A stretch of 64,000 nt of DNA. Source: an uncultured virus (IMG/VR IMGVR_UViG_3300042456_000185). Its lineage: Duplodnaviria > Heunggongvirae > Uroviricota > Caudoviricetes > Crassvirales. The stretch lies in the IMG/VR virus record IMGVR_UViG_3300042456_000185. One strand, 5' to 3'. Below, one piece after another: positions 1 through 64,000 of the stretch. Position 1 is the first letter of the stretch. Every line of letters begins with the position of its first letter. The notes beneath the pieces were generated by a model, which did not search any database, was not told the DNA's origin, and was given only the letters and a program-made list of their open reading frames with translations. Both the position numbers and the translations under genes were made by a program.

Positions 1-3000
1 CTCCTGAAGAAGTAGATGAATGTAGCGTTATACCACTGTAGTTACCAGTTCCTGTAGCCCCACTAGCAAAACTTGCAACATTCCCGCTAGAACCTTTTAA
101 AACCTGTAGTTTTGCACTTGGACTAGTCGTCCCAATGCCGACGTTGGCAGTTGCTTTCTTAAATGTTATTGCCTCACTTGCTGTTCCGTAAGAATAAAAA
201 ATTAAATCCCCATTCCCGGCACCATTGGTTAATTGCCAATCACTTGCATTATCCCTATTAAACAATATACCACCGTCTTGACCACTCTTTTTGTTTAAGT
301 ACAAGTAGTAATTGGCGGCAGCATTATTGGCGTTCAGCTGAATACTACCGCCTTCAACGCTCAATTTTTGCCCTGGCGATGTGGTTCCAATACCAACGTT
401 TGCATTTATTATTGCCCCCTGGTATGGCGGTGTTGCCCCACCGTACCCAACGCTCAATCCTCCCTCACTTCCTAAAAATCCGCTACCTGTCCAAATGCTT
501 TTTTGGTTGTATGTTCGCAAATACGATGTGTCTTGCATAAACCATCCGCCACCGTAATCCTCAAAATAAAATGGATTTGTACCGGCAATCCTTATGACGT
601 TACTTGAATAAATGTCGCCACTTACTGTGAGTTTATACCCTGGACTTGTCGTTCCAATGCCTACGTTAGTTCCATTGTGATAAATTACACTACTACCACC
701 GTTGTTTGCTATGTTTAGCGTTGATGTTCTAAAAATTAACGGTTGATATGAAGTTGACGTGTAATCGTATGAAAAAAATTCGGCAATACTTGCGTCTTGA
801 TATGCGCCAATTCCTTTTGATCCGTTTTGTGCGATGAAACCTCCCGTTGCTATTGAAATTCGATGCCAACTTGCTGCATTTGTAGCTCCAGCCAATATGT
901 CACCCGATGTGTAAATATCACCGGAAACTTCTAATTTATATCCCGGACTTGTAGTCCCAATGCCGACGTTGCCCGCTGCGGTTATGCGCAACACCTCGGA
1001 ACCGTTTGTTCCAAACAACATAGGGTAAGCGCCATATCCAAAAATGAAATGTTGACCCGATGAATTTGAACCAACGTCCATTAATTGCCCGGAATTGGTG
1101 GTATTTGTATAACGTGTGAAAGTATTTCCGGTTCCGGAAATGTGCAACATTGATGCGGGGGATGTTGTACCAATCCCAACATTGGTAGCCGCATAAATAT
1201 CACCGCTAGATGAAATACTAATTGGCTCAGATGCACTTACATACAGTCCCTGACGAGTAGTGTGTACTAATGTTATACCTGGAGTTATAGGACTTCCACC
1301 AAACGTTACTGATTCGCTATTAAGCGGGAATACCTCAATGTTTAAGTCTGTTGTTGCCCCTACGCCTGATATTACTTGTGCCTCTACAGAATACGATTCA
1401 TTGTTATTGCTAATTACTCGGATGTTCAACTGGCTATAGAATCCAGATGTCGTTGTAATTGAGATGTCTTGGAAGTGGTTAACAAGAATTTGTGCGGTTA
1501 CGTTAACTACTACATTGCCTGACGTACCCTGAAATGACATATTCACAGCAGAGGCGAGAGAATTACCTGCGATAGTACAGATAGTCGTATAAGCTGTCTG
1601 ACTTACGTTGATTGTCTGCACATAACGAGGCGCTACATTGCTTGTGGTAGACGTACTACCATCCGCCATCAGGTACTGGGAAGCAGTGCCGCCGCTCTTG
1701 ATGAGCGACGATGCTGTTACGCTACTTGAGAAGGTGGCTGCACCTGTAGTATTATTAATTAATAAATTATTTACGGTTGTAGTGTTATTGTAATAACCAT
1801 AACTAGTAGAATTTTGAAATAATGTAATTGACGGTTGAGCTGTTAGCCCAAAAGTTAATACGTTACCGTTACCTGTAATAGCGGTTATCATTTCAGTAAA
1901 CCTACCGCCCCCAGCAACATCTAGTTTAACAGCAGGACTAGTAGTTCCAATTCCAATGTTTCCGGTAGATTGCTGAATATATAAATCAGGTCTTCCGTAA
2001 TTATAGTTGTAGAAACCATAATCTGCGCCAGATATATATCCTATCCCAAAGTAAGCGTAGTTGTCAGAATACTTCCACTTTACAGCAGACGGCCCAGAGA
2101 CCGTAACCGTTCCATCTACCTCAAGTTTTGTTACAGGGCTTGTGGTACCAATACCAACGTTTCCAGAGTTGTCAATGGTTACTCTTGCGCTAGTTGAGCC
2201 TGTACCAGTTTCTAAACTTATAGTCTTTCCCTGAACTGATAGAGGCTTAAATTCAGCACCCCAGTCTACAGCATATAGATAACTAACACCGCTAGAAACA
2301 GCAAGAGTTGTTGAGTGTCCTTGTGCTGGCAAGCCAACAACGGCTCCAGTAGCTGAAATTGCACCAGCAACTTCTAGCTTTTCATAAGGACTAGTTGTCC
2401 CAATACCAACATTACCTCCAGAAACAATAGATACTTGATCAGAATTTCCTTCACGAAATCTAATCGCCCTTGTGCTTGGTCGATTAATGTATAAATCAGA
2501 ATCTGTTGGAGATGAAAGGAAATTGTAATTTGCTGTACTTAATGTGCCATTGAGCGAAATACCGGTATAGTTTCCGCTACCAAACCCAGCGTCACCAATG
2601 TGAGCAATACCGGTTCCGGAACCAACCACGGACAATTTGTGTGCGGGTGATGTAGTTCCAATACCAACGTTTCCACCCGATGCAATACGCATACGTTCAG
2701 ATTCGCTACCGTCCCTAAAAATTACATTTGTACCGACAATGTTTAAGTTAGCCCAGGCATTTAATGCTGAATTATGACCCCCAATTACCGCACCATTTGT
2801 TAAAGACGTAAGGTATCCGGTTATTACTTTGTCAGTTCCGTTTTTACCAAATACAGCAGTACCAAACCAAGAAGTTTCACCGGGAGTTATATTGTCACCC
2901 AATAATAGCGAACCACCGGGGGTAATTCGCATTTTAGCAGAATTATTGGTCGCAAAAGACAATGGATGATTTGTTTCTGTACCAACGGACATAAAGTTGT

Positions 3001-6000
3001 TTCCGGTGTCTATTCCAACGTTACCAGTAACAGTTCCGCTACCAATAGTAAGAACCGGGTAAGATGTTTTGAAAAGATGTAGGATTGATGCTGGACTAGT
3101 CGTTCCAATACCAACGTTTCCGGTGGGTGATAATCTCATCACTTCCCCAGCGGCATTGTTAAACTTTAGCGGGCCTTGTCCACCATTTGCCCAGCTATAT
3201 GTCATTGTAGTTCCTAAAGCTCCAGACGTGCCGTTTGTAGCAATCTCAAATACAGAATTAGATGTTCTAAAATCCAATACTCTAACAGAAGCTGAACCGT
3301 AATCGCCTAAATGAATGTCCCCAGAAACGTTTAATTTAGCACTTGGACTAGTAGTTCCAATTCCAACGTTTCCACTATCGGCAACGGTTACCAAATCGAC
3401 AATCGTTCCAGCTGTATTTTTAGCGATGCGATATTGCCATCCCGTGCCATCGGTTCCAAATGCAAATCGTGTGCTTACCGGTGAAACGGGATTTTGTGTT
3501 GTTATTTGTGCCGTTCCAACCGCTCCGGCTGTCGGGCCAAATATAACGCCACCCGTTGCGCCAACGTGAAGCGAAGCGGCTGGCGATGTTGTTCCAATAC
3601 CAACGTTGCCCGTGCTGGTGATGCGCATCTTCTGCGTGGCAGCAGTCCAAAAGTCCATATTGCCAGTACCAGTATAGATGTTCAATCCACCATCTCCAGC
3701 CCAATCGGTAGTGTTTTGGTTTCCTAACCAGATATAAGCATCTCTTGAACCCGCTATAAATTCTAGTTGGGTGTACTGGTTTGCCGAAGTGCTAGAATTT
3801 CTAAATGTGGCCATCAGGTTTGAGCCCTGCACGTGAAATTTCTGAGCAGGACTAGTAGTTCCAATGCCTACGTTTCCGGATGTCGTGTCTATACGAGCAA
3901 GTTCACCACCGCTCCAATTTAAAAATTTTATAGGATCTCCACTTACCCTTGGGCCATAGCTTGTTGACCAAACGCCACCAACATAAATTTCGTTTGTAAA
4001 CCTTCCCGTACCACTCACATCAAGTTTAAAAGTATCATTAGTGTTTCCTATTGATAAATTACCTGATGCGTGAAGACGCATTTTTTCACCAGAAGTGCTG
4101 CCATTTGGATAAAAGTACAGAGCACCTCCTGTACCTGCGTTATATCCAACAATTGTTGGAATGCCAGCACCATAAGCTCCGCCCCAAGTTAAATTATTTC
4201 CGTTAGCTATATTGATACTACCATTGACGTCTAGCTTGGTAGCAGGACTAGTATTTCCAATTCCGACGTTGCCGTTTAACCCGTTTATCTTAACAGCAGA
4301 GTAAGAGGTTCCGCCAAGACCATCTGGCGATGTTGTAACAAACAGGTCTAAATCAGTAGTGGCATTATTTGCACCACCACTTGCGATGATTCCAGCACCT
4401 TGTCTTGCGTCCGAGTCTGGGAAAACACGAAGCAATAAGCCCATAGACGCATCAGTAGAGTACTGCGGGTTTGTGAAGCGGATTAAATTACCAGCAGTTC
4501 TATCAATAGCTGCCATATTCTGCTTACCAGCAACAGCATTAGTTACAACTTGTAACTTATGCGAAGGACTTGTGGTTCCAATGCCAACGTTACCACCAGA
4601 TGAAACAAAAAGTTTTGAATTTGCGTGATACTCTGGCGTTGTATCACTGTAACCAATGCTATAGCCACCTCCAGTGTATGGAACACCGCTAAACCATTTA
4701 TTGTTATCTGTTGAATTTCTATACAAAATTCCACGGCCCCTGTAGTCGTATGCACTTACTAGGTCTATAACAACGTCTTGAGACCCGAAGGCATCACCAG
4801 AAACTATTTTTAATTGAGTGCCTCCAGTCTGTGTGATTTGTAGTCTTGCATCTGGACTAGTAGTACCAATACCAACATTGCCACTAGTGTCAATAACCAT
4901 ATCCGGAGAAGCTCCGTTTGAGCCAAACTGAAGACTATTCCCAGCGGTAGCAAATACAGTTGCGTAACCAGTGTCCCAAGTTAATCCTCCAAAAGCAGTA
5001 GGGTATCCACCCCAGTATGAAACAGCTCCAGAATCTGTCCATAGAGAGTTGGACGAGAATGTTCCATTTACACGAAGTTTCTCAGAAGGGGTAGTGGTTC
5101 CAATACCAACGTTTCCGTTTCCACGGATGATCATTAAATTATTTGAATTGTACCCAGAGTTGTACAAACTTCCGAATACCATACTAACCATCGTACCGTC
5201 ATATTCGGTATAAATTTTCCCGGTAGTATTTGATTCATCGTGCCAAGTTATGCCACCCCTTGATGAACGGCTTGTGTCATATGAAACGCCAAGGCGCAAC
5301 AAAGCATCAGTTGTAACGTTTGAAACACCAATTTGAAGCAATGCACCGGGATTTGTGGTTCCAATTCCTAAATATCCATTTGTATTAAGGAACATTTTAG
5401 TACTATTATTAGTGCCAAAATATACCGGTGCATTTGCCCTGTTCCAAACATATCCACTACTTCCACCGTCCTGCCCATACAACATACTCGTTGATCCGAG
5501 TGTGTTTCCATTTCCAGAGATTTCAATATAAGCATTTCCACTTGCTTTATATATTGACAATGCAGATACCGGAGATGCCGTCCCAATACCAACATTCGTT
5601 CCGTTGTCAAAGATTTGTGAATCGCCAAGAGTGGTAGTTCCAGTAAACTTTGAAACGTAGTTAGTCGTGCCTGTTCCTGTAATAGGATTCGTTAAGGCTG
5701 GCTGTTTGTTATTAAACGTATTCCAATCTGTTGAGCTCAGGTAACCATCAGTGCTAGCCCCTGCCTGTGTGATACCTATCGTGCCAGTTGAAGTTATAGT
5801 TCCGCCAGTAATTGGTGCAGTTGTAGCAATAGACGTTACAGTTCCACCAGATGATGGAGAAGAGTTTGTGATGGTAAAGTTTGGATACGTTCCAGCTACA
5901 GAAATACCAGTTCCCGCTGTAAGTGCTACAGTTTGGTCAGGAGCCGTGTTAGTAAATGTCAACGTATCGGTAACAGCATCTGTAGTTACAGAGATACCAG

Positions 6001-8821
6001 TTCCAGACGCTACAGTAAGCGTGTCGTCATTTATGTCAGCAACAATAGTAGACTGCCCAGATACCGCAATGTTCTTGAATATGTACTGAGAAGAACCTGG
6101 GTCTGTGTTGTTTATTGTTATATTGTTATTTGTAGTGAGCGTAGTTATAGATACACCTGGACCAGGTTTCAGAGTAAACGTATCGTTGTTATTTGCCGCA
6201 GTTATGGTGGACTGAGTTGGAACAGCAATGTTCTTAAATATATTCTGCGAAGAACCTCTGTCGCTGTTTGTTACAGTAATTGAACCGCTTGTAGTAATAG
6301 GACCGCCAGACACAGTTATGCCGCTTCCTGCAGTTAAATCCACAGAAGTTACGGTACCGTCATACTGATCGTTAGATGTTACTGTAAAGTTTGGGTAAGT
6401 TCCAGTTACAACTGTAGTACCAGCTCCTGTAATGCTTACAACTTGATCAGGAGCAGCATTAGTAATTGTAAAGTTTGGATAGGTACCAGAAGTTGTGATG
6501 CCAGTTCCAGCAGTTAATACAACAGTCTGATCTGGAGCTGTGTTCGTAATCGTGAAGCTAGGATACGTCCCGCTTGTTGAAATGCCAGTTCCAGCTGTAA
6601 GTACAACAGTCTGGTCTGGGGCATTATTGGTAATTGTAAGCGTGTCTGTAGACGCATTGGTAGTTAGCGTTATGCCAGTACCTGAAGCTACGGTTAACGT
6701 GTCGTCAGCAGCGTCTGCCACAATGCTACTCTGGCCCGCAACAGCGATAGTCTTGAATGAGAAATCAGCCTTGCCATTAAACGTAATCCAGTCCGCAGAC
6801 GATAGCGCACCTCTGTTTACAGAAGATGCTGTTGGAAGGTTAAATGTATGAGTATCTGTTACAGAGTTGATAGAGAAATCTGTTCCAGTGGTCCCGGTAG
6901 CAAAATACTGAACTTGTTTAGTTAGTCCATTAAGTGCATTAAGTCCAGTAGAGAAAGTGGTAATAACCTGACACAAGTGTCCGTTTTCAGTATGTAGAGT
7001 TATTGTCCTTCCGCTGTGAATTACATAAACTCTTATGGCTAATCTATCTGTTACAGCAAGTGTAGTCTGTGGAACAGCAATAGCTCCAAAATATGCAGAT
7101 ACAATTGTACCAAAGGATATAAATTCTGGAAATGCTGAATTATTTGCAATTGGTGTAAAGGTTGTTCCATCGTACTTGCTTAACTCAACATAAAAAGATG
7201 GAGTTCCTCCACTTGAAGATGAGCTAAAGTAAAATTCAAAGTTCCAGTTTCCTCCTGGAATTTCTAGTAAAGATGGATCATTAGCATCTGTTATGAACTG
7301 GGCAATGTATCCATCAGCAGCAATAGTAAAATCAGTACCAGCTCCAATAATAGGTGTCTTGCTAAACTCACGATAAACATTACCTCCAAATGTTCCTTGG
7401 TTCACACTGCCATTAAGGTAGTAACTAACACTAGATCCTCCACCGCTACTAGTTGGGAAGTCTGCTAACTGACCATCGCCACGAATGTATTGTGAAGCAG
7501 TACCAGCTCCAGTTACAGCGATAGTACCACTGCTAGTTATAGGGCTGTTTGTTACTGTAAATGCAGAAGGCATAGTTAGACCAACGGAAGTAACAGTGCC
7601 TACATACTGGTCATTGCTGGTTATCGTAAAGTTTGGATACGTTCCAGTAATCAGTGTAGTTCCAGCACCTGTAAGAGATACAATCTGGTCAGGAGCGGTG
7701 TTGGTAATTGTTAACGTATCAGTTGATGCGTTTGTGGTAATAGATATAGCAGTTCCTGAAGCAACGGTCAAGGTGTCAGACACAGAGTCAGCTACGATGC
7801 TTGACTGTCCAGTTACAGCAATGGTACTAAACGCAGCAGTTGCAGCTAGCGTTGAGATAGGAACGTTCTGCCATCTAGAGTTAGCAGAGACATATGTAAG
7901 AACGTCATTGTTAAGCAGGGTTCCAAACTGGACCTGGTTATTTTCCGACAGCGTTGACCCAGTGTTTATTCTAACAGCCAAGGTTCCGTTACTTGCAGCA
8001 TTTACTACAAATGCAATTGGAAGCTTTAAGTTAGGTGCCTGCGGCTCTGTTGCAGTAAGTCCACCAGGAGATGCTGGATTGCACCACAATACCTGTCCGT
8101 TGACATATGCAGCTGTGTTAATCTGTCTAAGTTTACCCTTAGCTAATACATATCCGTCAGAGCCATCTTCAATAGCCTCTGAGGCGATACCTAAGATGTA
8201 CTTCGGACTCACTGAACCATCTGCCACCATAGGAGCTACTAAGATGCGTCCAGAGGCTCCTAAAGTGCCAACAGCCATCACGACAGTTCCCTTTGGAATC
8301 GTAGAACCAGTTTGATTCTTTACATACCACAGATCATCTTGTCCAACTTTAAGGATGGTGTTCTCATTCAGGCCAACATCCATAGTGGCGTTATCCTGAT
8401 CCCAAGATATGCGTCCTACAATGTTGCCGTTGCTATACGATGTGTCAAGGTCTACCCAGGGAGTTAATACACCTCCTACAGATATAGTATTTACAGTCGT
8501 GTTGCCACGAGTAGTTACCATATCCAGGGTATCCTCTGGAATTGGATTCAAGTCCTGGAAACTAAATGATATCTCAGAACCATCTCTTCTGGTGAGCGTA
8601 ATTGTCTTTGTCTGGTATCCGGTTACAGCTCCTGATACAATTGTCTCCCTGTAGGCTTCATCCCACTGGGCAGCATTACCTGACGTACTGGTTATGTTTA
8701 AATCACCACGGATCTTAGCCAATAACGTGTAATACGTTATCTCCTGAGTCTTCCTCAATGACGGGCTAAATACTGAAAACTGGTCAGCAGGATTAATCCT
8801 ATATACGTCTATAAGGCCCAT
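1..8821 (-). CDS. Giant repeat-rich tail fibre / adhesin-like protein (>2900 aa, runs off left edge)
   Basis: ATG at 8821 overlaps the TAA of the upstream gene (MGLIDVYRINPADQF...). The same frame is still open at positions 1-60 (ATGTGNYSGITLHSSTSSG), which explains its absence from the ORF track. Thr/Ser/Gly-rich with many GNVGIGTTSP repeats. Confidence 0.85.
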   Translation of the reverse strand, partial: MGLIDVYRINPADQFSVFSPSLRKTQEITYYTLLAKIRGDLNITSTSGNAAQWDEAYRETIVSGAVTGYQTKTITLTRRDGSEISFSFQDLNPIPEDTLDMVTTRGNTTVNTISVGGVLTPWVDLDTSYSNGNIVGRISWDQDNATMDVGLNENTILKVGQDDLWYVKNQTGSTIPKGTVVMAVGTLGASGRILVAPMVADGSVSPKYILGIASEAIEDGSDGYVLAKGKLRQINTAAYVNGQVLWCNPASPGGLTATEPQAPNLKLPIAFVVNAASNGTLAVRINTGSTLSENNQVQFGTLLNNDVLTYVSANSRWQNVPISTLAATAAFSTIAVTGQSSIVADSVSDTLTVASGTAISITTNASTDTLTITNTAPDQIVSLTGAGTTLITGTYPNFTITSNDQYVGTVTSVGLTMPSAFTVTNSPITSSGTIAVTGAGTASQYIRGDGQLADFPTSSGGGSSVSYYLNGSVNQGTFGGNVYREFSKTPIIGAGTDFTIAADGYIAQFITDANDPSLLEIPGGNWNFEFYFSSSSSGGTPSFYVELSKYDGTTFTPIANNSAFPEFISFGTIVSAYFGAIAVPQTTLAVTDRLAIRVYVIHSGRTITLHTENGHLCQVITTFSTGLNALNGLTKQVQYFATGTTGTDFSINSVTDTHTFNLPTASSVNRGALSSADWITFNGKADFSFKTIAVAGQSSIVADAADDTLTVASGTGITLTTNASTDTLTITNNAPDQTVVLTAGTGISTSGTYPSFTITNTAPDQTVVLTAGTGITTSGTYPNFTITNAAPDQVVSITGAGTTVVTGTYPNFTVTSNDQYDGTVTSVDLTAGSGITVSGGPITTSGSITVTNSDRGSSQNIFKNIAVPTQSTITAANNNDTFTLKPGPGVSITTLTTNNNITINNTDPGSSQYIFKNIAVSGQSTIVADINDDTLTVASGTGISVTTDAVTDTLTFTNTAPDQTVALTAGTGISVAGTYPNFTITNSSPSSGGTVTSIATTAPITGGTITSTGTIGITQAGASTDGYLSSTDWNTFNNKQPALTNPITGTGTTNYVSKFTGTTTLGDSQIFDNGTNVGIGTASPVSALSIYKASGNAYIEISGNGNTLGSTSMLYGQDGGSSGYVWNRANAPVYFGTNNSTKMFLNTNGYLGIGTTNPGALLQIGVSNVTTDALLRLGVSYDTSRSSRGGITWHDESNTTGKIYTEYDGTMVSMVFGSLYNSGYNSNNLMIIRGNGNVGIGTTTPSEKLRVNGTFSSNSLWTDSGAVSYWGGYPTAFGGLTWDTGYATVFATAGNSLQFGSNGASPDMVIDTSGNVGIGTTSPDARLQITQTGGTQLKIVSGDAFGSQDVVIDLVSAYDYRGRGILYRNSTDNNKWFSGVPYTGGGYSIGYSDTTPEYHANSKLFVSSGGNVGIGTTSPSHKLQVVTNAVAGKQNMAAIDRTAGNLIRFTNPQYSTDASMGLLLRVFPDSDARQGAGIIASGGANNATTDLDLFVTTSPDGLGGTSYSAVKINGLNGNVGIGNTSPATKLDVNGSINIANGNNLTWGGAYGAGIPTIVGYNAGTGGALYFYPNGSTSGEKMRLHASGNLSIGNTNDTFKLDVSGTGRFTNEIYVGGVWSTSYGPRVSGDPIKFLNWSGGELARIDTTSGNVGIGTTSPAQKFHVQGSNLMATFRNSSTSANQYTQLEFIAGSRDAYIWLGNQNTTDWAGDGGLNIYTGTGNMDFWTAATQKMRITSTGNVGIGTTSPAASLHVGATGGVIFGPTAGAVGTAQITTQNPVSPVSTRFAFGTDGTGWQYRIAKNTAGTIVDLVTVADSGNVGIGTTSPSAKLNVSGDIHLGDYGSASVRVLDFRTSNSVFEIATNGTSGALGTTMTYSWANGGQGPLKFNNAAGEVMRLSPTGNVGIGTTSPASILHLFKTSYPVLTIGSGTVTGNVGIDTGNNFMSVGTETNHPLSFATNNSAKMRITPGGSLLLGDNITPGETSWFGTAVFGKNGTDKVITGYLTSLTNGAVIGGHNSALNAWANLNIVGTNVIFRDGSESERMRIASGGNVGIGTTSPAHKLSVVGSGTGIAHIGDAGFGSGNYTGISLNGTLSTANYNFLSSPTDSDLYINRPSTRAIRFREGNSDQVSIVSGGNVGIGTTSPYEKLEVAGAISATGAVVGLPAQGHSTTLAVSSGVSYLYAVDWGAEFKPLSVQGKTISLETGTGSTSARVTIDNSGNVGIGTTSPVTKLEVDGTVTVSGPSAVKWKYSDNYAYFGIGYISGADYGFYNYNYGRPDLYIQQSTGNIGIGTTSPAVKLDVAGGGRFTEMITAITGNGNVLTFGLTAQPSITLFQNSTSYGYYNNTTTVNNLLINNTTGAATFSSSVTASSLIKSGGTASQYLMADGSTSTTSNVAPRYVQTINVSQTAYTTICTIAGNSLASAVNMSFQGTSGNVVVNVTAQILVNHFQDISITTTSGFYSQLNIRVISNNNESYSVEAQVISGVGATTDLNIEVFPLNSESVTFGGSPITPGITLVHTTRQGLYVSASEPISISSSGDIYAATNVGIGTTSPASMLHISGTGNTFTRYTNTTNSGQLMDVGSNSSGQHFIFGYGAYPMLFGTNGSEVLRITAAGNVGIGTTSPGYKLEVSGDIYTSGDILAGATNAASWHRISIATGGFIAQNGSKGIGAYQDASIAEFFSYDYTSTSYQPLIFRTSTLNIANNGGSSVIYHNGTNVGIGTTSPGYKLTVSGDIYSSNVIRIAGTNPFYFEDYGGGWFMQDTSYLRTYNQKSIWTGSGFLGSEGGLSVGYGGATPPYQGAIINANVGIGTTSPGQKLSVEGGSIQLNANNAAANYYLYLNKKSGQDGGILFNRDNASDWQLTNGAGNGDLIFYSYGTASEAITFKKATANVGIGTTSPSAKLQVLKGSSGNVASFASGATGTGNYSGITLHSSTSSG
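120..5600 (-). repeat. About 20 copies of a (G/T/A)NVGIGTT(S/T/N)P motif separating variable 80-100 aa modules
   Basis: Recurring plus-strand ccaatNccNacRtt at about 135, 390, 660, 960, 1175, 1950, 2150, 2400, 2660, 3105, 3360, 3595, 3862, 4258, 4580, 4868, 5100 and 5585; variants at about 4045 and 5360. Confidence 0.9.
5850..7830 (-). repeat. Second repeat family in the fibre (GTYPNFTITN.APDQ.V.LT.G.GI and F..IAV.GQS.IVAD units)
   Basis: gtaaagtttggata-type repeats at about 5875, 6385, 6470, 6555 and 7626; FKNIAV-type units at about 6070, 6230, 6750 and 7820. Confidence 0.8.
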
Positions 8822-9228
8822 TACTCGATGCTTTTATTAATTATTCTCAGAGAACCAAGTACTACAATAGTAGCTAAAACAATCTGCCAGAAGAAAGACT
8901 CAAGCTTCTTCTCCTTCTGTTTTATTACGGTCTTGTATTGAGTGACCTTTCTATATATAGGATACGGCACAACCTTAGCATCTACGCTTATGTTGTTATT
9001 AGCCGTCTTCTTTAACTTGATTACGATGGTATCATTGGTTATCAGTACGCTGTCTCTGAAGTCAATGCTAACAGAATCCTTTAGCCTGATAGAGTTTGTC
9101 CACAGGGTATCGTACTTATAGATAAGTATGTTGCTTACAATTTCAGGATCCTTCTTGATAGCTTTTTTTAGATGCCATTCAGCGGAGCAAGAGCTAAGCA
9201 GGATAATGAGAATAAGTAGTCTTGCCAT
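8821..9228 (-). CDS. Putative spanin (lipoprotein with C-terminal TM, unimolecular-spanin-like)
   Basis: Lipobox LSSC after a hydrophobic signal; C-terminal TM (FFWQIVLATIVVLG); follows the endolysin. Confidence 0.65.
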   Translation of the reverse strand: MARLLILIILLSSCSAEWHLKKAIKKDPEIVSNILIYKYDTLWTNSIRLKDSVSIDFRDSVLITNDTIVIKLKKTANNNISVDAKVVPYPIYRKVTQYKTVIKQKEKKLESFFWQIVLATIVVLGSLRIINKSIE

Positions 9229-9664
9229 TTTTATTTCTTTTAGCGATCAATACTTCCATCTCATCTTCCCTGCCCTTAACTAACCCAACGTGTACCCACG
9301 CAGGATTGCCTTTGGAATCTGGGTGTTCACAGATAAGCTCAGTGAACAGCATATTATCCTTGATGTATTCAAATACCTGCTTGTTTGATACAGAGTTTCT
9401 ACCATCCATATCGATATCCACAGCACAACCTGTCAGGTGCAAAGAGGTGGATGAACCCTTAATCTTTTTGTTTAACGCTGGTGATCTGTACCAGGAAGAT
9501 ATGTAGATAGGTACGCCAAAGTGTTCACGCACCTTATCAAGCAGATTCTTAGCTAGATACTCAGCGTTCTTCTTTACCTCTTTGGTGGCGCTGTTATCTA
9601 TGCCAAGCCGCTTAGCATCGTGAGATGCCTCTACTTCTGACAGTCTAAAATATCTACTCTCCAT
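9194..9664 (-). CDS. Endolysin, peptidase M15 family
   Basis: SSWYRSPALN..GSSTSLHLTGCAVDI and WVHV zinc-binding motifs typical of Peptidase_M15_3. Confidence 0.9.
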   Translation of the reverse strand: MESRYFRLSEVEASHDAKRLGIDNSATKEVKKNAEYLAKNLLDKVREHFGVPIYISSWYRSPALNKKIKGSSTSLHLTGCAVDIDMDGRNSVSNKQVFEYIKDNMLFTELICEHPDSKGNPAWVHVGLVKGREDEMEVLIAKRNKNGKTTYSHYPA

Positions 9665-9863
9665 CGTATCTTCTTGGATTTTTCTTCACACCATCTGCCG
9701 AGTCACGTAGAAATAACATAGTAAAGCCACCTACGATGAAGACTGAAGCTTCAGTGAGGGTGGCCTTCTCTAGGAATACCAACACGAAACAGGCAATTAT
9801 CATAGCTAAGCCCAGAAGTGTTGTTTTCCAATTTTTAAATATACGCTCTATCAGCAAATTCAT
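9654..9863 (-). CDS. Putative holin
   Basis: 69 aa, two TM segments, KNWKTT motif, charged C-terminus, directly upstream of the endolysin. Confidence 0.7.
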   Translation of the reverse strand: MNLLIERIFKNWKTTLLGLAMIIACFVLVFLEKATLTEASVFIVGGFTMLFLRDSADGVKKNPRRYDGE

Positions 9864-10021
9864 TTTTCGTTCTTGATATCTCTATGCCATCTCCATATGG
9901 TATAGCAGAAAGAAGCGATCATAACAAATAGTCCAGCAATCTGATGAACTTGTGCTAGCGTAAGACCTCCTATAGTCAAACCCCAAGATGCGGCTACCGC
10001 TTCTGTGCTGTCGTTTTTCAC
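9860..10021 (-). CDS. Small membrane protein (holin/antiholin-like), 53 aa
   Basis: Read manually: GTG start, KNDSTEAVAASWGLTIGGLTLAQVHQIAGLFVMIASFCYTIWRWHRDIKNEK; ATGA overlap with the holin. Confidence 0.65.
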   Translation of the reverse strand: MKNDSTEAVAASWGLTIGGLTLAQVHQIAGLFVMIASFCYTIWRWHRDIKNEK

Positions 10022-10041
10022 GAGTAATAATCTTTACTAGA

Positions 10042-10074
10042 TTACTTATTTAAACCTAAACCCAGACCCAACAT
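10042..10074 (-). pseudogene. 10-codon minigene or remnant, MLGLGLGLNK
   Basis: ATG TTG GGT CTG GGT TTA GGT TTA AAT AAG TAA, 3 nt after the stop of 10078-10350. Confidence 0.45.
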
Positions 10075-10077
10075 AAC

Positions 10078-10350
10078 TTAGGCAATGTAGGCTAGCACCT
10101 TTCCACTAGCCACGGTTACAGATGAAAACAATCCATACACAGCAAGGTTAGCTGGCAGAGATACTGATGACAGATTATCGCCAACTGCATCAAGAGATAC
10201 AGCACTAACGGTAGATGTTTCTAGGGGCAAAATAACTCTATATTCTTCACCTGAAACTGGTACGAAGGCAGATGTAATAACTCTGAAACCAGCCTGTCCA
10301 AAGGACTGGCGGTAGAAGTTAGTATCCGCTTGGATATTCTCGTGAGCCAT
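10078..10350 (-). CDS. Small putative structural protein
   Basis: 90 aa, beta-rich, ends VASGKVLAYIA; own promoter-like element at 10387-10394. Confidence 0.7.
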   Translation of the reverse strand: MAHENIQADTNFYRQSFGQAGFRVITSAFVPVSGEEYRVILPLETSTVSAVSLDAVGDNLSSVSLPANLAVYGLFSSVTVASGKVLAYIA

Positions 10351-10396
10351 ATTTAGAAATTTTTAAAAAGTCAATAGTCTGTTATGCAAATATACG

Positions 10397-12838
10397 TTAT
10401 TCTCCAGCTAGGATTTTCATAATGTCATCCTCCTGCTCGTCAGTAAGTTCAGGTCTTTTGCCCTGTCTTTGTGAGATTAGTTTGGACTGAGCGACAGCCT
10501 GTTTGTCGATTCGCTCATCTTTCTTCTCCTCCTTCATCTCTTCCATAGCCTGCATCTGCTGGGTCTTCTCTTGATCTTGCTGCTGCTGGACTCCCATCTT
10601 TACCTGCTCCAGTTGCATCTTCAGGCTGTACTCAACTTGCAAAAGCTGTGACTTAACTTGGGCCTCAATCTGCATTTTCTGCACCTCTAGTTGAGACTTC
10701 AGTTGCTCCAGCTGAGCCTCGCCCTGTGCACTAGCCTGTGCGGTCTGAATGTTTGCCTGTGCCTGCATCTGAGAGTTCTGCGCTGCGATCTCCTGGCGCT
10801 GCTTGATACGCTTCTTTCTACGCACGATAAGCAGCTTCTCCGCCTGGTCTACGTCACGAAGCTGTCGGATAGCGATGGCATCTTCTAGGTCAATTTCTCC
10901 AGTGCTAAGTGCCGCCTGGATGTTAGCCTCAAGATATGCCTTGTCTTGGTCGTTCATCTCAGTTACCACACGCACACCGAAGTTATACATAGGCAAGTCC
11001 TTAAACGAACTGAGTACCGTCATATTCTCCCTGCCGATAGCGTTTTCGTATGACTTATACAGCACAGAGTTCACGGGGATGATTTGAAGGCATTTAACGA
11101 CATCTTCACATACTCTGCGGTAGAGTACCATAGATGCGTTAGTAATGTCGTAGATCGCATTATTTCCAGCCGCAATGGCCTGCTGACGTACACCTACCAG
11201 TTGCTCTCCTTTTGGAGTAGAAGCGTCCATAGCCTCGTTGATACCGGTAGCATCACGAATCATACGCAGGTAGTGGTTGTACAGCGTAATCAACTCGTTG
11301 ATGTTTCTGATGCTGTTGTCCAGTGAACGTACAGGTGGGTTCTGGAATGATCCATCAGGGTTCTTAGAACGGTAGTAGAATATACCCGTCTGTTCGTAGA
11401 TGTCTTGGATATCCAGTGGCTGCAGTTCTCCACCACGTCCGAGTTGTACGTTCTCAAGACCTTCGATGTCTACAAGCAATCCGTCAGGCTTAGCCTTAGC
11501 AACAGACTGTTGAATCTTCAGGTGAGAAAGCTGGAGTTGGTCTGCGAATCCAATAACACCGCTGACCATAGACTTTGGGATCATACGTCTGATGTTTGTC
11601 GCAACAACAGAGTAAGAGAACCTAGTTCTAGAAAGATCGTGAATGTTTTTCGGGATATTCTTCTTCAGACCGTAATCGAACAAGTAATCTGTACCTACAA
11701 TGTACTTACCTCCGTATAGCGTGGCATTGTTCATTGCCACTGGCTCTCTGTCATAAACTGACTGCGCTGGAGCCTTGTACGTGTATCCCTTGTAGTAGAA
11801 TCCTTCGTTACCGAATCTAGATGTCTTCTTCTCGAAAATAATCTGGTCTACGCTCACGAACTCAAAGTCCATAATCTCTACGGTGAACTCATCGTATCCG
11901 TAGTTGTATGAGCTGAGAGATGGATCAAAGTGCATATCCATCAACCTGTCTGCGTTGTTTCCAAGTCTATTGGCTACGCTGTTTGCAATTCTCTTGTACT
12001 CATCTTCCGTAAACTGGTCTCCTGCAATACGCTTCAGCTCCTGAATTGTCATCCGCTGGATACTGCCCATATACACACAGTCTGTGAAGTTAGGGTCGTC
12101 CGTAAAGCTATGGATGAAGAACGCTGGGTCTACATACTTGGTCTTGATGCCGTAGTTAGGGTCATTGTCTCTCTTGACAACAGCCATACCCAGTGTTACG
12201 ATATCTTCTACGTTACGTCTGTAGATTCTTTCATTGAAGTCGTTCCAAGACAGAGTCAACCTTGTTGCAATCTGTGCAGCAATCTCTGCACTTGTCTTTA
12301 CTGAAGACTCCAGGAAGATCTCTGCCTCCTCTGTCGTGTCAGGCAAATCATCGGGATTAAACTTGACATCAATACCAGCGTCTCTTGCCTGGATGATGGC
12401 AGCCTTGTTCTCGATGCGGAACTTGATCTTAGCCTTCTCTTTATCTTTCTCCGTCTGAGAGATAGGATCGATAGCGTCTACATTAGGGAATGGCTCAGTG
12501 GACAGAATCTTATTAACGACAACCTTTACAAACTTGGGGACAATTGGAACTGGAGTCCAGTCTAGCGACATAAGCGCACCGTCTCCATTGTTAGGGTCTA
12601 ATGACGTTAAGATCTGCTTATAGATGTTGGTATCTTGCGTACCATTTGCGTAGTCTCGGTTTATCTGAAACTCCTTCCATCTTCTATTGTATAGTGAACC
12701 AGTAGTATCTGTTCCACCCCACTGAGCATATACGCCTTTCGCATACTTGAGCCCGTATTCCTTTGTGACCTTTACAGCGTGTGGCGCTAGCGGGTCAGGG
12801 AATCCGAGTCCTGAGCTCAATCCTACATCATCTATCAT
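10397..12838 (-). CDS. Portal protein
   Basis: 813 aa directly downstream of TerL; DWTPVPIVPKFV and IRDATGINE motifs; Gln-rich coiled-coil C-terminus. Confidence 0.85.
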   Translation of the reverse strand: MIDDVGLSSGLGFPDPLAPHAVKVTKEYGLKYAKGVYAQWGGTDTTGSLYNRRWKEFQINRDYANGTQDTNIYKQILTSLDPNNGDGALMSLDWTPVPIVPKFVKVVVNKILSTEPFPNVDAIDPISQTEKDKEKAKIKFRIENKAAIIQARDAGIDVKFNPDDLPDTTEEAEIFLESSVKTSAEIAAQIATRLTLSWNDFNERIYRRNVEDIVTLGMAVVKRDNDPNYGIKTKYVDPAFFIHSFTDDPNFTDCVYMGSIQRMTIQELKRIAGDQFTEDEYKRIANSVANRLGNNADRLMDMHFDPSLSSYNYGYDEFTVEIMDFEFVSVDQIIFEKKTSRFGNEGFYYKGYTYKAPAQSVYDREPVAMNNATLYGGKYIVGTDYLFDYGLKKNIPKNIHDLSRTRFSYSVVATNIRRMIPKSMVSGVIGFADQLQLSHLKIQQSVAKAKPDGLLVDIEGLENVQLGRGGELQPLDIQDIYEQTGIFYYRSKNPDGSFQNPPVRSLDNSIRNINELITLYNHYLRMIRDATGINEAMDASTPKGEQLVGVRQQAIAAGNNAIYDITNASMVLYRRVCEDVVKCLQIIPVNSVLYKSYENAIGRENMTVLSSFKDLPMYNFGVRVVTEMNDQDKAYLEANIQAALSTGEIDLEDAIAIRQLRDVDQAEKLLIVRRKKRIKQRQEIAAQNSQMQAQANIQTAQASAQGEAQLEQLKSQLEVQKMQIEAQVKSQLLQVEYSLKMQLEQVKMGVQQQQDQEKTQQMQAMEEMKEEKKDERIDKQAVAQSKLISQRQGKRPELTDEQEDDIMKILAGE

Positions 12839-12893
12839 ACGTTAAGCCTTATTTTACGACATAGTGTCGCATATTTCATACAAAGGTATTGAA

Positions 12894-15014
12894 TTATCGA
12901 ACTATTTGTTTTACCTTGCGGAAGAACACTTTATCATTGAAGTTCGTAGTCTTTTTCTCCTTTACAACTTTCTGCGCTGCTAGTAGTGCGAGACCGGAAG
13001 ATATAGACAAGTCATACTTGGTCCTGTCGTCTATCTTGAAGTTAATCCAATCCTCAAGTGTTCTACTGAAGTACATCTTTCCGTATGATCCCGTCTCATT
13101 GTTCAGGCCCACGTGCTCGTGTATAAACGCCTCAATTGACTGAGCGTGAGCCTGTATAACATCCTGCGAGTTTGATGGGATACCCTTTGACTTTACCGTG
13201 ACGTGGTTTGTTGATCCTCCGAGGTGTTCGGGCCTGTCCATAACGTACCCATCGTACCCCCTAGATTCAAAGTATCTAACGATTCCGTACTTGTTATTTT
13301 CTATAAGTAGCGGGAAGCCAAAGAATACAGCTGCCATCAGTACATCTTCGTAGAAGATTCTAGCCAGAGGTGGACGTGATGCGTACTCAGCAACGAACAT
13401 ATTGCTTGGGTACTTCATATTAAACTTCAGGTACATATGGCAGGCACCTTTAGATGAACGGCCATCTACAGTAGCGTCTAGGTCATAGGAGTCAACTCCA
13501 CCACATCCATACATATGGTTAGGAGCCACACGCTTACCGTTCTCGATCTTCATAATACTCCTGTCGTCAGGATCTGGCATCCAAGTAATATACCACCTGC
13601 CGTCAGGGTCTGGCTTAAACTGTACCTTAGTATCCTGAACTCCATTCTCCCAGAAGAAGTTACCACGCACCACAGGGTCAGGGTATAGCTCATCGTTGTA
13701 CTGAATCTGTTCGTATATCTTCCCGATGTTGAACAGACTTGACTTTGTTGAGTCCCTGAACGCCTCGTCTTCTGTAAATGGAAACTGGCGGATGACTTCA
13801 TTCAGCTCATAGCTGTCGTTTGTCAGGGCCTTTCTCTCATTACGCAAAAACGTCTTAGCTCCAATCTTGATGATGTCTCCATCCATCCCGATGATGGTCT
13901 CTTTAGGATCCTCTACAATTGGATTTCCATACTTGTCAAAGAAACCTTCAAGTGCCTCGTATGCGGGGATGAATACCTTATAGAGTCCAGATTTGGTCCT
14001 ATCGTTATCGTTTCTATCTTTGGGGTCCGAGTTGTAGTACAGATCTCTGTACTGACGACCCCCCTGGTCCAATGGGTTTACTGTAGACCCGACAAGAGCC
14101 TTTCCAATAATCTTGCGGCCAATAAGGAGGCAGGTCCTATGTATTCTCCAAGACTCACGTATGTCGCTGGGCTTGAGCCACTTACCAGCCTCATCGAAGA
14201 ATAATAGATGTGTCTTAGAGCCGTCATATGCGTTGTTGGTTGTATTCTTCCAGTTGATTATAGTGTCGAGTGCCTCTCCACGCTGAGAGGTCTTGTTTGT
14301 CTTGGTGATGCGTTTTGCCGGCTCACGGAACGCCAACTCCACACGTGGATTTGTGGTACCATCTTGTATAGGCTTGAAGAAGAATGGATAGGACCTAAAG
14401 ATAGGAACTACTTTCGACATAAATACAGCCTCCTGTGCGTCAGTTCCAGTCTTGGACATAACACCAAGTAGCTTCTCTTTTACCTGAGTTGCTTCGTCTG
14501 TGATGATCGAGCTGCACATATTTGTGTAGCCGGAACGCCTGCATTTCACGTAAATCTGTCCCATACACCTAGGATCAACCTCGCAGGCCATCTGGTGCAG
14601 GAACAGCCTACGCTGAAACTCTAGGTACGATGGGTACCCGATGTCTATCCTTGACCACTGCAGAAACATATAGTGGTGTCCTGTGATGTAGGTAGGTTCT
14701 CCGTTGTTCATAAACCACACCCCATTCCTTCTGCGATCAAACTCCTTATCAATAATAGGAGAGTAGCGCAGTTGAAACTCACGAGGTGTCTCGTACCACT
14801 CGTCCATAGACTTGATGGAAAGAAGATCCTTGGGTAGTTCTATACGCCTCCACATTTGGTCAGCCTTCTTCATATCGCTGAACAAGATGTCTTTCTTGTC
14901 CGGTTGCCTTGGAATCTGTATGGTTAGGTCGAACAGCTCTATGATTTCTCCAGCAGAGTTGTCTGGACATATGTTTATTATAGTCTCCTTGTCTACGACC
15001 TTCAGTCCAGCCAT
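12894..15014 (-). CDS. terL: Terminase large subunit
   Basis: Walker A-like VKCRRSGYT, Walker B LLFFDEAGKW, RNase H-like nuclease GGVDSYD and DRTKYD. Confidence 0.9.
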   Translation of the reverse strand: MAGLKVVDKETIINICPDNSAGEIIELFDLTIQIPRQPDKKDILFSDMKKADQMWRRIELPKDLLSIKSMDEWYETPREFQLRYSPIIDKEFDRRRNGVWFMNNGEPTYITGHHYMFLQWSRIDIGYPSYLEFQRRLFLHQMACEVDPRCMGQIYVKCRRSGYTNMCSSIITDEATQVKEKLLGVMSKTGTDAQEAVFMSKVVPIFRSYPFFFKPIQDGTTNPRVELAFREPAKRITKTNKTSQRGEALDTIINWKNTTNNAYDGSKTHLLFFDEAGKWLKPSDIRESWRIHRTCLLIGRKIIGKALVGSTVNPLDQGGRQYRDLYYNSDPKDRNDNDRTKSGLYKVFIPAYEALEGFFDKYGNPIVEDPKETIIGMDGDIIKIGAKTFLRNERKALTNDSYELNEVIRQFPFTEDEAFRDSTKSSLFNIGKIYEQIQYNDELYPDPVVRGNFFWENGVQDTKVQFKPDPDGRWYITWMPDPDDRSIMKIENGKRVAPNHMYGCGGVDSYDLDATVDGRSSKGACHMYLKFNMKYPSNMFVAEYASRPPLARIFYEDVLMAAVFFGFPLLIENNKYGIVRYFESRGYDGYVMDRPEHLGGSTNHVTVKSKGIPSNSQDVIQAHAQSIEAFIHEHVGLNNETGSYGKMYFSRTLEDWINFKIDDRTKYDLSISSGLALLAAQKVVKEKKTTNFNDKVFFRKVKQIVR

Positions 15015-15322
15015 TATCCTTTTATTTTGCGCTCGGCAAAGCCGGCCTTAAAGTCTCTTTCCTCAGATACCTCATCGTTGTCTTCAAGTGAGCGAATAAG
15101 CTCTTCAAGTCGCTGCCTCTCCTGAATCAATTCACGTGCGTCAATAACAGACTGCTTGATAGCACTAAGCTCTGCCTTCCTGGGTGAACCTGTAAGTTCC
15201 GGGTCTACAGGCTTACGGATCTCATCGATTAGCCCATTGATTGCCTGCTCCATAGAAGACAACAGCCTACGTGCCGCATCTACCGTGGTGAATTTACTTG
15301 ATGGCGCTTTCATCTGTGACAA
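15014..15322 (-). CDS. Putative terminase small subunit
   Basis: Helical 102 aa protein translationally coupled upstream of TerL; positional inference. Confidence 0.5.
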   Translation of the reverse strand: MSQMKAPSSKFTTVDAARRLLSSMEQAINGLIDEIRKPVDPELTGSPRKAELSAIKQSVIDARELIQERQRLEELIRSLEDNDEVSEERDFKAGFAERKIKG

Positions 15323-15893
15323 ACATCAGGTGATTAAACATCATACGCCACACCTTCTTTCCGTCTACATCCATAGAGTAGTCAGCATTCTTCTCGAAGC
15401 GCACGATATCTCCCTTGTATACTCCGTTCTCGTTTAGGAATGGAGAATCTGACCACACTCGGCCAAACTCATTTACTACCTCTTCTGTCTGGATGATTTC
15501 AATGATGTCACTCTTAGTCTTGCTAGGCTGTTCTACTGGCTCTACAAATACCCAGTCTGTCATCATATGGATGGTTCCTGTGTCTTTCTTCTTGTAGGCG
15601 TAGCACTGCGTCCCAAATCCACCTTCAGGGTTGTATACCACCTTGTACAAGTGCTTCTCTCTGTCGATGCACTGCGCTCCGTTGTAGTCCATTACGTGGT
15701 GGTGAATGAACAGCATATCCCCAACCTCGGCACCAGTCTGATACTTTAGTGGTACTGCTACGATTTCAGCGTAGTTAATGCGGTGCTCAAACTCGTTGAA
15801 CTTAGTTTCCAAGTAGATTTCCTGCCCTCCGATTGTTGTTGTGTCTTTTACACGTTTAGGTAAATAGACGATAAAGTCATATAGTGGTTTCAT
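15294..15893 (-). CDS. GroES-like co-chaperonin (two tandem Cpn10-like halves)
   Basis: MKPLYDFIV...AEIVAVP...EVGDML, then a second WVFVEPVE...GRV...GVYKGDIVRF. Confidence 0.65.
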   Translation of the reverse strand: MKPLYDFIVYLPKRVKDTTTIGGQEIYLETKFNEFEHRINYAEIVAVPLKYQTGAEVGDMLFIHHHVMDYNGAQCIDREKHLYKVVYNPEGGFGTQCYAYKKKDTGTIHMMTDWVFVEPVEQPSKTKSDIIEIIQTEEVVNEFGRVWSDSPFLNENGVYKGDIVRFEKNADYSMDVDGKKVWRMMFNHLMFVTDESAIK

Positions 15894-15922
15894 TCCAGTA
15901 AGTAAATTAAATTTGTTTTTTT

Positions 15923-16159
15923 CTAGAAGTTGCAGTCGAACTCGACCACTACAGGCATACCCTCGATACGCTTCCAGATCATCTGAGCACCATCCTCGTC
16001 TTGGATGTAGATGGCATATCTGCGTTCGTTGTGCATATGCAGGTACTTGTCGTCGAGTACAATTGCGGACACGGTATGTGCCCCAGCTTTCTGGCCGATA
16101 TAGTAGGCCATCGCCTTCATCGGATCTGGCCCGATGACGATCTTTCTGATGATTTCCAT
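15923..16159 (-). CDS. Hypothetical phage protein
   Basis: 78 aa ORF within the operon. Confidence 0.75.
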   Translation of the reverse strand: MEIIRKIVIGPDPMKAMAYYIGQKAGAHTVSAIVLDDKYLHMHNERRYAIYIQDEDGAQMIWKRIEGMPVVVEFDCNF

Positions 16160-16169
16160 AACGTTGTTT

Positions 16170-16451
16170 TTAATTAATGTCTAACTTGTCGATGTCGGTA
16201 AAGTCAATCCTGCTGTCTTCGCTTGACTCAACAGCGTCCACAACTAGGTCAAGCATATCTGCAATTACCTCTACGTTGTTATTTGACAGCTCGATATAGG
16301 CTTGTCCCTTATCGGAACCTGTCTTCTGGTAGGATACAACTACGAGCATCTCTACCTCATCGCCCATACCTGATTCTTCAATTCTGTTCTTCAGTTCCTG
16401 GTTCTGCTCGTTTACAAACATAAACAGATCCGTGTAGTCTTTAAATTTCAT
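16170..16451 (-). CDS. Hypothetical acidic protein
   Basis: 93 aa ORF within the operon. Confidence 0.7.
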   Translation of the reverse strand: MKFKDYTDLFMFVNEQNQELKNRIEESGMGDEVEMLVVVSYQKTGSDKGQAYIELSNNNVEVIADMLDLVVDAVESSEDSRIDFTDIDKLDIN

Positions 16452-16460
16452 ATTGATGTA

Positions 16461-17696
16461 TTAAGCGTATGATGCAATTAGCTTAACGTCTGCTCTAAAA
16501 CGTCCTGTCTCTCCAGATGTATTGTTGATGGTAAAATTAACTATACCTGCTCCATTTGAATACCATCTAAATGAAAAACCACCACTGCCTGCTGGCTGGT
16601 TCCAACCTACGCCTTGGTAGTAGTAAATTTCTTCTGCACCAGGCACAGCTGTAAAGCCTACGCTGTCAAAGAATGTAGTACATCTTCCAATTCTAAACTT
16701 TGAATTTGAATCGTTATACAGTACATACTCGATAATTGCGCCCTTATAGAATCCAGATGCGTTGTCGATGGTAATCATTGTCTGAACACCACCTCCAGTT
16801 GCAGATCCAAATGATAGGGCTAGGTTCTGTACCTCTGCCTCTCCGCTAAAGTTCTGCGAACCTGATGTCTTGTAGATAGTTGCAGAGTAGGATGAGGACT
16901 CTTTTACGGCACTTGTGATACCAGAGAATCTTACGGTACGAGCTCCTGCGTTTCCACTCAGTGAGAAGTCTGTACTTCCACCAAATACTCCAGCATTATT
17001 GAACTGGATGTTTCCCTGAGCTCCACCGGGAGGAGTTGACACCTCGTCTGCGATGTGGGCTGTAAGTTCTGCGATAGTAGTATACCCAAATTCAGCAGTT
17101 GAATCTGTATACAAACCGATATATGGGTTAGTAGTCAAGTCCAGCATACCACCAGACCAGTTATTCATAGCCTCTAGAGAGAAGGTACCAGTAAGTGAAT
17201 CGTACAGGATAGGCGTTACTGCAGTGAATACGGGGTCGTCAGAGAAGTACTGGCGTAGTGTCTCGATAGAGATACCCTTATACTGCGTGGCAGATGTGTC
17301 GTAGATCAGAAGACCATCGTTCTGGCTGATCTCGTCAAAGGCTAGCTGCGATAGCACACCAGTAGACAGCAAACTTACTACGTTAGCTGTGTAGTTGATT
17401 GGAGATGCGGCCGTAAAGATAGCGTTGGAAGAAAATGCGTTAGCTCCAAGCTCTCTGGTGACGAGTTTATTGGTCCCGTCAATAAAGATTCCAGTAAGCT
17501 CTGCGTTGTCTACAGATGGGGCTGTGGTAAAATACTGGTCACCATTCACCTCGATGGAGGTTGTGCCAAGCTTTAGTGCGGAGTCGTTTCCAAGTCCGTC
17601 CTCGATTGTCTGCCTAGTAGATGACAGGGTTGATGTCTCTGTCTTCAACAGCTTCGTGTAGCCGTCTTTTACCCTTACTGAAGTTAAGCTCGCCAT
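16461..17696 (-). CDS. Putative structural or fibre-like protein
   Basis: 411 aa, Ser/Thr/Gly-rich, PPGGAQGNIQFNNAGVFGG fibre-type motif. Confidence 0.65.
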   Translation of the reverse strand: MASLTSVRVKDGYTKLLKTETSTLSSTRQTIEDGLGNDSALKLGTTSIEVNGDQYFTTAPSVDNAELTGIFIDGTNKLVTRELGANAFSSNAIFTAASPINYTANVVSLLSTGVLSQLAFDEISQNDGLLIYDTSATQYKGISIETLRQYFSDDPVFTAVTPILYDSLTGTFSLEAMNNWSGGMLDLTTNPYIGLYTDSTAEFGYTTIAELTAHIADEVSTPPGGAQGNIQFNNAGVFGGSTDFSLSGNAGARTVRFSGITSAVKESSSYSATIYKTSGSQNFSGEAEVQNLALSFGSATGGGVQTMITIDNASGFYKGAIIEYVLYNDSNSKFRIGRCTTFFDSVGFTAVPGAEEIYYYQGVGWNQPAGSGGFSFRWYSNGAGIVNFTINNTSGETGRFRADVKLIASYA

Positions 17697-17703
17697 TATC
17701 TCG

Positions 17704-17721
17704 TATTTTTGTACAAATATA
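17704..17721. promoter_or_regulatory. Closely spaced opposing Bacteroidota -7 elements
   Basis: TATTTTTG (+, 17704-17711) and TATATTTG (-, 17714-17721) between two divergent genes. Confidence 0.6.
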
Positions 17722-18218
17722 TGAAATTAAGTATGAAGCGTTTTCGTAAACACCCTTCCAAGAAGTTCCGAGAGTTCTCTAAAGCAGACCCTGAGAAGAT
17801 TGGAGTGAGCTACTGCAGTAACCTTGCATCGGCTGTTGGTGACTACCGTGATGATCGAAAGCTGTCCTTTGCCCACATAGCCTTTATGTTGTGGGCGTAT
17901 GAGTACGAGTTCTTCACCATCCCCTACGCATCTAAGCGTTCTGGTTTCTCTGAGAGCTATATACGTGGAAAGGTTCTGCCTACCATACGTGCATACGGAC
18001 TTATAGATATTATGTACAGCAGGAGAAATGAGGGCATCACTATGGAGCAGCTGGCTATGCGTAACATCGAAAAAGAGGTGTACAGCAATCGGTACTCCTT
18101 GACTCAGAAGGGTAAGTTACACGTGCAGGACTTCTACAAGAAACTGGAGGGCAAGTCCGCCATCAAGAGAAAGAAGTACTGGCTGATAGGTGGGCAGATT
18201 GTAGACCCACAGAGATAG
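17721..18218 (+). CDS. Putative winged-helix DNA-binding regulator
   Basis: Lone + strand gene in the late block; helix followed by GLID...YSLTQKGK wing pattern. Start uncertain (17721 or 17733). Confidence 0.55.
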   Translation: MKLSMKRFRKHPSKKFREFSKADPEKIGVSYCSNLASAVGDYRDDRKLSFAHIAFMLWAYEYEFFTIPYASKRSGFSESYIRGKVLPTIRAYGLIDIMYSRRNEGITMEQLAMRNIEKEVYSNRYSLTQKGKLHVQDFYKKLEGKSAIKRKKYWLIGGQIVDPQR

Positions 18219-18219
18219 C

Positions 18220-18447
18220 CTACTTCTTACTCCGGTTCCTCTTCGCAGATATAAACTTAGCCTCATCGTGGTCGTAGTCTAAACCGTCACCATTGCCGTA
18301 GGTACCTGCCTTTCTATTCATCTTATTCAAGAACGCTCTGTACTTCTTACGCTCCTCTGACTTGTTATACTCACGCTGGTACTCTCTGCGCTTCTCCGCA
18401 GCTTCTGGGTTCTCCTTGTAGTACTTGGAGGTCTTACTTACTTTCAT
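18220..18447 (-). CDS. Small basic protein with a degenerate HNH-like motif
   Basis: GDGLDYDH...KRNRS. Confidence 0.6.
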   Translation of the reverse strand: MKVSKTSKYYKENPEAAEKRREYQREYNKSEERKKYRAFLNKMNRKAGTYGNGDGLDYDHDEAKFISAKRNRSKK

Positions 18448-18574
18448 TTTTAATTTTCTTTTCAGCTTCTAACATAGCCTTAGTAGGCTTCTTTCCAGAG
18501 CCCTTGTTAGCACGGATATTATCCCACAGCCCTCTCTTTGAGTAGGTGCCGTCTGCTCTTTTGATTAGTTTCAT
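18434..18574 (-). CDS. Small basic protein, 46 aa
   Basis: Read manually: MKLIKRADGTYSKRGLWDNIRANKGSGKKPTKAMLEAEKKIKNESK; overlaps both neighbours. Confidence 0.7.
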   Translation of the reverse strand: MKLIKRADGTYSKRGLWDNIRANKGSGKKPTKAMLEAEKKIKNESK

Positions 18575-18738
18575 TGGTGCTTCTCTTTGATCCTGAACGA
18601 TGCCTCTAGGCTAGCTCCCTCGTGGGGGACGAACTTGCCCTCGTGCTTCATTAGGAAGTAACGGCCCTTCTCGGACATCCAGTGGTATCCCTCTGGTGCC
18701 GTTACCATCATCTTGTTATTCTTCTTGGTGATCTTCAT
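18571..18738 (-). CDS. Small protein, 55 aa
   Basis: MKITKKNNKMMVTAPEGYHWMSEKGRYFLMKHEGKFVPHEGASLEASFRIKEKHQ; ATGA coupling on both sides. Confidence 0.7.
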   Translation of the reverse strand: MKITKKNNKMMVTAPEGYHWMSEKGRYFLMKHEGKFVPHEGASLEASFRIKEKHQ

Positions 18739-18908
18739 TCCTCCTCGGAGTAGTAGCAGGCTTTGATCTTGTAGTGGGTAGGCTGTTCTTTTCCTACTTT
18801 AACTGCAGCCATCACTTGCTTGACAGCTTCATCCAGGGTCATAGCCTTCACTTCTACCATACGGCCAGACTCCATATAGCCTCCTTCGTTGTACTTCTTG
18901 ATCTTCAT
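18735..18908 (-). CDS. Small protein, 57 aa
   Basis: MKIKKYNEGGYMESGRMVEVKAMTLDEAVKQ...; ATGA coupling. Confidence 0.7.
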   Translation of the reverse strand: MKIKKYNEGGYMESGRMVEVKAMTLDEAVKQVMAAVKVGKEQPTHYKIKACYYSEEE

Positions 18909-19063
18909 TTCTTCATCATTTTAAAGTCCTTACCCGTGATCTTACCATCCTGGTCCTTGTCCATCTTTACCTGACCACCTGTGAGGTATTTCTTCATCAT
19001 ACCGCCCATACCATACTTGGGCATCATCTTACCCCCTGCGGAGTATTTCTTATTGCACTTCAT
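18905..19063 (-). CDS. Small basic protein with KYxxGG repeats and an EF-hand-like motif, 52 aa
   Basis: MKCNKKYSAGGKMMPKYGMGGMMKKYLTGGQVKMDKDQDGKITGKDFKMMKK. Confidence 0.7.
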   Translation of the reverse strand: MKCNKKYSAGGKMMPKYGMGGMMKKYLTGGQVKMDKDQDGKITGKDFKMMKK

Positions 19064-19066
19064 AAC

Positions 19067-19402
19067 TTACTTCTTTTTAGCTTTTTTCATAATCTTAAAC
19101 GCCTGCTTTCTCAGGTACTTCGCCTCTGCGCTAGGTCCATCTCCTGATGGAAACATAGCCTGCACGAGTGGATCGTATCTGTCGTGCTTCATAGGATCGT
19201 ATGCTGCCTCTTTAGGCTTTCCTGCAAACGTGTCCTGGTAGTAGTTGATAACAGACTTCATCTGCTCAGGGTCTCTCTGGTACTTCTTGTTAGAGGCCGG
19301 TGACTTCACCTTCAGGTCTTCTGAGAACGCCATAATCTCGGTAGGGATATTGGGTGTGCGTTTCACCATAGGTGACTTAGCTCCCTTCTTTACGGTTTTC
19401 AT
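19067..19402 (-). CDS. Lys-rich hypothetical protein
   Basis: 111 aa ORF in a coupled operon. Confidence 0.75.
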   Translation of the reverse strand: MKTVKKGAKSPMVKRTPNIPTEIMAFSEDLKVKSPASNKKYQRDPEQMKSVINYYQDTFAGKPKEAAYDPMKHDRYDPLVQAMFPSGDGPSAEAKYLRKQAFKIMKKAKKK

Positions 19403-20067
19403 TTCTTCTTTGCGTTAGTGCGTTCTAATCGTTTCATAGCGTATCCAAAAGCCTTCTGTGAGTTGATCTCACGTCTAGTGGCGTATGTATCTCTCTTGCT
19501 TAGTGTACGGTCTTTCAGCGCCTGCTCACGTGGTGAGGCATCTGAAGCTGTTCCTCTCCTGATGTACCGTATATCTTGGTTTAGATTCTTCTTGCTGGTC
19601 TTGTACATATAGTTCTTATCACCAGACTTGTAGGAGACATCCGCCCCCTTCTTGCACTTAGGATCTTCTCCAACCATACAGGTAGAGGTAGATTGATCTC
19701 CAGAGTCTCTTCTGTCCTTATATATAGCCTTCATAGTGGCGCTGATCTCTGGACTCTTTCTCTGGGAATTTTTCTTGTTCTCTTCTATCTTGGCGATGGT
19801 CTTTTTCAGCTTCTTCTCACGTGCCAGTCTCTCTGTCTTGAACTTGTCAAAGACCTCACCTGAGTACAGCTCTGAACCAGATCCCATATTAAGTGTCGTG
19901 GTCTCTTTCTCAGTCGGAGCTACCTTGTCCCACGTCTTATCTCTCTGGAGCGTTTCCTTAACAACTTCCATATTGGGGTTGTTAATCATCTCCTTAGCTT
20001 CCTTGCGTGAAACACCCTTCTTAGCGAAAGCGTATCTGATGCCTTTTACCTTTGGCTTGTTAGTCAT
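19399..20067 (-). CDS. Highly basic protein, paralog of 20064-20540
   Basis: Shares the PKV.G.RYA.AKKGVSR.EAK and DI...RRGTAS.A motifs. Confidence 0.8.
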   Translation of the reverse strand: MTNKPKVKGIRYAFAKKGVSRKEAKEMINNPNMEVVKETLQRDKTWDKVAPTEKETTTLNMGSGSELYSGEVFDKFKTERLAREKKLKKTIAKIEENKKNSQRKSPEISATMKAIYKDRRDSGDQSTSTCMVGEDPKCKKGADVSYKSGDKNYMYKTSKKNLNQDIRYIRRGTASDASPREQALKDRTLSKRDTYATRREINSQKAFGYAMKRLERTNAKKK

Positions 20068-20540
20068 TTCATACGGGTGTTATACTTTCTACGCATCTTC
20101 TGATTGTAGGACACTAGGTCGTTAAAAGTACGCCTTGTATTGCCTTCCTTGTTTCTTTCTACAGCAGCCTGTGCCATAAACTTCTCCCCCTCTGTAGCAT
20201 TGGAGGCTGTTCCCCTTCTGACAACCTTGATGTCTTTTCTCTCCTGAGCTCTAGCTGCCCTAGATCTATACTTTGTCGGGAGGCTTATATCTACCCCGAT
20301 CTCGTTTATAGTCAGTTTAGCAGGCTTACGTTTGTTTAGGCGCTCCTCTTGGAATGCCTTAAAGTCCTCTACAGTCTTTCCAGTGGGTCTTTCCACATAC
20401 TCTCCCCTTCTGGTTTTCATCTGGGCGAGCTTCTCCTGGTCAGCAGCACGAAGCATATCCTTAGCCTCAGACCTGGATACACCCTTCTTAGCTAGGGCGT
20501 ACCTGAGTCCAGATACTTTAGGAGTCTTGTTCGTCTTCAT
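20064..20540 (-). CDS. Highly basic protein, first gene of the leftward late operon
   Basis: 158 aa; preceded by a TATATTTG -7 element at 20559-20566. Confidence 0.8.
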   Translation of the reverse strand: MKTNKTPKVSGLRYALAKKGVSRSEAKDMLRAADQEKLAQMKTRRGEYVERPTGKTVEDFKAFQEERLNKRKPAKLTINEIGVDISLPTKYRSRAARAQERKDIKVVRRGTASNATEGEKFMAQAAVERNKEGNTRRTFNDLVSYNQKMRRKYNTRMK

Positions 20541-21429
20541 AACTTGTCTTTAGAGATACAAATATACATACTTTTGAGACTTGTAAGGGACTCTATGGGG
20601 TGATAGATAAAATCTATTAAGATACCCTTTGTGATAGATTTTCTTTAAAGCGTACTTGCATATATCATTTTTTTCTTGTAACTTAGCAGCGTCATAGGAC
20701 GTAAGTAAGATGCCGAACACGTCCACACGCTTCCCCGCTTAACAGTTGCATCGCACTGCCAACACGCATAGAGCACAGCGCAGGGGCCCCCAAGCCCCCT
20801 AGCCAAGCGATACTGAAGACACTACTAAGGAGGTTATGGGGATGCTGTATACTCCGCCCTGAGATCTTCATTGTATCCCATAAAATGACAGATTTCATAA
20901 CATAATTCCGAACATACCCGAATTACTTCCCAAAATTCGACAGATTCATCAAGGTACAATTTGTGGAACATATGAGGGGGGGGGTGATTAACCTGTGGAT
21001 TGCATAGAGTTCAAAGTAGGGTGGGGATAATATATATATTTCACACGCTCCGACCGCAACACCGAAACGAAATTCTGAACCCAACCCCCCTTGAACAGCG
21101 TCAAAATGCGTGTGGTTTTTGGCGTTTTTGATATGCTTGTTACAGCAGTTAATTGAAGTAGTAGTTTAAGTTTGTGATGGTTTTTTGGAGGAGGAGGAGA
21201 GGGACAATCCCCTTCCCCCTTTTCCTTCCCCTTTCCTACCCTATTTACCCTCCTATACATAAAGGCATTACATACCTTCCCATTGCCCCCGTTCCTGGAA
21301 CGTATGTTTTTGGGCACGTTCTGCCGTGCTGTTGTGCAATTCTGCCCTGCTGTAAACTTTTTTTCGTCCGTAAACCCTTGATTTTGTTGGGGTTTCCGAG
21401 CGAGTTGCGATTTTCCGTAAAAATAATTC

Positions 21430-21459
21430 TTGCATATCCGAATTGATGCCGTAAGTTTG
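21430..21459 (+). promoter_or_regulatory. Early promoter, Bacteroidota consensus
   Basis: TTG (21430-32), 19 nt spacer, TAAGTTTG (21452-59). Confidence 0.8.
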
Positions 21460-21502
21460 CAATGTCAAACAACAACAACAAACCCCCTAAACAAAACACG
21501 CT

Positions 21503-21766
21503 ATGAAAATTCAAGACCTTCAGAACTACGCCACCGCAAAGGGTATGAACTTTAGCCTGCTGACCAACGAGTTCGGTGAGCAGTATGCCGGCATTGAGTG
21601 GAAAAACAAGTACGTTTGGTACTGGTTCCGTGATGCAGTAGATTACACGCTGTTCACCGAGCGTTACTCACAAAACACAGGCCGCTCACAAGGCGCAGGA
21701 GTACGAACCGCTTGGCGTGCCGCTTGGAAAATTGAGCAGGCTGTTGAGGAGTTCACCAAAGGTTAA
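21503..21766 (+). CDS. Early hypothetical protein
   Basis: 87 aa, first gene after the promoter; its stop lies inside hammerhead 1. Confidence 0.8.
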   Translation: MKIQDLQNYATAKGMNFSLLTNEFGEQYAGIEWKNKYVWYWFRDAVDYTLFTERYSQNTGRSQGAGVRTAWRAAWKIEQAVEEFTKG

Positions 21767-21812
21767 CTGACGAGGATTGAATATCCGAAACGGGCGAAAG
21801 CCCGTCTTAACC
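21761..21812 (+). ncRNA. Type I hammerhead ribozyme 1 (predicted cut after GUC, 21806)
   Basis: GGUUAA-CUGACGA-GGAU(UGAAU)AUCC-GAAA-CGGGC(GAAA)GCCCG-UC^UUAACC. Confidence 0.93.
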
Positions 21813-21832
21813 AACACCTAAAAACACACGTT

Positions 21833-22147
21833 ATGAGCATTCACAAATTTGTAATCAAGTTCAGCAACCGCAAGAACAACAAATGCGTCAGTTTAATTGG
21901 TTACTTAAATGAGACAGGGTGGGGATTCTGCCAGTACGGCTCCTTCCGAAGTGAGCACGAAAGCAAGTACATCAATAGCACAGCGGAATTTATGTCGGCA
22001 CTTGAAAAGTACCTATGCAATCCAAGCCTAATGATTTACAGCGTTCAAGTGGACGGCAATTTGCCTACAAAATTTCAGTATTGGAATGCCGAAGGAACCC
22101 AGCAGGCACGTCAGGTTGTGGCTGAACTAATCGCAAAGGTTAACTGA
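21833..22147 (+). CDS. Early hypothetical protein
   Basis: 104 aa between hammerheads 1 and 2; its TGA stop is in the CUGAUGA core. Confidence 0.8.
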   Translation: MSIHKFVIKFSNRKNNKCVSLIGYLNETGWGFCQYGSFRSEHESKYINSTAEFMSALEKYLCNPSLMIYSVQVDGNLPTKFQYWNAEGTQQARQVVAELIAKVN

Positions 22148-22189
22148 TGAGTCCTAATTGGACGAAACGGGCGAAAGCCCGTCTTAACC
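22138..22189 (+). ncRNA. Type I hammerhead ribozyme 2 (predicted cut after GUC, 22183)
   Basis: GGUUAA-CUGAUGA-GUCC(UAAUU)GGAC-GAAA-CGGGC(GAAA)GCCCG-UC^UUAACC. Confidence 0.93.
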
Positions 22190-22210
22190 AAAGCACTAAA
22201 AAAACACGTT

Positions 22211-22411
22211 ATGAAAAACTACAAAGAAGGAAACGTTTACCACCTGAACGGAGTTTACGATGGGTACAAAGTAACGTTCAAACAGCACCCTGAAGGATTT
22301 TACGAAGCATATTCCAACGGACACCTCGGAGGCGCAACGTATTTCGGAACACTTGAGGAAGTAGAAAATTTCTACAACGACTGGATGGCCGAATTGAACG
22401 CAAAAGGTTAA
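22211..22411 (+). CDS. Early hypothetical protein
   Basis: 66 aa between hammerheads 2 and 3; ends GGT TAA in stem I. Confidence 0.8.
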   Translation: MKNYKEGNVYHLNGVYDGYKVTFKQHPEGFYEAYSNGHLGGATYFGTLEEVENFYNDWMAELNAKG

Positions 22412-22455
22412 CTGACGAGGCTTAAGTAGCCGAAACCCCTTCGGGGGTATTAACC
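22406..22455 (+). ncRNA. Type I hammerhead ribozyme 3 (predicted cut after GUA, 22449)
   Basis: GGUUAA-CUGACGA-GGCU(UAAGU)AGCC-GAAA-CCCC(UUCG)GGGG-UA^UUAACC. Confidence 0.93.
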
Positions 22456-22478
22456 AAAGCACTAAAAACACTATCAAA

Positions 22479-22640
22479 ATGAAATCATTTATCTTAACTA
22501 CCGGCAAAATTGTAAAAGCGCAAAGCCGCTTGGATGCCCTTAAATCTCAAGACCTGTTCATCTACTGGAAAGGCAACAAGCCTTATGGCCTTGAATACTA
22601 CGGGGCAAAGAATGAAATCTACGCCAAACTTGTAAAGTAA
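22479..22640 (+). CDS. Early hypothetical protein, 53 aa
   Basis: Read manually: MKSFILTTGKIVKAQSRLDALKSQDLFIYWKGNKPYGLEYYGAKNEIYAKLVK. Confidence 0.7.
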   Translation: MKSFILTTGKIVKAQSRLDALKSQDLFIYWKGNKPYGLEYYGAKNEIYAKLVK

Positions 22641-22658
22641 TCTTAAAACACTACCAAA

Positions 22659-22838
22659 ATGAAAACAAAGCAAACCTACTACTTTTGGGTACACAACGGA
22701 GAGAAGTACGTTATCGTTGACGAAGTAATTTGCTCCCAACCTTGGCGAACCAACATATACAAATATATTGAGGATTCCTTTAATAAAGGCGTTATCTCTG
22801 AATTTGGCTACACCTACGACAAAGAAACCATCAAGTAA
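22659..22838 (+). CDS. Early hypothetical protein, 59 aa
   Basis: Read manually: MKTKQTYYFWVHNGEKYVIVDEVICSQPWRTN...KETIK. Confidence 0.7.
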   Translation: MKTKQTYYFWVHNGEKYVIVDEVICSQPWRTNIYKYIEDSFNKGVISEFGYTYDKETIK

Positions 22839-22841
22839 AAA

Positions 22842-22893
22842 GGTTAACTGAAGAGGATTGAATATCCGAAACCTGCTCCGGCAGGTCTTAACC
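22842..22893 (+). ncRNA. Type I hammerhead ribozyme 4 (predicted cut after GUC, 22887)
   Basis: GGUUAA-CUGAAGA-GGAU(UGAAU)AUCC-GAAA-CCUGC(UCCG)GCAGG-UC^UUAACC. Confidence 0.93.
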
Positions 22894-22907
22894 AAAAAAG
22901 TTAAAGA

Positions 22908-23087
22908 ATGAAAGCACACACCATCACCCACAACGGCAAGACCTTCTATGCTGTTCACGCCTTTTGGCCTGCCCGTTACCTGAAATCTTGGGCACTACTT
23001 GACAACGAGGAATTGAAGACCAACAGCACTACGCTGTACTTCCGCACCAAGACCGCCCTTGTCCAACACGTTGAAAATAACTTCTAA
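22908..23087 (+). CDS. Early hypothetical protein, 59 aa
   Basis: Read manually: MKAHTITHNGKTFYAVHAFWPARYLKSWALLDNEEL...ENNF. Confidence 0.7.
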   Translation: MKAHTITHNGKTFYAVHAFWPARYLKSWALLDNEELKTNSTTLYFRTKTALVQHVENNF

Positions 23088-23097
23088 TTAAAACAAA

Positions 23098-23544
23098 ATG
23101 AAAACAAAAGAATTTAACCGCATTGTAGACCTGATGGAGGAATTGAACTACGCCATCCTTGAGTATCAAGAAAAGGAGGATAGCGTAATCACCGAAAAGG
23201 TAATTGACCTTGCCCAAATGAAGCACGAAGCAACGGAATTGCAGGGCACTATTTTGTCTGCCGCAATCTCACTTGCGGAAGCCGGTGAAGCAACCAAGTG
23301 GGCACGTAAATGCTCCATCACAGGCCAAGGTATGAACGAGGGATGGTACTGCGAAGACCTTGGTACCTACTTCAAGTACGAAGACGATGCCCTGAATTTT
23401 GCACAGGAACATACCTACGCAGACCTTGAATGCGCCTATGCCGATGAGTTTATGTACTGGACGCAATGGGAGGATGACTCTGACTTTGAGTACGTTCAGG
23501 TTGGCCCAAAAGTTTGGGCGCTACTTGACTTTGAAGTTTATTAA
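23098..23544 (+). CDS. Acidic early protein
   Basis: 148 aa, Asp/Glu- and aromatic-rich. Confidence 0.8.
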   Translation: MKTKEFNRIVDLMEELNYAILEYQEKEDSVITEKVIDLAQMKHEATELQGTILSAAISLAEAGEATKWARKCSITGQGMNEGWYCEDLGTYFKYEDDALNFAQEHTYADLECAYADEFMYWTQWEDDSDFEYVQVGPKVWALLDFEVY

Positions 23545-23551
23545 AAAAAAC

Positions 23552-23582
23552 TTGCACAGGTAAGAATTAGTAACTACATTTG
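23552..23582 (+). promoter_or_regulatory. Early promoter
   Basis: TTG, 20 nt spacer, TACATTTG (23575-82). Confidence 0.75.
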
Positions 23583-23619
23583 ACAAATCAAAATAATTCA
23601 AACAATAAAACAAAATAAA

Positions 23620-23940
23620 ATGTTTAACAAGCACACCTGGGTTCAAGAGGAGCGAGACACCCTCCTTGAATATGCAAAAGACGGAGCAACACACGATGAG
23701 TTGCACGACCAGTTAATGTCAGACATCGATACGGCCTGCATCTACTATGCGGACTGCTTTGACATCATTAAAACATTAAGATTTACCGACTGGTCAAAGG
23801 CCGAGTTTGAGGTCAAGAATGTTACTGAAGCGGCATACTGCGCTCTTTATGAGTTGTCAAATGAGTGCATCGACATCGATGCAATCCTTAAAGAATCAGG
23901 AAATGCAGGAGCAACCAACGAACAAAAAACAAACAATTAA
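23620..23940 (+). CDS. Ocr-like anti-restriction DNA mimic
   Basis: DELHDQLMSDIDTACIYYADCFDII resembles T7 Ocr [26 protein letters not shown] (recalled); acidic, similar size. Confidence 0.65.
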   Translation: MFNKHTWVQEERDTLLEYAKDGATHDELHDQLMSDIDTACIYYADCFDIIKTLRFTDWSKAEFEVKNVTEAAYCALYELSNECIDIDAILKESGNAGATNEQKTNN

Positions 23941-23945
23941 ACAAA

Positions 23946-24182
23946 ATGGAAAACACAAGAAAAATCATTGACCGCCTAAACGCTATGGAAGACCAAAGCG
24001 AATTTTACTACGGAGTGTTCTGCGTTGCAGACCGGATGCAGGCAAACGGCTACGAAGTAGAGGCATTGGACGAGTTCTTTTTTGACGCTAAAAATGAGTA
24101 CACGGCGTTCTTATTGAGCGAGTTCAACGTGGACACAAAGAGCGAACTTGACTGCATTGATGACTATTTTTTTAACAAGTAA
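23946..24182 (+). CDS. Acidic early protein
   Basis: 78 aa ORF with an A-rich leader. Confidence 0.75.
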   Translation: MENTRKIIDRLNAMEDQSEFYYGVFCVADRMQANGYEVEALDEFFFDAKNEYTAFLLSEFNVDTKSELDCIDDYFFNK

Positions 24183-24193
24183 TTCAAACCACT

Positions 24194-24376
24194 ATGAAAC
24201 CATCTATCATTTTAGTCCGGACAGCCATCGCCCTGATGCTGTTGCTTACCGCCCGCTTCTTGGAAGCCTACGAGTACGGACAGGCCATCATCTGCACCTT
24301 TATCACCTTTGTACTATGCTTGGCGGACGTGCAAATTGAAATCATTTACGAACAAAAAAACAAATTAAACAAGTAA
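24194..24376 (+). CDS. Small membrane protein
   Basis: Two hydrophobic segments. Confidence 0.65.
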   Translation: MKPSIILVRTAIALMLLLTARFLEAYEYGQAIICTFITFVLCLADVQIEIIYEQKNKLNK

Positions 24377-24381
24377 ACAAA

Positions 24382-24780
24382 ATGGAAAACGAAAAACTTA
24401 ATCAAATGATTCAGGCCGCTATTGAGTGGGCTGGAAATGTTAACGGGAAGCAGGGGTTGTTTGACATATCTTATGCTATGGGACTTGACGAAACGCATTG
24501 TTCCGGCTGCGAAGATGATACCCCGCACTTTGACAAATGCTGTGTTGTTTGCGGCCAGTACAACGAGCAAATGATTCAGGCCGATAAAGTTACTTTTTGG
24601 AGAGTTACCGAAATTGATTGGGACACTGATGGGAACTTTATTGCCCACCTACCTACGGAAAGGACAATTATGCTTCACGAAGGCCAAGATGAAGACGATA
24701 TTGCCGATATTTTGAGCGATAATTATGGATGGTTCATAAACTCCTTTAAATCCGAACAAATTGAAATGCCAACTAAATAA
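24382..24780 (+). CDS. Early protein with a zinc-ribbon-like motif
   Basis: CSGC...CVVC. Confidence 0.75.
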   Translation: MENEKLNQMIQAAIEWAGNVNGKQGLFDISYAMGLDETHCSGCEDDTPHFDKCCVVCGQYNEQMIQADKVTFWRVTEIDWDTDGNFIAHLPTERTIMLHEGQDEDDIADILSDNYGWFINSFKSEQIEMPTK

Positions 24781-24789
24781 GTAAACAAA

Positions 24790-25206
24790 ATGAAAACACA
24801 AATCACCAACCAAGACCTGTTTAATGCAAAGCAAGTACAGGTTGACATCCACAACACAGGCAAGTCCTACAACGTATCCGTATCTTGGGTTGAAGAAGGG
24901 CAGAACCTACGCCAAGAGTGGGACGGAGAGTTTGGTCGCAACGACTTCTTGAATGAGTTTGGCTTCCAATTAGTGTCAGACCACGAAGCAGAAGAAGAAG
25001 AGTTGGTTACAATTTGGACTTACTACCACGGAACCGAAGCCGGTGCTATTGACTTCTTGGAGGAATGGTATGAACTACTTGGAACGGAGCCGGAAGGTAG
25101 TTTGACGAGCAATGGCTTCGGAGAAGAAGCGTGGTACTTTACTGCTGAAATTCCTAAATCGCTCGTGGAAAAATTAAATCTTGAAGAAGATTGGTTTGTA
25201 AAATAA
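24790..25206 (+). CDS. Very acidic early protein
   Basis: 138 aa, Glu-rich. Confidence 0.8.
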   Translation: MKTQITNQDLFNAKQVQVDIHNTGKSYNVSVSWVEEGQNLRQEWDGEFGRNDFLNEFGFQLVSDHEAEEEELVTIWTYYHGTEAGAIDFLEEWYELLGTEPEGSLTSNGFGEEAWYFTAEIPKSLVEKLNLEEDWFVK

Positions 25207-25225
25207 TTCAAATAAAAAATAAACT

Positions 25226-25447
25226 ATGAAAATCTACATCCTCCACGAGGCGCACTCACTATGCGACTACAACGACCACGAGGCGTTCACCGAATACGAG
25301 GACGCAAGGGGATTGTTCGAGCAAATAAAGGCTTCGGTTGAGGCAAGGGAGCAAATCGAAGAAGTATACTCCGATGAGAACGATGAGTACTACGTTCAGG
25401 TGGACGGGGACAGCATCCGCCTCTACATCACGGAGCACCAGTTGTAA
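25226..25447 (+). CDS. Acidic early protein
   Basis: 73 aa. Confidence 0.75.
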   Translation: MKIYILHEAHSLCDYNDHEAFTEYEDARGLFEQIKASVEAREQIEEVYSDENDEYYVQVDGDSIRLYITEHQL

Positions 25448-25482
25448 ACAAAAATTTAACTAACAAAAAAACAAGTAAAAAA

Positions 25483-25899
25483 ATGGGACGTTCAGTAAGT
25501 TACCTACCAAACGCACAGGCCGTTGTCTACTTCCAATTTGATGAAGAAGAACACGTCTTGTTTGACTACCTAATTGAGGACATACAGGAGCACGTTATCG
25601 GCCTGTACCCAAAGTTTGAAACCACCGATGAGTGGGTCGGAGAGAACAACGTAATCCTCCGGGATGGAGTTGTTGAAATCGCCATCGCAGAGTACTGCGG
25701 AGTTGTGTCCCTGTCTACACGTATGGATGAAACCGATACAGCATACCTATCAAGCAAGGAGACACTTGCCTTGGAAGAAGATGCTGTTGAATGGATTGAC
25801 AAGCACTTCAGCCGTGCGGTTAAACCTTGGGCGCAGATGAAGAAGATAGGGTCTTTCAGTAACGGAGAAGCGGTATATGAACAGGTATTGGGCTCTTGA
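25483..25899 (+). CDS. Early hypothetical protein
   Basis: 138 aa, MGRSVS...GSFSNGEAVYE. Confidence 0.8.
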   Translation: MGRSVSYLPNAQAVVYFQFDEEEHVLFDYLIEDIQEHVIGLYPKFETTDEWVGENNVILRDGVVEIAIAEYCGVVSLSTRMDETDTAYLSSKETLALEEDAVEWIDKHFSRAVKPWAQMKKIGSFSNGEAVYEQVLGS

Positions 25900-26197
25900 C
25901 CGGATGGATAAAATTCTTGAGCACCTAACGCATCAAGAAATCTTTGAACTAATTGAAAACAAACTAAACTTAAAAATTCACGTTATGCTTACCACCGAAG
26001 AAAAAGTAAACAAGGTTACCAAGGGATTGAGCGAGGATATGAAACGCAGAGCCGTACACCATATCACGCAGGAACTATTCACGTCCCGCAACTGGAACCG
26101 GGATGGCTATATGTACGATGGAGTGTTCTTCTCCAACGATGAGTACAATGCTGTTCACGATATGTGCATACCACGAACTGCCGCACTTGGGAACTAA
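25877..26197 (+). CDS. Hypothetical protein (start uncertain)
   Basis: ORF within the operon. Confidence 0.6.
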   Translation: MNRYWALDRMDKILEHLTHQEIFELIENKLNLKIHVMLTTEEKVNKVTKGLSEDMKRRAVHHITQELFTSRNWNRDGYMYDGVFFSNDEYNAVHDMCIPRTAALGN

Positions 26198-26514
26198 TGG
26201 CGAAGTTAACCTACAGCCAGCCAAAGACCGCATACATTGAGTGCGACCTCGGAGACCTTGACGAGTACCTGTACAGGCACAGGTCAAAGTACGGAGTGGA
26301 AACGGCAGATGGCCTTGAAATCTTCTGCGACAAACACTTTGAGTATGACTACGATATGACTATGGTAGCCGCTGTTGACTACTTTGAAATCTTGGAAATG
26401 TACGACTGCATCACCTTGCAGAACACCACGCTGAACGGAATCAAAGCACGTACAGCACTTGGCAAAGAAATAATAATAGACACCTTAAACCATTACTTCA
26501 ATGAACTTCTTTAA
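26197..26514 (+). CDS. Hypothetical protein
   Basis: TAATG coupling favours the start MAKLTYSQ at 26197. Confidence 0.7.
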   Translation: MAKLTYSQPKTAYIECDLGDLDEYLYRHRSKYGVETADGLEIFCDKHFEYDYDMTMVAAVDYFEILEMYDCITLQNTTLNGIKARTALGKEIIIDTLNHYFNELL

Positions 26515-26896
26515 CTTTAACTATTACAAGGAGATGAAAAGACCAACACCTGAAACCATAGCACACGTTATGGCGGGCAGAATCGAGATGCTGTCCTTGG
26601 TCTTTATCGACAGCGCAATGAATATGCCCACGGATGGGTACCTAATTCCCACCGGAGACACGCACCTATCCGCACACCACTACATTATGAAGGAGGACTG
26701 GGTACGGCTGTGGCTTGAGAAGGCAGGCCCCGCTCCACGGGGATATTACTACGGCCTTGTTCAGGAGGGGCAGAAGTACAGCCTCAATATGTACGAGCGG
26801 TTCGACAGGCTTGAAGATGCTATGTTCGCCACTATCTACACAGGCGCAACGTATGCTTATGACGTTAAGAACAGGACGCAAATCCAATTCCAATGA
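26501..26896 (+). CDS. Hypothetical protein
   Basis: 131 aa ORF. Confidence 0.7.
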   Translation: MNFFNFNYYKEMKRPTPETIAHVMAGRIEMLSLVFIDSAMNMPTDGYLIPTGDTHLSAHHYIMKEDWVRLWLEKAGPAPRGYYYGLVQEGQKYSLNMYERFDRLEDAMFATIYTGATYAYDVKNRTQIQFQ

Positions 26897-27075
26897 AAGT
26901 TTACGTCCTACATTTTAAGAGAACCGACAGGTTCGGTGTTGAGGGCACGAGAGAAATTTATCACAATCACTCTTCTAAATGGCTCCTGCACCTTGACTAC
27001 CACAAACAAAAAGAGAATCCAAAAAACCATTCCTTTCGCATAGAAGAAAGGGAAGTAAAACAACTAACAAAATGA
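26893..27075 (+). CDS. Hypothetical protein
   Basis: ATGA-coupled, 60 aa. Confidence 0.65.
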   Translation: MKVYVLHFKRTDRFGVEGTREIYHNHSSKWLLHLDYHKQKENPKNHSFRIEEREVKQLTK

Positions 27076-27455
27076 AATCAAAAAAAGAAATTGCAAGCGA
27101 AATCCTCAAAAAGTACGAGGACAAGAACGAACGCCACTTCCGAGACGAAGACAGGGAGTGGATTATTGAGGCTATGCTTGAGTTCAAGAGGAACTTTGTC
27201 CCTAAAGTACTTGACCTACGAGGCCCATCCAGACGAAAGGGCGCAAGTTGGCTTACCAAACTGCCTAATGAAGTTCAAGTAATGTGGAGGCACGATGTGT
27301 TGAAACTTCGTGGAGAAGCAGATGTTGAGTGGCTACTTAAAGGGACTGATACCTTTTCGGGATTTATTGCAGGCTCGTTCGTGTGGGAAAAGTCAAGTCA
27401 AGGATATGATTTTTGGTATAACATTTCAAAGGGAAAATATGTACCGCTACAATAA
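27072..27455 (+). CDS. Hypothetical protein
   Basis: 127 aa, C-terminal FVWEKSSQGYDFWYNI. Confidence 0.7.
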   Translation: MKSKKEIASEILKKYEDKNERHFRDEDREWIIEAMLEFKRNFVPKVLDLRGPSRRKGASWLTKLPNEVQVMWRHDVLKLRGEADVEWLLKGTDTFSGFIAGSFVWEKSSQGYDFWYNISKGKYVPLQ

Positions 27456-27975
27456 AGAAACCCTATCGTTTGAGAAGACATCAAACAGGAAGAAAAACTT
27501 GGCTGTAGGTGCCGTTTTTATGGCCTCTATTGGACTTGCGGCCTTCAGTGGCAATACGCTCGTCTACGAACCTGTAGTGAGCGTTAACGTGTCTCAAAAC
27601 AACTTCACCGAGGAACGTCTTATCCGGGAGTTGAAGAAGTTGAACCTGCGCTTCCCGCACATTGCCTTGGCTCAAGCCCGCATTGAGAGCGGAGGATTCA
27701 AGTCGGGTATTTTCCAGGAGAATAATAATCTGTTCGGGATGAAACAAGCACGGCAACGTGCTACGACTGCGATGGGAACGAACCGGGGGCACGCATACTA
27801 CGAAACCTGGGAGGACTGCGTTGTGGACTACGCCCTGTGGTGTTCCGCATACGCTAACAAGTGCCGAACCGAGGATGAGTTTTACAACTTACTATCCACC
27901 TATGCAGAGGCCGAACACTACGAGGAAGCCCTGCGAAAAATGATCGAAAAAAATAACCTAAAAGATAAGTTTTAA
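27439..27975 (+). CDS. Membrane-anchored glucosaminidase (GH73-like peptidoglycan hydrolase)
   Basis: LAQARIESG, NNNLFGMK and YYETWEDCVVDY motifs; N-proximal TM; likely start MYRYNKETL. Confidence 0.8.
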   Translation: MYRYNKETLSFEKTSNRKKNLAVGAVFMASIGLAAFSGNTLVYEPVVSVNVSQNNFTEERLIRELKKLNLRFPHIALAQARIESGGFKSGIFQENNNLFGMKQARQRATTAMGTNRGHAYYETWEDCVVDYALWCSAYANKCRTEDEFYNLLSTYAEAEHYEEALRKMIEKNNLKDKF

Positions 27976-28036
27976 TAGGTTTTTACGTTAGTTATGCGTA
28001 CCTTTGAATAATCAAATAAATTAAATTAAAAGCAAT

Positions 28037-28822
28037 ATGAAACGGATGACCATTGACATAGAGACATCGGGTGTCACCCCCGAATGTTTCATCTACCAGA
28101 TTGCCGCTTTGGTATGGGAGGGAACTGAAATCATTGACACCTTTGACGAGCGTATGGTTCGCAATTCAGTCGAATACGTGGACGACAACTCCACTACCGA
28201 ATGGTGGAGTACTGCAGTTAGCGACAAGGTACGTGCATACGTTCACTCCGGAACGTCAGACGTGGTTTCTACATTAAACTCACTATCTAATTTCCTGCAC
28301 AAGCACAAAGGCTGTCAGATATGGAGCCACTCCACTTTCGACATCCCAATCCTTGTCCACTTTGCCCGTAAGAATGGGGTAAGCCTGTATTTTGACTATC
28401 GTTCCTGCTTGGATATTAGAACCATCGAAAGGCTGTTCGATCCGATCGGTAAGCACTATATGAAACTCCGAGAAGGACTGCAGGAATCTACCCATAACGC
28501 TATGGTCGACTGCTGTTTCCAGATGAGATACGTCAACAAACTTGCTCCTGTAAACGAAGATAAGAGAATCGAAATTGTAGACGTAAACCTACTTGACGAG
28601 TATGGAGACAGCACATTAGCAACTTGGCTTATGCGATACCTATCCTCTCTTGACTTGCTAAAGATGGGACAGCCTGAAATGCTACGTGGAGCCTTGTTTA
28701 TTGCACGTCATATGCACAAGGCGCAGTCGCAGGACGCTTGGGAAAGCGCAGAAGCCTCCATAAAAGCAGGAAGACAGATGACCTTTGAAGAATACTACAA
28801 CAAAAACTATAACATCCAATAA
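28037..28822 (+). CDS. DEDDh 3'-5' exonuclease with a C-terminal extension
   Basis: IDIETSG, STFDIPIL and HNAMVDC motifs; promoter element TACCTTTG at 27999-28006. Confidence 0.85.
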   Translation: MKRMTIDIETSGVTPECFIYQIAALVWEGTEIIDTFDERMVRNSVEYVDDNSTTEWWSTAVSDKVRAYVHSGTSDVVSTLNSLSNFLHKHKGCQIWSHSTFDIPILVHFARKNGVSLYFDYRSCLDIRTIERLFDPIGKHYMKLREGLQESTHNAMVDCCFQMRYVNKLAPVNEDKRIEIVDVNLLDEYGDSTLATWLMRYLSSLDLLKMGQPEMLRGALFIARHMHKAQSQDAWESAEASIKAGRQMTFEEYYNKNYNIQ

Positions 28823-28823
28823 A

Positions 28824-29096
28824 ATGCCACGAGAAACAAAAATGAACCGGATCCTTATTAACATCAAGGAGAAAGACATAGACCACGCTGCTGCTGTAGA
28901 GGCTGTACTTGACGTAGTGTCAGGAGGCAAGGTTTGCTACGGAGCCAAGAACCGGAAGCACTATGCTTGGGAGACCAAGTTCGACAGCGGTCTGGTCGTA
29001 TACACCCAACCAAAGTACTGGTCTAATTCAGAGACGTTCATAGTTACCAAAAATGAGGACACTAAAAACACTTGGGAGTCAAGCAGGGAAGTATGA
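28824..29096 (+). CDS. Hypothetical protein
   Basis: Likely start MPRETK. Confidence 0.65.
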   Translation: MPRETKMNRILINIKEKDIDHAAAVEAVLDVVSGGKVCYGAKNRKHYAWETKFDSGLVVYTQPKYWSNSETFIVTKNEDTKNTWESSREV

Positions 29097-29220
29097 ACAA
29101 CGAAAAGTATAACAACGAGTCGTATAACAAGCGGGTGGTTGAAATGAAGAAGGCACTAAAGAGCCTGTTAATACTTATCCTATGCGTATGTTTAATTAAA
29201 GAAATCATAAACCTAATCGT

Positions 29221-29577
29221 ATGAATTTAGAAGTTTTTGACGGAGATATCATCCGTGTGAAGTTAGAGATACTTATGTACGGAAGCAAGATTGAAAAGGA
29301 GCTGATCTTCAATGACTCTTACAGCGCCCACCTATTATTTGAACACAGAGGAGTTGAGTATGTACTAGATGGAGATCTTGATGCTCTTGATGGACGTCTT
29401 GACTCCAAAAGCCCGATCAGGAGATTGTTCTTAACTATGTACAGGGAGAGTGACTTGGAACCCGTATGCTCCTCCTATGCCAATAGACTCACATCCAGTA
29501 AGAAAGGATGTGAATTATTAAGTGTTGCTGTAAGATACCTAAACAATGTTAACAATAATTTAACACAAAATCCTTGA
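29221..29577 (+). CDS. Hypothetical protein
   Basis: 118 aa ORF. Confidence 0.65.
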   Translation: MNLEVFDGDIIRVKLEILMYGSKIEKELIFNDSYSAHLLFEHRGVEYVLDGDLDALDGRLDSKSPIRRLFLTMYRESDLEPVCSSYANRLTSSKKGCELLSVAVRYLNNVNNNLTQNP

Positions 29578-29727
29578 TTATGTCCCTGATGGCTTGTACC
29601 TTCGCAAAGTCTTTGCACGTTTAAAGCGTAGGGCGTAGGGCCCAAAAGCCCCCTAGCCCAAGCGAAGAGGGGACGTAGCGCCAACTATATTCTTAACTCA
29701 ATTCAATTAACTAAAATCAATTCAATT

Positions 29728-30330
29728 ATGGCTACAACAAAGCCCGCATCACAACCTGATGCTCAGTCGTTTAACGACAAAGTGATCGCTATTCAGAGCG
29801 AGTTAAAGGCTCCCAAGAGCCAGTACAACAGCTTCGGTAAGTACGCTTACCGCAATGCAGAAGACATCCTTGAGGCTGTCAAGCCCCTACTGAAGAAGTA
29901 TGGCTTGTCTATGACTATCTCGGATAGCATTGAGGAAGTTTGTGGTATCGTGTATGTAGATGCTAACGTCTATCTCACGGATGGTACAGATTCGGTAACT
30001 GTAGGTGCGCAGGCTGGAATCGATCCAAATCGTAAGGGTATGGACATCGCTCAATGCTTCGGTGCTTCATCCTCATATGCCCGGAAGTACGCCCTGAATG
30101 GTATGTTCTTGATTGACGATACCAAGGACGCTGACTCCACAAACACGCACGGCAAGGATGTACAGACTACAAAGGCTGTCCCCTCCGCCCCTGCACAAGA
30201 TACGTTTCAGCAGGCAATTGACTTCCTAAAGAGTTCTTCAGATAAGGGCAAGGCTTACGATGCCATTATCGCCAAGTATGGCTCAGGTTTTTCTGACGCA
30301 CAGGTTAATGCTCTAAAGAAGTTTGTGTAG
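29728..30330 (+). CDS. erf: ERF-family ssDNA annealing protein
   Basis: LKAPKSQYNSFGKYAYRNAEDILEAVKP and GASSSYARKYALNGMFLIDD. Confidence 0.9.
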   Translation: MATTKPASQPDAQSFNDKVIAIQSELKAPKSQYNSFGKYAYRNAEDILEAVKPLLKKYGLSMTISDSIEEVCGIVYVDANVYLTDGTDSVTVGAQAGIDPNRKGMDIAQCFGASSSYARKYALNGMFLIDDTKDADSTNTHGKDVQTTKAVPSAPAQDTFQQAIDFLKSSSDKGKAYDAIIAKYGSGFSDAQVNALKKFV

Positions 30331-30332
30331 TA

Positions 30333-31088
30333 ATGGAGTTTGCATTGAAACTACAGCAGGTGACTGGTAAGGACTACCTTACCTACACCTCTCTGAAGTA
30401 CGCAACACAGGACGTTCGTCTGTTCGAGTTGTATGTTCAGGGTAAACTTCATAAAGATTCAGATGCACTCACGTTCGGTAGGCTGTACGACACGCTCTTG
30501 TTCACGCCAGAGCAGTTTGAGAACAGCTTTACGGTGATGGATGACTCTGAGATTGTCGCAAAGATTGGAGGCGCATCACCACGTGCCACCAAGGCTTACA
30601 AGGAGTGGAAGACAGAGCTAGCATCTACTAGCAAGACACTCGTTGGAATGGAGGACTACAGCAAGGCTATTGAGATGATCAACAGACTTGAGGACTCCGG
30701 TATCGTAGAGGCATATCTAAAGGGTCAGTACCAAGTTGAGTTGGCTGGGTTCATTGGAGATGCACCTGTACGTGGTTTCTTGGACTGCAAGGGGACTGGT
30801 TACGTGTCTGACTCCAAGTCTACACGTGCTATCTCTGGGTTCAAGCGTGACATATACTCTTTCGGTTACGACATCCAGGCGTATATCTATACGCAGTTGG
30901 CTGGCACGGATGAGTATTACTGGGTGGCGCAGGATACTAGTTATCCATACACGCCCAAGATATTTCAGGCATCAGAGCGTACTCTGGAAGGTGGACGCTT
31001 GAAGTTTGAAAAGGCTGTAGAGAATGTAAGGAACTTTGTTTTCAGTCCAAAGGAAGCCTACAGGTTCTACGATGTGGAATTAGTTTAA
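30333..31088 (+). CDS. PD-(D/E)XK exonuclease, RecE/ExoVIII-like
   Basis: RGFLDC...DSKST...YDIQAYIY; adjacent to ERF. Confidence 0.8.
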   Translation: MEFALKLQQVTGKDYLTYTSLKYATQDVRLFELYVQGKLHKDSDALTFGRLYDTLLFTPEQFENSFTVMDDSEIVAKIGGASPRATKAYKEWKTELASTSKTLVGMEDYSKAIEMINRLEDSGIVEAYLKGQYQVELAGFIGDAPVRGFLDCKGTGYVSDSKSTRAISGFKRDIYSFGYDIQAYIYTQLAGTDEYYWVAQDTSYPYTPKIFQASERTLEGGRLKFEKAVENVRNFVFSPKEAYRFYDVELV

Positions 31089-31152
31089 CAATTTCTTAAC
31101 ATAGTAACTGACTGATTAACTTAACTTTGTGTAATAATTAAATCAAAAACAA

Positions 31153-31440
31153 ATGGAACAGAAGACCTATAGCTCCGACATTATCGGGTTTGCAGAGGCA
31201 GGTAAGTTCGGTGGATACCGGATCAGCTTCAAGTTAGAGCAGCTCGACGAGCTGAAGAAGTACGCCAACCAGAAAGGCTACGTCAACTTGGACGTGAAGG
31301 ATACCAAGTCTGGTAAGCCTCTCTGCACGGTGTTCAACCCACGTGCCCAGTCAGCAGCACAGGGACAGACTCCTCGTGCAGCAGCTCCACAAGGCCGTCC
31401 CGAACAGCCTCAGTTGAGCAATGACGACCTGCCGTTCTAA
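31153..31440 (+). CDS. Putative single-stranded DNA-binding protein
   Basis: Gln/Pro linker and C-terminal DDLPF; promoter element TAACTTTG at 31122-29. Confidence 0.7.
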   Translation: MEQKTYSSDIIGFAEAGKFGGYRISFKLEQLDELKKYANQKGYVNLDVKDTKSGKPLCTVFNPRAQSAAQGQTPRAAAPQGRPEQPQLSNDDLPF

Positions 31441-31775
31441 TGACCAAGGCGATTGGTGTGTTTCTCTGTTTTGAATGGGGCCTCAGCTTTATAGGAGCTG
31501 ATGGCCCCCAATTCAGGGGACTAGACAAGAACAGTAAGGTTGTGTACTTTAAGCTGTTCTCCGCCAAACTTGAGGGCAGGGATGTAGTGTTGAACAAACC
31601 AATACAGGACGAGGACTACGACAGGTGGCCCGTCATTATGATCGTAAACAAAGAGGGTGACAACACGATTCTTGTATCAAAGGAATGCTTGAATGAATTT
31701 AAAGATGGAAGGGCATCAATTGACAGCATAGCTAAACACGTCAAATTGAAGGCAGACATCGGGATCGAAAAGTAA
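31440..31775 (+). CDS. Hypothetical protein (start uncertain)
   Basis: ORF whose 5' part overlaps a strong hairpin at about 31477-31510. Confidence 0.5.
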   Translation: MTKAIGVFLCFEWGLSFIGADGPQFRGLDKNSKVVYFKLFSAKLEGRDVVLNKPIQDEDYDRWPVIMIVNKEGDNTILVSKECLNEFKDGRASIDSIAKHVKLKADIGIEK

Positions 31776-31802
31776 GATTAGAGTTCTTTGACATATTGGA
31801 AT

Positions 31803-31937
31803 GAAGCAGATTGGCGGAAATGGTAGACGCTTGGTATGCTGGATCGGGTAGTCAGGACCGACACCTGATTGGAAGGCATATCAGATTGCACGACAGTCCA
31901 AAGTGCAAATGTGAGTTCGATTCTCACCTGCTTCTCA
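31803..31937 (+). ncRNA. tRNA-like RNA with an elongated anticodon arm
   Basis: Acceptor GAAGCAG/CTGCTTC; class II D arm GCG-GAAATGGTAGA-CGC; variable arm TTGCAC/GTGCAA; T arm GTGAG-TTCGATT-CTCAC; hairpin of about 54 nt in place of the anticodon arm. Confidence 0.75.
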
Positions 31938-31950
31938 AAATTAAAATACT

Positions 31951-32190
31951 ATGTGTGAACAGACCAACGACATATGGTATCTAGAGTTGAAGATATCATA
32001 TACTAAGGCCAGGAAGAAGGTCGTGAAGAAGGCTTGGGGAATTACAGATTGGATGGAGTTGCGTTGCATAAGAAACGATAAGGCTCTTATGGAGCAACTA
32101 GTGTATAGGTACGATTTACAGAAGTCTACGGACATTGTTATACTTGCCGTGACTAAATCTGTCAACCTAGGTAAAAGAGTAACGTATTAA
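31951..32190 (+). CDS. Hypothetical protein
   Basis: 79 aa. Confidence 0.65.
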   Translation: MCEQTNDIWYLELKISYTKARKKVVKKAWGITDWMELRCIRNDKALMEQLVYRYDLQKSTDIVILAVTKSVNLGKRVTY

Positions 32191-32199
32191 ATATACAAA

Positions 32200-32454
32200 A
32201 TGAAATACAAGAACAGGTACGGTGATGTATTCACATTTGAAGAGAATGAACAGGGAAATGTGCAGTGGTCTGGAAACTTTAAACACTATAGAGCAGGCTA
32301 TAAAGATAACCCAGATGATCCTACATACATTGATCCATCAGGTGGCCCATTCATAAGTATAGGTGATTCTATGGAGGAGTTTGGACTGGATGGAATTGTC
32401 TCTGGGTTTGTTAGTAACGAAAATGGTTTTGAAATTTTAATTGAAAAGAAATGA
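32200..32454 (+). CDS. Hypothetical protein
   Basis: 84 aa, NRYGD...IDPSGGPFI. Confidence 0.75.
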   Translation: MKYKNRYGDVFTFEENEQGNVQWSGNFKHYRAGYKDNPDDPTYIDPSGGPFISIGDSMEEFGLDGIVSGFVSNENGFEILIEKK

Positions 32455-32660
32455 AAAAGAAAGTTGATGATTATTTAGATGCCTTTTTTAATGGTGATGC
32501 AGATCCAGTAGAAGCTTTGTACGAATGCTCTAGATGCTTATCTATTAATAAGCAAGATCTTTCGGGAGGTTCAGCGGGCTTATGTTCTGAATGTGAGGAA
32601 GTTGATTACTGGGATTTGAAAGCTATTTTTCTAGATGGGGTTTGGGAAGATATAGAATAA
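32451..32660 (+). CDS. Small zinc-ribbon protein
   Basis: CSRC...CSEC. Confidence 0.65.
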   Translation: MKKKVDDYLDAFFNGDADPVEALYECSRCLSINKQDLSGGSAGLCSECEEVDYWDLKAIFLDGVWEDIE

Positions 32661-32685
32661 GTTTAACCTTTAACACCAACGAGAA

Positions 32686-32910
32686 ATGAAAGTTACGGTT
32701 GAGTTTAATCTTCCAGACGAGAAGATAGAATACGAGTTGTTCAACGATGCCTCGAAGATGCACTCGGTATTATGGGAGATGGATCAATGGCTCAGGGCGC
32801 AAATTAAGTATCCGTCCGAGAAGATTAGCGATGACGAATACAAAACCTACGAGAAAACAAGGGCTCAGTTGCACGAGTTTATGGGTGACCATAACTTTAA
32901 TTTTGATTGA
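32686..32910 (+). CDS. Hypothetical protein
   Basis: 74 aa, MKVTVEFNLPDE. Confidence 0.75.
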   Translation: MKVTVEFNLPDEKIEYELFNDASKMHSVLWEMDQWLRAQIKYPSEKISDDEYKTYEKTRAQLHEFMGDHNFNFD

Positions 32911-32978
32911 TATATCCATCACTTTACAAAATGTGAGCATTTTACTTTACACTTTGTGACCATTTCACTTTACACTTT

Positions 32979-33599
32979 ATGAGAAACCAGGTAGAACTTA
33001 TGGGCCACTATGGCTCAGACTTAACACACGCCCAGTCAGCGTGGACTTCTACGAGTCGTGAGTTGACTGATAGTAAACTTGAACGAGTCGGATCACTTCT
33101 TGAGATGCTGGCCACCGAGGGACACGAGACTCCTTTTGAAAAATCTACCCTGCACTTTCTGGTAACAGTTGACCAAGCCACGCACATCCACCTTCTGAAG
33201 CATCGCATCGGGGTAAGCATCAATGGTGAGTCAGCAAGGTATAAGGAACTAAAGGAGGATAAGATGTACTTACCTGTGGACTGGCCTGAGACAATGCAGC
33301 AGGACTTGTACGAGTTCACCGAGCAGGCAAACGAATACTACCACAAGTTCTTGGAGATACTTACTCCAATGCTTGGGCGTAAACGAGCAAAGGAGTCAGC
33401 ACGTTTCTTTAAGACATTCAATTCACAGATTACGATGGACATCTCGTTTAACTTCCGTTCGTTCGTTCACTTCCTACGACTACGGGATTCAGAACACGCA
33501 CAGAAGGAAGTACGAGAGTTAGCACAGCAGATGCTGCACCAAGTAAAACAGATTGAAGGAAACCCATTCGAGCTAACCATCAAGGCATTTAAGTTATGA
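32979..33599 (+). CDS. thyX: Flavin-dependent thymidylate synthase
   Basis: GHETPFE, LKHRIGVSINGESARY and LRDSEHAQKEVR motifs. Confidence 0.92.
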   Translation: MRNQVELMGHYGSDLTHAQSAWTSTSRELTDSKLERVGSLLEMLATEGHETPFEKSTLHFLVTVDQATHIHLLKHRIGVSINGESARYKELKEDKMYLPVDWPETMQQDLYEFTEQANEYYHKFLEILTPMLGRKRAKESARFFKTFNSQITMDISFNFRSFVHFLRLRDSEHAQKEVRELAQQMLHQVKQIEGNPFELTIKAFKL

Positions 33600-33778
33600 A
33601 AGTGCGTGACCTTATGCCGATAGTAAAATCAGCAGTGGATGATGTTTTGTCTCATTCGGAGATGATGCAGCAGGATAGATCAAGGCTGTCATTCGCTATC
33701 TACCTAGAAGTATACAACAGAATTAATAAACTAAAAGGAAAACACAATGATTCCAAAGACAAAAGCTGGAACGGATAA
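33596..33778 (+). CDS. Hypothetical protein
   Basis: ATGA-coupled, 60 aa. Confidence 0.55.
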   Translation: MKVRDLMPIVKSAVDDVLSHSEMMQQDRSRLSFAIYLEVYNRINKLKGKHNDSKDKSWNG

Positions 33779-33889
33779 GGGTCTAGGATCCGACTTCCGA
33801 TATGGCAGATGGGATGAGCCAGGAAACTATGGAGCATCTATCGTATCAGACCCAGGTGATGAAGTAGAACATATAGAAGAGAATACAAA

Positions 33890-34312
33890 ATGAATACAGA
33901 GGATAAGATCATTGAGGTTACAAATGGAGTTCGTGACCTTTTAATTGAAAAAAATCGTGCGTATGGTGACAGCGCATTGAAGCCCGGTAATATCTTTGCC
34001 AAGGGTACTGCGGTAGAAAACATCTGCGCCCGTATTGACGACAAGCTGTTCCGTATCAAGAACAAGGGACTGAACGACCTGACAGAAGATACGGTACAAG
34101 ACCTAATCGGATATTTAATCTTACTTAAAATTGCATTACAAGATGAACGTAACAATCTTTCGGAGCCTGTACGACAAGAGCCCGAACTACATAAGCCTGG
34201 AAACAGCACTCTCTCGGATAGCCTCTGGCAAACAGGCTACACTTATCGAGCAAGTGAGGGGTGGAGACAAAAAGGCGAAGACGACCCTACCGATTGTATT
34301 GTTTTCCGGTGA
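33890..34312 (+). CDS. DUF1599-like nucleotide-modification-associated protein
   Basis: KNRAYGDS...RIDDKLFRI...EDTVQDLIGYLIL; its 3' tail overlaps the primase start. Confidence 0.7.
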   Translation: MNTEDKIIEVTNGVRDLLIEKNRAYGDSALKPGNIFAKGTAVENICARIDDKLFRIKNKGLNDLTEDTVQDLIGYLILLKIALQDERNNLSEPVRQEPELHKPGNSTLSDSLWQTGYTYRASEGWRQKGEDDPTDCIVFR

Positions 34313-35954
34313 GTTCTTAGGACGTAATGATGACGACTTACAGAACCACTCAGGGTACATTGTACTAGACTTTGACCACATTGACGTTGATAGTGTCAAG
34401 TCTGTAGTAGGTACCGACCCATACGTGTATTCGTGTTGGGTGTCACCGTCAGGAGACGGACTAAAGGCACTCGTGCGGATCACAAACCCAGAGAGACACC
34501 GAGACCACTTCCGCTCACTTGAGCGTTATTTCCAAAACCAGTATGGACTGGAGTTGGATAGCAGTGGAGTCAACGAAGCACGTGCCTGCTTTGAGTCCTA
34601 TGACCCAAACATCGTTATCAACGAATACTCACAGAAGTTCGGTGGTATGTTGTCTGAAGAGGCTCTAGAGCAGAAGGTTGAGAAGCGGGATTCCTACACG
34701 GACTACCTAAAGCTCAACATTGCAGCACGTATGATACGCTTCGCTGAAGATGGAGAGAAGCACAGTATGTTGTTACGTGCGTCTGTCCTATGCGGTGGAT
34801 ACATCTCTGCAGGACGTATGGAGGAAGAGGAAGTCATCCGAGTACTGACACGTGAGATTCTAAAGCGTGATATAGACTCAGAGGAACTTGCTATCAGAAC
34901 CATCCGTGATGGAATCGAGAAGGGCAAGTCTATGCCCATCCGGGAGATCATCGAGGAGGAGTCATCCTACCAGCGTGAGATGCTTATCAACGATGGAGAT
35001 ATGTCTTTCATATCTTCTGACGATGAGGATTTCCGCTGGATTGATGACTACGCACAGGGGAAGATTGAGGTGGGCTTGGACACAGGCAATGATAACCTAG
35101 ATAAGTACTTCCGGTACAAGCGTGAGTTTATGATCGTAAACGGACATAGTAACGTGGGTAAGACTACATTCATTATGTTCCTGATCGCAAACAGCGTAAT
35201 TCGACACAACTGGAAGTGGGTAATTTACTCCTCCGAGAACAAGACAGCATCTATCAAGATGAAGCTGATGCAGTTCTACGTGGAGCGACCCGTTGCACAG
35301 ATGGACTACAAGGAACGTGTACGTGCATACAACTGGGTGAAGGAACACTTTATCATCATCAACAACTCAGACGTATACTCCTATACAGACTTGATTCTGT
35401 TTGCAGATAAGTTGCAGCGCAATAGGAAGTTTGATGGGTTCTTTATCGACCCATACAACAGCCTAAAGATTCAGATGTCTGGCAACAACGGTATCTCTAC
35501 CCACGAGTACCACTACGAGGCAGCGTCTGAGTTTCTCACCTACGCCAAGAAGAACAACATCGCAGTGTGGCTTAACACCCACGCAGTGACAGAAGCACAG
35601 CGTAGACGAGACGAGTCAGGACAGCCTGTAGCGCCTATGGCTGAGGATACTGAAGGAGGGGGCAAGTTTGTCAACCGTGCTGATGGATTTATTACGATCC
35701 ATCGGAAGATTGGCCACCCTGAAGCGCATATCCGCAGGACCACTGAGGTACACGTCAGAAAGGTACGTGAGGTAGAGACAGGAGGAGAACAGACTCCATA
35801 CGACTCACCTATCTACTTTGAGATGAACTCCTCGAATACGGGCTTCAATCCCATCATAGGATCAAAGCTGTTCAAGCCATTGGCCTACGAATATGTACAA
35901 GAAACTTTTAATCTAAATGTTGAACCAGGTATTGCAGGAGCCGATATCTTTTAA
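34143..35954 (+). CDS. Primase (BT4734/VirE-N-like AEP) fused to an SF4 helicase
   Basis: HSGYIVLDFDH and SPSGDGLKALV; Walker A GHSNVGKT, Walker B FFIDPYN. Confidence 0.85.
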   Translation: MNVTIFRSLYDKSPNYISLETALSRIASGKQATLIEQVRGGDKKAKTTLPIVLFSGEFLGRNDDDLQNHSGYIVLDFDHIDVDSVKSVVGTDPYVYSCWVSPSGDGLKALVRITNPERHRDHFRSLERYFQNQYGLELDSSGVNEARACFESYDPNIVINEYSQKFGGMLSEEALEQKVEKRDSYTDYLKLNIAARMIRFAEDGEKHSMLLRASVLCGGYISAGRMEEEEVIRVLTREILKRDIDSEELAIRTIRDGIEKGKSMPIREIIEEESSYQREMLINDGDMSFISSDDEDFRWIDDYAQGKIEVGLDTGNDNLDKYFRYKREFMIVNGHSNVGKTTFIMFLIANSVIRHNWKWVIYSSENKTASIKMKLMQFYVERPVAQMDYKERVRAYNWVKEHFIIINNSDVYSYTDLILFADKLQRNRKFDGFFIDPYNSLKIQMSGNNGISTHEYHYEAASEFLTYAKKNNIAVWLNTHAVTEAQRRRDESGQPVAPMAEDTEGGGKFVNRADGFITIHRKIGHPEAHIRRTTEVHVRKVREVETGGEQTPYDSPIYFEMNSSNTGFNPIIGSKLFKPLAYEYVQETFNLNVEPGIAGADIF

Positions 35955-35965
35955 TAGCTTTGCAT

Positions 35966-36409
35966 ATGCCACTAAAACGAAACAAATCAAATGGAAAAAG
36001 AACCAAGAAAAAAGACCTCGGCATCTACAAAAGTGCCCTCGAAGCGTACTGCGCCAAAAGACTCAGTGAAGAAGGTATCGACTACGGCTATGAATCAGAG
36101 TCGTTTACCATACAAGAGGGTTTCACACCGTCCAATACTTACATTAAGTCTGTACCGAAAAGTAAAGAAATGGTTGTCTCGACTGGCAAGAAAGTTCTCC
36201 CGATTACTTACAAGCCTGACTTCGTAAGCCATAAGCACAGATTCGTGATAGAGACCAAGGGTTTTGTAAGAGCGAATGACAGCTTCCCTTTAAGGTGGAA
36301 GATGTTTATGAAGTTTCTACACGCTAACCATATGGATTACGACTTGTACATACCTAAGAATAAAGAACAAGTTGATCACGTAATAAAATTAATAAAGAAT
36401 GGAAACTAA
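35966..36409 (+). CDS. T7 endonuclease I-like Holliday junction resolvase
   Basis: YKSALE...YE...YKPDF...IETKG. Confidence 0.8.
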   Translation: MPLKRNKSNGKRTKKKDLGIYKSALEAYCAKRLSEEGIDYGYESESFTIQEGFTPSNTYIKSVPKSKEMVVSTGKKVLPITYKPDFVSHKHRFVIETKGFVRANDSFPLRWKMFMKFLHANHMDYDLYIPKNKEQVDHVIKLIKNGN

Positions 36410-36620
36410 TAGACTGTCAGAAGGATATTTCAGAGGATGTAACGAACTTCACGAGATCGCAAATAGATTGTACGAAGCTGTCCACGAGAGCAACGGAGAA
36501 CCTATTGTAGACCCGGAGCGAGTTGCTAAGATCACGGCAAACGCTATGCGTGAGATCAGGTGGAATGTAGATTTCATCCGTGATATGGCCCGTGAATATG
36601 ATGAAGAATCCAGCAAATGA
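36399..36620 (+). CDS. Hypothetical protein
   Basis: 73 aa. Confidence 0.65.
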   Translation: METNRLSEGYFRGCNELHEIANRLYEAVHESNGEPIVDPERVAKITANAMREIRWNVDFIRDMAREYDEESSK

Positions 36621-37573
36621 TAAGCGTAGTATATGTTGATGGCCTGCACGGTGTTAACTACCACAGGCTCATCATCCCATTAAAGCGTCTTCAGGAGCAG
36701 GGACACTTCTTCCACTGGATTGACTCACTCAAGGGACTTGCAGAAATTGATCTAGAAAAGGTCGACTACCTGATTGTCTCCCGTAAGCTGAACGTGGAAG
36801 ACCACTCCTTATTTAGAAAGATTCTAGATAAGTATGGTGTGAAGCTGATCCTTGACAATGACGACTACTGGGAGCTGGAGTCTCACAATGCTGCACGTGA
36901 GTTGTACTTCCGATACTTCGCCAAGGAGATCAAGGGTACGATTAAGATTGCAGACATCATCTGGTCTCCTTCTCATATCCTAATAAATGAGATGCGTAGG
37001 TTGAATCCTAGAGCTAAGTATTACTACGTTCCCAATGGAATTGATCCCGATGACCCGCAGTGGGATATTCAGAAGATTCCAAGCGAGGAGGTCCGATTCG
37101 GATACCTTGGAGCTATGGGACACGGTAAGGACTTGGATTTGATGGGCTACGACTTCTCTGATAAGGAGATGTACAGCGTTATGCTTGAGGACTACCCTGA
37201 TAAACTTGGAGCCAAGTATGTTATGTCTCCATCTGATACGTTTAGCTACGGACGTGCATACGAGTACTTCGATGTGTCTTTAGTCCCGCTGAACAATACC
37301 AAGTTCAACAACTGCAAGTCCGACCTCAAGATTTCTGAGGCTGGATTCTCTAAGACTGCAGTAATTGCATCTAACGTCACCCCATACAAACAGGTGATTG
37401 AACACGGTGTGACTGGCATCTTAGTAAAGGACAAGGGAGAGTGGAAGGAAGCTATTGAGTCTATGACTATGCCAGAAGCAAACAGACTTGCAAATAATCT
37501 GTATGACTACTGCGTGGAACACTACCACATAGACAAACTCAACCAGATTCGCATAAACTCTATGATTAAGTAA
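36617..37573 (+). CDS. Glycosyltransferase, GT-B fold (GT4-like)
   Basis: ILDNDDYW, YVPNGID and PLNNTKFNNCKSDLKISEAG...VIASNVTPY...TGILV. Confidence 0.85.
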   Translation: MISVVYVDGLHGVNYHRLIIPLKRLQEQGHFFHWIDSLKGLAEIDLEKVDYLIVSRKLNVEDHSLFRKILDKYGVKLILDNDDYWELESHNAARELYFRYFAKEIKGTIKIADIIWSPSHILINEMRRLNPRAKYYYVPNGIDPDDPQWDIQKIPSEEVRFGYLGAMGHGKDLDLMGYDFSDKEMYSVMLEDYPDKLGAKYVMSPSDTFSYGRAYEYFDVSLVPLNNTKFNNCKSDLKISEAGFSKTAVIASNVTPYKQVIEHGVTGILVKDKGEWKEAIESMTMPEANRLANNLYDYCVEHYHIDKLNQIRINSMIK

Positions 37574-37582
37574 TCGGTGTAA

Positions 37583-37656
37583 GCCCCTGTAGCTCAATTG
37601 GATAGAGCAACGCACTTCTAATGCGTAGGTTGATGGTTCAAATCCATCCGGGGGTA
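37583..37656 (+). tRNA. tRNA-Arg (UCU)
   Basis: Cloverleaf: acceptor GCCCCTG/CGGGGGT, anticodon arm ACGCA-CTTCTAA-TGCGT, T arm GATGG-TTCAAAT-CCATC; no encoded CCA. Confidence 0.93.
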
Positions 37657-37678
37657 CTAACACCATAAAATAAAAATT

Positions 37679-38212
37679 ATGATTCATATCATCACACCCT
37701 GCCATAGACCTGAGAACCTGGATACAATTAAGCAGTCTATACCTGCCGAATGTAACTGGGTTATAGTTTATGATAAACTTATGGACGACCATCCAGACAT
37801 TGATGGAGCTGTAGTAATGCGTTCAGGTATGACTGGTGCGTTCGGAGCCCATAACAGAAACCACGCCCTAGAGAACTATCCCTTCCAGGATGAGGACTGG
37901 GTAGCATTTATGGACAGCGATAACATCGTTCACCCTGAATGGTACGAGTCTATAAAACCTCACCTAGATAAGGATTTTGCTATGATAACCTGGGGACAGA
38001 TTGTAAAAAGTGGAGAAAAGCGTCTCGTTCCTGTGACAATTCCACAAGTAGGTAACATTGACTCAGCCTCATATATCGTCAAGTGGAAGTACGCAAAGAA
38101 GTTCCGATGGTCAGAGAACTACACCCACGATGGTGAGTATGCTGAGGAAGTAGCTAAGCAGGGACGAGTACTAGCTCTAAACAAGTACATTGCGTACTAC
38201 AACTACATTTAG
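37679..38212 (+). CDS. Glycosyltransferase, GT-A fold (GT2-like)
   Basis: IITPCHRPENL, RNHALE and FMDSDN (DxD). Confidence 0.8.
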   Translation: MIHIITPCHRPENLDTIKQSIPAECNWVIVYDKLMDDHPDIDGAVVMRSGMTGAFGAHNRNHALENYPFQDEDWVAFMDSDNIVHPEWYESIKPHLDKDFAMITWGQIVKSGEKRLVPVTIPQVGNIDSASYIVKWKYAKKFRWSENYTHDGEYAEEVAKQGRVLALNKYIAYYNYI

Positions 38213-38214
38213 TA

Positions 38215-38679
38215 ATGGGTACGGAGGGAGGAAAATTCATCAAGGAATCATACGAAGAAGAAAACGATTGGTCAATAGAGCACTTCTCACGCATTCTACA
38301 GATGAGGGAGTATGAAGTGCTAAATAAACCAAAAGAAGACTACAGAGTTGATATAACAGCCTTTAAAGACGGCAAAGAGAGTTACTACGAAGTTGAGGTA
38401 AAGAAAGGTTACCCATTTACTAGTGAGGAAGACTTCAAGTTCCCAACCGTATCTTTCCTTGCTAGGAAGAAGAAGTGGGCAGAGATTGGATTCTGGTACG
38501 TTATCATATGCAAGGAGACTCTGAGTATGGTTATGTGCCACAGCGATGAAATCTTTAAGGATGAATACAGAGTACATAGAAACGTAAGTACCTCACAGAG
38601 AAAGGGTTCTGATATTATGTATCACGTACCAAAAGAGAAGTGCACATTTATTACTTGGAATGACTTGACGGAAGCGTGA
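38215..38679 (+). CDS. Putative PD-(D/E)XK nuclease
   Basis: YRVDI...YEVEVKK. Confidence 0.6.
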   Translation: MGTEGGKFIKESYEEENDWSIEHFSRILQMREYEVLNKPKEDYRVDITAFKDGKESYYEVEVKKGYPFTSEEDFKFPTVSFLARKKKWAEIGFWYVIICKETLSMVMCHSDEIFKDEYRVHRNVSTSQRKGSDIMYHVPKEKCTFITWNDLTEA

Positions 38680-38723
38680 TAAGTGTTATCTTCGCAACCC
38701 TTTAACCAAAAACAAAAACACCT

Positions 38724-39722
38724 ATGGGACTATTTGATGAGCGGATCCCCTACAAGCCGTTCGATTACCCCGTCTACTATACTGACGGATGGCTTAAACA
38801 AGCACAAGCCTTCTGGCTACATACAGAAATTCCTATGCAGAACGACTTAAAGGACTTCAGGGAGAATCTGTCAGACGATGAGAGGCAAGTTGTAGGAAAC
38901 ATTCTACTTGGTTTCGCCCAGACAGAATGTGCAGTCGGTGACTACTGGACAACGATGGTTACCAAGTGGTTCCCAAAGCACGAGATTCGTCAGATGGCAA
39001 TGATGTTCGGATCCCAGGAAACCATACACGCTGCTGCATATAGTTACCTGAACGACACACTCGGCCTTGAGGACTATGAAGCATTTATGCACGATGAGGT
39101 TATGGCTAAGCGATTTGAGAACTTAGTCAACACCAAGGCAGACTACACTCACGAGGACCTGAAGGCATCTGAGGAGGCACGTAAGGACGTTGCTCGCTCT
39201 ATCGCTATCTTCTCCGCCTTTGCCGAGGGAGTTGCTCTATACTCTTCCTTTGCGGTCCTGTACTCCTTCCAGATGCGTAATCTGTTGAAGGGGATTGGCC
39301 AGCAGATGAAGTGGTCAGTTCGTGACGAGTCGCTGCATAGCAATATGGGTGTCGCTCTGTTCAATCATATGTGTGACGAGTACCCGGAGCTGCGTGAGGC
39401 TGTACGTGAAGATGTGCAACAGGCTGCTGCATTAATGCTTCAGATGGAGATGTTCTTTATTGATGGTATCTTCCAGATCGAGAAAGCCTCACTTGAGAAC
39501 CTGAGCGCAAGTGATCTGAAGAACTTCATCAAGCACCGCACCAATACGAAGCTGATGGAACTTGGCTACGAATCTACTTACAAGGTAGACGAGGAAGCAC
39601 TAGAGCGTATGGAGTGGTTCGGTCATTTAACAGGTGGCGTGACACACACCGACTTCTTCGCTATGCGCCCTACTGACTACAGCAAGGCAAATGAGGGAGA
39701 AGACTTTGAATCAATTTGGTAA
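38724..39722 (+). CDS. nrdB: Ribonucleotide reductase class I beta subunit
   Basis: ETIHAAAY, FAEGVALYSSF, RDESLH and TDFFAMRPTDYSK. Confidence 0.95.
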   Translation: MGLFDERIPYKPFDYPVYYTDGWLKQAQAFWLHTEIPMQNDLKDFRENLSDDERQVVGNILLGFAQTECAVGDYWTTMVTKWFPKHEIRQMAMMFGSQETIHAAAYSYLNDTLGLEDYEAFMHDEVMAKRFENLVNTKADYTHEDLKASEEARKDVARSIAIFSAFAEGVALYSSFAVLYSFQMRNLLKGIGQQMKWSVRDESLHSNMGVALFNHMCDEYPELREAVREDVQQAAALMLQMEMFFIDGIFQIEKASLENLSASDLKNFIKHRTNTKLMELGYESTYKVDEEALERMEWFGHLTGGVTHTDFFAMRPTDYSKANEGEDFESIW

Positions 39723-39734
39723 TATAATTAAGTA

Positions 39735-41510
39735 ATGAAGAATCACGGAGAACAGTTTGGGTGGGTCCTAGGTGTGGACCTGCCCGAATGGGGTAACACA
39801 GAGGTGTATGTTAAGACGATATCCAAGGGGTATCTTATTGGGAATGAGACACCTAGAGATGCTTATATGCGAGTAGCTACAGCAGCGTCAAACAGACTAA
39901 AGGCTCCAAACCTGAAGGCTAAGTTCTTTGAGCTGATGTGGGACAACTGGCTCGGACTTGCCACACCTGTACTTGCCAATATGGGTACAGACCGTGGGCT
40001 TCCTATCTCTTGCTTCGGTATCGATGTAGGTGACAGCATTCAGGAGATTGGTACCAAGAACCTTGAGATGATGCTGTTGGCAAAGCACGGGGGAGGAGTA
40101 GGCGTGGGTATGAATATGATCCGCCCTGCAGGTTCGTCAATCGCAAACGGAGAAGGGACTACAGACGGAGTAGTTCCATTCTGTAAGATATACGACAGCT
40201 CTATCCTAGCCACATCGCAGGGCAACGTGCGTAGAGGTGCGGCATCTGTAAACCTGAACATTGAACACCAAGACTTCTATGACTTCTTGGAGATCAGAGA
40301 GCCAAAGGGAGATGTAAACCGTCAGTCTCTAAACCTGCACCAGTGCGTTGTAGTTGGAGACAAGTTTATGCGGAAGCTGGAAGAGGGAGACGCAGAGGCA
40401 CGTAAGCGTTGGTCCAAGGTTCTGCAAAAGCGTAAGGCAACAGGAGAGCCGTACATTATGTACAAGGGCAACGTAAACAAGAACAACCCTGAGATGTACA
40501 AGCACAACGGCCTGAAGGTCTTTATGACAAACATCTGCTCCGAGATCGCTCTGCACACAGACGAATCGCACAGCTTTGTATGCTGCCTGTCTTCTATGAA
40601 CCTAGCCAAGTATGACGAGTGGTGCAACACAGACGCTGTATACTACTCTACAATGTTCTTGGACGGAGTTATGGAGGAGTTCATTCAGAAGGCTAAGACG
40701 ATGCGTGGATTTGAGAATGCTGTCCGGTCTGCTGAGAAGGGACGTGCTCTTGGTCTTGGTGTACTTGGGTGGCATACCTACTTGCAGCAGCGTGGCCTGC
40801 CGTTCGAGGGTCTTGCCGCACAACTTGAGACAAGACGTGTATTCTCGCACATCAAGATGGAAGCAGAACGTGCTAGCCGTGATATGGCCCGCACCTATGG
40901 AGAGCCATTGTGGTGCCGAGGTTTCGGTATGCGTAACACGCACCTGATTGCCATCGCACCTACCGTATCTAACTCTAAGCTGTCAGGTAATGTGTCCGCA
41001 GGCATTGAACCTTGGGCAGCAAACGTGTTCACTGAGCAGTCTGCTAAGGGTACGTTTATCCGAAAGAACCCAGAGTTGGAGCGTGTGTTAAGTAAGATTG
41101 GCAAGAACACCAGAGAGGTATGGGAACAGATTCTAGTGGACGGTGGTTCCGTACAGAACCTAGACTTCCTGGATGAGTGGGTCTATGTTAACGGAAAGAT
41201 GAAGGAGGTTAGTAAAGTCAACGTGTTTGAGACTGTTGACAAGTTGAAAGACATCTTTAAGACGTTCAAAGAAATCAATCAGCTTGAATTGGTACGCCAG
41301 GCCGCTCTGCGCCAGAGCTATATCGATCAATCACAATCACTTAACCTTGCCTTCCCATCCGAGGCCACGCCAAAATGGATTAACCAAGTCCATATGGAAG
41401 CTTGGAAGTTAGGCGTGAAGACGCTGTACTATATGCGTACAGAATCTGTCCTTCGTGGCGACATAGCCACGAGAGCAATGGACCCAGACTGCGTAAGCTG
41501 TGACGGGTAG
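39735..41510 (+). CDS. nrdA: Ribonucleotide reductase class I alpha subunit
   Basis: PISCF, TNICSEI, IAPTVSNS, KTLYYMR and C-terminal CVSCDG. Confidence 0.95.
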   Translation: MKNHGEQFGWVLGVDLPEWGNTEVYVKTISKGYLIGNETPRDAYMRVATAASNRLKAPNLKAKFFELMWDNWLGLATPVLANMGTDRGLPISCFGIDVGDSIQEIGTKNLEMMLLAKHGGGVGVGMNMIRPAGSSIANGEGTTDGVVPFCKIYDSSILATSQGNVRRGAASVNLNIEHQDFYDFLEIREPKGDVNRQSLNLHQCVVVGDKFMRKLEEGDAEARKRWSKVLQKRKATGEPYIMYKGNVNKNNPEMYKHNGLKVFMTNICSEIALHTDESHSFVCCLSSMNLAKYDEWCNTDAVYYSTMFLDGVMEEFIQKAKTMRGFENAVRSAEKGRALGLGVLGWHTYLQQRGLPFEGLAAQLETRRVFSHIKMEAERASRDMARTYGEPLWCRGFGMRNTHLIAIAPTVSNSKLSGNVSAGIEPWAANVFTEQSAKGTFIRKNPELERVLSKIGKNTREVWEQILVDGGSVQNLDFLDEWVYVNGKMKEVSKVNVFETVDKLKDIFKTFKEINQLELVRQAALRQSYIDQSQSLNLAFPSEATPKWINQVHMEAWKLGVKTLYYMRTESVLRGDIATRAMDPDCVSCDG

Positions 41511-41537
41511 AAAGAGGGGCCTACGGGCCCCTTTTTC
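41511..41537. terminator. Intrinsic terminator between the convergent arms
   Basis: aaagAGGGGCC-tacg-G-GCCCCT-ttttc hairpin with flanking A and T tracts. Confidence 0.8.
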
Positions 41538-41539
41538 AT

Positions 41540-41674
41540 TTACCCCTGTCCTACATACGCCTTCTTGTAGTTGGTGGCGTTCTTGCTCTTGGAGTGCTTA
41601 GTCTTAGCGTGTACTCCCTTGCGCTTCTTCTTTGGTTTTGGAACAAAGGCTGTTCCTTCTTTAGCTTTAGCCAT
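41540..41674 (-). CDS. Small very basic protein, 44 aa
   Basis: Read manually: MAKAKEGTAFVPKPKKKRKGVHAKTKHSKSKNATNYKKAYVGQG. Confidence 0.75.
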   Translation of the reverse strand: MAKAKEGTAFVPKPKKKRKGVHAKTKHSKSKNATNYKKAYVGQG

Positions 41675-41675
41675 C

Positions 41676-44600
41676 TTATTTCATTTTACCTCTTAATACA
41701 TAAGCTTCCTCATCCTTGTTAAGATATCGCTTTACTGCGCTCTTAGCATTACTCTTAAGATCTTTATTTCCGTAGTACTGAGAAATCTTCGTTAGCGCCA
41801 AGTATTCTTCTCTCATATCGCTCAGTGCCTCGAATCTGTTCTCTCTAGCGTCTCCCTTAAGCTTAGTATACTGCTCGTCTTTAGTAATACCATTACTAGA
41901 CTCTTTCACAATATAGTAGAACTGCTTACCAGCGTTAGACTCGTAGTCCCTAACTGCAATCCGCTTAACAAAACGGGTAAGGAACTCCTGAGTCCAATTA
42001 AGTTCTGGGTTATCTTCAACAGCCTTAGATGCGTCCCTTCCTGAAGAGTATGCAGATGGAGGAGCTATAGTGCTCTTTATACTGTGCCCAGCCAGCTTTA
42101 GTGCCTTTGTATACAATGGATCGTAACTCTCGTACAAATCTCCAGCATATTCATTCTTTCCAGTGAAGATCGATACAAGTAATTCAACAGCCATATTAGG
42201 CTGGACATCAGCAGCCAGTGATTTAATAGCGCCCTCTAACTCGCCATTAGATAGTTGAAATATAGTGTTAGTGATGTCTCCATACGTATCCTCCATAGAC
42301 AAATCGTAGTAAGCGATTCTACCGTCAGGATATACTTTCTTCACTACAAGGTTGTGACCGTCCATCCAGTTGGCTCTTAGTTTAAGGGCATCTTCATACA
42401 GTTCTTCATCATCGCCTAGGAACATAGATGACAGCATAGCAGGAACTACGTATGCCATAGATAATGCAGTCGAAGCCCCCATCAATTTAGATACACCACT
42501 GATTGCATACGCTTTTCTCTGTACGCTAGACAGCTTAGGATCAGTGCTCTTCTTAATGTCTTCTACAGCTGTAATGAACACGTTAGATATAGATCTAGCG
42601 GCCTCAAGTTTAAATGACAAGAAGTCACCAACAGGGAACTTTGCAATTTTCTTGTATAACGGCGGGAGTCTTGAGAACGTAGGAGTAGTGCTCTTAATCT
42701 CCTCTGCTAACGCAGCATCAGATTTATACTGTTCAGCTTCAGTTAATTCGCTAAACGGCTTACCGAACATCTTATTAGCAGCGTTGTCACGTTTGTTTCT
42801 GAAAATGACCATCTTGGTGTAGTCGTCAATTGCAGAGTACTTCTCTCCTAGCTTAGCGTCAGCAGATTTAATGTAACTAGAAGCCTTTTCAAGTAGTTTT
42901 GTATCCCCAGTAAGTGAAGATACATATATGGAGTTTAGGTTTCCTACAATATCCGCATTAACGTCAGTTCCGACAAGTCCAAACTCAGCCATACGGTCAA
43001 GCAGTGCTGTAACTTCAGGATCTTCTTTCCCAGCCAAAAACTTAGCCCTGTTTATTAAATCTGTTATAGTTGAAGTATTGATTACACCATTGGCTAGCAT
43101 AATTTGCCATCCACCAGTAATGTTCTTTCTCCAGGTTGGTGAGTTGTATATAACCTTACTTTTTCTGGAAAGCTTTAGGATGTTGAAATATCCCTGTATC
43201 CAAGCTATATCAGATGAGTATATGTCCTCGTTATTGATTACATCGAATACGTCCTTATGTACGTACATATCATTTAACGGAGAGAACTTATCATTCACCT
43301 TGATGAACTCTCTAGACTTAATCTGTCCATCTGTAACCTGATCAGCAGTCTTGATTGAATCAGCGCCAAGTGAGGTGACAATCTTGTATACCATCTCTCC
43401 CTTATACTTGATATTGGCAAGAGCTACAGCAGTGTCTACAAATCTAACTACAGGATCCTTCTCAACTCCAAGCAGCTGCTGGATGTATTCAGGAACAGTT
43501 TTCTTTCCAGACAACTGATCGGAAGGAATCTTAATCTGTCCAGAAGTTACCACCCCAGAAGCCTTGAACTCTGGCGTATTTCTAATCCTCTCAATTTCAG
43601 CAATATATTCGTCAATCTGCTTTTCTGCCTTGCGGAGGATTTTGTCTCGGCTTGAGTTGATCTTTACCTCAGCATCATCTGGTGACATTCCCTCCTTCAA
43701 CAGCTTATCAAGTTCATATGCAATGTTGCTATCAAACTGGTGAGCAATAGCCTCCCTACGCATAGCCTTGTCTATCGTATAGTTCTTGTCCTTCCAGAAT
43801 CTGTACGAAGTTCTAAGATATGTACCGATATTGGTCTGGATTGTAGCCTTCAAGGCATCTGGAAGAGCCATAAATGAAGGGCTGGTAGTCAAGTCGCTAG
43901 ACATAGAGTCAACGAAAGCCCGCATATCAGTAAGCAAATCGAAAATCTGTTCTCCCTTTGGACTCTTGTCGATAATATCGTATGAGTTAGCAAGGTCTCC
44001 TGATAGATACGCAGTTACTGCCAATCTCAGTTCATCATTCTTTCCAAGCAACTTATTAAGAGCCTCTGCCTGTACACGAATCTTCTTACCAGCTCTACCT
44101 ACCATAGATTGTTGTGTCTCTTTGTATGAGCGTACAAGCTGCTGCTCTGGAGTCAGGACAAATGCACGGAGCGCATTGTCTTTAACCTTCTGCATAGCAG
44201 TAGGCTTAACCGCTCCTTCTGTGGCTAGTTCATCAACAATAATCATCGCATCTACTGACGGTCTTGATTTTTTGTTTGACTTAGCTATAGCTTTATCCAG
44301 ATCTTCTTTAGTGCCCCACTTATAGGAAGTCCTAAAAGAAATTGCATTTCCTTCAGAGTCTTTTATTATGGAATAGTTATCATTTTTAGGATCGGTATAG
44401 TCTATTCCAAACTCATTAGCTTTTTCGTCTCTTGGATCTACGCCTCCTTCATACATATACCCATCAGAGTGAGCAACAGACACTTGATCAAACTCTTTCC
44501 TGAAAGCTTCAGCATCTTCCATAGTCATATCTGGCACAAGGAAGCTATTCTCCTTATTTTCAAATACGCCATAGATTTTTGTGTAGTTTCCATACCCTCT

Positions 44601-47600
44601 TTCAGTAAGCCACTCCTCAGCTCTAGCAGTTCTAGCATCGTTGTCTTCTACGGTGTTAGCTGCTTGTGGGTTTTCTGCAGACATAAGTGCATATTTGCCC
44701 TTGTTGATTATTGCTTCAATCTGGGATTTAGTATATGGACTATTGTCAAGTTCGTCTAGTTCTGACTTGCTAAAACTTTTTTTACCTCCATCAAACTTAG
44801 AGCTTCTAGCCTCAAAGCCATCAATCTGAGAGAACTCTTCTGGGAGCAGACCAATCTTCTGATCAGCGAATGAAGTGATTTCGTAGATCTCCTCAGCAAC
44901 TTTAATAGCCTCTTCAATCTTTCCCTCATCACGTAACTTCCTAGCCTTCTCTCTGAGCTTGTCTGCCTTTTCGTTAACACCAGAGAAGTTTACGTATGAG
45001 TTCTGTCCACGAGTCTCCGAAGTCATAGCACGTCTGGCCAACGGGGAGAACATACGAGCGTGTACGTTCCAAGCGTTTTCCTCACCTAACGGGCCGAAAG
45101 AGTTGCCAAGCTCAGCGTGTCCGTAGAAGTCGTGAACAGCTCTAAACAAGTCATTGATAAGCATAGGCTCACCGTTGACATCCTTGAACTTAGTAGTATC
45201 CAGTAATGGGTTCTCCTTTCTTTGCTTAGCAGTAATTGGAGTATCTCCGAATCCAGACTCGGTAGAGAAAATCTTGATGCGCTTGTTTTTCCTCAAGTCA
45301 TCAATCATCTCCTGAGAGTTAGCATATGGCTCCTCGTTATTAATCTCAACGGTGTACCCAGCGTCCAGGAAGGCGTTGTACTGGTCAACAGTCTCCTTAG
45401 ATAGTGCTTCATATGCAGCAGCAACTTCTGGATCGTTTGGCGAATGTTTCATCGCATCAAACGCATCACTGATACGCTTTGCTCTGGCTTTGTCTAGCGT
45501 CCTCGTCCCTTCAAACGTAGGTCTTTCAGTTCCGAAAGCTCCTTTGAAATACTTGTCCGCAATGCTCTTAACTGCCTTGAGTGGCTCATTGAAGAGTCTG
45601 TTGCCTGCTGCAGGTCGTTTTGTTTCTTTTCCATCTTGTTGTGTTTTATTTACAGTAGGTTCCGATACACGAAGTGTGCCTCTTGAAACTCCGGGCATAT
45701 TGCTAAGGCCAAGATCCGTGGCATACTTGTTCTTATCTCCCTCTCTCGCTGCAAGTGATACGATTTTTCCGTTTGTGGTTTCCGCTACTGGAATTGCTTC
45801 CATTGCTAGTTGAGCGTCATCGATGAGAATCATTTCAATACCACCTTCCTCTGACTCAATAACAGCTGGATACGATTCGTGAAATAGAAACCCGTCCTTT
45901 TCAATAGATGTCTTTCTAGCTACTACTGGCTTAGTTACTTTGATTAAGGAAACAATTGAACCTCTAGGCATACCATCTAAGATCGGATCAGCCAACATAG
46001 CAGCCAATTGGTCAGAAGTCACAACGCCATTAAGCTTGGCATTGTTTTTACCTCCAGGTGTGGTATTCCCAAGAAGCTCGGTAATAAAAGCTTTTCTACT
46101 CTCAAAGGCCCCACTTTCTACAGAGAACTTGTCCAACAGAATGTCGGTATTCTCCTTTACAGTCTGTGCGTTTACATCTGACAAATCAACGCCAGCTTTC
46201 TTTCCAGCATTTTTTACTTGATCCAAGAAAGCCTTGTTGCTAAGCTTCTTCTTGTCGGCAGCTTGGTTGATCAACTTCATCGCAACACTAAAGTATGTAT
46301 AGTTACTTTTGTGCGAAACTTCAGACATAATAACAGGAGCAACAAGTGCATAACCACGCTCTTTAATCTGTCTGTTTATCTGGCCAACCAGAGGGGCTGC
46401 TTTTGATAGTTTAGATGCCGCCCAAACTTTTTTAGTCTGTGCGGGATATCCAAATCCTCCTTTCAGTTCTACTTTCTCGCCAGAAGGAAGGGTGTACGAT
46501 CCAGCCGCTAGCCTGTCGGACTGAGTAGTGAGAACAGTCTCACCATCGTAATCCATAGAGGATACAGTCTGAGTCGGGAAGTTCTTAGATCGCTCCAGAT
46601 TCTCTCTCTTGGCCTTGGGATCAACATTGCCTACAGATTTGCTACTAGATGGTCTAAATGTTCCAGTTAGAACCTCATTGAATACAGGATTGAAAGAAGA
46701 TCCAGTGCTAGCTGCTTTTGCAAACGAGTTCATAAAGTCTACCACTTCCTTGGTAGTAGCTGCTTCCTTAAACACGGGGTCCATACCCATAGCCTTGGCA
46801 ATCTTGTTGAAGAAATTTGCCAGCTTAGATGCCATACCTTGCGTGATAGACTTGGCATCAGAAGTCATAATGCCAGCGAGTTCAGCTAGGAACTCTTCAC
46901 TGACAACAGCATCAGCATCTCCTTCATACTTAGATACGTGATCCTTTACACGCTTGGCAATAGCCTTTTCAGAAGCCGTGCCTGACTCAAGTACTTTAGC
47001 TAGTCTGTTAGAGAAGTCGATAGCAGTCTTTGCATCTTGAGCGTAAACTCTAAAGAAAGCAGCGTGGAACAGCTCGTGATAAGCTGTAACAGCATCTGCC
47101 TTACTGGTATTGATTACAATTTCAACTTTACCTGTATTCTTGTTCTGGAAGATTCTCCCCTTGTCAGAGCCATTTTCTTTTGCATCTACGTCAGCCATAT
47201 TAGCCTTGTAGTAATCAGCGGCTTCTGCGTCAGAGTCTACGAATACATACGTGGCATCAGGAATAATACTAGAGAGAGTCTTAGAGGCTCTACGTACAGC
47301 ATTGTATAGACTTCCCTTCTGGGGATCTGAAGCTGTTCTTGCTTTGATCTCCTGGGTAGTGGCTTGTTTACCTACTACTCCTCCGACTCTAGGTCCATCT
47401 CCTCCGACAGTATCATCGACAGTATCTCCAACTGCTTCTTCTGTGGTAGTTTCTGGAGTTTGCTCAAGAGCGACTCTTGCTGATTCGATTTCTCTTCTTG
47501 CTTTTTCATTTTGTTGTAGCATTTGCTCAACTCTTGCAGACTGTTCTGGTGAGGTTGAGAAGTTTAACATTATTTGGTATGCAGCATCTACTGCATCTTG

Positions 47601-49682
47601 ACCCTTTAGATTGTATGTCTCGGTTCCGTCTGGACTAGTAAGTGAGACATTTTTAATAGAGCCATCCTTACCTCTCTTGATTGACTTCAGGCCAGTCTGT
47701 CTGTTAATCATAACAGTACCACCCTGGATCTTCTGATTGTCTCCACCATTGTAGGTGAATGAACCATCTTCATTTACAGAGATTCTACCCTTGGCCTCAC
47801 TCAATCCGAGTTCCGATGTAGGTCTATCCTGAATCTCATCGATGTTTCCGATGTCGAAGATCTTGCCCTCTTCAGTCTCAATGACTACACGCTGACCGTC
47901 TTGGTATACGTCACCTTCTACGATAGTTTCAGAAACTGGGTCTGAGAATGTTGCACGTCTGTTTAACAGTCCACGTACTGTGCCTACTGTTTTTTCAGGT
48001 GCTTGAAGAACTCTACCTGCCGGAGTCTCTTTTTTGCCTGCTCCTTCGACAGGTTCGGCTTGGACAACGGCTTCCCCTCCTTGCTCAGTACCTGGTACTT
48101 GCTTCCCTTCTTGACTAACATATTTTTGTTCGATATTTTGTTTCTCAACGATAAGGTTCTTTGCAACGTCACGTACAGCTTCAAAGCTGTCACGAGTTAC
48201 CTTGCCACTCTTGATGTCATCAGATAGTGACTTAATCTTTGTGTTTATATCAGTGACTTTATTTCTGTCGTCTTCAGACATAGAGTTATAGAACTCAAGG
48301 TCATCAGTAAACATCTTTCTCTTTTCAGCTACAAGAGCGTCACGTTGCGCCTTAACCTCTTCAGTCATATAAGATGGAATCTCTCCATTGTCAAGAGCAA
48401 TAGAAAGCTCGTCAATCTTTTTATTGACTTCATTGCGTTTCTTGATATCAGATACCTTGCCTACTGTAGATGCGATTACAACTGGAGTAGAGAACGTTCC
48501 ACCACCGATTAATCCAGCAGCACCAGCCAACTTAACTCCATTCATTAAATCTAGCTCAGGATCTACTGTTGCTTTAAGAATTGCATTCTGTCCGAGTTGT
48601 GTGGCTGCTTCAGTTCCAGCCTCTCCAAGAGATCCACCCAAAAATACAGCTGAAGGATTTGAAATAACCTTCTGAGCAAATCCTTTAATAGCTTTCTCTC
48701 CGGCCTCTTTACCAAGATCCTTAATAGCTTTAGCCCCAAACTTAGCCATACCACCAGTGACACCATCCATAGCGCCTTCTACTGTAGCTAGACCGAATGC
48801 AATTTTTTTAGCCTGATTTTCATCAATTCCGTAGTCACGCATAAGCTGTCTCTTGTACGAATCGAAGGAAGATACCTGACCATATACACCAGCACCAAGT
48901 GGGCCAGTAGTGGCACCAGCTGCTACAATAGCAGCCATCTGCGGTAAACTCTCTACGAAAGCACCAGTAGCAATATCAAGAGCCTCACCAATTTCACCAC
49001 GTTCTAGAGCTTCATCAAAGCTCATATTGTAGGAATCGTTCTTTGCCTTAATATCTTCAGCCATCTTTGCGTTATACTTCACAAGAAGATCACGAGTCTC
49101 TCCGGCATATGGGTTGTAGAACCCTCCAGATGATTTAATAGATGACTCCAATGTGGAAGCAACGTCTTCAGGAACACCGATGGATTTAAGACCCATAGCA
49201 ATTTGCTCTGCCGCACTATTCTGGATAGACAACAGATTACCAAGGGCCGTGTATGATCCAGCCTTCAGCTCGTTTAGCTTTCGCTCAGCTCCAGTTACGC
49301 TTTTAGGTATTCCCTTTCCAGTCTCAAGCTTAGTTCTTTCTTGTTCTGGAAGAGCTGATAAGACTGGTCCGTATCTAGAATCTACGTCACGAAGACCGGC
49401 TGCTCTACTTAGAGACGGGGCGGGCTCCAACTCCGATGTAGAAGGAGTAGGCTGTTCTTTTGATCCTGACTGTAAAGGAGATTCCGTAGATGCCGTCTTT
49501 GCCCCAGGTGAGCTTGGAGCTAACGGCTGGTCTTTTTTTTTTACACCAGAACCCCAAGCAGAAGCAATCTGTTCTGGGTTCACGCCCTTGTATTTTGGGT
49601 TTCTCAAAAGAGCCTTAGTAAATTCATCTTGCGAAAAACCATCCAACTTGGCTGATTTAACTAGTTCTTCTAGTTCCTGCAT
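41676..49682 (-). CDS. Large polyvalent, probably internal (ejected) virion protein
   Basis: 2668 aa; Gly/Ala hydrophobic N-terminal region; HELFH zincin motif; HDFYGH domain; SAENP...DQVSV domain; follows the tail and internal genes. Confidence 0.75.
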   Translation of the reverse strand: MQELEELVKSAKLDGFSQDEFTKALLRNPKYKGVNPEQIASAWGSGVKKKDQPLAPSSPGAKTASTESPLQSGSKEQPTPSTSELEPAPSLSRAAGLRDVDSRYGPVLSALPEQERTKLETGKGIPKSVTGAERKLNELKAGSYTALGNLLSIQNSAAEQIAMGLKSIGVPEDVASTLESSIKSSGGFYNPYAGETRDLLVKYNAKMAEDIKAKNDSYNMSFDEALERGEIGEALDIATGAFVESLPQMAAIVAAGATTGPLGAGVYGQVSSFDSYKRQLMRDYGIDENQAKKIAFGLATVEGAMDGVTGGMAKFGAKAIKDLGKEAGEKAIKGFAQKVISNPSAVFLGGSLGEAGTEAATQLGQNAILKATVDPELDLMNGVKLAGAAGLIGGGTFSTPVVIASTVGKVSDIKKRNEVNKKIDELSIALDNGEIPSYMTEEVKAQRDALVAEKRKMFTDDLEFYNSMSEDDRNKVTDINTKIKSLSDDIKSGKVTRDSFEAVRDVAKNLIVEKQNIEQKYVSQEGKQVPGTEQGGEAVVQAEPVEGAGKKETPAGRVLQAPEKTVGTVRGLLNRRATFSDPVSETIVEGDVYQDGQRVVIETEEGKIFDIGNIDEIQDRPTSELGLSEAKGRISVNEDGSFTYNGGDNQKIQGGTVMINRQTGLKSIKRGKDGSIKNVSLTSPDGTETYNLKGQDAVDAAYQIMLNFSTSPEQSARVEQMLQQNEKARREIESARVALEQTPETTTEEAVGDTVDDTVGGDGPRVGGVVGKQATTQEIKARTASDPQKGSLYNAVRRASKTLSSIIPDATYVFVDSDAEAADYYKANMADVDAKENGSDKGRIFQNKNTGKVEIVINTSKADAVTAYHELFHAAFFRVYAQDAKTAIDFSNRLAKVLESGTASEKAIAKRVKDHVSKYEGDADAVVSEEFLAELAGIMTSDAKSITQGMASKLANFFNKIAKAMGMDPVFKEAATTKEVVDFMNSFAKAASTGSSFNPVFNEVLTGTFRPSSSKSVGNVDPKAKRENLERSKNFPTQTVSSMDYDGETVLTTQSDRLAAGSYTLPSGEKVELKGGFGYPAQTKKVWAASKLSKAAPLVGQINRQIKERGYALVAPVIMSEVSHKSNYTYFSVAMKLINQAADKKKLSNKAFLDQVKNAGKKAGVDLSDVNAQTVKENTDILLDKFSVESGAFESRKAFITELLGNTTPGGKNNAKLNGVVTSDQLAAMLADPILDGMPRGSIVSLIKVTKPVVARKTSIEKDGFLFHESYPAVIESEEGGIEMILIDDAQLAMEAIPVAETTNGKIVSLAAREGDKNKYATDLGLSNMPGVSRGTLRVSEPTVNKTQQDGKETKRPAAGNRLFNEPLKAVKSIADKYFKGAFGTERPTFEGTRTLDKARAKRISDAFDAMKHSPNDPEVAAAYEALSKETVDQYNAFLDAGYTVEINNEEPYANSQEMIDDLRKNKRIKIFSTESGFGDTPITAKQRKENPLLDTTKFKDVNGEPMLINDLFRAVHDFYGHAELGNSFGPLGEENAWNVHARMFSPLARRAMTSETRGQNSYVNFSGVNEKADKLREKARKLRDEGKIEEAIKVAEEIYEITSFADQKIGLLPEEFSQIDGFEARSSKFDGGKKSFSKSELDELDNSPYTKSQIEAIINKGKYALMSAENPQAANTVEDNDARTARAEEWLTERGYGNYTKIYGVFENKENSFLVPDMTMEDAEAFRKEFDQVSVAHSDGYMYEGGVDPRDEKANEFGIDYTDPKNDNYSIIKDSEGNAISFRTSYKWGTKEDLDKAIAKSNKKSRPSVDAMIIVDELATEGAVKPTAMQKVKDNALRAFVLTPEQQLVRSYKETQQSMVGRAGKKIRVQAEALNKLLGKNDELRLAVTAYLSGDLANSYDIIDKSPKGEQIFDLLTDMRAFVDSMSSDLTTSPSFMALPDALKATIQTNIGTYLRTSYRFWKDKNYTIDKAMRREAIAHQFDSNIAYELDKLLKEGMSPDDAEVKINSSRDKILRKAEKQIDEYIAEIERIRNTPEFKASGVVTSGQIKIPSDQLSGKKTVPEYIQQLLGVEKDPVVRFVDTAVALANIKYKGEMVYKIVTSLGADSIKTADQVTDGQIKSREFIKVNDKFSPLNDMYVHKDVFDVINNEDIYSSDIAWIQGYFNILKLSRKSKVIYNSPTWRKNITGGWQIMLANGVINTSTITDLINRAKFLAGKEDPEVTALLDRMAEFGLVGTDVNADIVGNLNSIYVSSLTGDTKLLEKASSYIKSADAKLGEKYSAIDDYTKMVIFRNKRDNAANKMFGKPFSELTEAEQYKSDAALAEEIKSTTPTFSRLPPLYKKIAKFPVGDFLSFKLEAARSISNVFITAVEDIKKSTDPKLSSVQRKAYAISGVSKLMGASTALSMAYVVPAMLSSMFLGDDEELYEDALKLRANWMDGHNLVVKKVYPDGRIAYYDLSMEDTYGDITNTIFQLSNGELEGAIKSLAADVQPNMAVELLVSIFTGKNEYAGDLYESYDPLYTKALKLAGHSIKSTIAPPSAYSSGRDASKAVEDNPELNWTQEFLTRFVKRIAVRDYESNAGKQFYYIVKESSNGITKDEQYTKLKGDARENRFEALSDMREEYLALTKISQYYGNKDLKSNAKSAVKRYLNKDEEAYVLRGKMK

Positions 49683-49708
49683 ATGCTATTGTTAATATGC
49701 AAATTTAG

Positions 49709-50938
49709 TTAATAATCGAAGTACTCGTAATACGCTCCCTTCAACTTATTCTTTAATACAGAGCGGTCCTCTTTTGTAAGTCTTCTCGTCTCTCTTACTT
49801 CTCCGTCCTCAGTCTTGCTAATTGTACGGATGTAATCTCTTCCATCTGAACCTTTACCAAATCCAGCTATATCGTATTTTCTAGTACCTATGAACAGATT
49901 TGAAGGAAGCTCATACATACTTACTGTAACTTTTCCATCTACAGGAGTGAATGTAGACTTACCACCACGTACCCTTAGAGTTCCGGGCTGAACCTTTGTG
50001 TCGGATGGAGCCAGGTTCATATACTTTTTTGAATCAGAATCTGTCATACTATCTTCCTCTTTCTTATCGTACTCACCGATAGAGTTAGGTACAGTCTGAC
50101 GAATCTGGTTCATAGTATCATTAACATACTCACCAAGAAGTAAGTCTTTCTGATCCTGTGGTAGTGCTATTAGTTCCTCTACGTCAGATGCACTCAATGG
50201 TCTATTGTTCAAGCCTTTCCATCCTCTCTTTCTAGCTCCATAGATAATTGCCTTATTGTAAGCATCGGTATCTTGAGTTAGCATAGATGGTAGCCACTGA
50301 TTCTGTGCAAAATTAATAGCCTGAGACTTGTTAAATGAAACACCATCAGGAGAGAAGTCGCTCTTCTTAGGGCCAAGGATAACGCCAACAGCCTCCTCAG
50401 CTAACTCATTTGGCTGCATAAATTTGAGCTTCTCAGATGTTGGGATTCTAAACGCAGTTGTAACGTCCATAATTTCCTCTTCTCCGGCCGCCTGTGAGTT
50501 AAAGTTGTCAAGCAGGTTAACAAACTGTTCACCAGTTACAGCAAACTCAGACGGGGTGTTGTAAAAGCTGTTGATGTTCTTTAGGCCAATCTCTGACTTT
50601 GCCTGAGCAGATCCAAGAAGTGCGTTAAACTTAGCTTGTGACTCTAAAAACGCATTACGGTCAGTATCCATACCGCTATATGCCAACTGCTCTCCCTTTG
50701 AGATATACTCGTCAAAAGCGGCTTGTACTGTAGGTCTGTATCTGGGCATAAGCTGTCCAATGTTACCAGCCTCTCCATATGCCTTATCAATGCCGTATCT
50801 TGCACGTCTTTTATCAGCTTCGTCTCTCTGCTGAGCCGCCTGCTCTTGTCTCTGTCCAGCTCTATACTCCTGCAACTTGAAAGCCTGACCAGCTAGGTCT
50901 GGCATCTCGATAGGAGTCGTTGGTAAAATAACAGCCAT
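49709..50938 (-). CDS. Putative internal virion protein
   Basis: 409 aa, helical; positional inference. Confidence 0.55.
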   Translation of the reverse strand: MAVILPTTPIEMPDLAGQAFKLQEYRAGQRQEQAAQQRDEADKRRARYGIDKAYGEAGNIGQLMPRYRPTVQAAFDEYISKGEQLAYSGMDTDRNAFLESQAKFNALLGSAQAKSEIGLKNINSFYNTPSEFAVTGEQFVNLLDNFNSQAAGEEEIMDVTTAFRIPTSEKLKFMQPNELAEEAVGVILGPKKSDFSPDGVSFNKSQAINFAQNQWLPSMLTQDTDAYNKAIIYGARKRGWKGLNNRPLSASDVEELIALPQDQKDLLLGEYVNDTMNQIRQTVPNSIGEYDKKEEDSMTDSDSKKYMNLAPSDTKVQPGTLRVRGGKSTFTPVDGKVTVSMYELPSNLFIGTRKYDIAGFGKGSDGRDYIRTISKTEDGEVRETRRLTKEDRSVLKNKLKGAYYEYFDY

Positions 50939-51951
50939 TACTTATTCTTGTTAAATTTATTCAGAAGCTTACGGAAGTATGCGCTCTCTTTGGACAGCTT
51001 TGCTGCCTGTGATGGGTTCAGGATTACCTCGCCACCAGTCATCTCTCCAACCTTCTTTCCCTTCTGTACGATGTCGATAGGATTAGTCTTATGGCTAAAC
51101 TTACCACCAGTTACCATACCACCTTCTTTAAGATATGCGGCTCTATCATTTAGACCTAATTGATTGAGGAATCTTCTATTCATTTCTTGTTCCTCTATGA
51201 TTCCAGGTCTGGTATATACGTCAGTAACTGCATCGACTCCATCGTAATCAAAACCTTGTTGATAAGCCTCTGCTGGGTTCATAGTTGATGCAACCCGCTC
51301 TTCCATTAGTGGAATAGACATATACTCATTTAGAGTTATTCCGGGCATTTTTCCTGCGCTATTGGATTTCAAACCAAATCCCATCCCTTTTCCTTGGCCT
51401 TGTGAATTTGAGAAAGCGTTTGCTCCATACATAGCAGCAGACCCAAGCTGTCCAATACCTGAAGCAGCAGTCTGTACACCTGCATTAAGAGCTGCCTGGG
51501 CCATACCGAGCTTCTGGTTGTATACATCTGTTTCTCGACCCATCTCACGCTCCTTGGCGCTAGCAACATCTCCAAGGGCAGCAAGTCTCTGCTGGTTCTC
51601 AAACTGAGATACGTCAAATGCTGCTTGGTTACCACCTCTAACAACAGAAGGAAGACCTCCAATAAGAGCACGTCCACCACCTTGTTGCAGTGCATTTACA
51701 GAAGTAGCCATACTTCTATTGATCTCGTCAAGCTGTCGATTCATAAGCTCTGCATCATATGCAGCCTTCATCATCTGTGCATATTCAGCTGGAGAAGAAG
51801 TACTTGGAGTTTTTAATCCAGCAGCTTCTCTCTTTGCCCTATTGGCCTGGACTCCTCCATAGATGGCTTGAGCAGCTCCAATTGCAGCCGGCACTAGAAA
51901 CATACCACCAGCGATGTATTTCTTTACGTTCTTGTCTTTCTGATACTTCAT
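50938..51951 (-). CDS. Putative internal / ejection protein
   Basis: Ala/Gly-rich amphipathic N-terminus (AAIGAAQAIYGGVQA). Confidence 0.6.
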   Translation of the reverse strand: MKYQKDKNVKKYIAGGMFLVPAAIGAAQAIYGGVQANRAKREAAGLKTPSTSSPAEYAQMMKAAYDAELMNRQLDEINRSMATSVNALQQGGGRALIGGLPSVVRGGNQAAFDVSQFENQQRLAALGDVASAKEREMGRETDVYNQKLGMAQAALNAGVQTAASGIGQLGSAAMYGANAFSNSQGQGKGMGFGLKSNSAGKMPGITLNEYMSIPLMEERVASTMNPAEAYQQGFDYDGVDAVTDVYTRPGIIEEQEMNRRFLNQLGLNDRAAYLKEGGMVTGGKFSHKTNPIDIVQKGKKVGEMTGGEVILNPSQAAKLSKESAYFRKLLNKFNKNK

Positions 51952-51967
51952 ATTGCAAAAATACTAC

Positions 51968-54900
51968 TTATTGTCCGAGTTCGTTGTGTAGGTTACTTTT
52001 CGAGAAAACTGTATTGACTGCGTACAGCTCAACTTGATCGATGTTTGAGTTTGTCAAACGTAGCTTCAGGTAGTAGTCACGCATTTGGTCTCCTTCAATT
52101 ATTGAGTTAGGAGATATGGCTACTACTAGGTCCCCAGGGTCAACTCCTGCGGCAGGAGCAGATACAGATATCGTGTCAGCAGAAATGATGCTAGATATAT
52201 TCAGAGCATATGGCTCAAGATCATCGCCAACTACCTTGTACAGATTTGATCCGATTGGGAATGGAATATCGCTAATTTGAGTAGTAAAGGTTACCTCATT
52301 GTCGTCAACCGTGTCAACAATTCCAATTGAGTAAACCTCAGAAGATCCGCTAAGCGTTACGATATTTCCAGACAGGGTAGAGTTTGCTGAGTTATCACGT
52401 GGAATATATGCGTAGAAGTTTCTCTCCTTCTTCTCATAGTCTCCATATGGGTAAGTGATACCGTCAATAGTCTGTGGTGTGCTGCTAACAGAAGAAGTCT
52501 GGTCAGTGTTTGACAAGCTGGAGTTCCAGGCATCAGTTCCTTCAATGCTCATAGACTGGTAAGCCTTTACCATAGATGGATTGCTAGCAGAAACTACTTC
52601 TACTACAGATCCAGCAGCAGCTTCAGCGCCATAGTAAACTGTTCTATCAGCTTCTATTGAGTGTCTGTACATTGCTCCACCCTTAAACGAATACATAGTA
52701 TCGTCTACAGTGTTAATAGCCTCTGGTACAAATGAATACTTTGAGTTCCATACAGAGTCGTCTGTGTCCCATCCAACAGTAAAAGGAACAACGTCTCCGT
52801 AATCTTCTTCAATGTATGCGTCAAACTCACCGCAGTCGTTTACAAATGTGAATGACCCGTCAGAAAGATTTACAGTAATCTGTACATAGAAGTCGAAGTT
52901 GCTGTTTGTCGCAATAGCGTAGATTAGATTCGAGTCGGTATCCACCAAGTCGCTTCCAAGATATAGCGGGAACCCTTCAGAGAGTCTGTCCAGGAATACG
53001 ATACCATTCAAGCTGTTATCAAAGGTGTCGCAGATCGTATTAAAGAATCTGTCCTCCGTGTCAAAGGTTGGCAACATAGAGTCGTTGTACTCAAATGTGG
53101 TATAAACCTTCGTTCCCTCTTCGTCTGTATGTGCGAGATATTGGTACAGAGGAGTTACGTGAGTTCCGTCTGCGTATATCTTGATGTAGAACAGCTTGAC
53201 ACCATCTGAAGATACAATAAACTCTCCTGATTCGCCATCAATACCTCCGATAATTCTTCTAGTAACAGTTGTACTCTCTGAAGAATATGCCTCAAGGACG
53301 TTCTTAAAGTTTCTCTTAAAGAAGGCATCTAGTTTTACTGCAGATATTTCAGTAAGGCCATCCTGAGAGAGTCTCATAACCTTTCCTGACCTAACATCTG
53401 AGAAGTAAACACGCCCTCTTTCTATAGCTACAGACTCAGGATTGTTACATACTCCATAGTCACCAAGATAGTAACTAGGAGATCCTACTACGCTGTTTGT
53501 AGTTGTTACAATACCACCACCTGTTGCGCTTTCTATCACGTTCTTATTTACAGGGAAGATTCCGACCTTCTTTTCCTGAAGGAATACAATAGAGTCATCC
53601 TTGTTTATCAGACTTCTTATCGGTCCGTGTATGTAGTTTAGGTCTTCAAAGTTAGCCTTAGATAGGTTGAATGAAGATAGTCCTAGTACATATGAATCTA
53701 TTACAAATGGATCTGAGTATGTTACAGAGCCAGTTCTAAAAGCTCTTTTACCGTCTGGATTCTCAGCAAAAGGACGGCCAATACCAGTACTATTTGAGAC
53801 ATAAAAATCAGAGATAGAAGATGCTTCAATGCTGCGGACAAGGTAGGAGAATAAATCTGCATCTTCCCCGATGCGAAGCTGTCTAAGTCTAAAGTATACA
53901 TCGCCACTCGTCAAGTTACAAACGGCATCGGAAGAGTTTACTATCTGTAGACCAGTACCTCCGCCAAATGTGGCACCAGGAGAGAATCCACCTTGGATGA
54001 TAAACCCATCAACCACATACTGGTAATTGATTCCAGCTACAGTATTTACATAATTACTTACGTTAGATACTCTAAGTCTATTGTTGCTGTTGTCTCTGAT
54101 GATATCACCATTGTAAACTCTCTGTGTGGTAAATATCTGAATGCCAGGACTTACTGTGTTTACATATGCGGAAAGATTCGATATAAGCCTTGAGTCACCT
54201 GAGTGAACTCCATTTGATATATTGAAAGACTTCCCAATCTCGTAGTAGATATCATCTTCTGATCTCTCTCTGTATCTATAGATTTCTACAATAACATCCT
54301 TACCCCATCCATCTATGTTGTCAATTATAGCCTGTTTGTTGAAAGACTTATTTTCATTGTCCTCAAGAATCAGGAACCATCCAGTAGTATTGTAGATGGA
54401 GTCCTCATTAGCTTCATTTAGGATGGGATTCGTTTCTATATTATTTTCCAGATTCTGATATCCAGTAACCGTAAATGTGACATCTGGGTATATGTATTTC
54501 TCAGATAGTAATACTCCTCCAGTGTAGAAAAATAGATTTACAGCAATTGAAGACTTGAAGAATGTTCCATTAGCATTGAGTGGATTATTGCCAGATATTC
54601 TTTTTGCCAAGATCTTTGTCGCTGTTCCTTGCCTGTATACTGATATGATCCTGTATCTGTTACCGTTGTTCTTATACTCTTCGTTTAACGCAGGCATAAA
54701 TCCGTTAGAGAATGTAAGCTCAGCTACATCCGTCTCACGATAGGACACTATTCTTAGTCTGTCTCCTTTCGTATACTTATATCCAAGAAGTGCTCCTTTA
54801 GACTCTACGAAAGAATCAGCCTTACCCTCCAGAGAGCGCATAGAGACGTATATAACGTCGTTATTAGACAAGTTGGCTATCGATGTGTCAGCTATTGGAT

Positions 54901-57190
54901 TAGATGCGTTATATGCGCTTATTACGCTGTACTGCAAAAAGTCCTGTATGTTTCCATACTTTCTAATTACTGGAGCCCATTTCTTTGCCCAGGTTGGTCC
55001 ATCACTGGTAATTCTTAAATCAACGGAAGCCCCACCGTAATATGGGTATTCTCTATCTGAATACCATTTAACTGCTGCATCAGATGTTTTCTGTACAAAC
55101 GATGTGCGTCCCCTATCGTCATAATATACGATTCCAATGCTGTGCTTTGCTCCAGACTTAAACGACTTGTAGTTTGCATATCCAGCTACCACAAAAGAAT
55201 ATACGCTGTCAAGTACTGGAATGCCTCTTGGAAATGCTCGAAACGGCTGGGACGGTTCAATTTCTGTGTTTTCAACTGGTATAATTATATTTCCGTCACC
55301 GTCTGGATTTTTTTCAAACTTAGTTTGGCTATATCCAACAGCGGGCTGAAGAATAGTAATAGAAATAGTATCAGAAGACTTAAAATTTATCTCCTTTGAA
55401 AGATTTGGGGAGGAGTTTACTTTGTATACAATTCCAGACCAGATATTCTCCCCCCTAAATATAGCCTTTGGAGTTATAGAGAAGTTTAATATATTTGCTG
55501 CAAATGTAATAACACCAGAAAGTCTTAGTTGCTCTTGTATTCTAACAGACCCACTTCCCTGGAAGTACATCCATCTTCTTGCTAAAGTTCCTACCGCTGG
55601 AAGTTCTGACTTTGCTTCAAAAATTCTAGTAGCTTGATCTATATTGCTAGTGTCTGTGTTTAATGCAATGTTATATATATTACTTACAGCATCAGATATT
55701 ACGTCATAGATTTCATTAAGTGGAGTGTTAGCCTCAATGTTTACAATCTTTCTAATGTTTACCGGAGACACTATAAGTCTAGCGTAAGAAAGAAGACCAC
55801 CAGCGTTTTTCTCAATCAAGTCTTCATTAAGCTCAACCCAGTTAAAGAATACTCCAGGACCAAGACTGTTTCCATACATAAAGTCAACCAACTCATCGTT
55901 ATTTTCGCCTGAAAATCTTAGCGAGAAGTTTAACACAATCTGTGAAGACTCATTAATTGGAGTATATTGAGTTAAGTCTAAAGATATTTTTGCGTTTACA
56001 TATGCCGGTTGCTGAGATGTGGCCCACGTCGCAGAAGAAATAGATACACCAGTCCTAATAACCTCTTGATAGGTTACAGTTACTGGGATATTAATGATAC
56101 GAGGTGATTGCTCATAGTTTACTCCAACAAATGAGGCTGTACTTGTATTATCGTAACCCTCTGTGTAATTACCGTAAAACAATCTGTTCCCAGATATTGT
56201 CTGAGATTGTGCAATAATAGGAACAGCGTCATATAGTTTGTTCTGTTCGTCCTCAGATATATATCTATACGTGCTATCATTATAGAAGTTAAATCTAAGT
56301 TCCTGTACAGTAGTTCCTTTTGGGTTGTTTAACTCTCTAATAATAAAAAACGAACCTTCATTTCCAAGCCTTGCTAACACTCGTATAGTCTTAACATCTG
56401 CAATACTGCTATCTACAGATATTCTTATGGCGTTATACTCAGATCTTTGCGTAGTGTTAATAATTCCGTCAACGTACTGATTAGGGGCTACTGCTAAATC
56501 TGTATACTTTGAGATAGCAGAAACCTCACCGTCATCGTAGATGTACTGATATGCGAACTGGAAGTTTTTGTCGTAGATTAAGTTGTCTGAAAAGTTTTCG
56601 TCAGAGAATATAGCATACCTCGGAGGATCTAGTGGCGGCATACGTGCCGTGGTAAGAAACTGGAGCTTCTGCTCAGCAGTACCAGTATTTAGTACGCTAG
56701 AATATCCTCCATTAATGGCTACTGTTACGTTTATCTTTTTAGGAGAGGAGAACCCATCCGTAAAGTAAAGCAACATATTCTGGTCGATGTTCCTTACGAA
56801 GTTAGCCTGGATAAAAGCAGACCTACTAAAGTTAAGTACAGCGTCACGATAGACAAGCTCTACGAAAGAAGAAGACGTGCTAAATCTGTAGATGCTGTGG
56901 TTATCGTTCTCATTCCATACAAAGAAAACAATCTCACCGGTAGACTGGCTGTTTACTGCACTGATAACATAGTTCTCACCAGCTGGAAGTGCGTGTGTTT
57001 TGCCCTGCCAGTTGTTTCCATTCTTAAATGGTACTAGCTCATTTCCAAATGCGTTCTTGATAACACCCTCTGTTCCGTCTTCAGTAGCAGAGATCCTGAC
57101 GTTAATAGCGTCAGTCATCTCCATATTCTTGATTAGACGAGGATCGTCATCAAGGTTCATATACCTAGGAATGAGCTTTTCTATAGCCAT
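51968..57190 (-). CDS. Tail stabilisation / nozzle protein (P22 gp10-like)
   Basis: 1740 aa; MNLDDDPRLI...DAINVR, FAYQYIYDDGEVSAIS, GNRLFYGNYTEGYD and YGVCNNPES motifs. Confidence 0.75.
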   Translation of the reverse strand: MAIEKLIPRYMNLDDDPRLIKNMEMTDAINVRISATEDGTEGVIKNAFGNELVPFKNGNNWQGKTHALPAGENYVISAVNSQSTGEIVFFVWNENDNHSIYRFSTSSSFVELVYRDAVLNFSRSAFIQANFVRNIDQNMLLYFTDGFSSPKKINVTVAINGGYSSVLNTGTAEQKLQFLTTARMPPLDPPRYAIFSDENFSDNLIYDKNFQFAYQYIYDDGEVSAISKYTDLAVAPNQYVDGIINTTQRSEYNAIRISVDSSIADVKTIRVLARLGNEGSFFIIRELNNPKGTTVQELRFNFYNDSTYRYISEDEQNKLYDAVPIIAQSQTISGNRLFYGNYTEGYDNTSTASFVGVNYEQSPRIINIPVTVTYQEVIRTGVSISSATWATSQQPAYVNAKISLDLTQYTPINESSQIVLNFSLRFSGENNDELVDFMYGNSLGPGVFFNWVELNEDLIEKNAGGLLSYARLIVSPVNIRKIVNIEANTPLNEIYDVISDAVSNIYNIALNTDTSNIDQATRIFEAKSELPAVGTLARRWMYFQGSGSVRIQEQLRLSGVITFAANILNFSITPKAIFRGENIWSGIVYKVNSSPNLSKEINFKSSDTISITILQPAVGYSQTKFEKNPDGDGNIIIPVENTEIEPSQPFRAFPRGIPVLDSVYSFVVAGYANYKSFKSGAKHSIGIVYYDDRGRTSFVQKTSDAAVKWYSDREYPYYGGASVDLRITSDGPTWAKKWAPVIRKYGNIQDFLQYSVISAYNASNPIADTSIANLSNNDVIYVSMRSLEGKADSFVESKGALLGYKYTKGDRLRIVSYRETDVAELTFSNGFMPALNEEYKNNGNRYRIISVYRQGTATKILAKRISGNNPLNANGTFFKSSIAVNLFFYTGGVLLSEKYIYPDVTFTVTGYQNLENNIETNPILNEANEDSIYNTTGWFLILEDNENKSFNKQAIIDNIDGWGKDVIVEIYRYRERSEDDIYYEIGKSFNISNGVHSGDSRLISNLSAYVNTVSPGIQIFTTQRVYNGDIIRDNSNNRLRVSNVSNYVNTVAGINYQYVVDGFIIQGGFSPGATFGGGTGLQIVNSSDAVCNLTSGDVYFRLRQLRIGEDADLFSYLVRSIEASSISDFYVSNSTGIGRPFAENPDGKRAFRTGSVTYSDPFVIDSYVLGLSSFNLSKANFEDLNYIHGPIRSLINKDDSIVFLQEKKVGIFPVNKNVIESATGGGIVTTTNSVVGSPSYYLGDYGVCNNPESVAIERGRVYFSDVRSGKVMRLSQDGLTEISAVKLDAFFKRNFKNVLEAYSSESTTVTRRIIGGIDGESGEFIVSSDGVKLFYIKIYADGTHVTPLYQYLAHTDEEGTKVYTTFEYNDSMLPTFDTEDRFFNTICDTFDNSLNGIVFLDRLSEGFPLYLGSDLVDTDSNLIYAIATNSNFDFYVQITVNLSDGSFTFVNDCGEFDAYIEEDYGDVVPFTVGWDTDDSVWNSKYSFVPEAINTVDDTMYSFKGGAMYRHSIEADRTVYYGAEAAAGSVVEVVSASNPSMVKAYQSMSIEGTDAWNSSLSNTDQTSSVSSTPQTIDGITYPYGDYEKKERNFYAYIPRDNSANSTLSGNIVTLSGSSEVYSIGIVDTVDDNEVTFTTQISDIPFPIGSNLYKVVGDDLEPYALNISSIISADTISVSAPAAGVDPGDLVVAISPNSIIEGDQMRDYYLKLRLTNSNIDQVELYAVNTVFSKSNLHNELGQ

Positions 57191-57196
57191 AAGTGC

Positions 57197-57940
57197 TTAG
57201 TACTTAGGAGATTGCTTGAAATTTTTTCTGATAGTCTTGAGAGCTTCATCCTTACCGAATGACTTCAAGCGAGAGTTTGCTAGACGCATTTCATTGTAAT
57301 AGTCTCTGCGGGCTCTCTCCTTTTCGTTCATAGGAATGTTCGCCTTTCTCTGAACAAGACTCCAGTACATATACTTTCTGAGGGCCTCTTCTGCATAAAC
57401 GTGTACAGTTGGGTTCTCAGACAGAGCCTCATCAGCGATGTACTCCATATAGACAGTGTCAGACAGGGAGTCAGATGTTAGTTCTATTCTGTTGTTTACG
57501 TTATCAATACGATACTCACCAGAGTAGAATCCACCACCAAGGCCATACATACGACCATCTGTAGTTGCGTAAACATAGTTTCTGAACAGATATGAATCGT
57601 ATCCATACAGCAAGTCGTCAGAGTCATCAATTGGCTCGATACCTGCAATGTTGATATTCTTGTTCTCACCGAACACGTAGAAGAGTCCATCGGATCCAAT
57701 GGTCCCAACCTTAATCATATCTACATAGTCGCAAGGCAGAGCTCCAGTTCCGTTGCTCTGGTCAACCTCAATCTTTGCGCTCTTGATTCTCTTCAACATA
57801 TCGAATCCCATCTCCCTGATTCCACGCAGAGCAATGTTCCTCAAGAATACTTCGGAGACTGTATTGATGTAATCATCACCCTCTACGCTGATAATAAAGT
57901 CATTTAAGACTTGGTCAAGTGATACTGTATCCTTAGCCAT
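57197..57940 (-). CDS. Tail tubular / ring protein
   Basis: LPCDYVDMIKVG; lies upstream of the stabilisation gene. Confidence 0.65.
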   Translation of the reverse strand: MAKDTVSLDQVLNDFIISVEGDDYINTVSEVFLRNIALRGIREMGFDMLKRIKSAKIEVDQSNGTGALPCDYVDMIKVGTIGSDGLFYVFGENKNINIAGIEPIDDSDDLLYGYDSYLFRNYVYATTDGRMYGLGGGFYSGEYRIDNVNNRIELTSDSLSDTVYMEYIADEALSENPTVHVYAEEALRKYMYWSLVQRKANIPMNEKERARRDYYNEMRLANSRLKSFGKDEALKTIRKNFKQSPKY

Positions 57941-58674
57941 TACTGATTAGATTTTTCTTCTGTGGAAGCATATGCGTACACATCCTGGTCTCTCAAGTTC
58001 ACTCCTATCATCTTTGCCACCTCGATAACAAGTTCAGCAAAGTACGTCTCAGGAAGTTCAAAGTCGACACTTGTAGATGGGTTGTAGATCTCCTTGCTGG
58101 CTACTACTGTATATCCAAACTTAGGCTGGCTGACAGTCTTAGCTCCAGTGGTAGGAGTGATCCCCTGTGGTAGCTTATAGTATCTAAGCTTTACCGATGG
58201 TACAGTTGAAGGAAATACCTGCACGTTGGTGCTTACAAGGGCTACTGGGTAGTCATTGCTAGGTGCTGACAGGGTACTTCTTAGGATATAGTCAATCTTT
58301 AAGTCATCGTATACGATAGCTACTGGAGTGGCTGTAGTTGTATCAAACATATACACACCATTGGTGGTCATAGAGACGATACGGCCAAGGTCCGAAGGCT
58401 TTGCTCCAGCTCCGTTTGTAAGTGTTATCGTAGCAGACTTAGCAAACGTTGCCAAATCCTCTGCATTCATCTTGACACGTGATTTATCAAATCCAGCATC
58501 AAGTTGAGACATTCTAATTCTCTTGTTATCTACAGCTGAGTCGAACAGCTTGTTATAGATGTTCATTTGAGCGGCAGCAGCAAGACTGTTAAATACAGAT
58601 GGCGTTACAAATCCACGCTGGTCTTTATTTACCAAATCTTTTAGTGCTGAATATACTCTGTAAACGCTAGCCAT
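57940..58674 (-). CDS. Tail tubular / adaptor protein
   Basis: NKDQRGFVTP.FN...AQ and DFELPE motifs. Start moved to MASVYRVY because a promoter and terminator lie upstream. Confidence 0.65.
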   Translation of the reverse strand: MASVYRVYSALKDLVNKDQRGFVTPSVFNSLAAAAQMNIYNKLFDSAVDNKRIRMSQLDAGFDKSRVKMNAEDLATFAKSATITLTNGAGAKPSDLGRIVSMTTNGVYMFDTTTATPVAIVYDDLKIDYILRSTLSAPSNDYPVALVSTNVQVFPSTVPSVKLRYYKLPQGITPTTGAKTVSQPKFGYTVVASKEIYNPSTSVDFELPETYFAELVIEVAKMIGVNLRDQDVYAYASTEEKSNQ

Positions 58675-58701
58675 TTCTGAATACTTTGTTACAAAGATAT
58701 G

Positions 58702-58731
58702 AAAAAAGAAGAGGGGCACTTGGCCCCTCTA
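58702..58731 (-). terminator. Intrinsic terminator
   Basis: Minus strand AGAGGGGC-caagt-GCCCCTCT-tctttttt. Confidence 0.8.
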
Positions 58732-58751
58732 ACTTTCAAGCAGTTAATATG

Positions 58752-59564
58752 TTAAGCAATTTTGCTTAGTTCCTTCTTTAACTCCTCTGTGACAGGAAGA
58801 CCTTTATCGGTCATACAGAACTGAGTCATAACTTCAACGCTGTCCATACCTGCTGGAGTAGATACGATAATACGACCTGAGTCATACCAGTACATACCAT
58901 CGCCACGGGCGCTGATGATCTGGAAGTCCATCGCCTGCATAATCATAGAGCGAGTCTTGACTACAGGGTTGTCAAACATATCGATAAAGACACGTGGACG
59001 AGCCTTAGCCTCACGAAGCAATTCGTGCTTGATCTCTTTAACACCCTGATCCGTATTGATACCCAGAGACATAGCCACTGGAATCAGCTCATCAATACCC
59101 TTCTCACGTACTAGTGTGATGGCATCGTGTACCAAGAACTCAGAGTCAAGTTCAATGGAAACTTTACGTTCTGTATCCATCAATCGGAAAATACCTCCTC
59201 CATTTGCTTTATTGTCTGGGTGCATATCCAAGAACTTTGCAAGGTTGGGTTTATTTGCCTCTACCATCAACATTCCATCACGGAACACAACGTCACTACG
59301 AACAGCATTTGGAGACTGTTCATCCGTGAATACAGACCGTTCTCCTGGGCAATAGCGTAAAGCTCTGTTCTGTCCAGTTTCTGTATCGAATACGAATACA
59401 TCGTTCTGAGAGATGCGGAATACCACGCCACCTCCAGAGTCGATTACATAAATCTTTTGTTTCGGTCCCTCTTGAACCTTTTCTTTTCTTTTAACGACTG
59501 GGATGTCGGAAGATGCTGCCTCAACAGCAGGGGAGACGGGAGCCGTCTTTTTTTGGTAAGCCAT
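58752..59564 (-). CDS. Hypothetical protein downstream of the major capsid gene
   Basis: 270 aa ORF. Confidence 0.75.
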   Translation of the reverse strand: MAYQKKTAPVSPAVEAASSDIPVVKRKEKVQEGPKQKIYVIDSGGGVVFRISQNDVFVFDTETGQNRALRYCPGERSVFTDEQSPNAVRSDVVFRDGMLMVEANKPNLAKFLDMHPDNKANGGGIFRLMDTERKVSIELDSEFLVHDAITLVREKGIDELIPVAMSLGINTDQGVKEIKHELLREAKARPRVFIDMFDNPVVKTRSMIMQAMDFQIISARGDGMYWYDSGRIIVSTPAGMDSVEVMTQFCMTDKGLPVTEELKKELSKIA

Positions 59565-59584
59565 AACTGAATATAATTAACATT

Positions 59585-59625
59585 AAAAAGAAAAAGAGTA
59601 GAAAGGAGGGGCACAAGGCCCCTCC
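59585..59625 (-). terminator. Terminator after the major capsid gene
   Basis: Minus strand GGAGGGGC-cttgt-GCCCCTCC-tttctactcttttcttttt. Confidence 0.75.
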
Positions 59626-59639
59626 AACTACTCAGGTTA

Positions 59640-61067
59640 TCACTTGATCAACAAGTGGCGGTTTGCGGCACGAGTAACCAAGTTGCACTCAGAGCGGTAG
59701 TTGAACTGCAACGAGTCAACGTTGGTGTTCGTAACGCCCAAGATAGAACCGGTCATCCAGTGCTCCATTTCACGGCTGTATCCGTTAGTAGACTTGTAGT
59801 TCATTTCCAAAGCAGGAGAACGATCTCCGGTCTTAGGATCAACTACAGTAGCCATTGGGATAGCAACACCCTTGTAAACGGAGTTTGCCAACAGAGTAGG
59901 CTCGTTCAACAATTTCCAAGCTTGTTTGTGGAACGTGTAAGAACCACGCTTGAAGGAAGTGAAGCCCAACTTAACAGCAGCAGCGCCATTGTCAAATGCT
60001 CCAAAAGCTTGAGAACCGATAGTTACACCAGCTGCAGCAGAAGCCAAGCCACGAGCGATCAAGTCGTCCAAGTACAAGTCCTGCTGGCGATTAACGTACA
60101 TAGCGTACTCAGGTGCAGAACCTTGCTTGTCGAACTCGGTAACCATAGCATCAACATCGGTCAAAGTTTGGATGTATCCGCTGTTTACCATACCACGATT
60201 TTCGATGGCAGCAAAGTAACCTTCAGATCCTTCAATGGTTCCGTTGATAGAAACACTGTTGGTGTTGGTTACTCCCAGCAACATCATCATCTCACGCTTG
60301 TCCAAGAAACGCTTACGGGTATCTTGCTCAGACTTGATGTACCAGCGGTAGTCGCCATTACCCAAGTTGATCCAGCCGATGTTCGTAGCCTGTGAACCAG
60401 TAACCTTGTAGGTCTCTTTCAAGATCATATAAGGATTGGTGCGCTTGATAACATCGCTCTCCAAGTATCCTTGGTTTTGGTCAGAACCTTGTGCGAACAA
60501 GTTACCAACGATAGGCAAGGTAGCAGAAGCAGCGGCAGCAGACGCAGTCAAACCAGCAGAGGAAAGAGCAACAGCACTAGCAAAAGCAGTAGCAGTTTGA
60601 GAAGCCTCACCACCAAAGGTTGGAGATCCAGTTGCAGCACCACCATAGCTAACAGCAGTGATGATGAATCTGTCAACTCCACCGATCAATACCACGTCAT
60701 TAACACGCAAGTACTTCTGAGCGGCAGTTTTGGTAGCTCCAGTTGCATTAGCGGCAGCAGAAGCCATATTCAAGGTCAATCCAGTAGCACCAACAGCAGC
60801 AGAAGCCGCAAAGGTTACTACTTGTGCAGGGTGAAGACGAGTCTCTTCCCAGTACTGAACCTCATCGGCAGTACCGTTAGACTTGACAGCTCCTGTCATT
60901 TGCAAAAATCCGGTGATGGTCTGGTTGCCATAGGTCTTAACCAGCATATCACGGTTGTCAGGCTTGTTAACCTGGTTGATAAAATCACCCAACGACACAT
61001 ACTTGGTCGGGTCTAAGCGTCTAAACGCTGCGGGTGAAAAATCAGAAGGGGCTTGAGATAGTGCCAT
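59640..61067 (-). CDS. Major capsid protein
   Basis: 475 aa after an acidic scaffold-like gene and before a terminator; EVQYWEETRLH, EGSEGYFAAIENRG, KLGFTSFKRGSYTFHK. Confidence 0.85.
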   Translation of the reverse strand: MALSQAPSDFSPAAFRRLDPTKYVSLGDFINQVNKPDNRDMLVKTYGNQTITGFLQMTGAVKSNGTADEVQYWEETRLHPAQVVTFAASAAVGATGLTLNMASAAANATGATKTAAQKYLRVNDVVLIGGVDRFIITAVSYGGAATGSPTFGGEASQTATAFASAVALSSAGLTASAAAASATLPIVGNLFAQGSDQNQGYLESDVIKRTNPYMILKETYKVTGSQATNIGWINLGNGDYRWYIKSEQDTRKRFLDKREMMMLLGVTNTNSVSINGTIEGSEGYFAAIENRGMVNSGYIQTLTDVDAMVTEFDKQGSAPEYAMYVNRQQDLYLDDLIARGLASAAAGVTIGSQAFGAFDNGAAAVKLGFTSFKRGSYTFHKQAWKLLNEPTLLANSVYKGVAIPMATVVDPKTGDRSPALEMNYKSTNGYSREMEHWMTGSILGVTNTNVDSLQFNYRSECNLVTRAANRHLLIK

Positions 61068-61085
61068 TTTTTCTTTTTTTAGTTT

Positions 61086-62240
61086 TTAAACACGGAATCT
61101 GAGGAGATTATCGGACTGTCCTAGAGCATTCCTCAGCTGCTCTAATACAGCATCATTCGTTGGAACATTGACTGGGTTCGGTGATCCAGCGTCAACGTTA
61201 GCGGCCTTCTCTACAAGTTTGCGCTGCCCGTCCGACAGACCCTGGTTGTAGACATTCTTGACAATTTCATCAATGTTGTCCAAAACAGTTCTGTGTGCGT
61301 TCAGCATCTCGTAGTTCCAGTCCCCTTTCTCGTTCACGTACTGGTCAAAGAAAGTCTCCAGGTTACCGTTCTTCTGTTTCAGTTCGTTCTTGTAGGTGTC
61401 GTTAATACCGAACTTGAAGGCTTTGTCCTGACCGAGCTCAAACTCAATCGATTCAAATTCATCAACCTCACGGTACAGCTGACTTCTCCAAGAGTCATCG
61501 AACGGAGACTCATAACTAGCTTCCTGACTCTGTTCCTTTGGCTTCGGCATAAGATATGAACTGCGAACAGATTCAATCTCATTCCTGGCCTTGTCTGCAT
61601 CAATCTTTAAACGTAGCTTAGACAACCGGACTTCATCCTCTGAGTACATATCCTCATCGAGTTTGTACTGAGAGTTGACAAGCAGGCTAACCTCTTCTGA
61701 GGACAGGTTAGGATACTCGTTGGCCATCTTTAGACGGACAGCACTCATATCATCCATATCGGATGGGTTGAGTGTTTGGTATCGGAACCAGTCTTCTGGA
61801 GATCTGCCAGTCTTCTCAACGAAGTCTGCAATCACCTTCACACGTTCATCGATCTCTCGCTGTGCTTCGCTCGAAGTTGCCGTGAGTTCCTCTAGGCTGC
61901 TAATTGAACGTCCGAGCCTCTCGCTCAGAAAGTCCAATACAACAGATTCAATTTCCTCATCAGAAATATCTTGCGATTGGGGTTCATTATTTAAAGAACT
62001 ATCTGGAGTTGGCTCAGCCGCAGGTGTGCTGTCAGCTGGAGCTGGCTCCGAAGATGTTGTATCAGGCTCTGGGGTCTTGGTTAAGTCAATATCCGCAGGA
62101 CCAAATACTTGAGAAAGGTCTCCGTCTCCCTGTCCTGAGTTATCAAAGTCAACTCCCTCTAGTGAGACATCACCTGGCATAGTGTCAGATACTTCAAAGC
62201 CTAGGGCCTTTAAGTCATCGTTATTCAAAGAATCATTCAT
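61086..62240 (-). CDS. Putative capsid scaffolding protein
   Basis: Very acidic with a disordered N-terminus; directly upstream of the capsid gene. Confidence 0.65.
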   Translation of the reverse strand: MNDSLNNDDLKALGFEVSDTMPGDVSLEGVDFDNSGQGDGDLSQVFGPADIDLTKTPEPDTTSSEPAPADSTPAAEPTPDSSLNNEPQSQDISDEEIESVVLDFLSERLGRSISSLEELTATSSEAQREIDERVKVIADFVEKTGRSPEDWFRYQTLNPSDMDDMSAVRLKMANEYPNLSSEEVSLLVNSQYKLDEDMYSEDEVRLSKLRLKIDADKARNEIESVRSSYLMPKPKEQSQEASYESPFDDSWRSQLYREVDEFESIEFELGQDKAFKFGINDTYKNELKQKNGNLETFFDQYVNEKGDWNYEMLNAHRTVLDNIDEIVKNVYNQGLSDGQRKLVEKAANVDAGSPNPVNVPTNDAVLEQLRNALGQSDNLLRFRV

Positions 62241-62299
62241 TTTAATTAAAGTGTTGGTTTAACAAAGCAAAATTAGTAAAAATTCAGCAAGAACTTTTA

Positions 62300-62710
62300 T
62301 CAGGCTACAGTCGTGGTAAGAACACCTGCGTTGTTTACGCTGATCTTGTATTTCGTTCCATTTGGAGCCGTAAGGATTACGCCATCTGCGCTGGAGTTAA
62401 ATAGGACATCCCCACTAGGTCTAACCTCATTTGGGTTTATGTTAGCTCCATTAATAGCAGACACCACAGAAGCTGTCGGGACAGTGGCAGTAATCTTCTC
62501 AGTCAGAGCACTGTAGGTAAACTCGACACTTGCGCTATTTGCAAATGAGTCGAAAGATCTTGGGATGGTGTAGTACAGATTATCATCACCCTCAGTGACC
62601 AAATCTGTATTGTAGTCCCCAGCTTGTGCTTGAATCGTTCCAGTTCTTCCGAAGATGGAGAAAACTGAACACACGGGGAGCTTTACTGTAATTGCGGGAT
62701 TGCAGCTCAT
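62300..62710 (-). CDS. Putative structural protein
   Basis: SIFGRTG, VTEGDDNLYYT and ILTAPNGTKYKISVNNAGVL fibre-type motifs. Confidence 0.6.
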   Translation of the reverse strand: MSCNPAITVKLPVCSVFSIFGRTGTIQAQAGDYNTDLVTEGDDNLYYTIPRSFDSFANSASVEFTYSALTEKITATVPTASVVSAINGANINPNEVRPSGDVLFNSSADGVILTAPNGTKYKISVNNAGVLTTTVA

Positions 62711-62711
62711 A

Positions 62712-63074
62712 TTATTGTGTTATATCTTGGTTAACTGTAAATGTTCCATATAGCCACGTCATAACTATAAGAGACACGTCATCCGTTGCCTGAACATCAT
62801 ATGCGTAGATACCAGCGTCTACATCAGCCATCACCTCGGCTTCTACGGTAATTTTTAGCATACCATCTACACCAGTCTCGTAGGTGAAGGAATCGTCTGT
62901 GATAATAATCGTATCAGAACCTGGGTACGCTCTAACCTCAGTCTTAAACGTAAACTGGGTTGTATCTATCGGGGCCCCCGTAAGGTCGTCTACATAGGTA
63001 TTAAGAATAAACGTGTCACCACGTCTACAGGTAATATCCAACCTCAAACCAGGATCTACATTTACTTTTGCCAT
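62712..63074 (-). CDS. Putative structural protein
   Basis: LDITCRRGDTF...YAYDVQ...WLYGTFTVNQDIT; start MAKVNVD. Confidence 0.6.
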   Translation of the reverse strand: MAKVNVDPGLRLDITCRRGDTFILNTYVDDLTGAPIDTTQFTFKTEVRAYPGSDTIIITDDSFTYETGVDGMLKITVEAEVMADVDAGIYAYDVQATDDVSLIVMTWLYGTFTVNQDITQ

Positions 63075-63075
63075 A

Positions 63076-63591
63076 TCACCACTTGATTTTGTCAGCCACT
63101 GATTTACACATATATGTAAAATCATCTTGACTATATTGTTGTTTACACATATTTACCATCTTGTGAAGCCATTGTAAATTTCCAGCCTCATATCCATAGG
63201 ATGAATCTATTCTGTCAAGTGAAGCCGTATTATGTCCAACCCCCATTGCGTCAATATCCCAGCCAGTTAGGGCGCACTTAAAATCCTGTTGTACTAGCAA
63301 ATCAGCAAGATATTCAAAATCAACATCCCACTTTATATTTCTAAGTTCCGCATTAACTTTATACTTTCTAGCAAAAGATACTCTTAAAACGCCATTAACC
63401 CATCCCTTATGTGCGTTGCTTTCTGGGGTTGAGTTAGAGCACTTTTTGCAAACCTTCCCCTCTTGGAAAGATAGAAACGCATAATTCCTCCTTAGATAAG
63501 AGCAGGGGTTTCCGCAAGATGGGCAAGATTTATACCATCTTCCATCAGGCCCTTTTGTTACATCGTTTGGAAGTGTTATCAGAGTAGGCAT
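63076..63591 (-). CDS. HNH-family homing endonuclease
   Basis: CPSC..CKKC zinc finger, CALTG, and SLDRIDSSYGYEAGNLQWLHKMVNMCK. Confidence 0.8.
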   Translation of the reverse strand: MPTLITLPNDVTKGPDGRWYKSCPSCGNPCSYLRRNYAFLSFQEGKVCKKCSNSTPESNAHKGWVNGVLRVSFARKYKVNAELRNIKWDVDFEYLADLLVQQDFKCALTGWDIDAMGVGHNTASLDRIDSSYGYEAGNLQWLHKMVNMCKQQYSQDDFTYMCKSVADKIKW

Positions 63592-63890
63592 AGCATAGGA
63601 ATTAAAATCCACTTCACCCTATTAGCCCAAAAAGCTGCGCTCATTTTACCTTTAGCTATATTAGCTGCGTGGCGAGCTTTAAAGCTGGCCCTCTTCTTTT
63701 GTCTTGACTCACTAGGATTGGACTCTGTAACAGTGTCAGCGCCCTGCTCTCCGAAGCGGATAAGCTTTACTCTGTCCCCATCTTTAGCGAGGACAATGTG
63801 TGATTTTTTAGGATGACTTGGCGTTCTCTTAGCCTTATTCACCCCGCTGAGTCCGTATTTGGACAGCATATTTTTCACTCTTGTATCCAT
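63579..63890 (-). CDS. Small basic phage protein
   Basis: KLIRFGEQGA...SFKARHAANIAKGKMSAAFWA; start MDTRVK just after TACCTTTG (63896-63903). Confidence 0.8.
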   Translation of the reverse strand: MDTRVKNMLSKYGLSGVNKAKRTPSHPKKSHIVLAKDGDRVKLIRFGEQGADTVTESNPSESRQKKRASFKARHAANIAKGKMSAAFWANRVKWILIPMLCLL

Positions 63891-63906
63891 ACAGACAAAG
63901 GTATAC

Positions 63907-63936
63907 AAAAAAAGGTAGCCCTTTTGGGGCCACCTT
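63907..63936 (-). terminator. Intrinsic terminator
   Basis: Minus strand AAGGTGGCCC-caaaa-GGGCTACCTT-ttttt. Confidence 0.7.
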
Positions 63937-63955
63937 CTTCTGCAAATCCTAGAGC

Positions 63956-64000
63956 TTACTTGTACTCGAAGTACCCCTCATCGAGGTTAATACTTCCATC
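63956..64000 (-). CDS. 3' end of a gene entering from the right edge
   Basis: DGSINLDEGYFEYK* followed by a terminator. Confidence 0.5.
   Translation of the reverse strand, partial: DGSINLDEGYFEYK

Follow-up and report, generated by a model that had tools for sequence, protein, structure and literature searches.

In phage T7, RNase III cuts the early mRNA between cistrons and yields gene-length mRNAs with a protective 3′ hairpin. Hammerhead ribozymes clustered in prophages were reported in 2011 to flank single genes, and the processing of long phage transcripts was proposed for them; these clustered copies cleave within native transcripts of about 2 kb both in vitro and in E. coli (Perreault 2011, PMC3088659). 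The same account was restated in a review in 2017 (de la Pena et al., PMC6155905). In the haloviruses HF1 and HF2, a hammerhead variant is located upstream of an early helicase gene, and a mapped 5′ end falls at most 3 nt from the cleavage site (PMC3088659). These sources and a further one acknowledge the role of phage hammerheads as an open question (PMC3088659, PMC6765202, PMC6155905).

We analyzed a stretch of 64,000 nucleotides from an uncultured virus (IMG/VR IMGVR_UViG_3300042456_000185), hereafter the window, for which a first-pass annotation had proposed four type I hammerheads that process an early transcript. As in the prophage clusters (Perreault 2011, PMC3088659), several hammerheads on the same strand flank single small non-conserved genes or short blocks of them; compared with the passages of that paper available to us, the window differs in the uniform type I subclass of its copies, in the lytic-looking podophage and metagenomic relatives that carry them, and in the frequent overlap with stop codons. 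The locus resembles HF1/HF2, whose transcript is early and polycistronic, in placing a hammerhead a few nucleotides 5′ of a start codon, whereas those archaeal viruses are described with a single copy of variant core and the window copies are canonical type I hammerheads arranged in an array. The first-pass annotation knew of no worked-out role for such an array, and the role is indeed still open in the 2011 text available to us, but the arrays, the processing idea and the cleavage had all been published there (PMC3088659). The window copies are real and of an already described kind, and they bring no new principle. Literature searches found no hammerhead report for Cellulophaga, only unrelated word matches for hammerhead ribozyme in combination with crAss, and, among the papers listed, no stop-codon overlap for prophage or intergenic hammerheads, one of these papers dealing with an engineered ribozyme.

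Four type I hammerheads between small genes

As shown in Table 1, four hammerheads were found where the first-pass annotation had placed them, in sense orientation between small genes, all within 1.13 kb and each with a complete core and three helices. Their topology is that of type I, in which loops cap stems II and III and stem I is open. In each element, GGUUAA and CUGA(C,U,C,A)GA lead into a stem II of 4 bp whose loop has 5 nt; GAA, a stem III with the A15.1 and U16.1 residues, H17 and UUAACC follow. The core residues C3-U4-G5-A6-N7-G8-A9 and G12-A13-A14 are present in all four elements, in columns that are invariant across 37 aligned copies, and H17 is C, C, A and C in HH1 to HH4, that is, other than G throughout. 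The helices also read as originally described: stem I is the same in the four elements, stem II is GGAU/AUCC twice, GUCC/GGAC and GGCU/AGCC, and stem III is CGGGC/GCCCG twice, CCCC/GGGG and CCUGC/GCAGG. HH1 and HH2 have stem III in common, and HH1 and HH4 have stem II in common. The four predicted cleavage sites, each 3′ of H17, were correctly placed. The nearest record carries the same four copies, spaced as in the window.

Table 1. Features of the hammerhead array and its surroundings in the window (R1, covariance model score).
Feature	Position	Strand	Remarks
Candidate promoter −7 element, TAAGTTTG	21452..21459	+	pattern match only; 44 nt 5′ of first ATG, in divergent intergenic region
Small gene, 87 aa	21503..21766	+	TAA stop (21764-21766) within HH1 stem I
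HH1, type I, 52 nt	21761..21812	+	predicted cleavage 3′ of C21806; R1 72.2 bits
Small gene, 104 aa	21833..22147	+	stop is the UGA of the HH2 core CUGAUGA
HH2, type I, 52 nt	22138..22189	+	predicted cleavage 3′ of C22183; R1 73.1 bits
Small gene, 66 aa	22211..22411	+	TAA stop within HH3 stem I
HH3, type I, 50 nt, GUA triplet	22406..22455	+	predicted cleavage 3′ of A22449; R1 58.8 bits
Small gene, 53 aa	22479..22640	+	18-nt spacer to next gene, no ribozyme between
Small gene, 59 aa	22659..22838	+	stop ends 3 nt 5′ of HH4
HH4, type I, 52 nt	22842..22893	+	predicted cleavage 3′ of C22887; R1 68.0 bits
Small gene, 59 aa	22908..23087	+	first gene past HH4; 20-nt leader from cut

Three of the four ribozymes (HH1, HH2 and HH3) overlap the stop codon of the upstream gene, and stem I of HH2 also encodes the final codons (K-V-N) of the 104-aa gene. 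The distances from the cut to the next ATG are 26, 27, 29 and 20 nt for HH1 to HH4. Three segments of the array hold one gene each, as the expression "gene by gene" of the first-pass annotation implies, but this wording is slightly overstated because two genes are located between HH3 and HH4. No terminator-like site was found on the + strand from 21503 to 24400. Upstream of the first gene, where the first-pass annotation had placed a first early promoter, the only candidate element is a match to TAnnTTTG, which we take to be the Bacteroidota −7 motif; the window shows no enrichment of this motif (54 observed vs 48.7 expected), and a sigma-70 promoter scan gave 5 matches vs 5.5 in shuffles. The 87-aa protein had no Pfam or PHROG match. 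Homologues of the 104-aa protein are 103-105 aa long, with 91, 70 and 67% identity, and DNA encoding its 67-70% relatives was found in none of the viral, metagenome or genome contigs scanned. Two antisense ORFs across the array (154 and 103 aa) had no PHROG match and were rejected as genes, no supporting evidence having been found for them.

A three-stem descriptor run on the window produced four matches, against none in each of 20 shuffles; likewise, GGTTAACTGANGAG has four exact matches in the window, all at the four elements. The covariance model R1, trained on unrelated viral contigs with HH3 outside the training set, recovered the four elements at 58.8-73.1 bits, the next best match scoring 9 bits. 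A chance origin of the four elements is excluded. The check with Rfam hammerhead models that the first-pass annotation had suggested went the other way, with none of the four elements reaching the gathering score, a threshold that is a curation rule and not a biochemical feature. HH2 aligned end to end to RF00163 (Hammerhead_1, clan CL00010) at 30.2 bits vs a gathering score of 34, and HH1, HH3 and HH4 gave no match to the Rfam hammerhead models at E up to 10. The window copies have their topology and core in common with RF00163, but since their scores are below threshold or absent, none of the four would be picked up in a routine Rfam annotation.

For each isolated element, the minimum free energy (MFE) fold was the hammerhead with its three helices, with z-scores of −2.98, −4.09, −1.45 and −2.67. 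In native context, the hammerhead was either the MFE fold or at most 2.3 kcal/mol above it; at some flank lengths, the weak stem I of HH1 and HH4 lost to competing pairing (minimum pair probability 0.00-0.06).

A uniform subclass and its phage lineage

A 16-base core-only pattern, imposing no stem, matched at least 130 viral-contig stretches, and 124 of 142 distinct core-only matches among those listed formed the three stems. When 37 copies were aligned without gaps, pairing held in 99.8% of cells, a figure that is inflated since these copies had been pre-selected by a pairing descriptor, 124/142 being the fair one; slid controls of the same alignment gave 29-38% pairing. Double changes occurred at 12 of its 16 pairs, a level reached by 0 of 500 shuffles, with covariation measured family-wide; the A15.1-U16.1 and G10.1-C11.1 pairs were invariant.

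Among the matches listed, H17 was C in 122 and A in 22 of 144 copies, stem I was exactly 6 bp long in 132 of the same 144, and stem III carried a GNRA or UNCG tetraloop in 70 of 86. Loop II of the listed copies reads U(99%)-N-A(90%)-W-U(81%), and an A flanks stem I at −1 in 95% and at +1 in 87% of them. From these sequences, the copies form a uniform subclass in which A/A caps a stem I of 6 bp and a stem II of 4 bp carries a U-N-A-W-U loop. The conservation of loop II and of the flanking A is as expected for a predicted tertiary contact of stem I with loop II, a kind of contact on which fast hammerhead cleavage at low Mg2+ depends. A pseudoknot between loop II and the flanks was rejected, as pairing was not above permuted controls (5′ flank 0.606 vs 0.579 by chance; 3′ flank 0.570 vs 0.504). 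The subclass is mainly viral among the matches listed: in prokaryote genomes, R1 matched 10 of the 80 listed pattern-bearing loci, 7 of these 10 being in Legionella or Tatlockia.

The position of the subclass relative to genes was determined for 141 distinct copies among the matches listed. In 123 of them, a sense ORF that spans 40 codons or more ends at −40 to +15; among these 123 listed copies, the stop falls within the ribozyme in 70 and 5′ of it in 53. An ATG ORF begins at most 60 nt from the cut in 131 of the 141 listed copies, with a median leader of 26 nt, and both the ORF end and the ORF start are present in 114, compared with 6/141 on the antisense strand and 9.6% at random positions. 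The largest array among the matches listed has 9 copies.

Judged from its portal, terminase and virion proteins, the phage is a lytic-looking member of a Flavobacteriia-type podophage lineage. Its terminase is nearest to those of Flavobacterium elemo, Maribacter and Cellulophaga phages (36-47% identity), with only partial matches to crAss-like phages at about 22-35% identity; a crAss-like label, suspected from ORFs of 2940, 2668 and 1740 aa, was rejected on the ground that the terminase is nearer to these other phages. In related phages with a TerL identity of 46-48%, the syntenic small-gene operon contains 9 and 3 copies. Among five named relatives, three have no ribozyme and two have a single copy, namely the cultured Flavobacterium phage vB_FspP_elemoA_7-9A, which infects Flavobacterium sp. 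BAL314 and has its predicted ribozyme at NC_055852.1 17290-17347 (minus strand), and the cultured Cellulophaga phage phi19:3, which infects Cellulophaga baltica #19 and has its predicted ribozyme at NC_021789.1 21769-21817 (minus strand). A blastn search with 21400-24400 gave no match to named phages, and the window has no close relatives other than two viral contigs, 99.98-100% identical over the 5.3 kb compared.

Probable transcript processing and rival readings

We consider it likely that the four elements are active type I hammerheads by which one polycistronic sense transcript of small genes processes itself, the long message probably being cut into single-gene pieces. The analysis establishes the motifs, their folds, the covariation across the family and the precise intercistronic placement on the sense strand; cleavage in vivo, co-transcription of the genes, "early" timing and a benefit to the phage we infer. 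A search for sequencing runs with 21400-23400 listed no RNA run. Each ribozyme would fold once about 52 nt had been transcribed, and self-cleavage would follow 3′ of H17. A complete ORF with its stop codon would remain on the upstream piece, which would end in the stem II and III hairpins and a 2′,3′-cyclic phosphate; the weak 6-bp stem I would then melt and release the downstream piece, which would begin with 5′-OH-UUAACC, followed by 20-29 nt of A-rich leader without structure and the next AUG. The predicted products are of about 342 (with a start near 21465), 377, 266 and 438 nt, followed by the remainder of the operon. The payoff would be separate mRNAs, each with stability and translation independent of its neighbours, and the hairpin and cyclic-phosphate 3′ ends together with the 5′-OH may resist exonucleases, polyadenylation and RNases that sense a 5′-monophosphate. 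As the first-pass annotation had suggested, such an array would be a protein-free counterpart to the processing of T7 early mRNA, which differs in relying on host RNase III and in leaving 5′-phosphate and 3′-OH ends. Evidence from the lineage counts against this self-processing: three of the five named relatives lack ribozymes and two have one, and the ribozymes are dispensable there. The Rfam scores below threshold count against it as well, as do the loss of stem I of HH1 and HH4 to competing pairing at some flank lengths and the stop codons in stem I or the core, where a ribosome at termination would open a ribozyme not yet cut, so that cleavage must be fast or take place between ribosomes.

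That patchy presence, along with copy numbers of 4, 9 and 3 in related phages, would fit a different role, in which the ribozyme units are the borders of mobile or shuffled gene cassettes and RNA cleavage is secondary or selfish. The conserved unit of about 58 nt would provide homology for recombination and thereby swap unrelated small genes between phages. Consistent with such swapping, nine small window proteins have neither a Pfam or PHROG family nor, apart from a weak 29-aa match, a homologue in 238 kb of other hammerhead loci; the window copies are a mosaic in their shared stems (HH1/HH2 for stem III, HH1/HH4 for stem II); and in the 2011 passages available the identities of the flanked genes vary (Perreault 2011, PMC3088659). 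However, a DNA linker needs no catalytic core, no compensation in three helices and no conserved loop II, features held by more than 120 distinct copies among the matches listed. No gene swap was observed, since the window is nearly identical to the only close relatives it has. We regard gene shuffling as the main role as unlikely, although linking and cleaving can coexist.

The frequent presence of the stop within the ribozyme, in three of the four window copies and in 70/123 of the listed family copies, raises the question of whether translation governs cleavage. If ribosomes on the upstream gene kept the uncut ribozyme unfolded, cutting would not be constitutive but would report or tune translation. 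Cutting by natural hammerheads that have tertiary contacts usually takes seconds to minutes, which argues against such control, no sensor element is visible, and the overlap may reflect genome compaction, as 53 of the 123 listed ORFs stop 5′ of the ribozyme. Even though regulated cleavage of phage hammerheads is raised in the 2011 text available (Perreault 2011, PMC3088659), we hold cleavage under translational control to be very improbable. The identity of stem I in the four window copies, whose stems II and III differ, bears on another fate of the products. An invariant stem I makes the halves of neighbouring ribozymes interchangeable, so that the two ends of an excised RNA could form a hammerhead again, its 5′-OH UUAACC pairing with GGUUAA of the 3′ ribozyme, and the RNA could be circularised either through ligation by this ribozyme or with an RtcB-type ligase. 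In the 25 arrays listed, the ratio of within- to between-array divergence at variable pairs was 0.40 for stem I, 0.79 for stem II and 0.61 for stem III, and 1940 of 2000 bootstrap resamples also gave stem I the lowest ratio. Stem I is uniform in only 8 of these 25 listed arrays, however, and its uniformity could also come from shared ancestry or gene conversion; moreover, Perreault et al. sought circular or spliced products and, according to the text available, detected none (data not shown; PMC3088659). Circularisation of the excised single-gene RNAs has, in our judgement, the slimmest chance of the readings considered. The broader idea that excised RNAs are ligated into circular exonuclease-proof mRNAs, or else that neighbouring ribozymes act in trans, is only slightly less of a long shot; if true, phage hammerhead arrays would be circular messenger RNA factories in bacteria.

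Whatever the fate of the pieces, with self-processing of the polycistronic transcript as the preferred reading, the analysis delimits a type I subclass that is uniform, abundant and below Rfam thresholds. Its placement follows a logic of near single-nucleotide precision, with the stop within the ribozyme and about 26 nt of leader past the cut, and its arrays hold a syntenic position in a Flavobacteriia-type podophage lineage. Since two cultured relatives carry one copy each, the question of the role of these ribozymes is testable.

Sequence, folding and detection of the four elements

HH1 to HH4, the four type I hammerhead ribozymes of the window, share a common order of elements, namely GGUUAA, CUGANGA, stem II, GAA, stem III, the residue 5′ of the cleavage site (H17) and UUAACC. 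Stem II comprises 4 bp with a 5-nt loop, and stem III opens with A15.1, closes with U16.1 and carries the loops GAAA, GAAA, UUCG and UCCG, respectively. When the sequence was re-read, the stems, cleavage triplets and four cleavage positions assigned by the first-pass annotation all proved correct. A descriptor of the core and the three stems, run on both strands of the 64-kb window, retrieved four sites, which are HH1 to HH4, and none in 20 shuffles; the four exact matches to GGTTAACTGANGAG also lie within the array. Folded alone, each of the four elements adopted the hammerhead secondary structure as both minimum free energy (MFE) and centroid structure. With 40-150 nt of native flanks, this fold was the MFE structure or at most 2.3 kcal/mol away from it, with alternative pairings competing with stem I of HH1 and HH4.

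Coordinates and properties of the features discussed (window positions unless an accession is given)
Feature	Position	Strand	Remarks
Giant ORF	2-8821	-	2940 aa, open-ended
Intergenic gap	20540-21503		~960 nt between divergent gene blocks; no convincing ORF
Hairpin-like stretch	~21180-21236		purine-rich/pyrimidine-rich, GGAGGAGGAGGAGAGGGA ... CCCUUCCCCC
Proposed promoter	21452-21459		single TAAGTTTG, pattern match only
A-rich leader motif	21488-21517, 21818-21847, 22196-22225, 22462-22487, 22642-22667		CTAAAAACAC...ATG
87-aa gene		+	TAA stop within HH1 stem I
HH1	21761-21812	+	52 nt; core N = C; H17 = C; predicted cut 3′ of 21806
104-aa gene		+	stop is the UGA of the HH2 core (CUGAUGA); stem I encodes the last three codons
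HH2	22138-22189	+	52 nt; core N = U; H17 = C; predicted cut 3′ of 22183
66-aa gene		+	TAA stop within HH3 stem I
HH3	22406-22455	+	50 nt; core N = C; H17 = A; predicted cut 3′ of 22449
53-aa gene		+	no ribozyme after
59-aa gene		+	stop 3 nt ahead of HH4
HH4	22842-22893	+	52 nt; core N = A; H17 = C; predicted cut 3′ of 22887
tRNA-Arg (anticodon UCU)	37583-37657	+	72.1 bits with Rfam tRNA; confirmed by ARAGORN
Giant ORF	41676-49682	-	2668 aa; matches only a PHROG of unknown function
Giant ORF	51968-57190	-	1740 aa; matches a virion structural protein family
elemoA_7-9A predicted hammerhead	NC_055852.1 17290-17347	-
elemoA_7-9A gp68	NC_055852.1 17275-17382 (L142 1776-1883)	+	annotated as 35-aa 'hypothetical protein'; antisense over the hammerhead

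The first-pass annotation had proposed a search with Rfam hammerhead models, and by Rfam's own rule this check fails: at gathering thresholds the window yielded the tRNA only, and none of the four elements reached the required score. Under permissive settings HH2 obtained 30.2 bits with RF00163, whose gathering score is 34, and HH1, HH3 and HH4 gave no match at E values up to 10. We read these misses as a narrow model and not as evidence against the motifs, because relatives and covariation support them.

Covariation and placement across the family

A core-only pattern (TAACTGANGAG, 9-17 nt, CGAAAC), which constrains the UAA of stem I and leaves stem III and the pairing of stem II free, recovered 130 or more stretches from the viral contigs of IMG/VR. 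Among the matches listed, 124 of 142 distinct ones formed all three helices in the correct register. This is a fairer figure than that obtained from A2, a gapless alignment of three window copies and 34 equal-length copies from other contigs that were pre-chosen with a pairing descriptor, in which 99.8% of cells were paired. In A2, two-sided changes occurred in 12 of 16 pairs, none of 500 column shuffles matched the observed values, and sliding the partner by 1-3 columns reduced pairing to 29-38%. R1, a covariance model trained on A2 with HH3 left out, scored the window elements at 73.1, 72.2, 68.0 and 58.8 bits, the last being HH3, and the next best match in the window reached 9 bits.

Among the matches listed, stem I was exactly 6 bp long in 132 of 144 unique copies, and a GNRA or UNCG tetraloop closed stem III in 70 of 86 four-base loops. 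Across the family, an A usually borders stem I at its 5′ end (95%) and at its 3′ end (87%), and loop II follows the consensus U-N-A-W-U, with fixed positions at 99%, 90% and 81%. This conservation suggests a tertiary contact between stem I and loop II; base pairing between loop and flank did not exceed that of permuted controls in the family copies.

The family follows a strict placement rule. We examined HH1 to HH4 together with those viral-contig copies, among the matches listed, that lay 150 nt or more from the end of their locus, 141 distinct copies in all. Of these, 123 had a sense ORF of 40 codons or more whose end fell in the interval from -40 to +15 relative to the ribozyme start, 131 had an ATG ORF (30 aa or longer) beginning within 60 nt past the cut, and 114 had both. 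On the antisense strand the same double criterion held for 6 of 141, and it held for 9.6% of 2084 random same-strand positions. The stop codon lay within the ribozyme in 70 of the 123 listed cases (42 as the stem I UAA, 22 as the core UGA); the stem I UAA itself is present by construction, since the pattern required it, but nothing in the pattern made it serve as a stop codon. The leader from cut to ATG had a median of 26 nt among the matches listed (10th-90th percentile 19-41), and measures 26, 27, 29 and 20 nt after HH1 to HH4.

The phage and its relatives

The window encodes a portal, large terminase, virion structural proteins, primase/helicase and ribonucleotide reductase and, judged by this gene content, is phage DNA. 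Its terminase is most similar to that of an uncultured podovirus (47% identity), followed by Flavobacterium 'elemo' phages (39%) and by Maribacter phage Panino with Cellulophaga phages phi40:1, phi46:3 and phi19:3 (~36%); matches to crAss-like phages were partial only (~22-35%). The host is therefore likely a member of the Flavobacteriia. The tRNA gene lies amid replication and nucleotide-metabolism genes.

HH1 to HH4 fall among the first of a series of small plus-strand ORFs, which the gap separates from the minus-strand packaging and structural genes; from this position we infer that the series may be 'early'. The promoter match follows TAnnTTTG, which we take to be the Bacteroidota consensus and which is not enriched within the window, and no terminator-like site was found on the plus strand inside the array. 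Promoters, an origin or a genome end could lie in the gap, whose hairpin-like stretch gave only weak, chance-level miRNA-model matches under permissive Rfam settings. The recurrent A-rich leader precedes small genes with or without a ribozyme, and is probably a translation-initiation region typical of these hosts. None of the small array proteins had a convincing match in Pfam or PHROGs, and the ORFs antisense to the array had no PHROG match. At least the 104-aa ORF is a real gene, given that homologues of 103-105 aa exist (91, 70 and 67% identity).

Searched with R1 as whole records, five other viral contigs (G002 to G006) carried 9 (within 4.3 kb), 4, 3, 3 and 4 copies, respectively, all on a single strand within each. 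The terminases of G002 and G005 are 48% and 46% identical to that of the window and their genes are likewise divergent from the array, so the arrangement is a lineage trait with variable copy number. Of five named relatives, Flavobacterium phage vB_FspP_elemoA_7-9A and Cellulophaga phage phi19:3, both cultured, had one copy each and the other three had none; each copy has the sense orientation and sits amid small hypothetical genes close to a divergent intergenic region, and in phi19:3 the TAA of the upstream gene again falls within stem I. The elemoA_7-9A gene gp68 is probably mis-called. In prokaryote genomes, R1 matched only 10 of 80 pattern loci among the matches listed, seven of them in Legionellaceae (Legionella L152, L169, L182, L186, L206 and L221; Tatlockia L181). 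Among the hammerhead-bearing loci compared, gene content between ribozymes is not conserved.

Probable self-cleavage and its possible benefit

HH1 to HH4 are new examples of an already-known kind of arrangement, as the text of Perreault et al. (2011; PMC3088659) describes in vitro cleavage of three such arrangements within native transcripts of ~2 kb, and cleavage in E. coli for one. It also places Legionella hammerheads upstream of ardA, which the Legionellaceae matches recall. In the text of two reviews (2017, PMC6155905; 2019, PMC6765202), hammerheads flank small non-conserved ORFs and are persistently linked to phages, with their role called open. Compared with the text of PMC3088659, whose figures and supplementary alignments may show some of these features, we may add a stop codon that the ribozyme provides, the ~26-nt leader, the fixed 6-bp stem I with its A/A cap, the conserved loop II and the failure at Rfam thresholds.

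The stem I identity of all four window copies, an extreme case among arrays, might mean that stem I halves are interchangeable within arrays and serve circularisation or trans action. We give this reading a low probability. Within arrays, variable pairs do diverge less in stem I than in stem II or stem III (within/between divergence ratios of 0.40, 0.79 and 0.61, respectively), and stem I had the lowest ratio in 1940 of 2000 bootstraps over arrays. However, just 8 of 25 arrays have a uniform stem I, the text of PMC3088659 reports that a search for circular or spliced products detected none, and the within-array trend is equally well accounted for by gene conversion or recent duplication.

We favour constitutive co-transcriptional self-cleavage as the explanation. 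A ribosome terminating at the stem I stop codon would unfold an uncut ribozyme, and therefore either cleavage must be fast or, on a less likely rival reading, the overlap is itself a control, with cleavage regulated by translation. Under constitutive self-cleavage, the upstream product would retain its stop codon, ~40 nt before the cut, and finish with two hairpins followed by a cyclic phosphate, and the A/U-rich stem I of 6 bp would let the downstream product depart with a 5′-OH and an open, A-rich leader. Hammerhead cleavage yields 5′-OH and cyclic-phosphate ends, and bacterial RNA decay is slowed by 3′ hairpins and by the absence of a 3′-OH or of a 5′-monophosphate. Slower decay of the array transcripts may be the benefit selected here.
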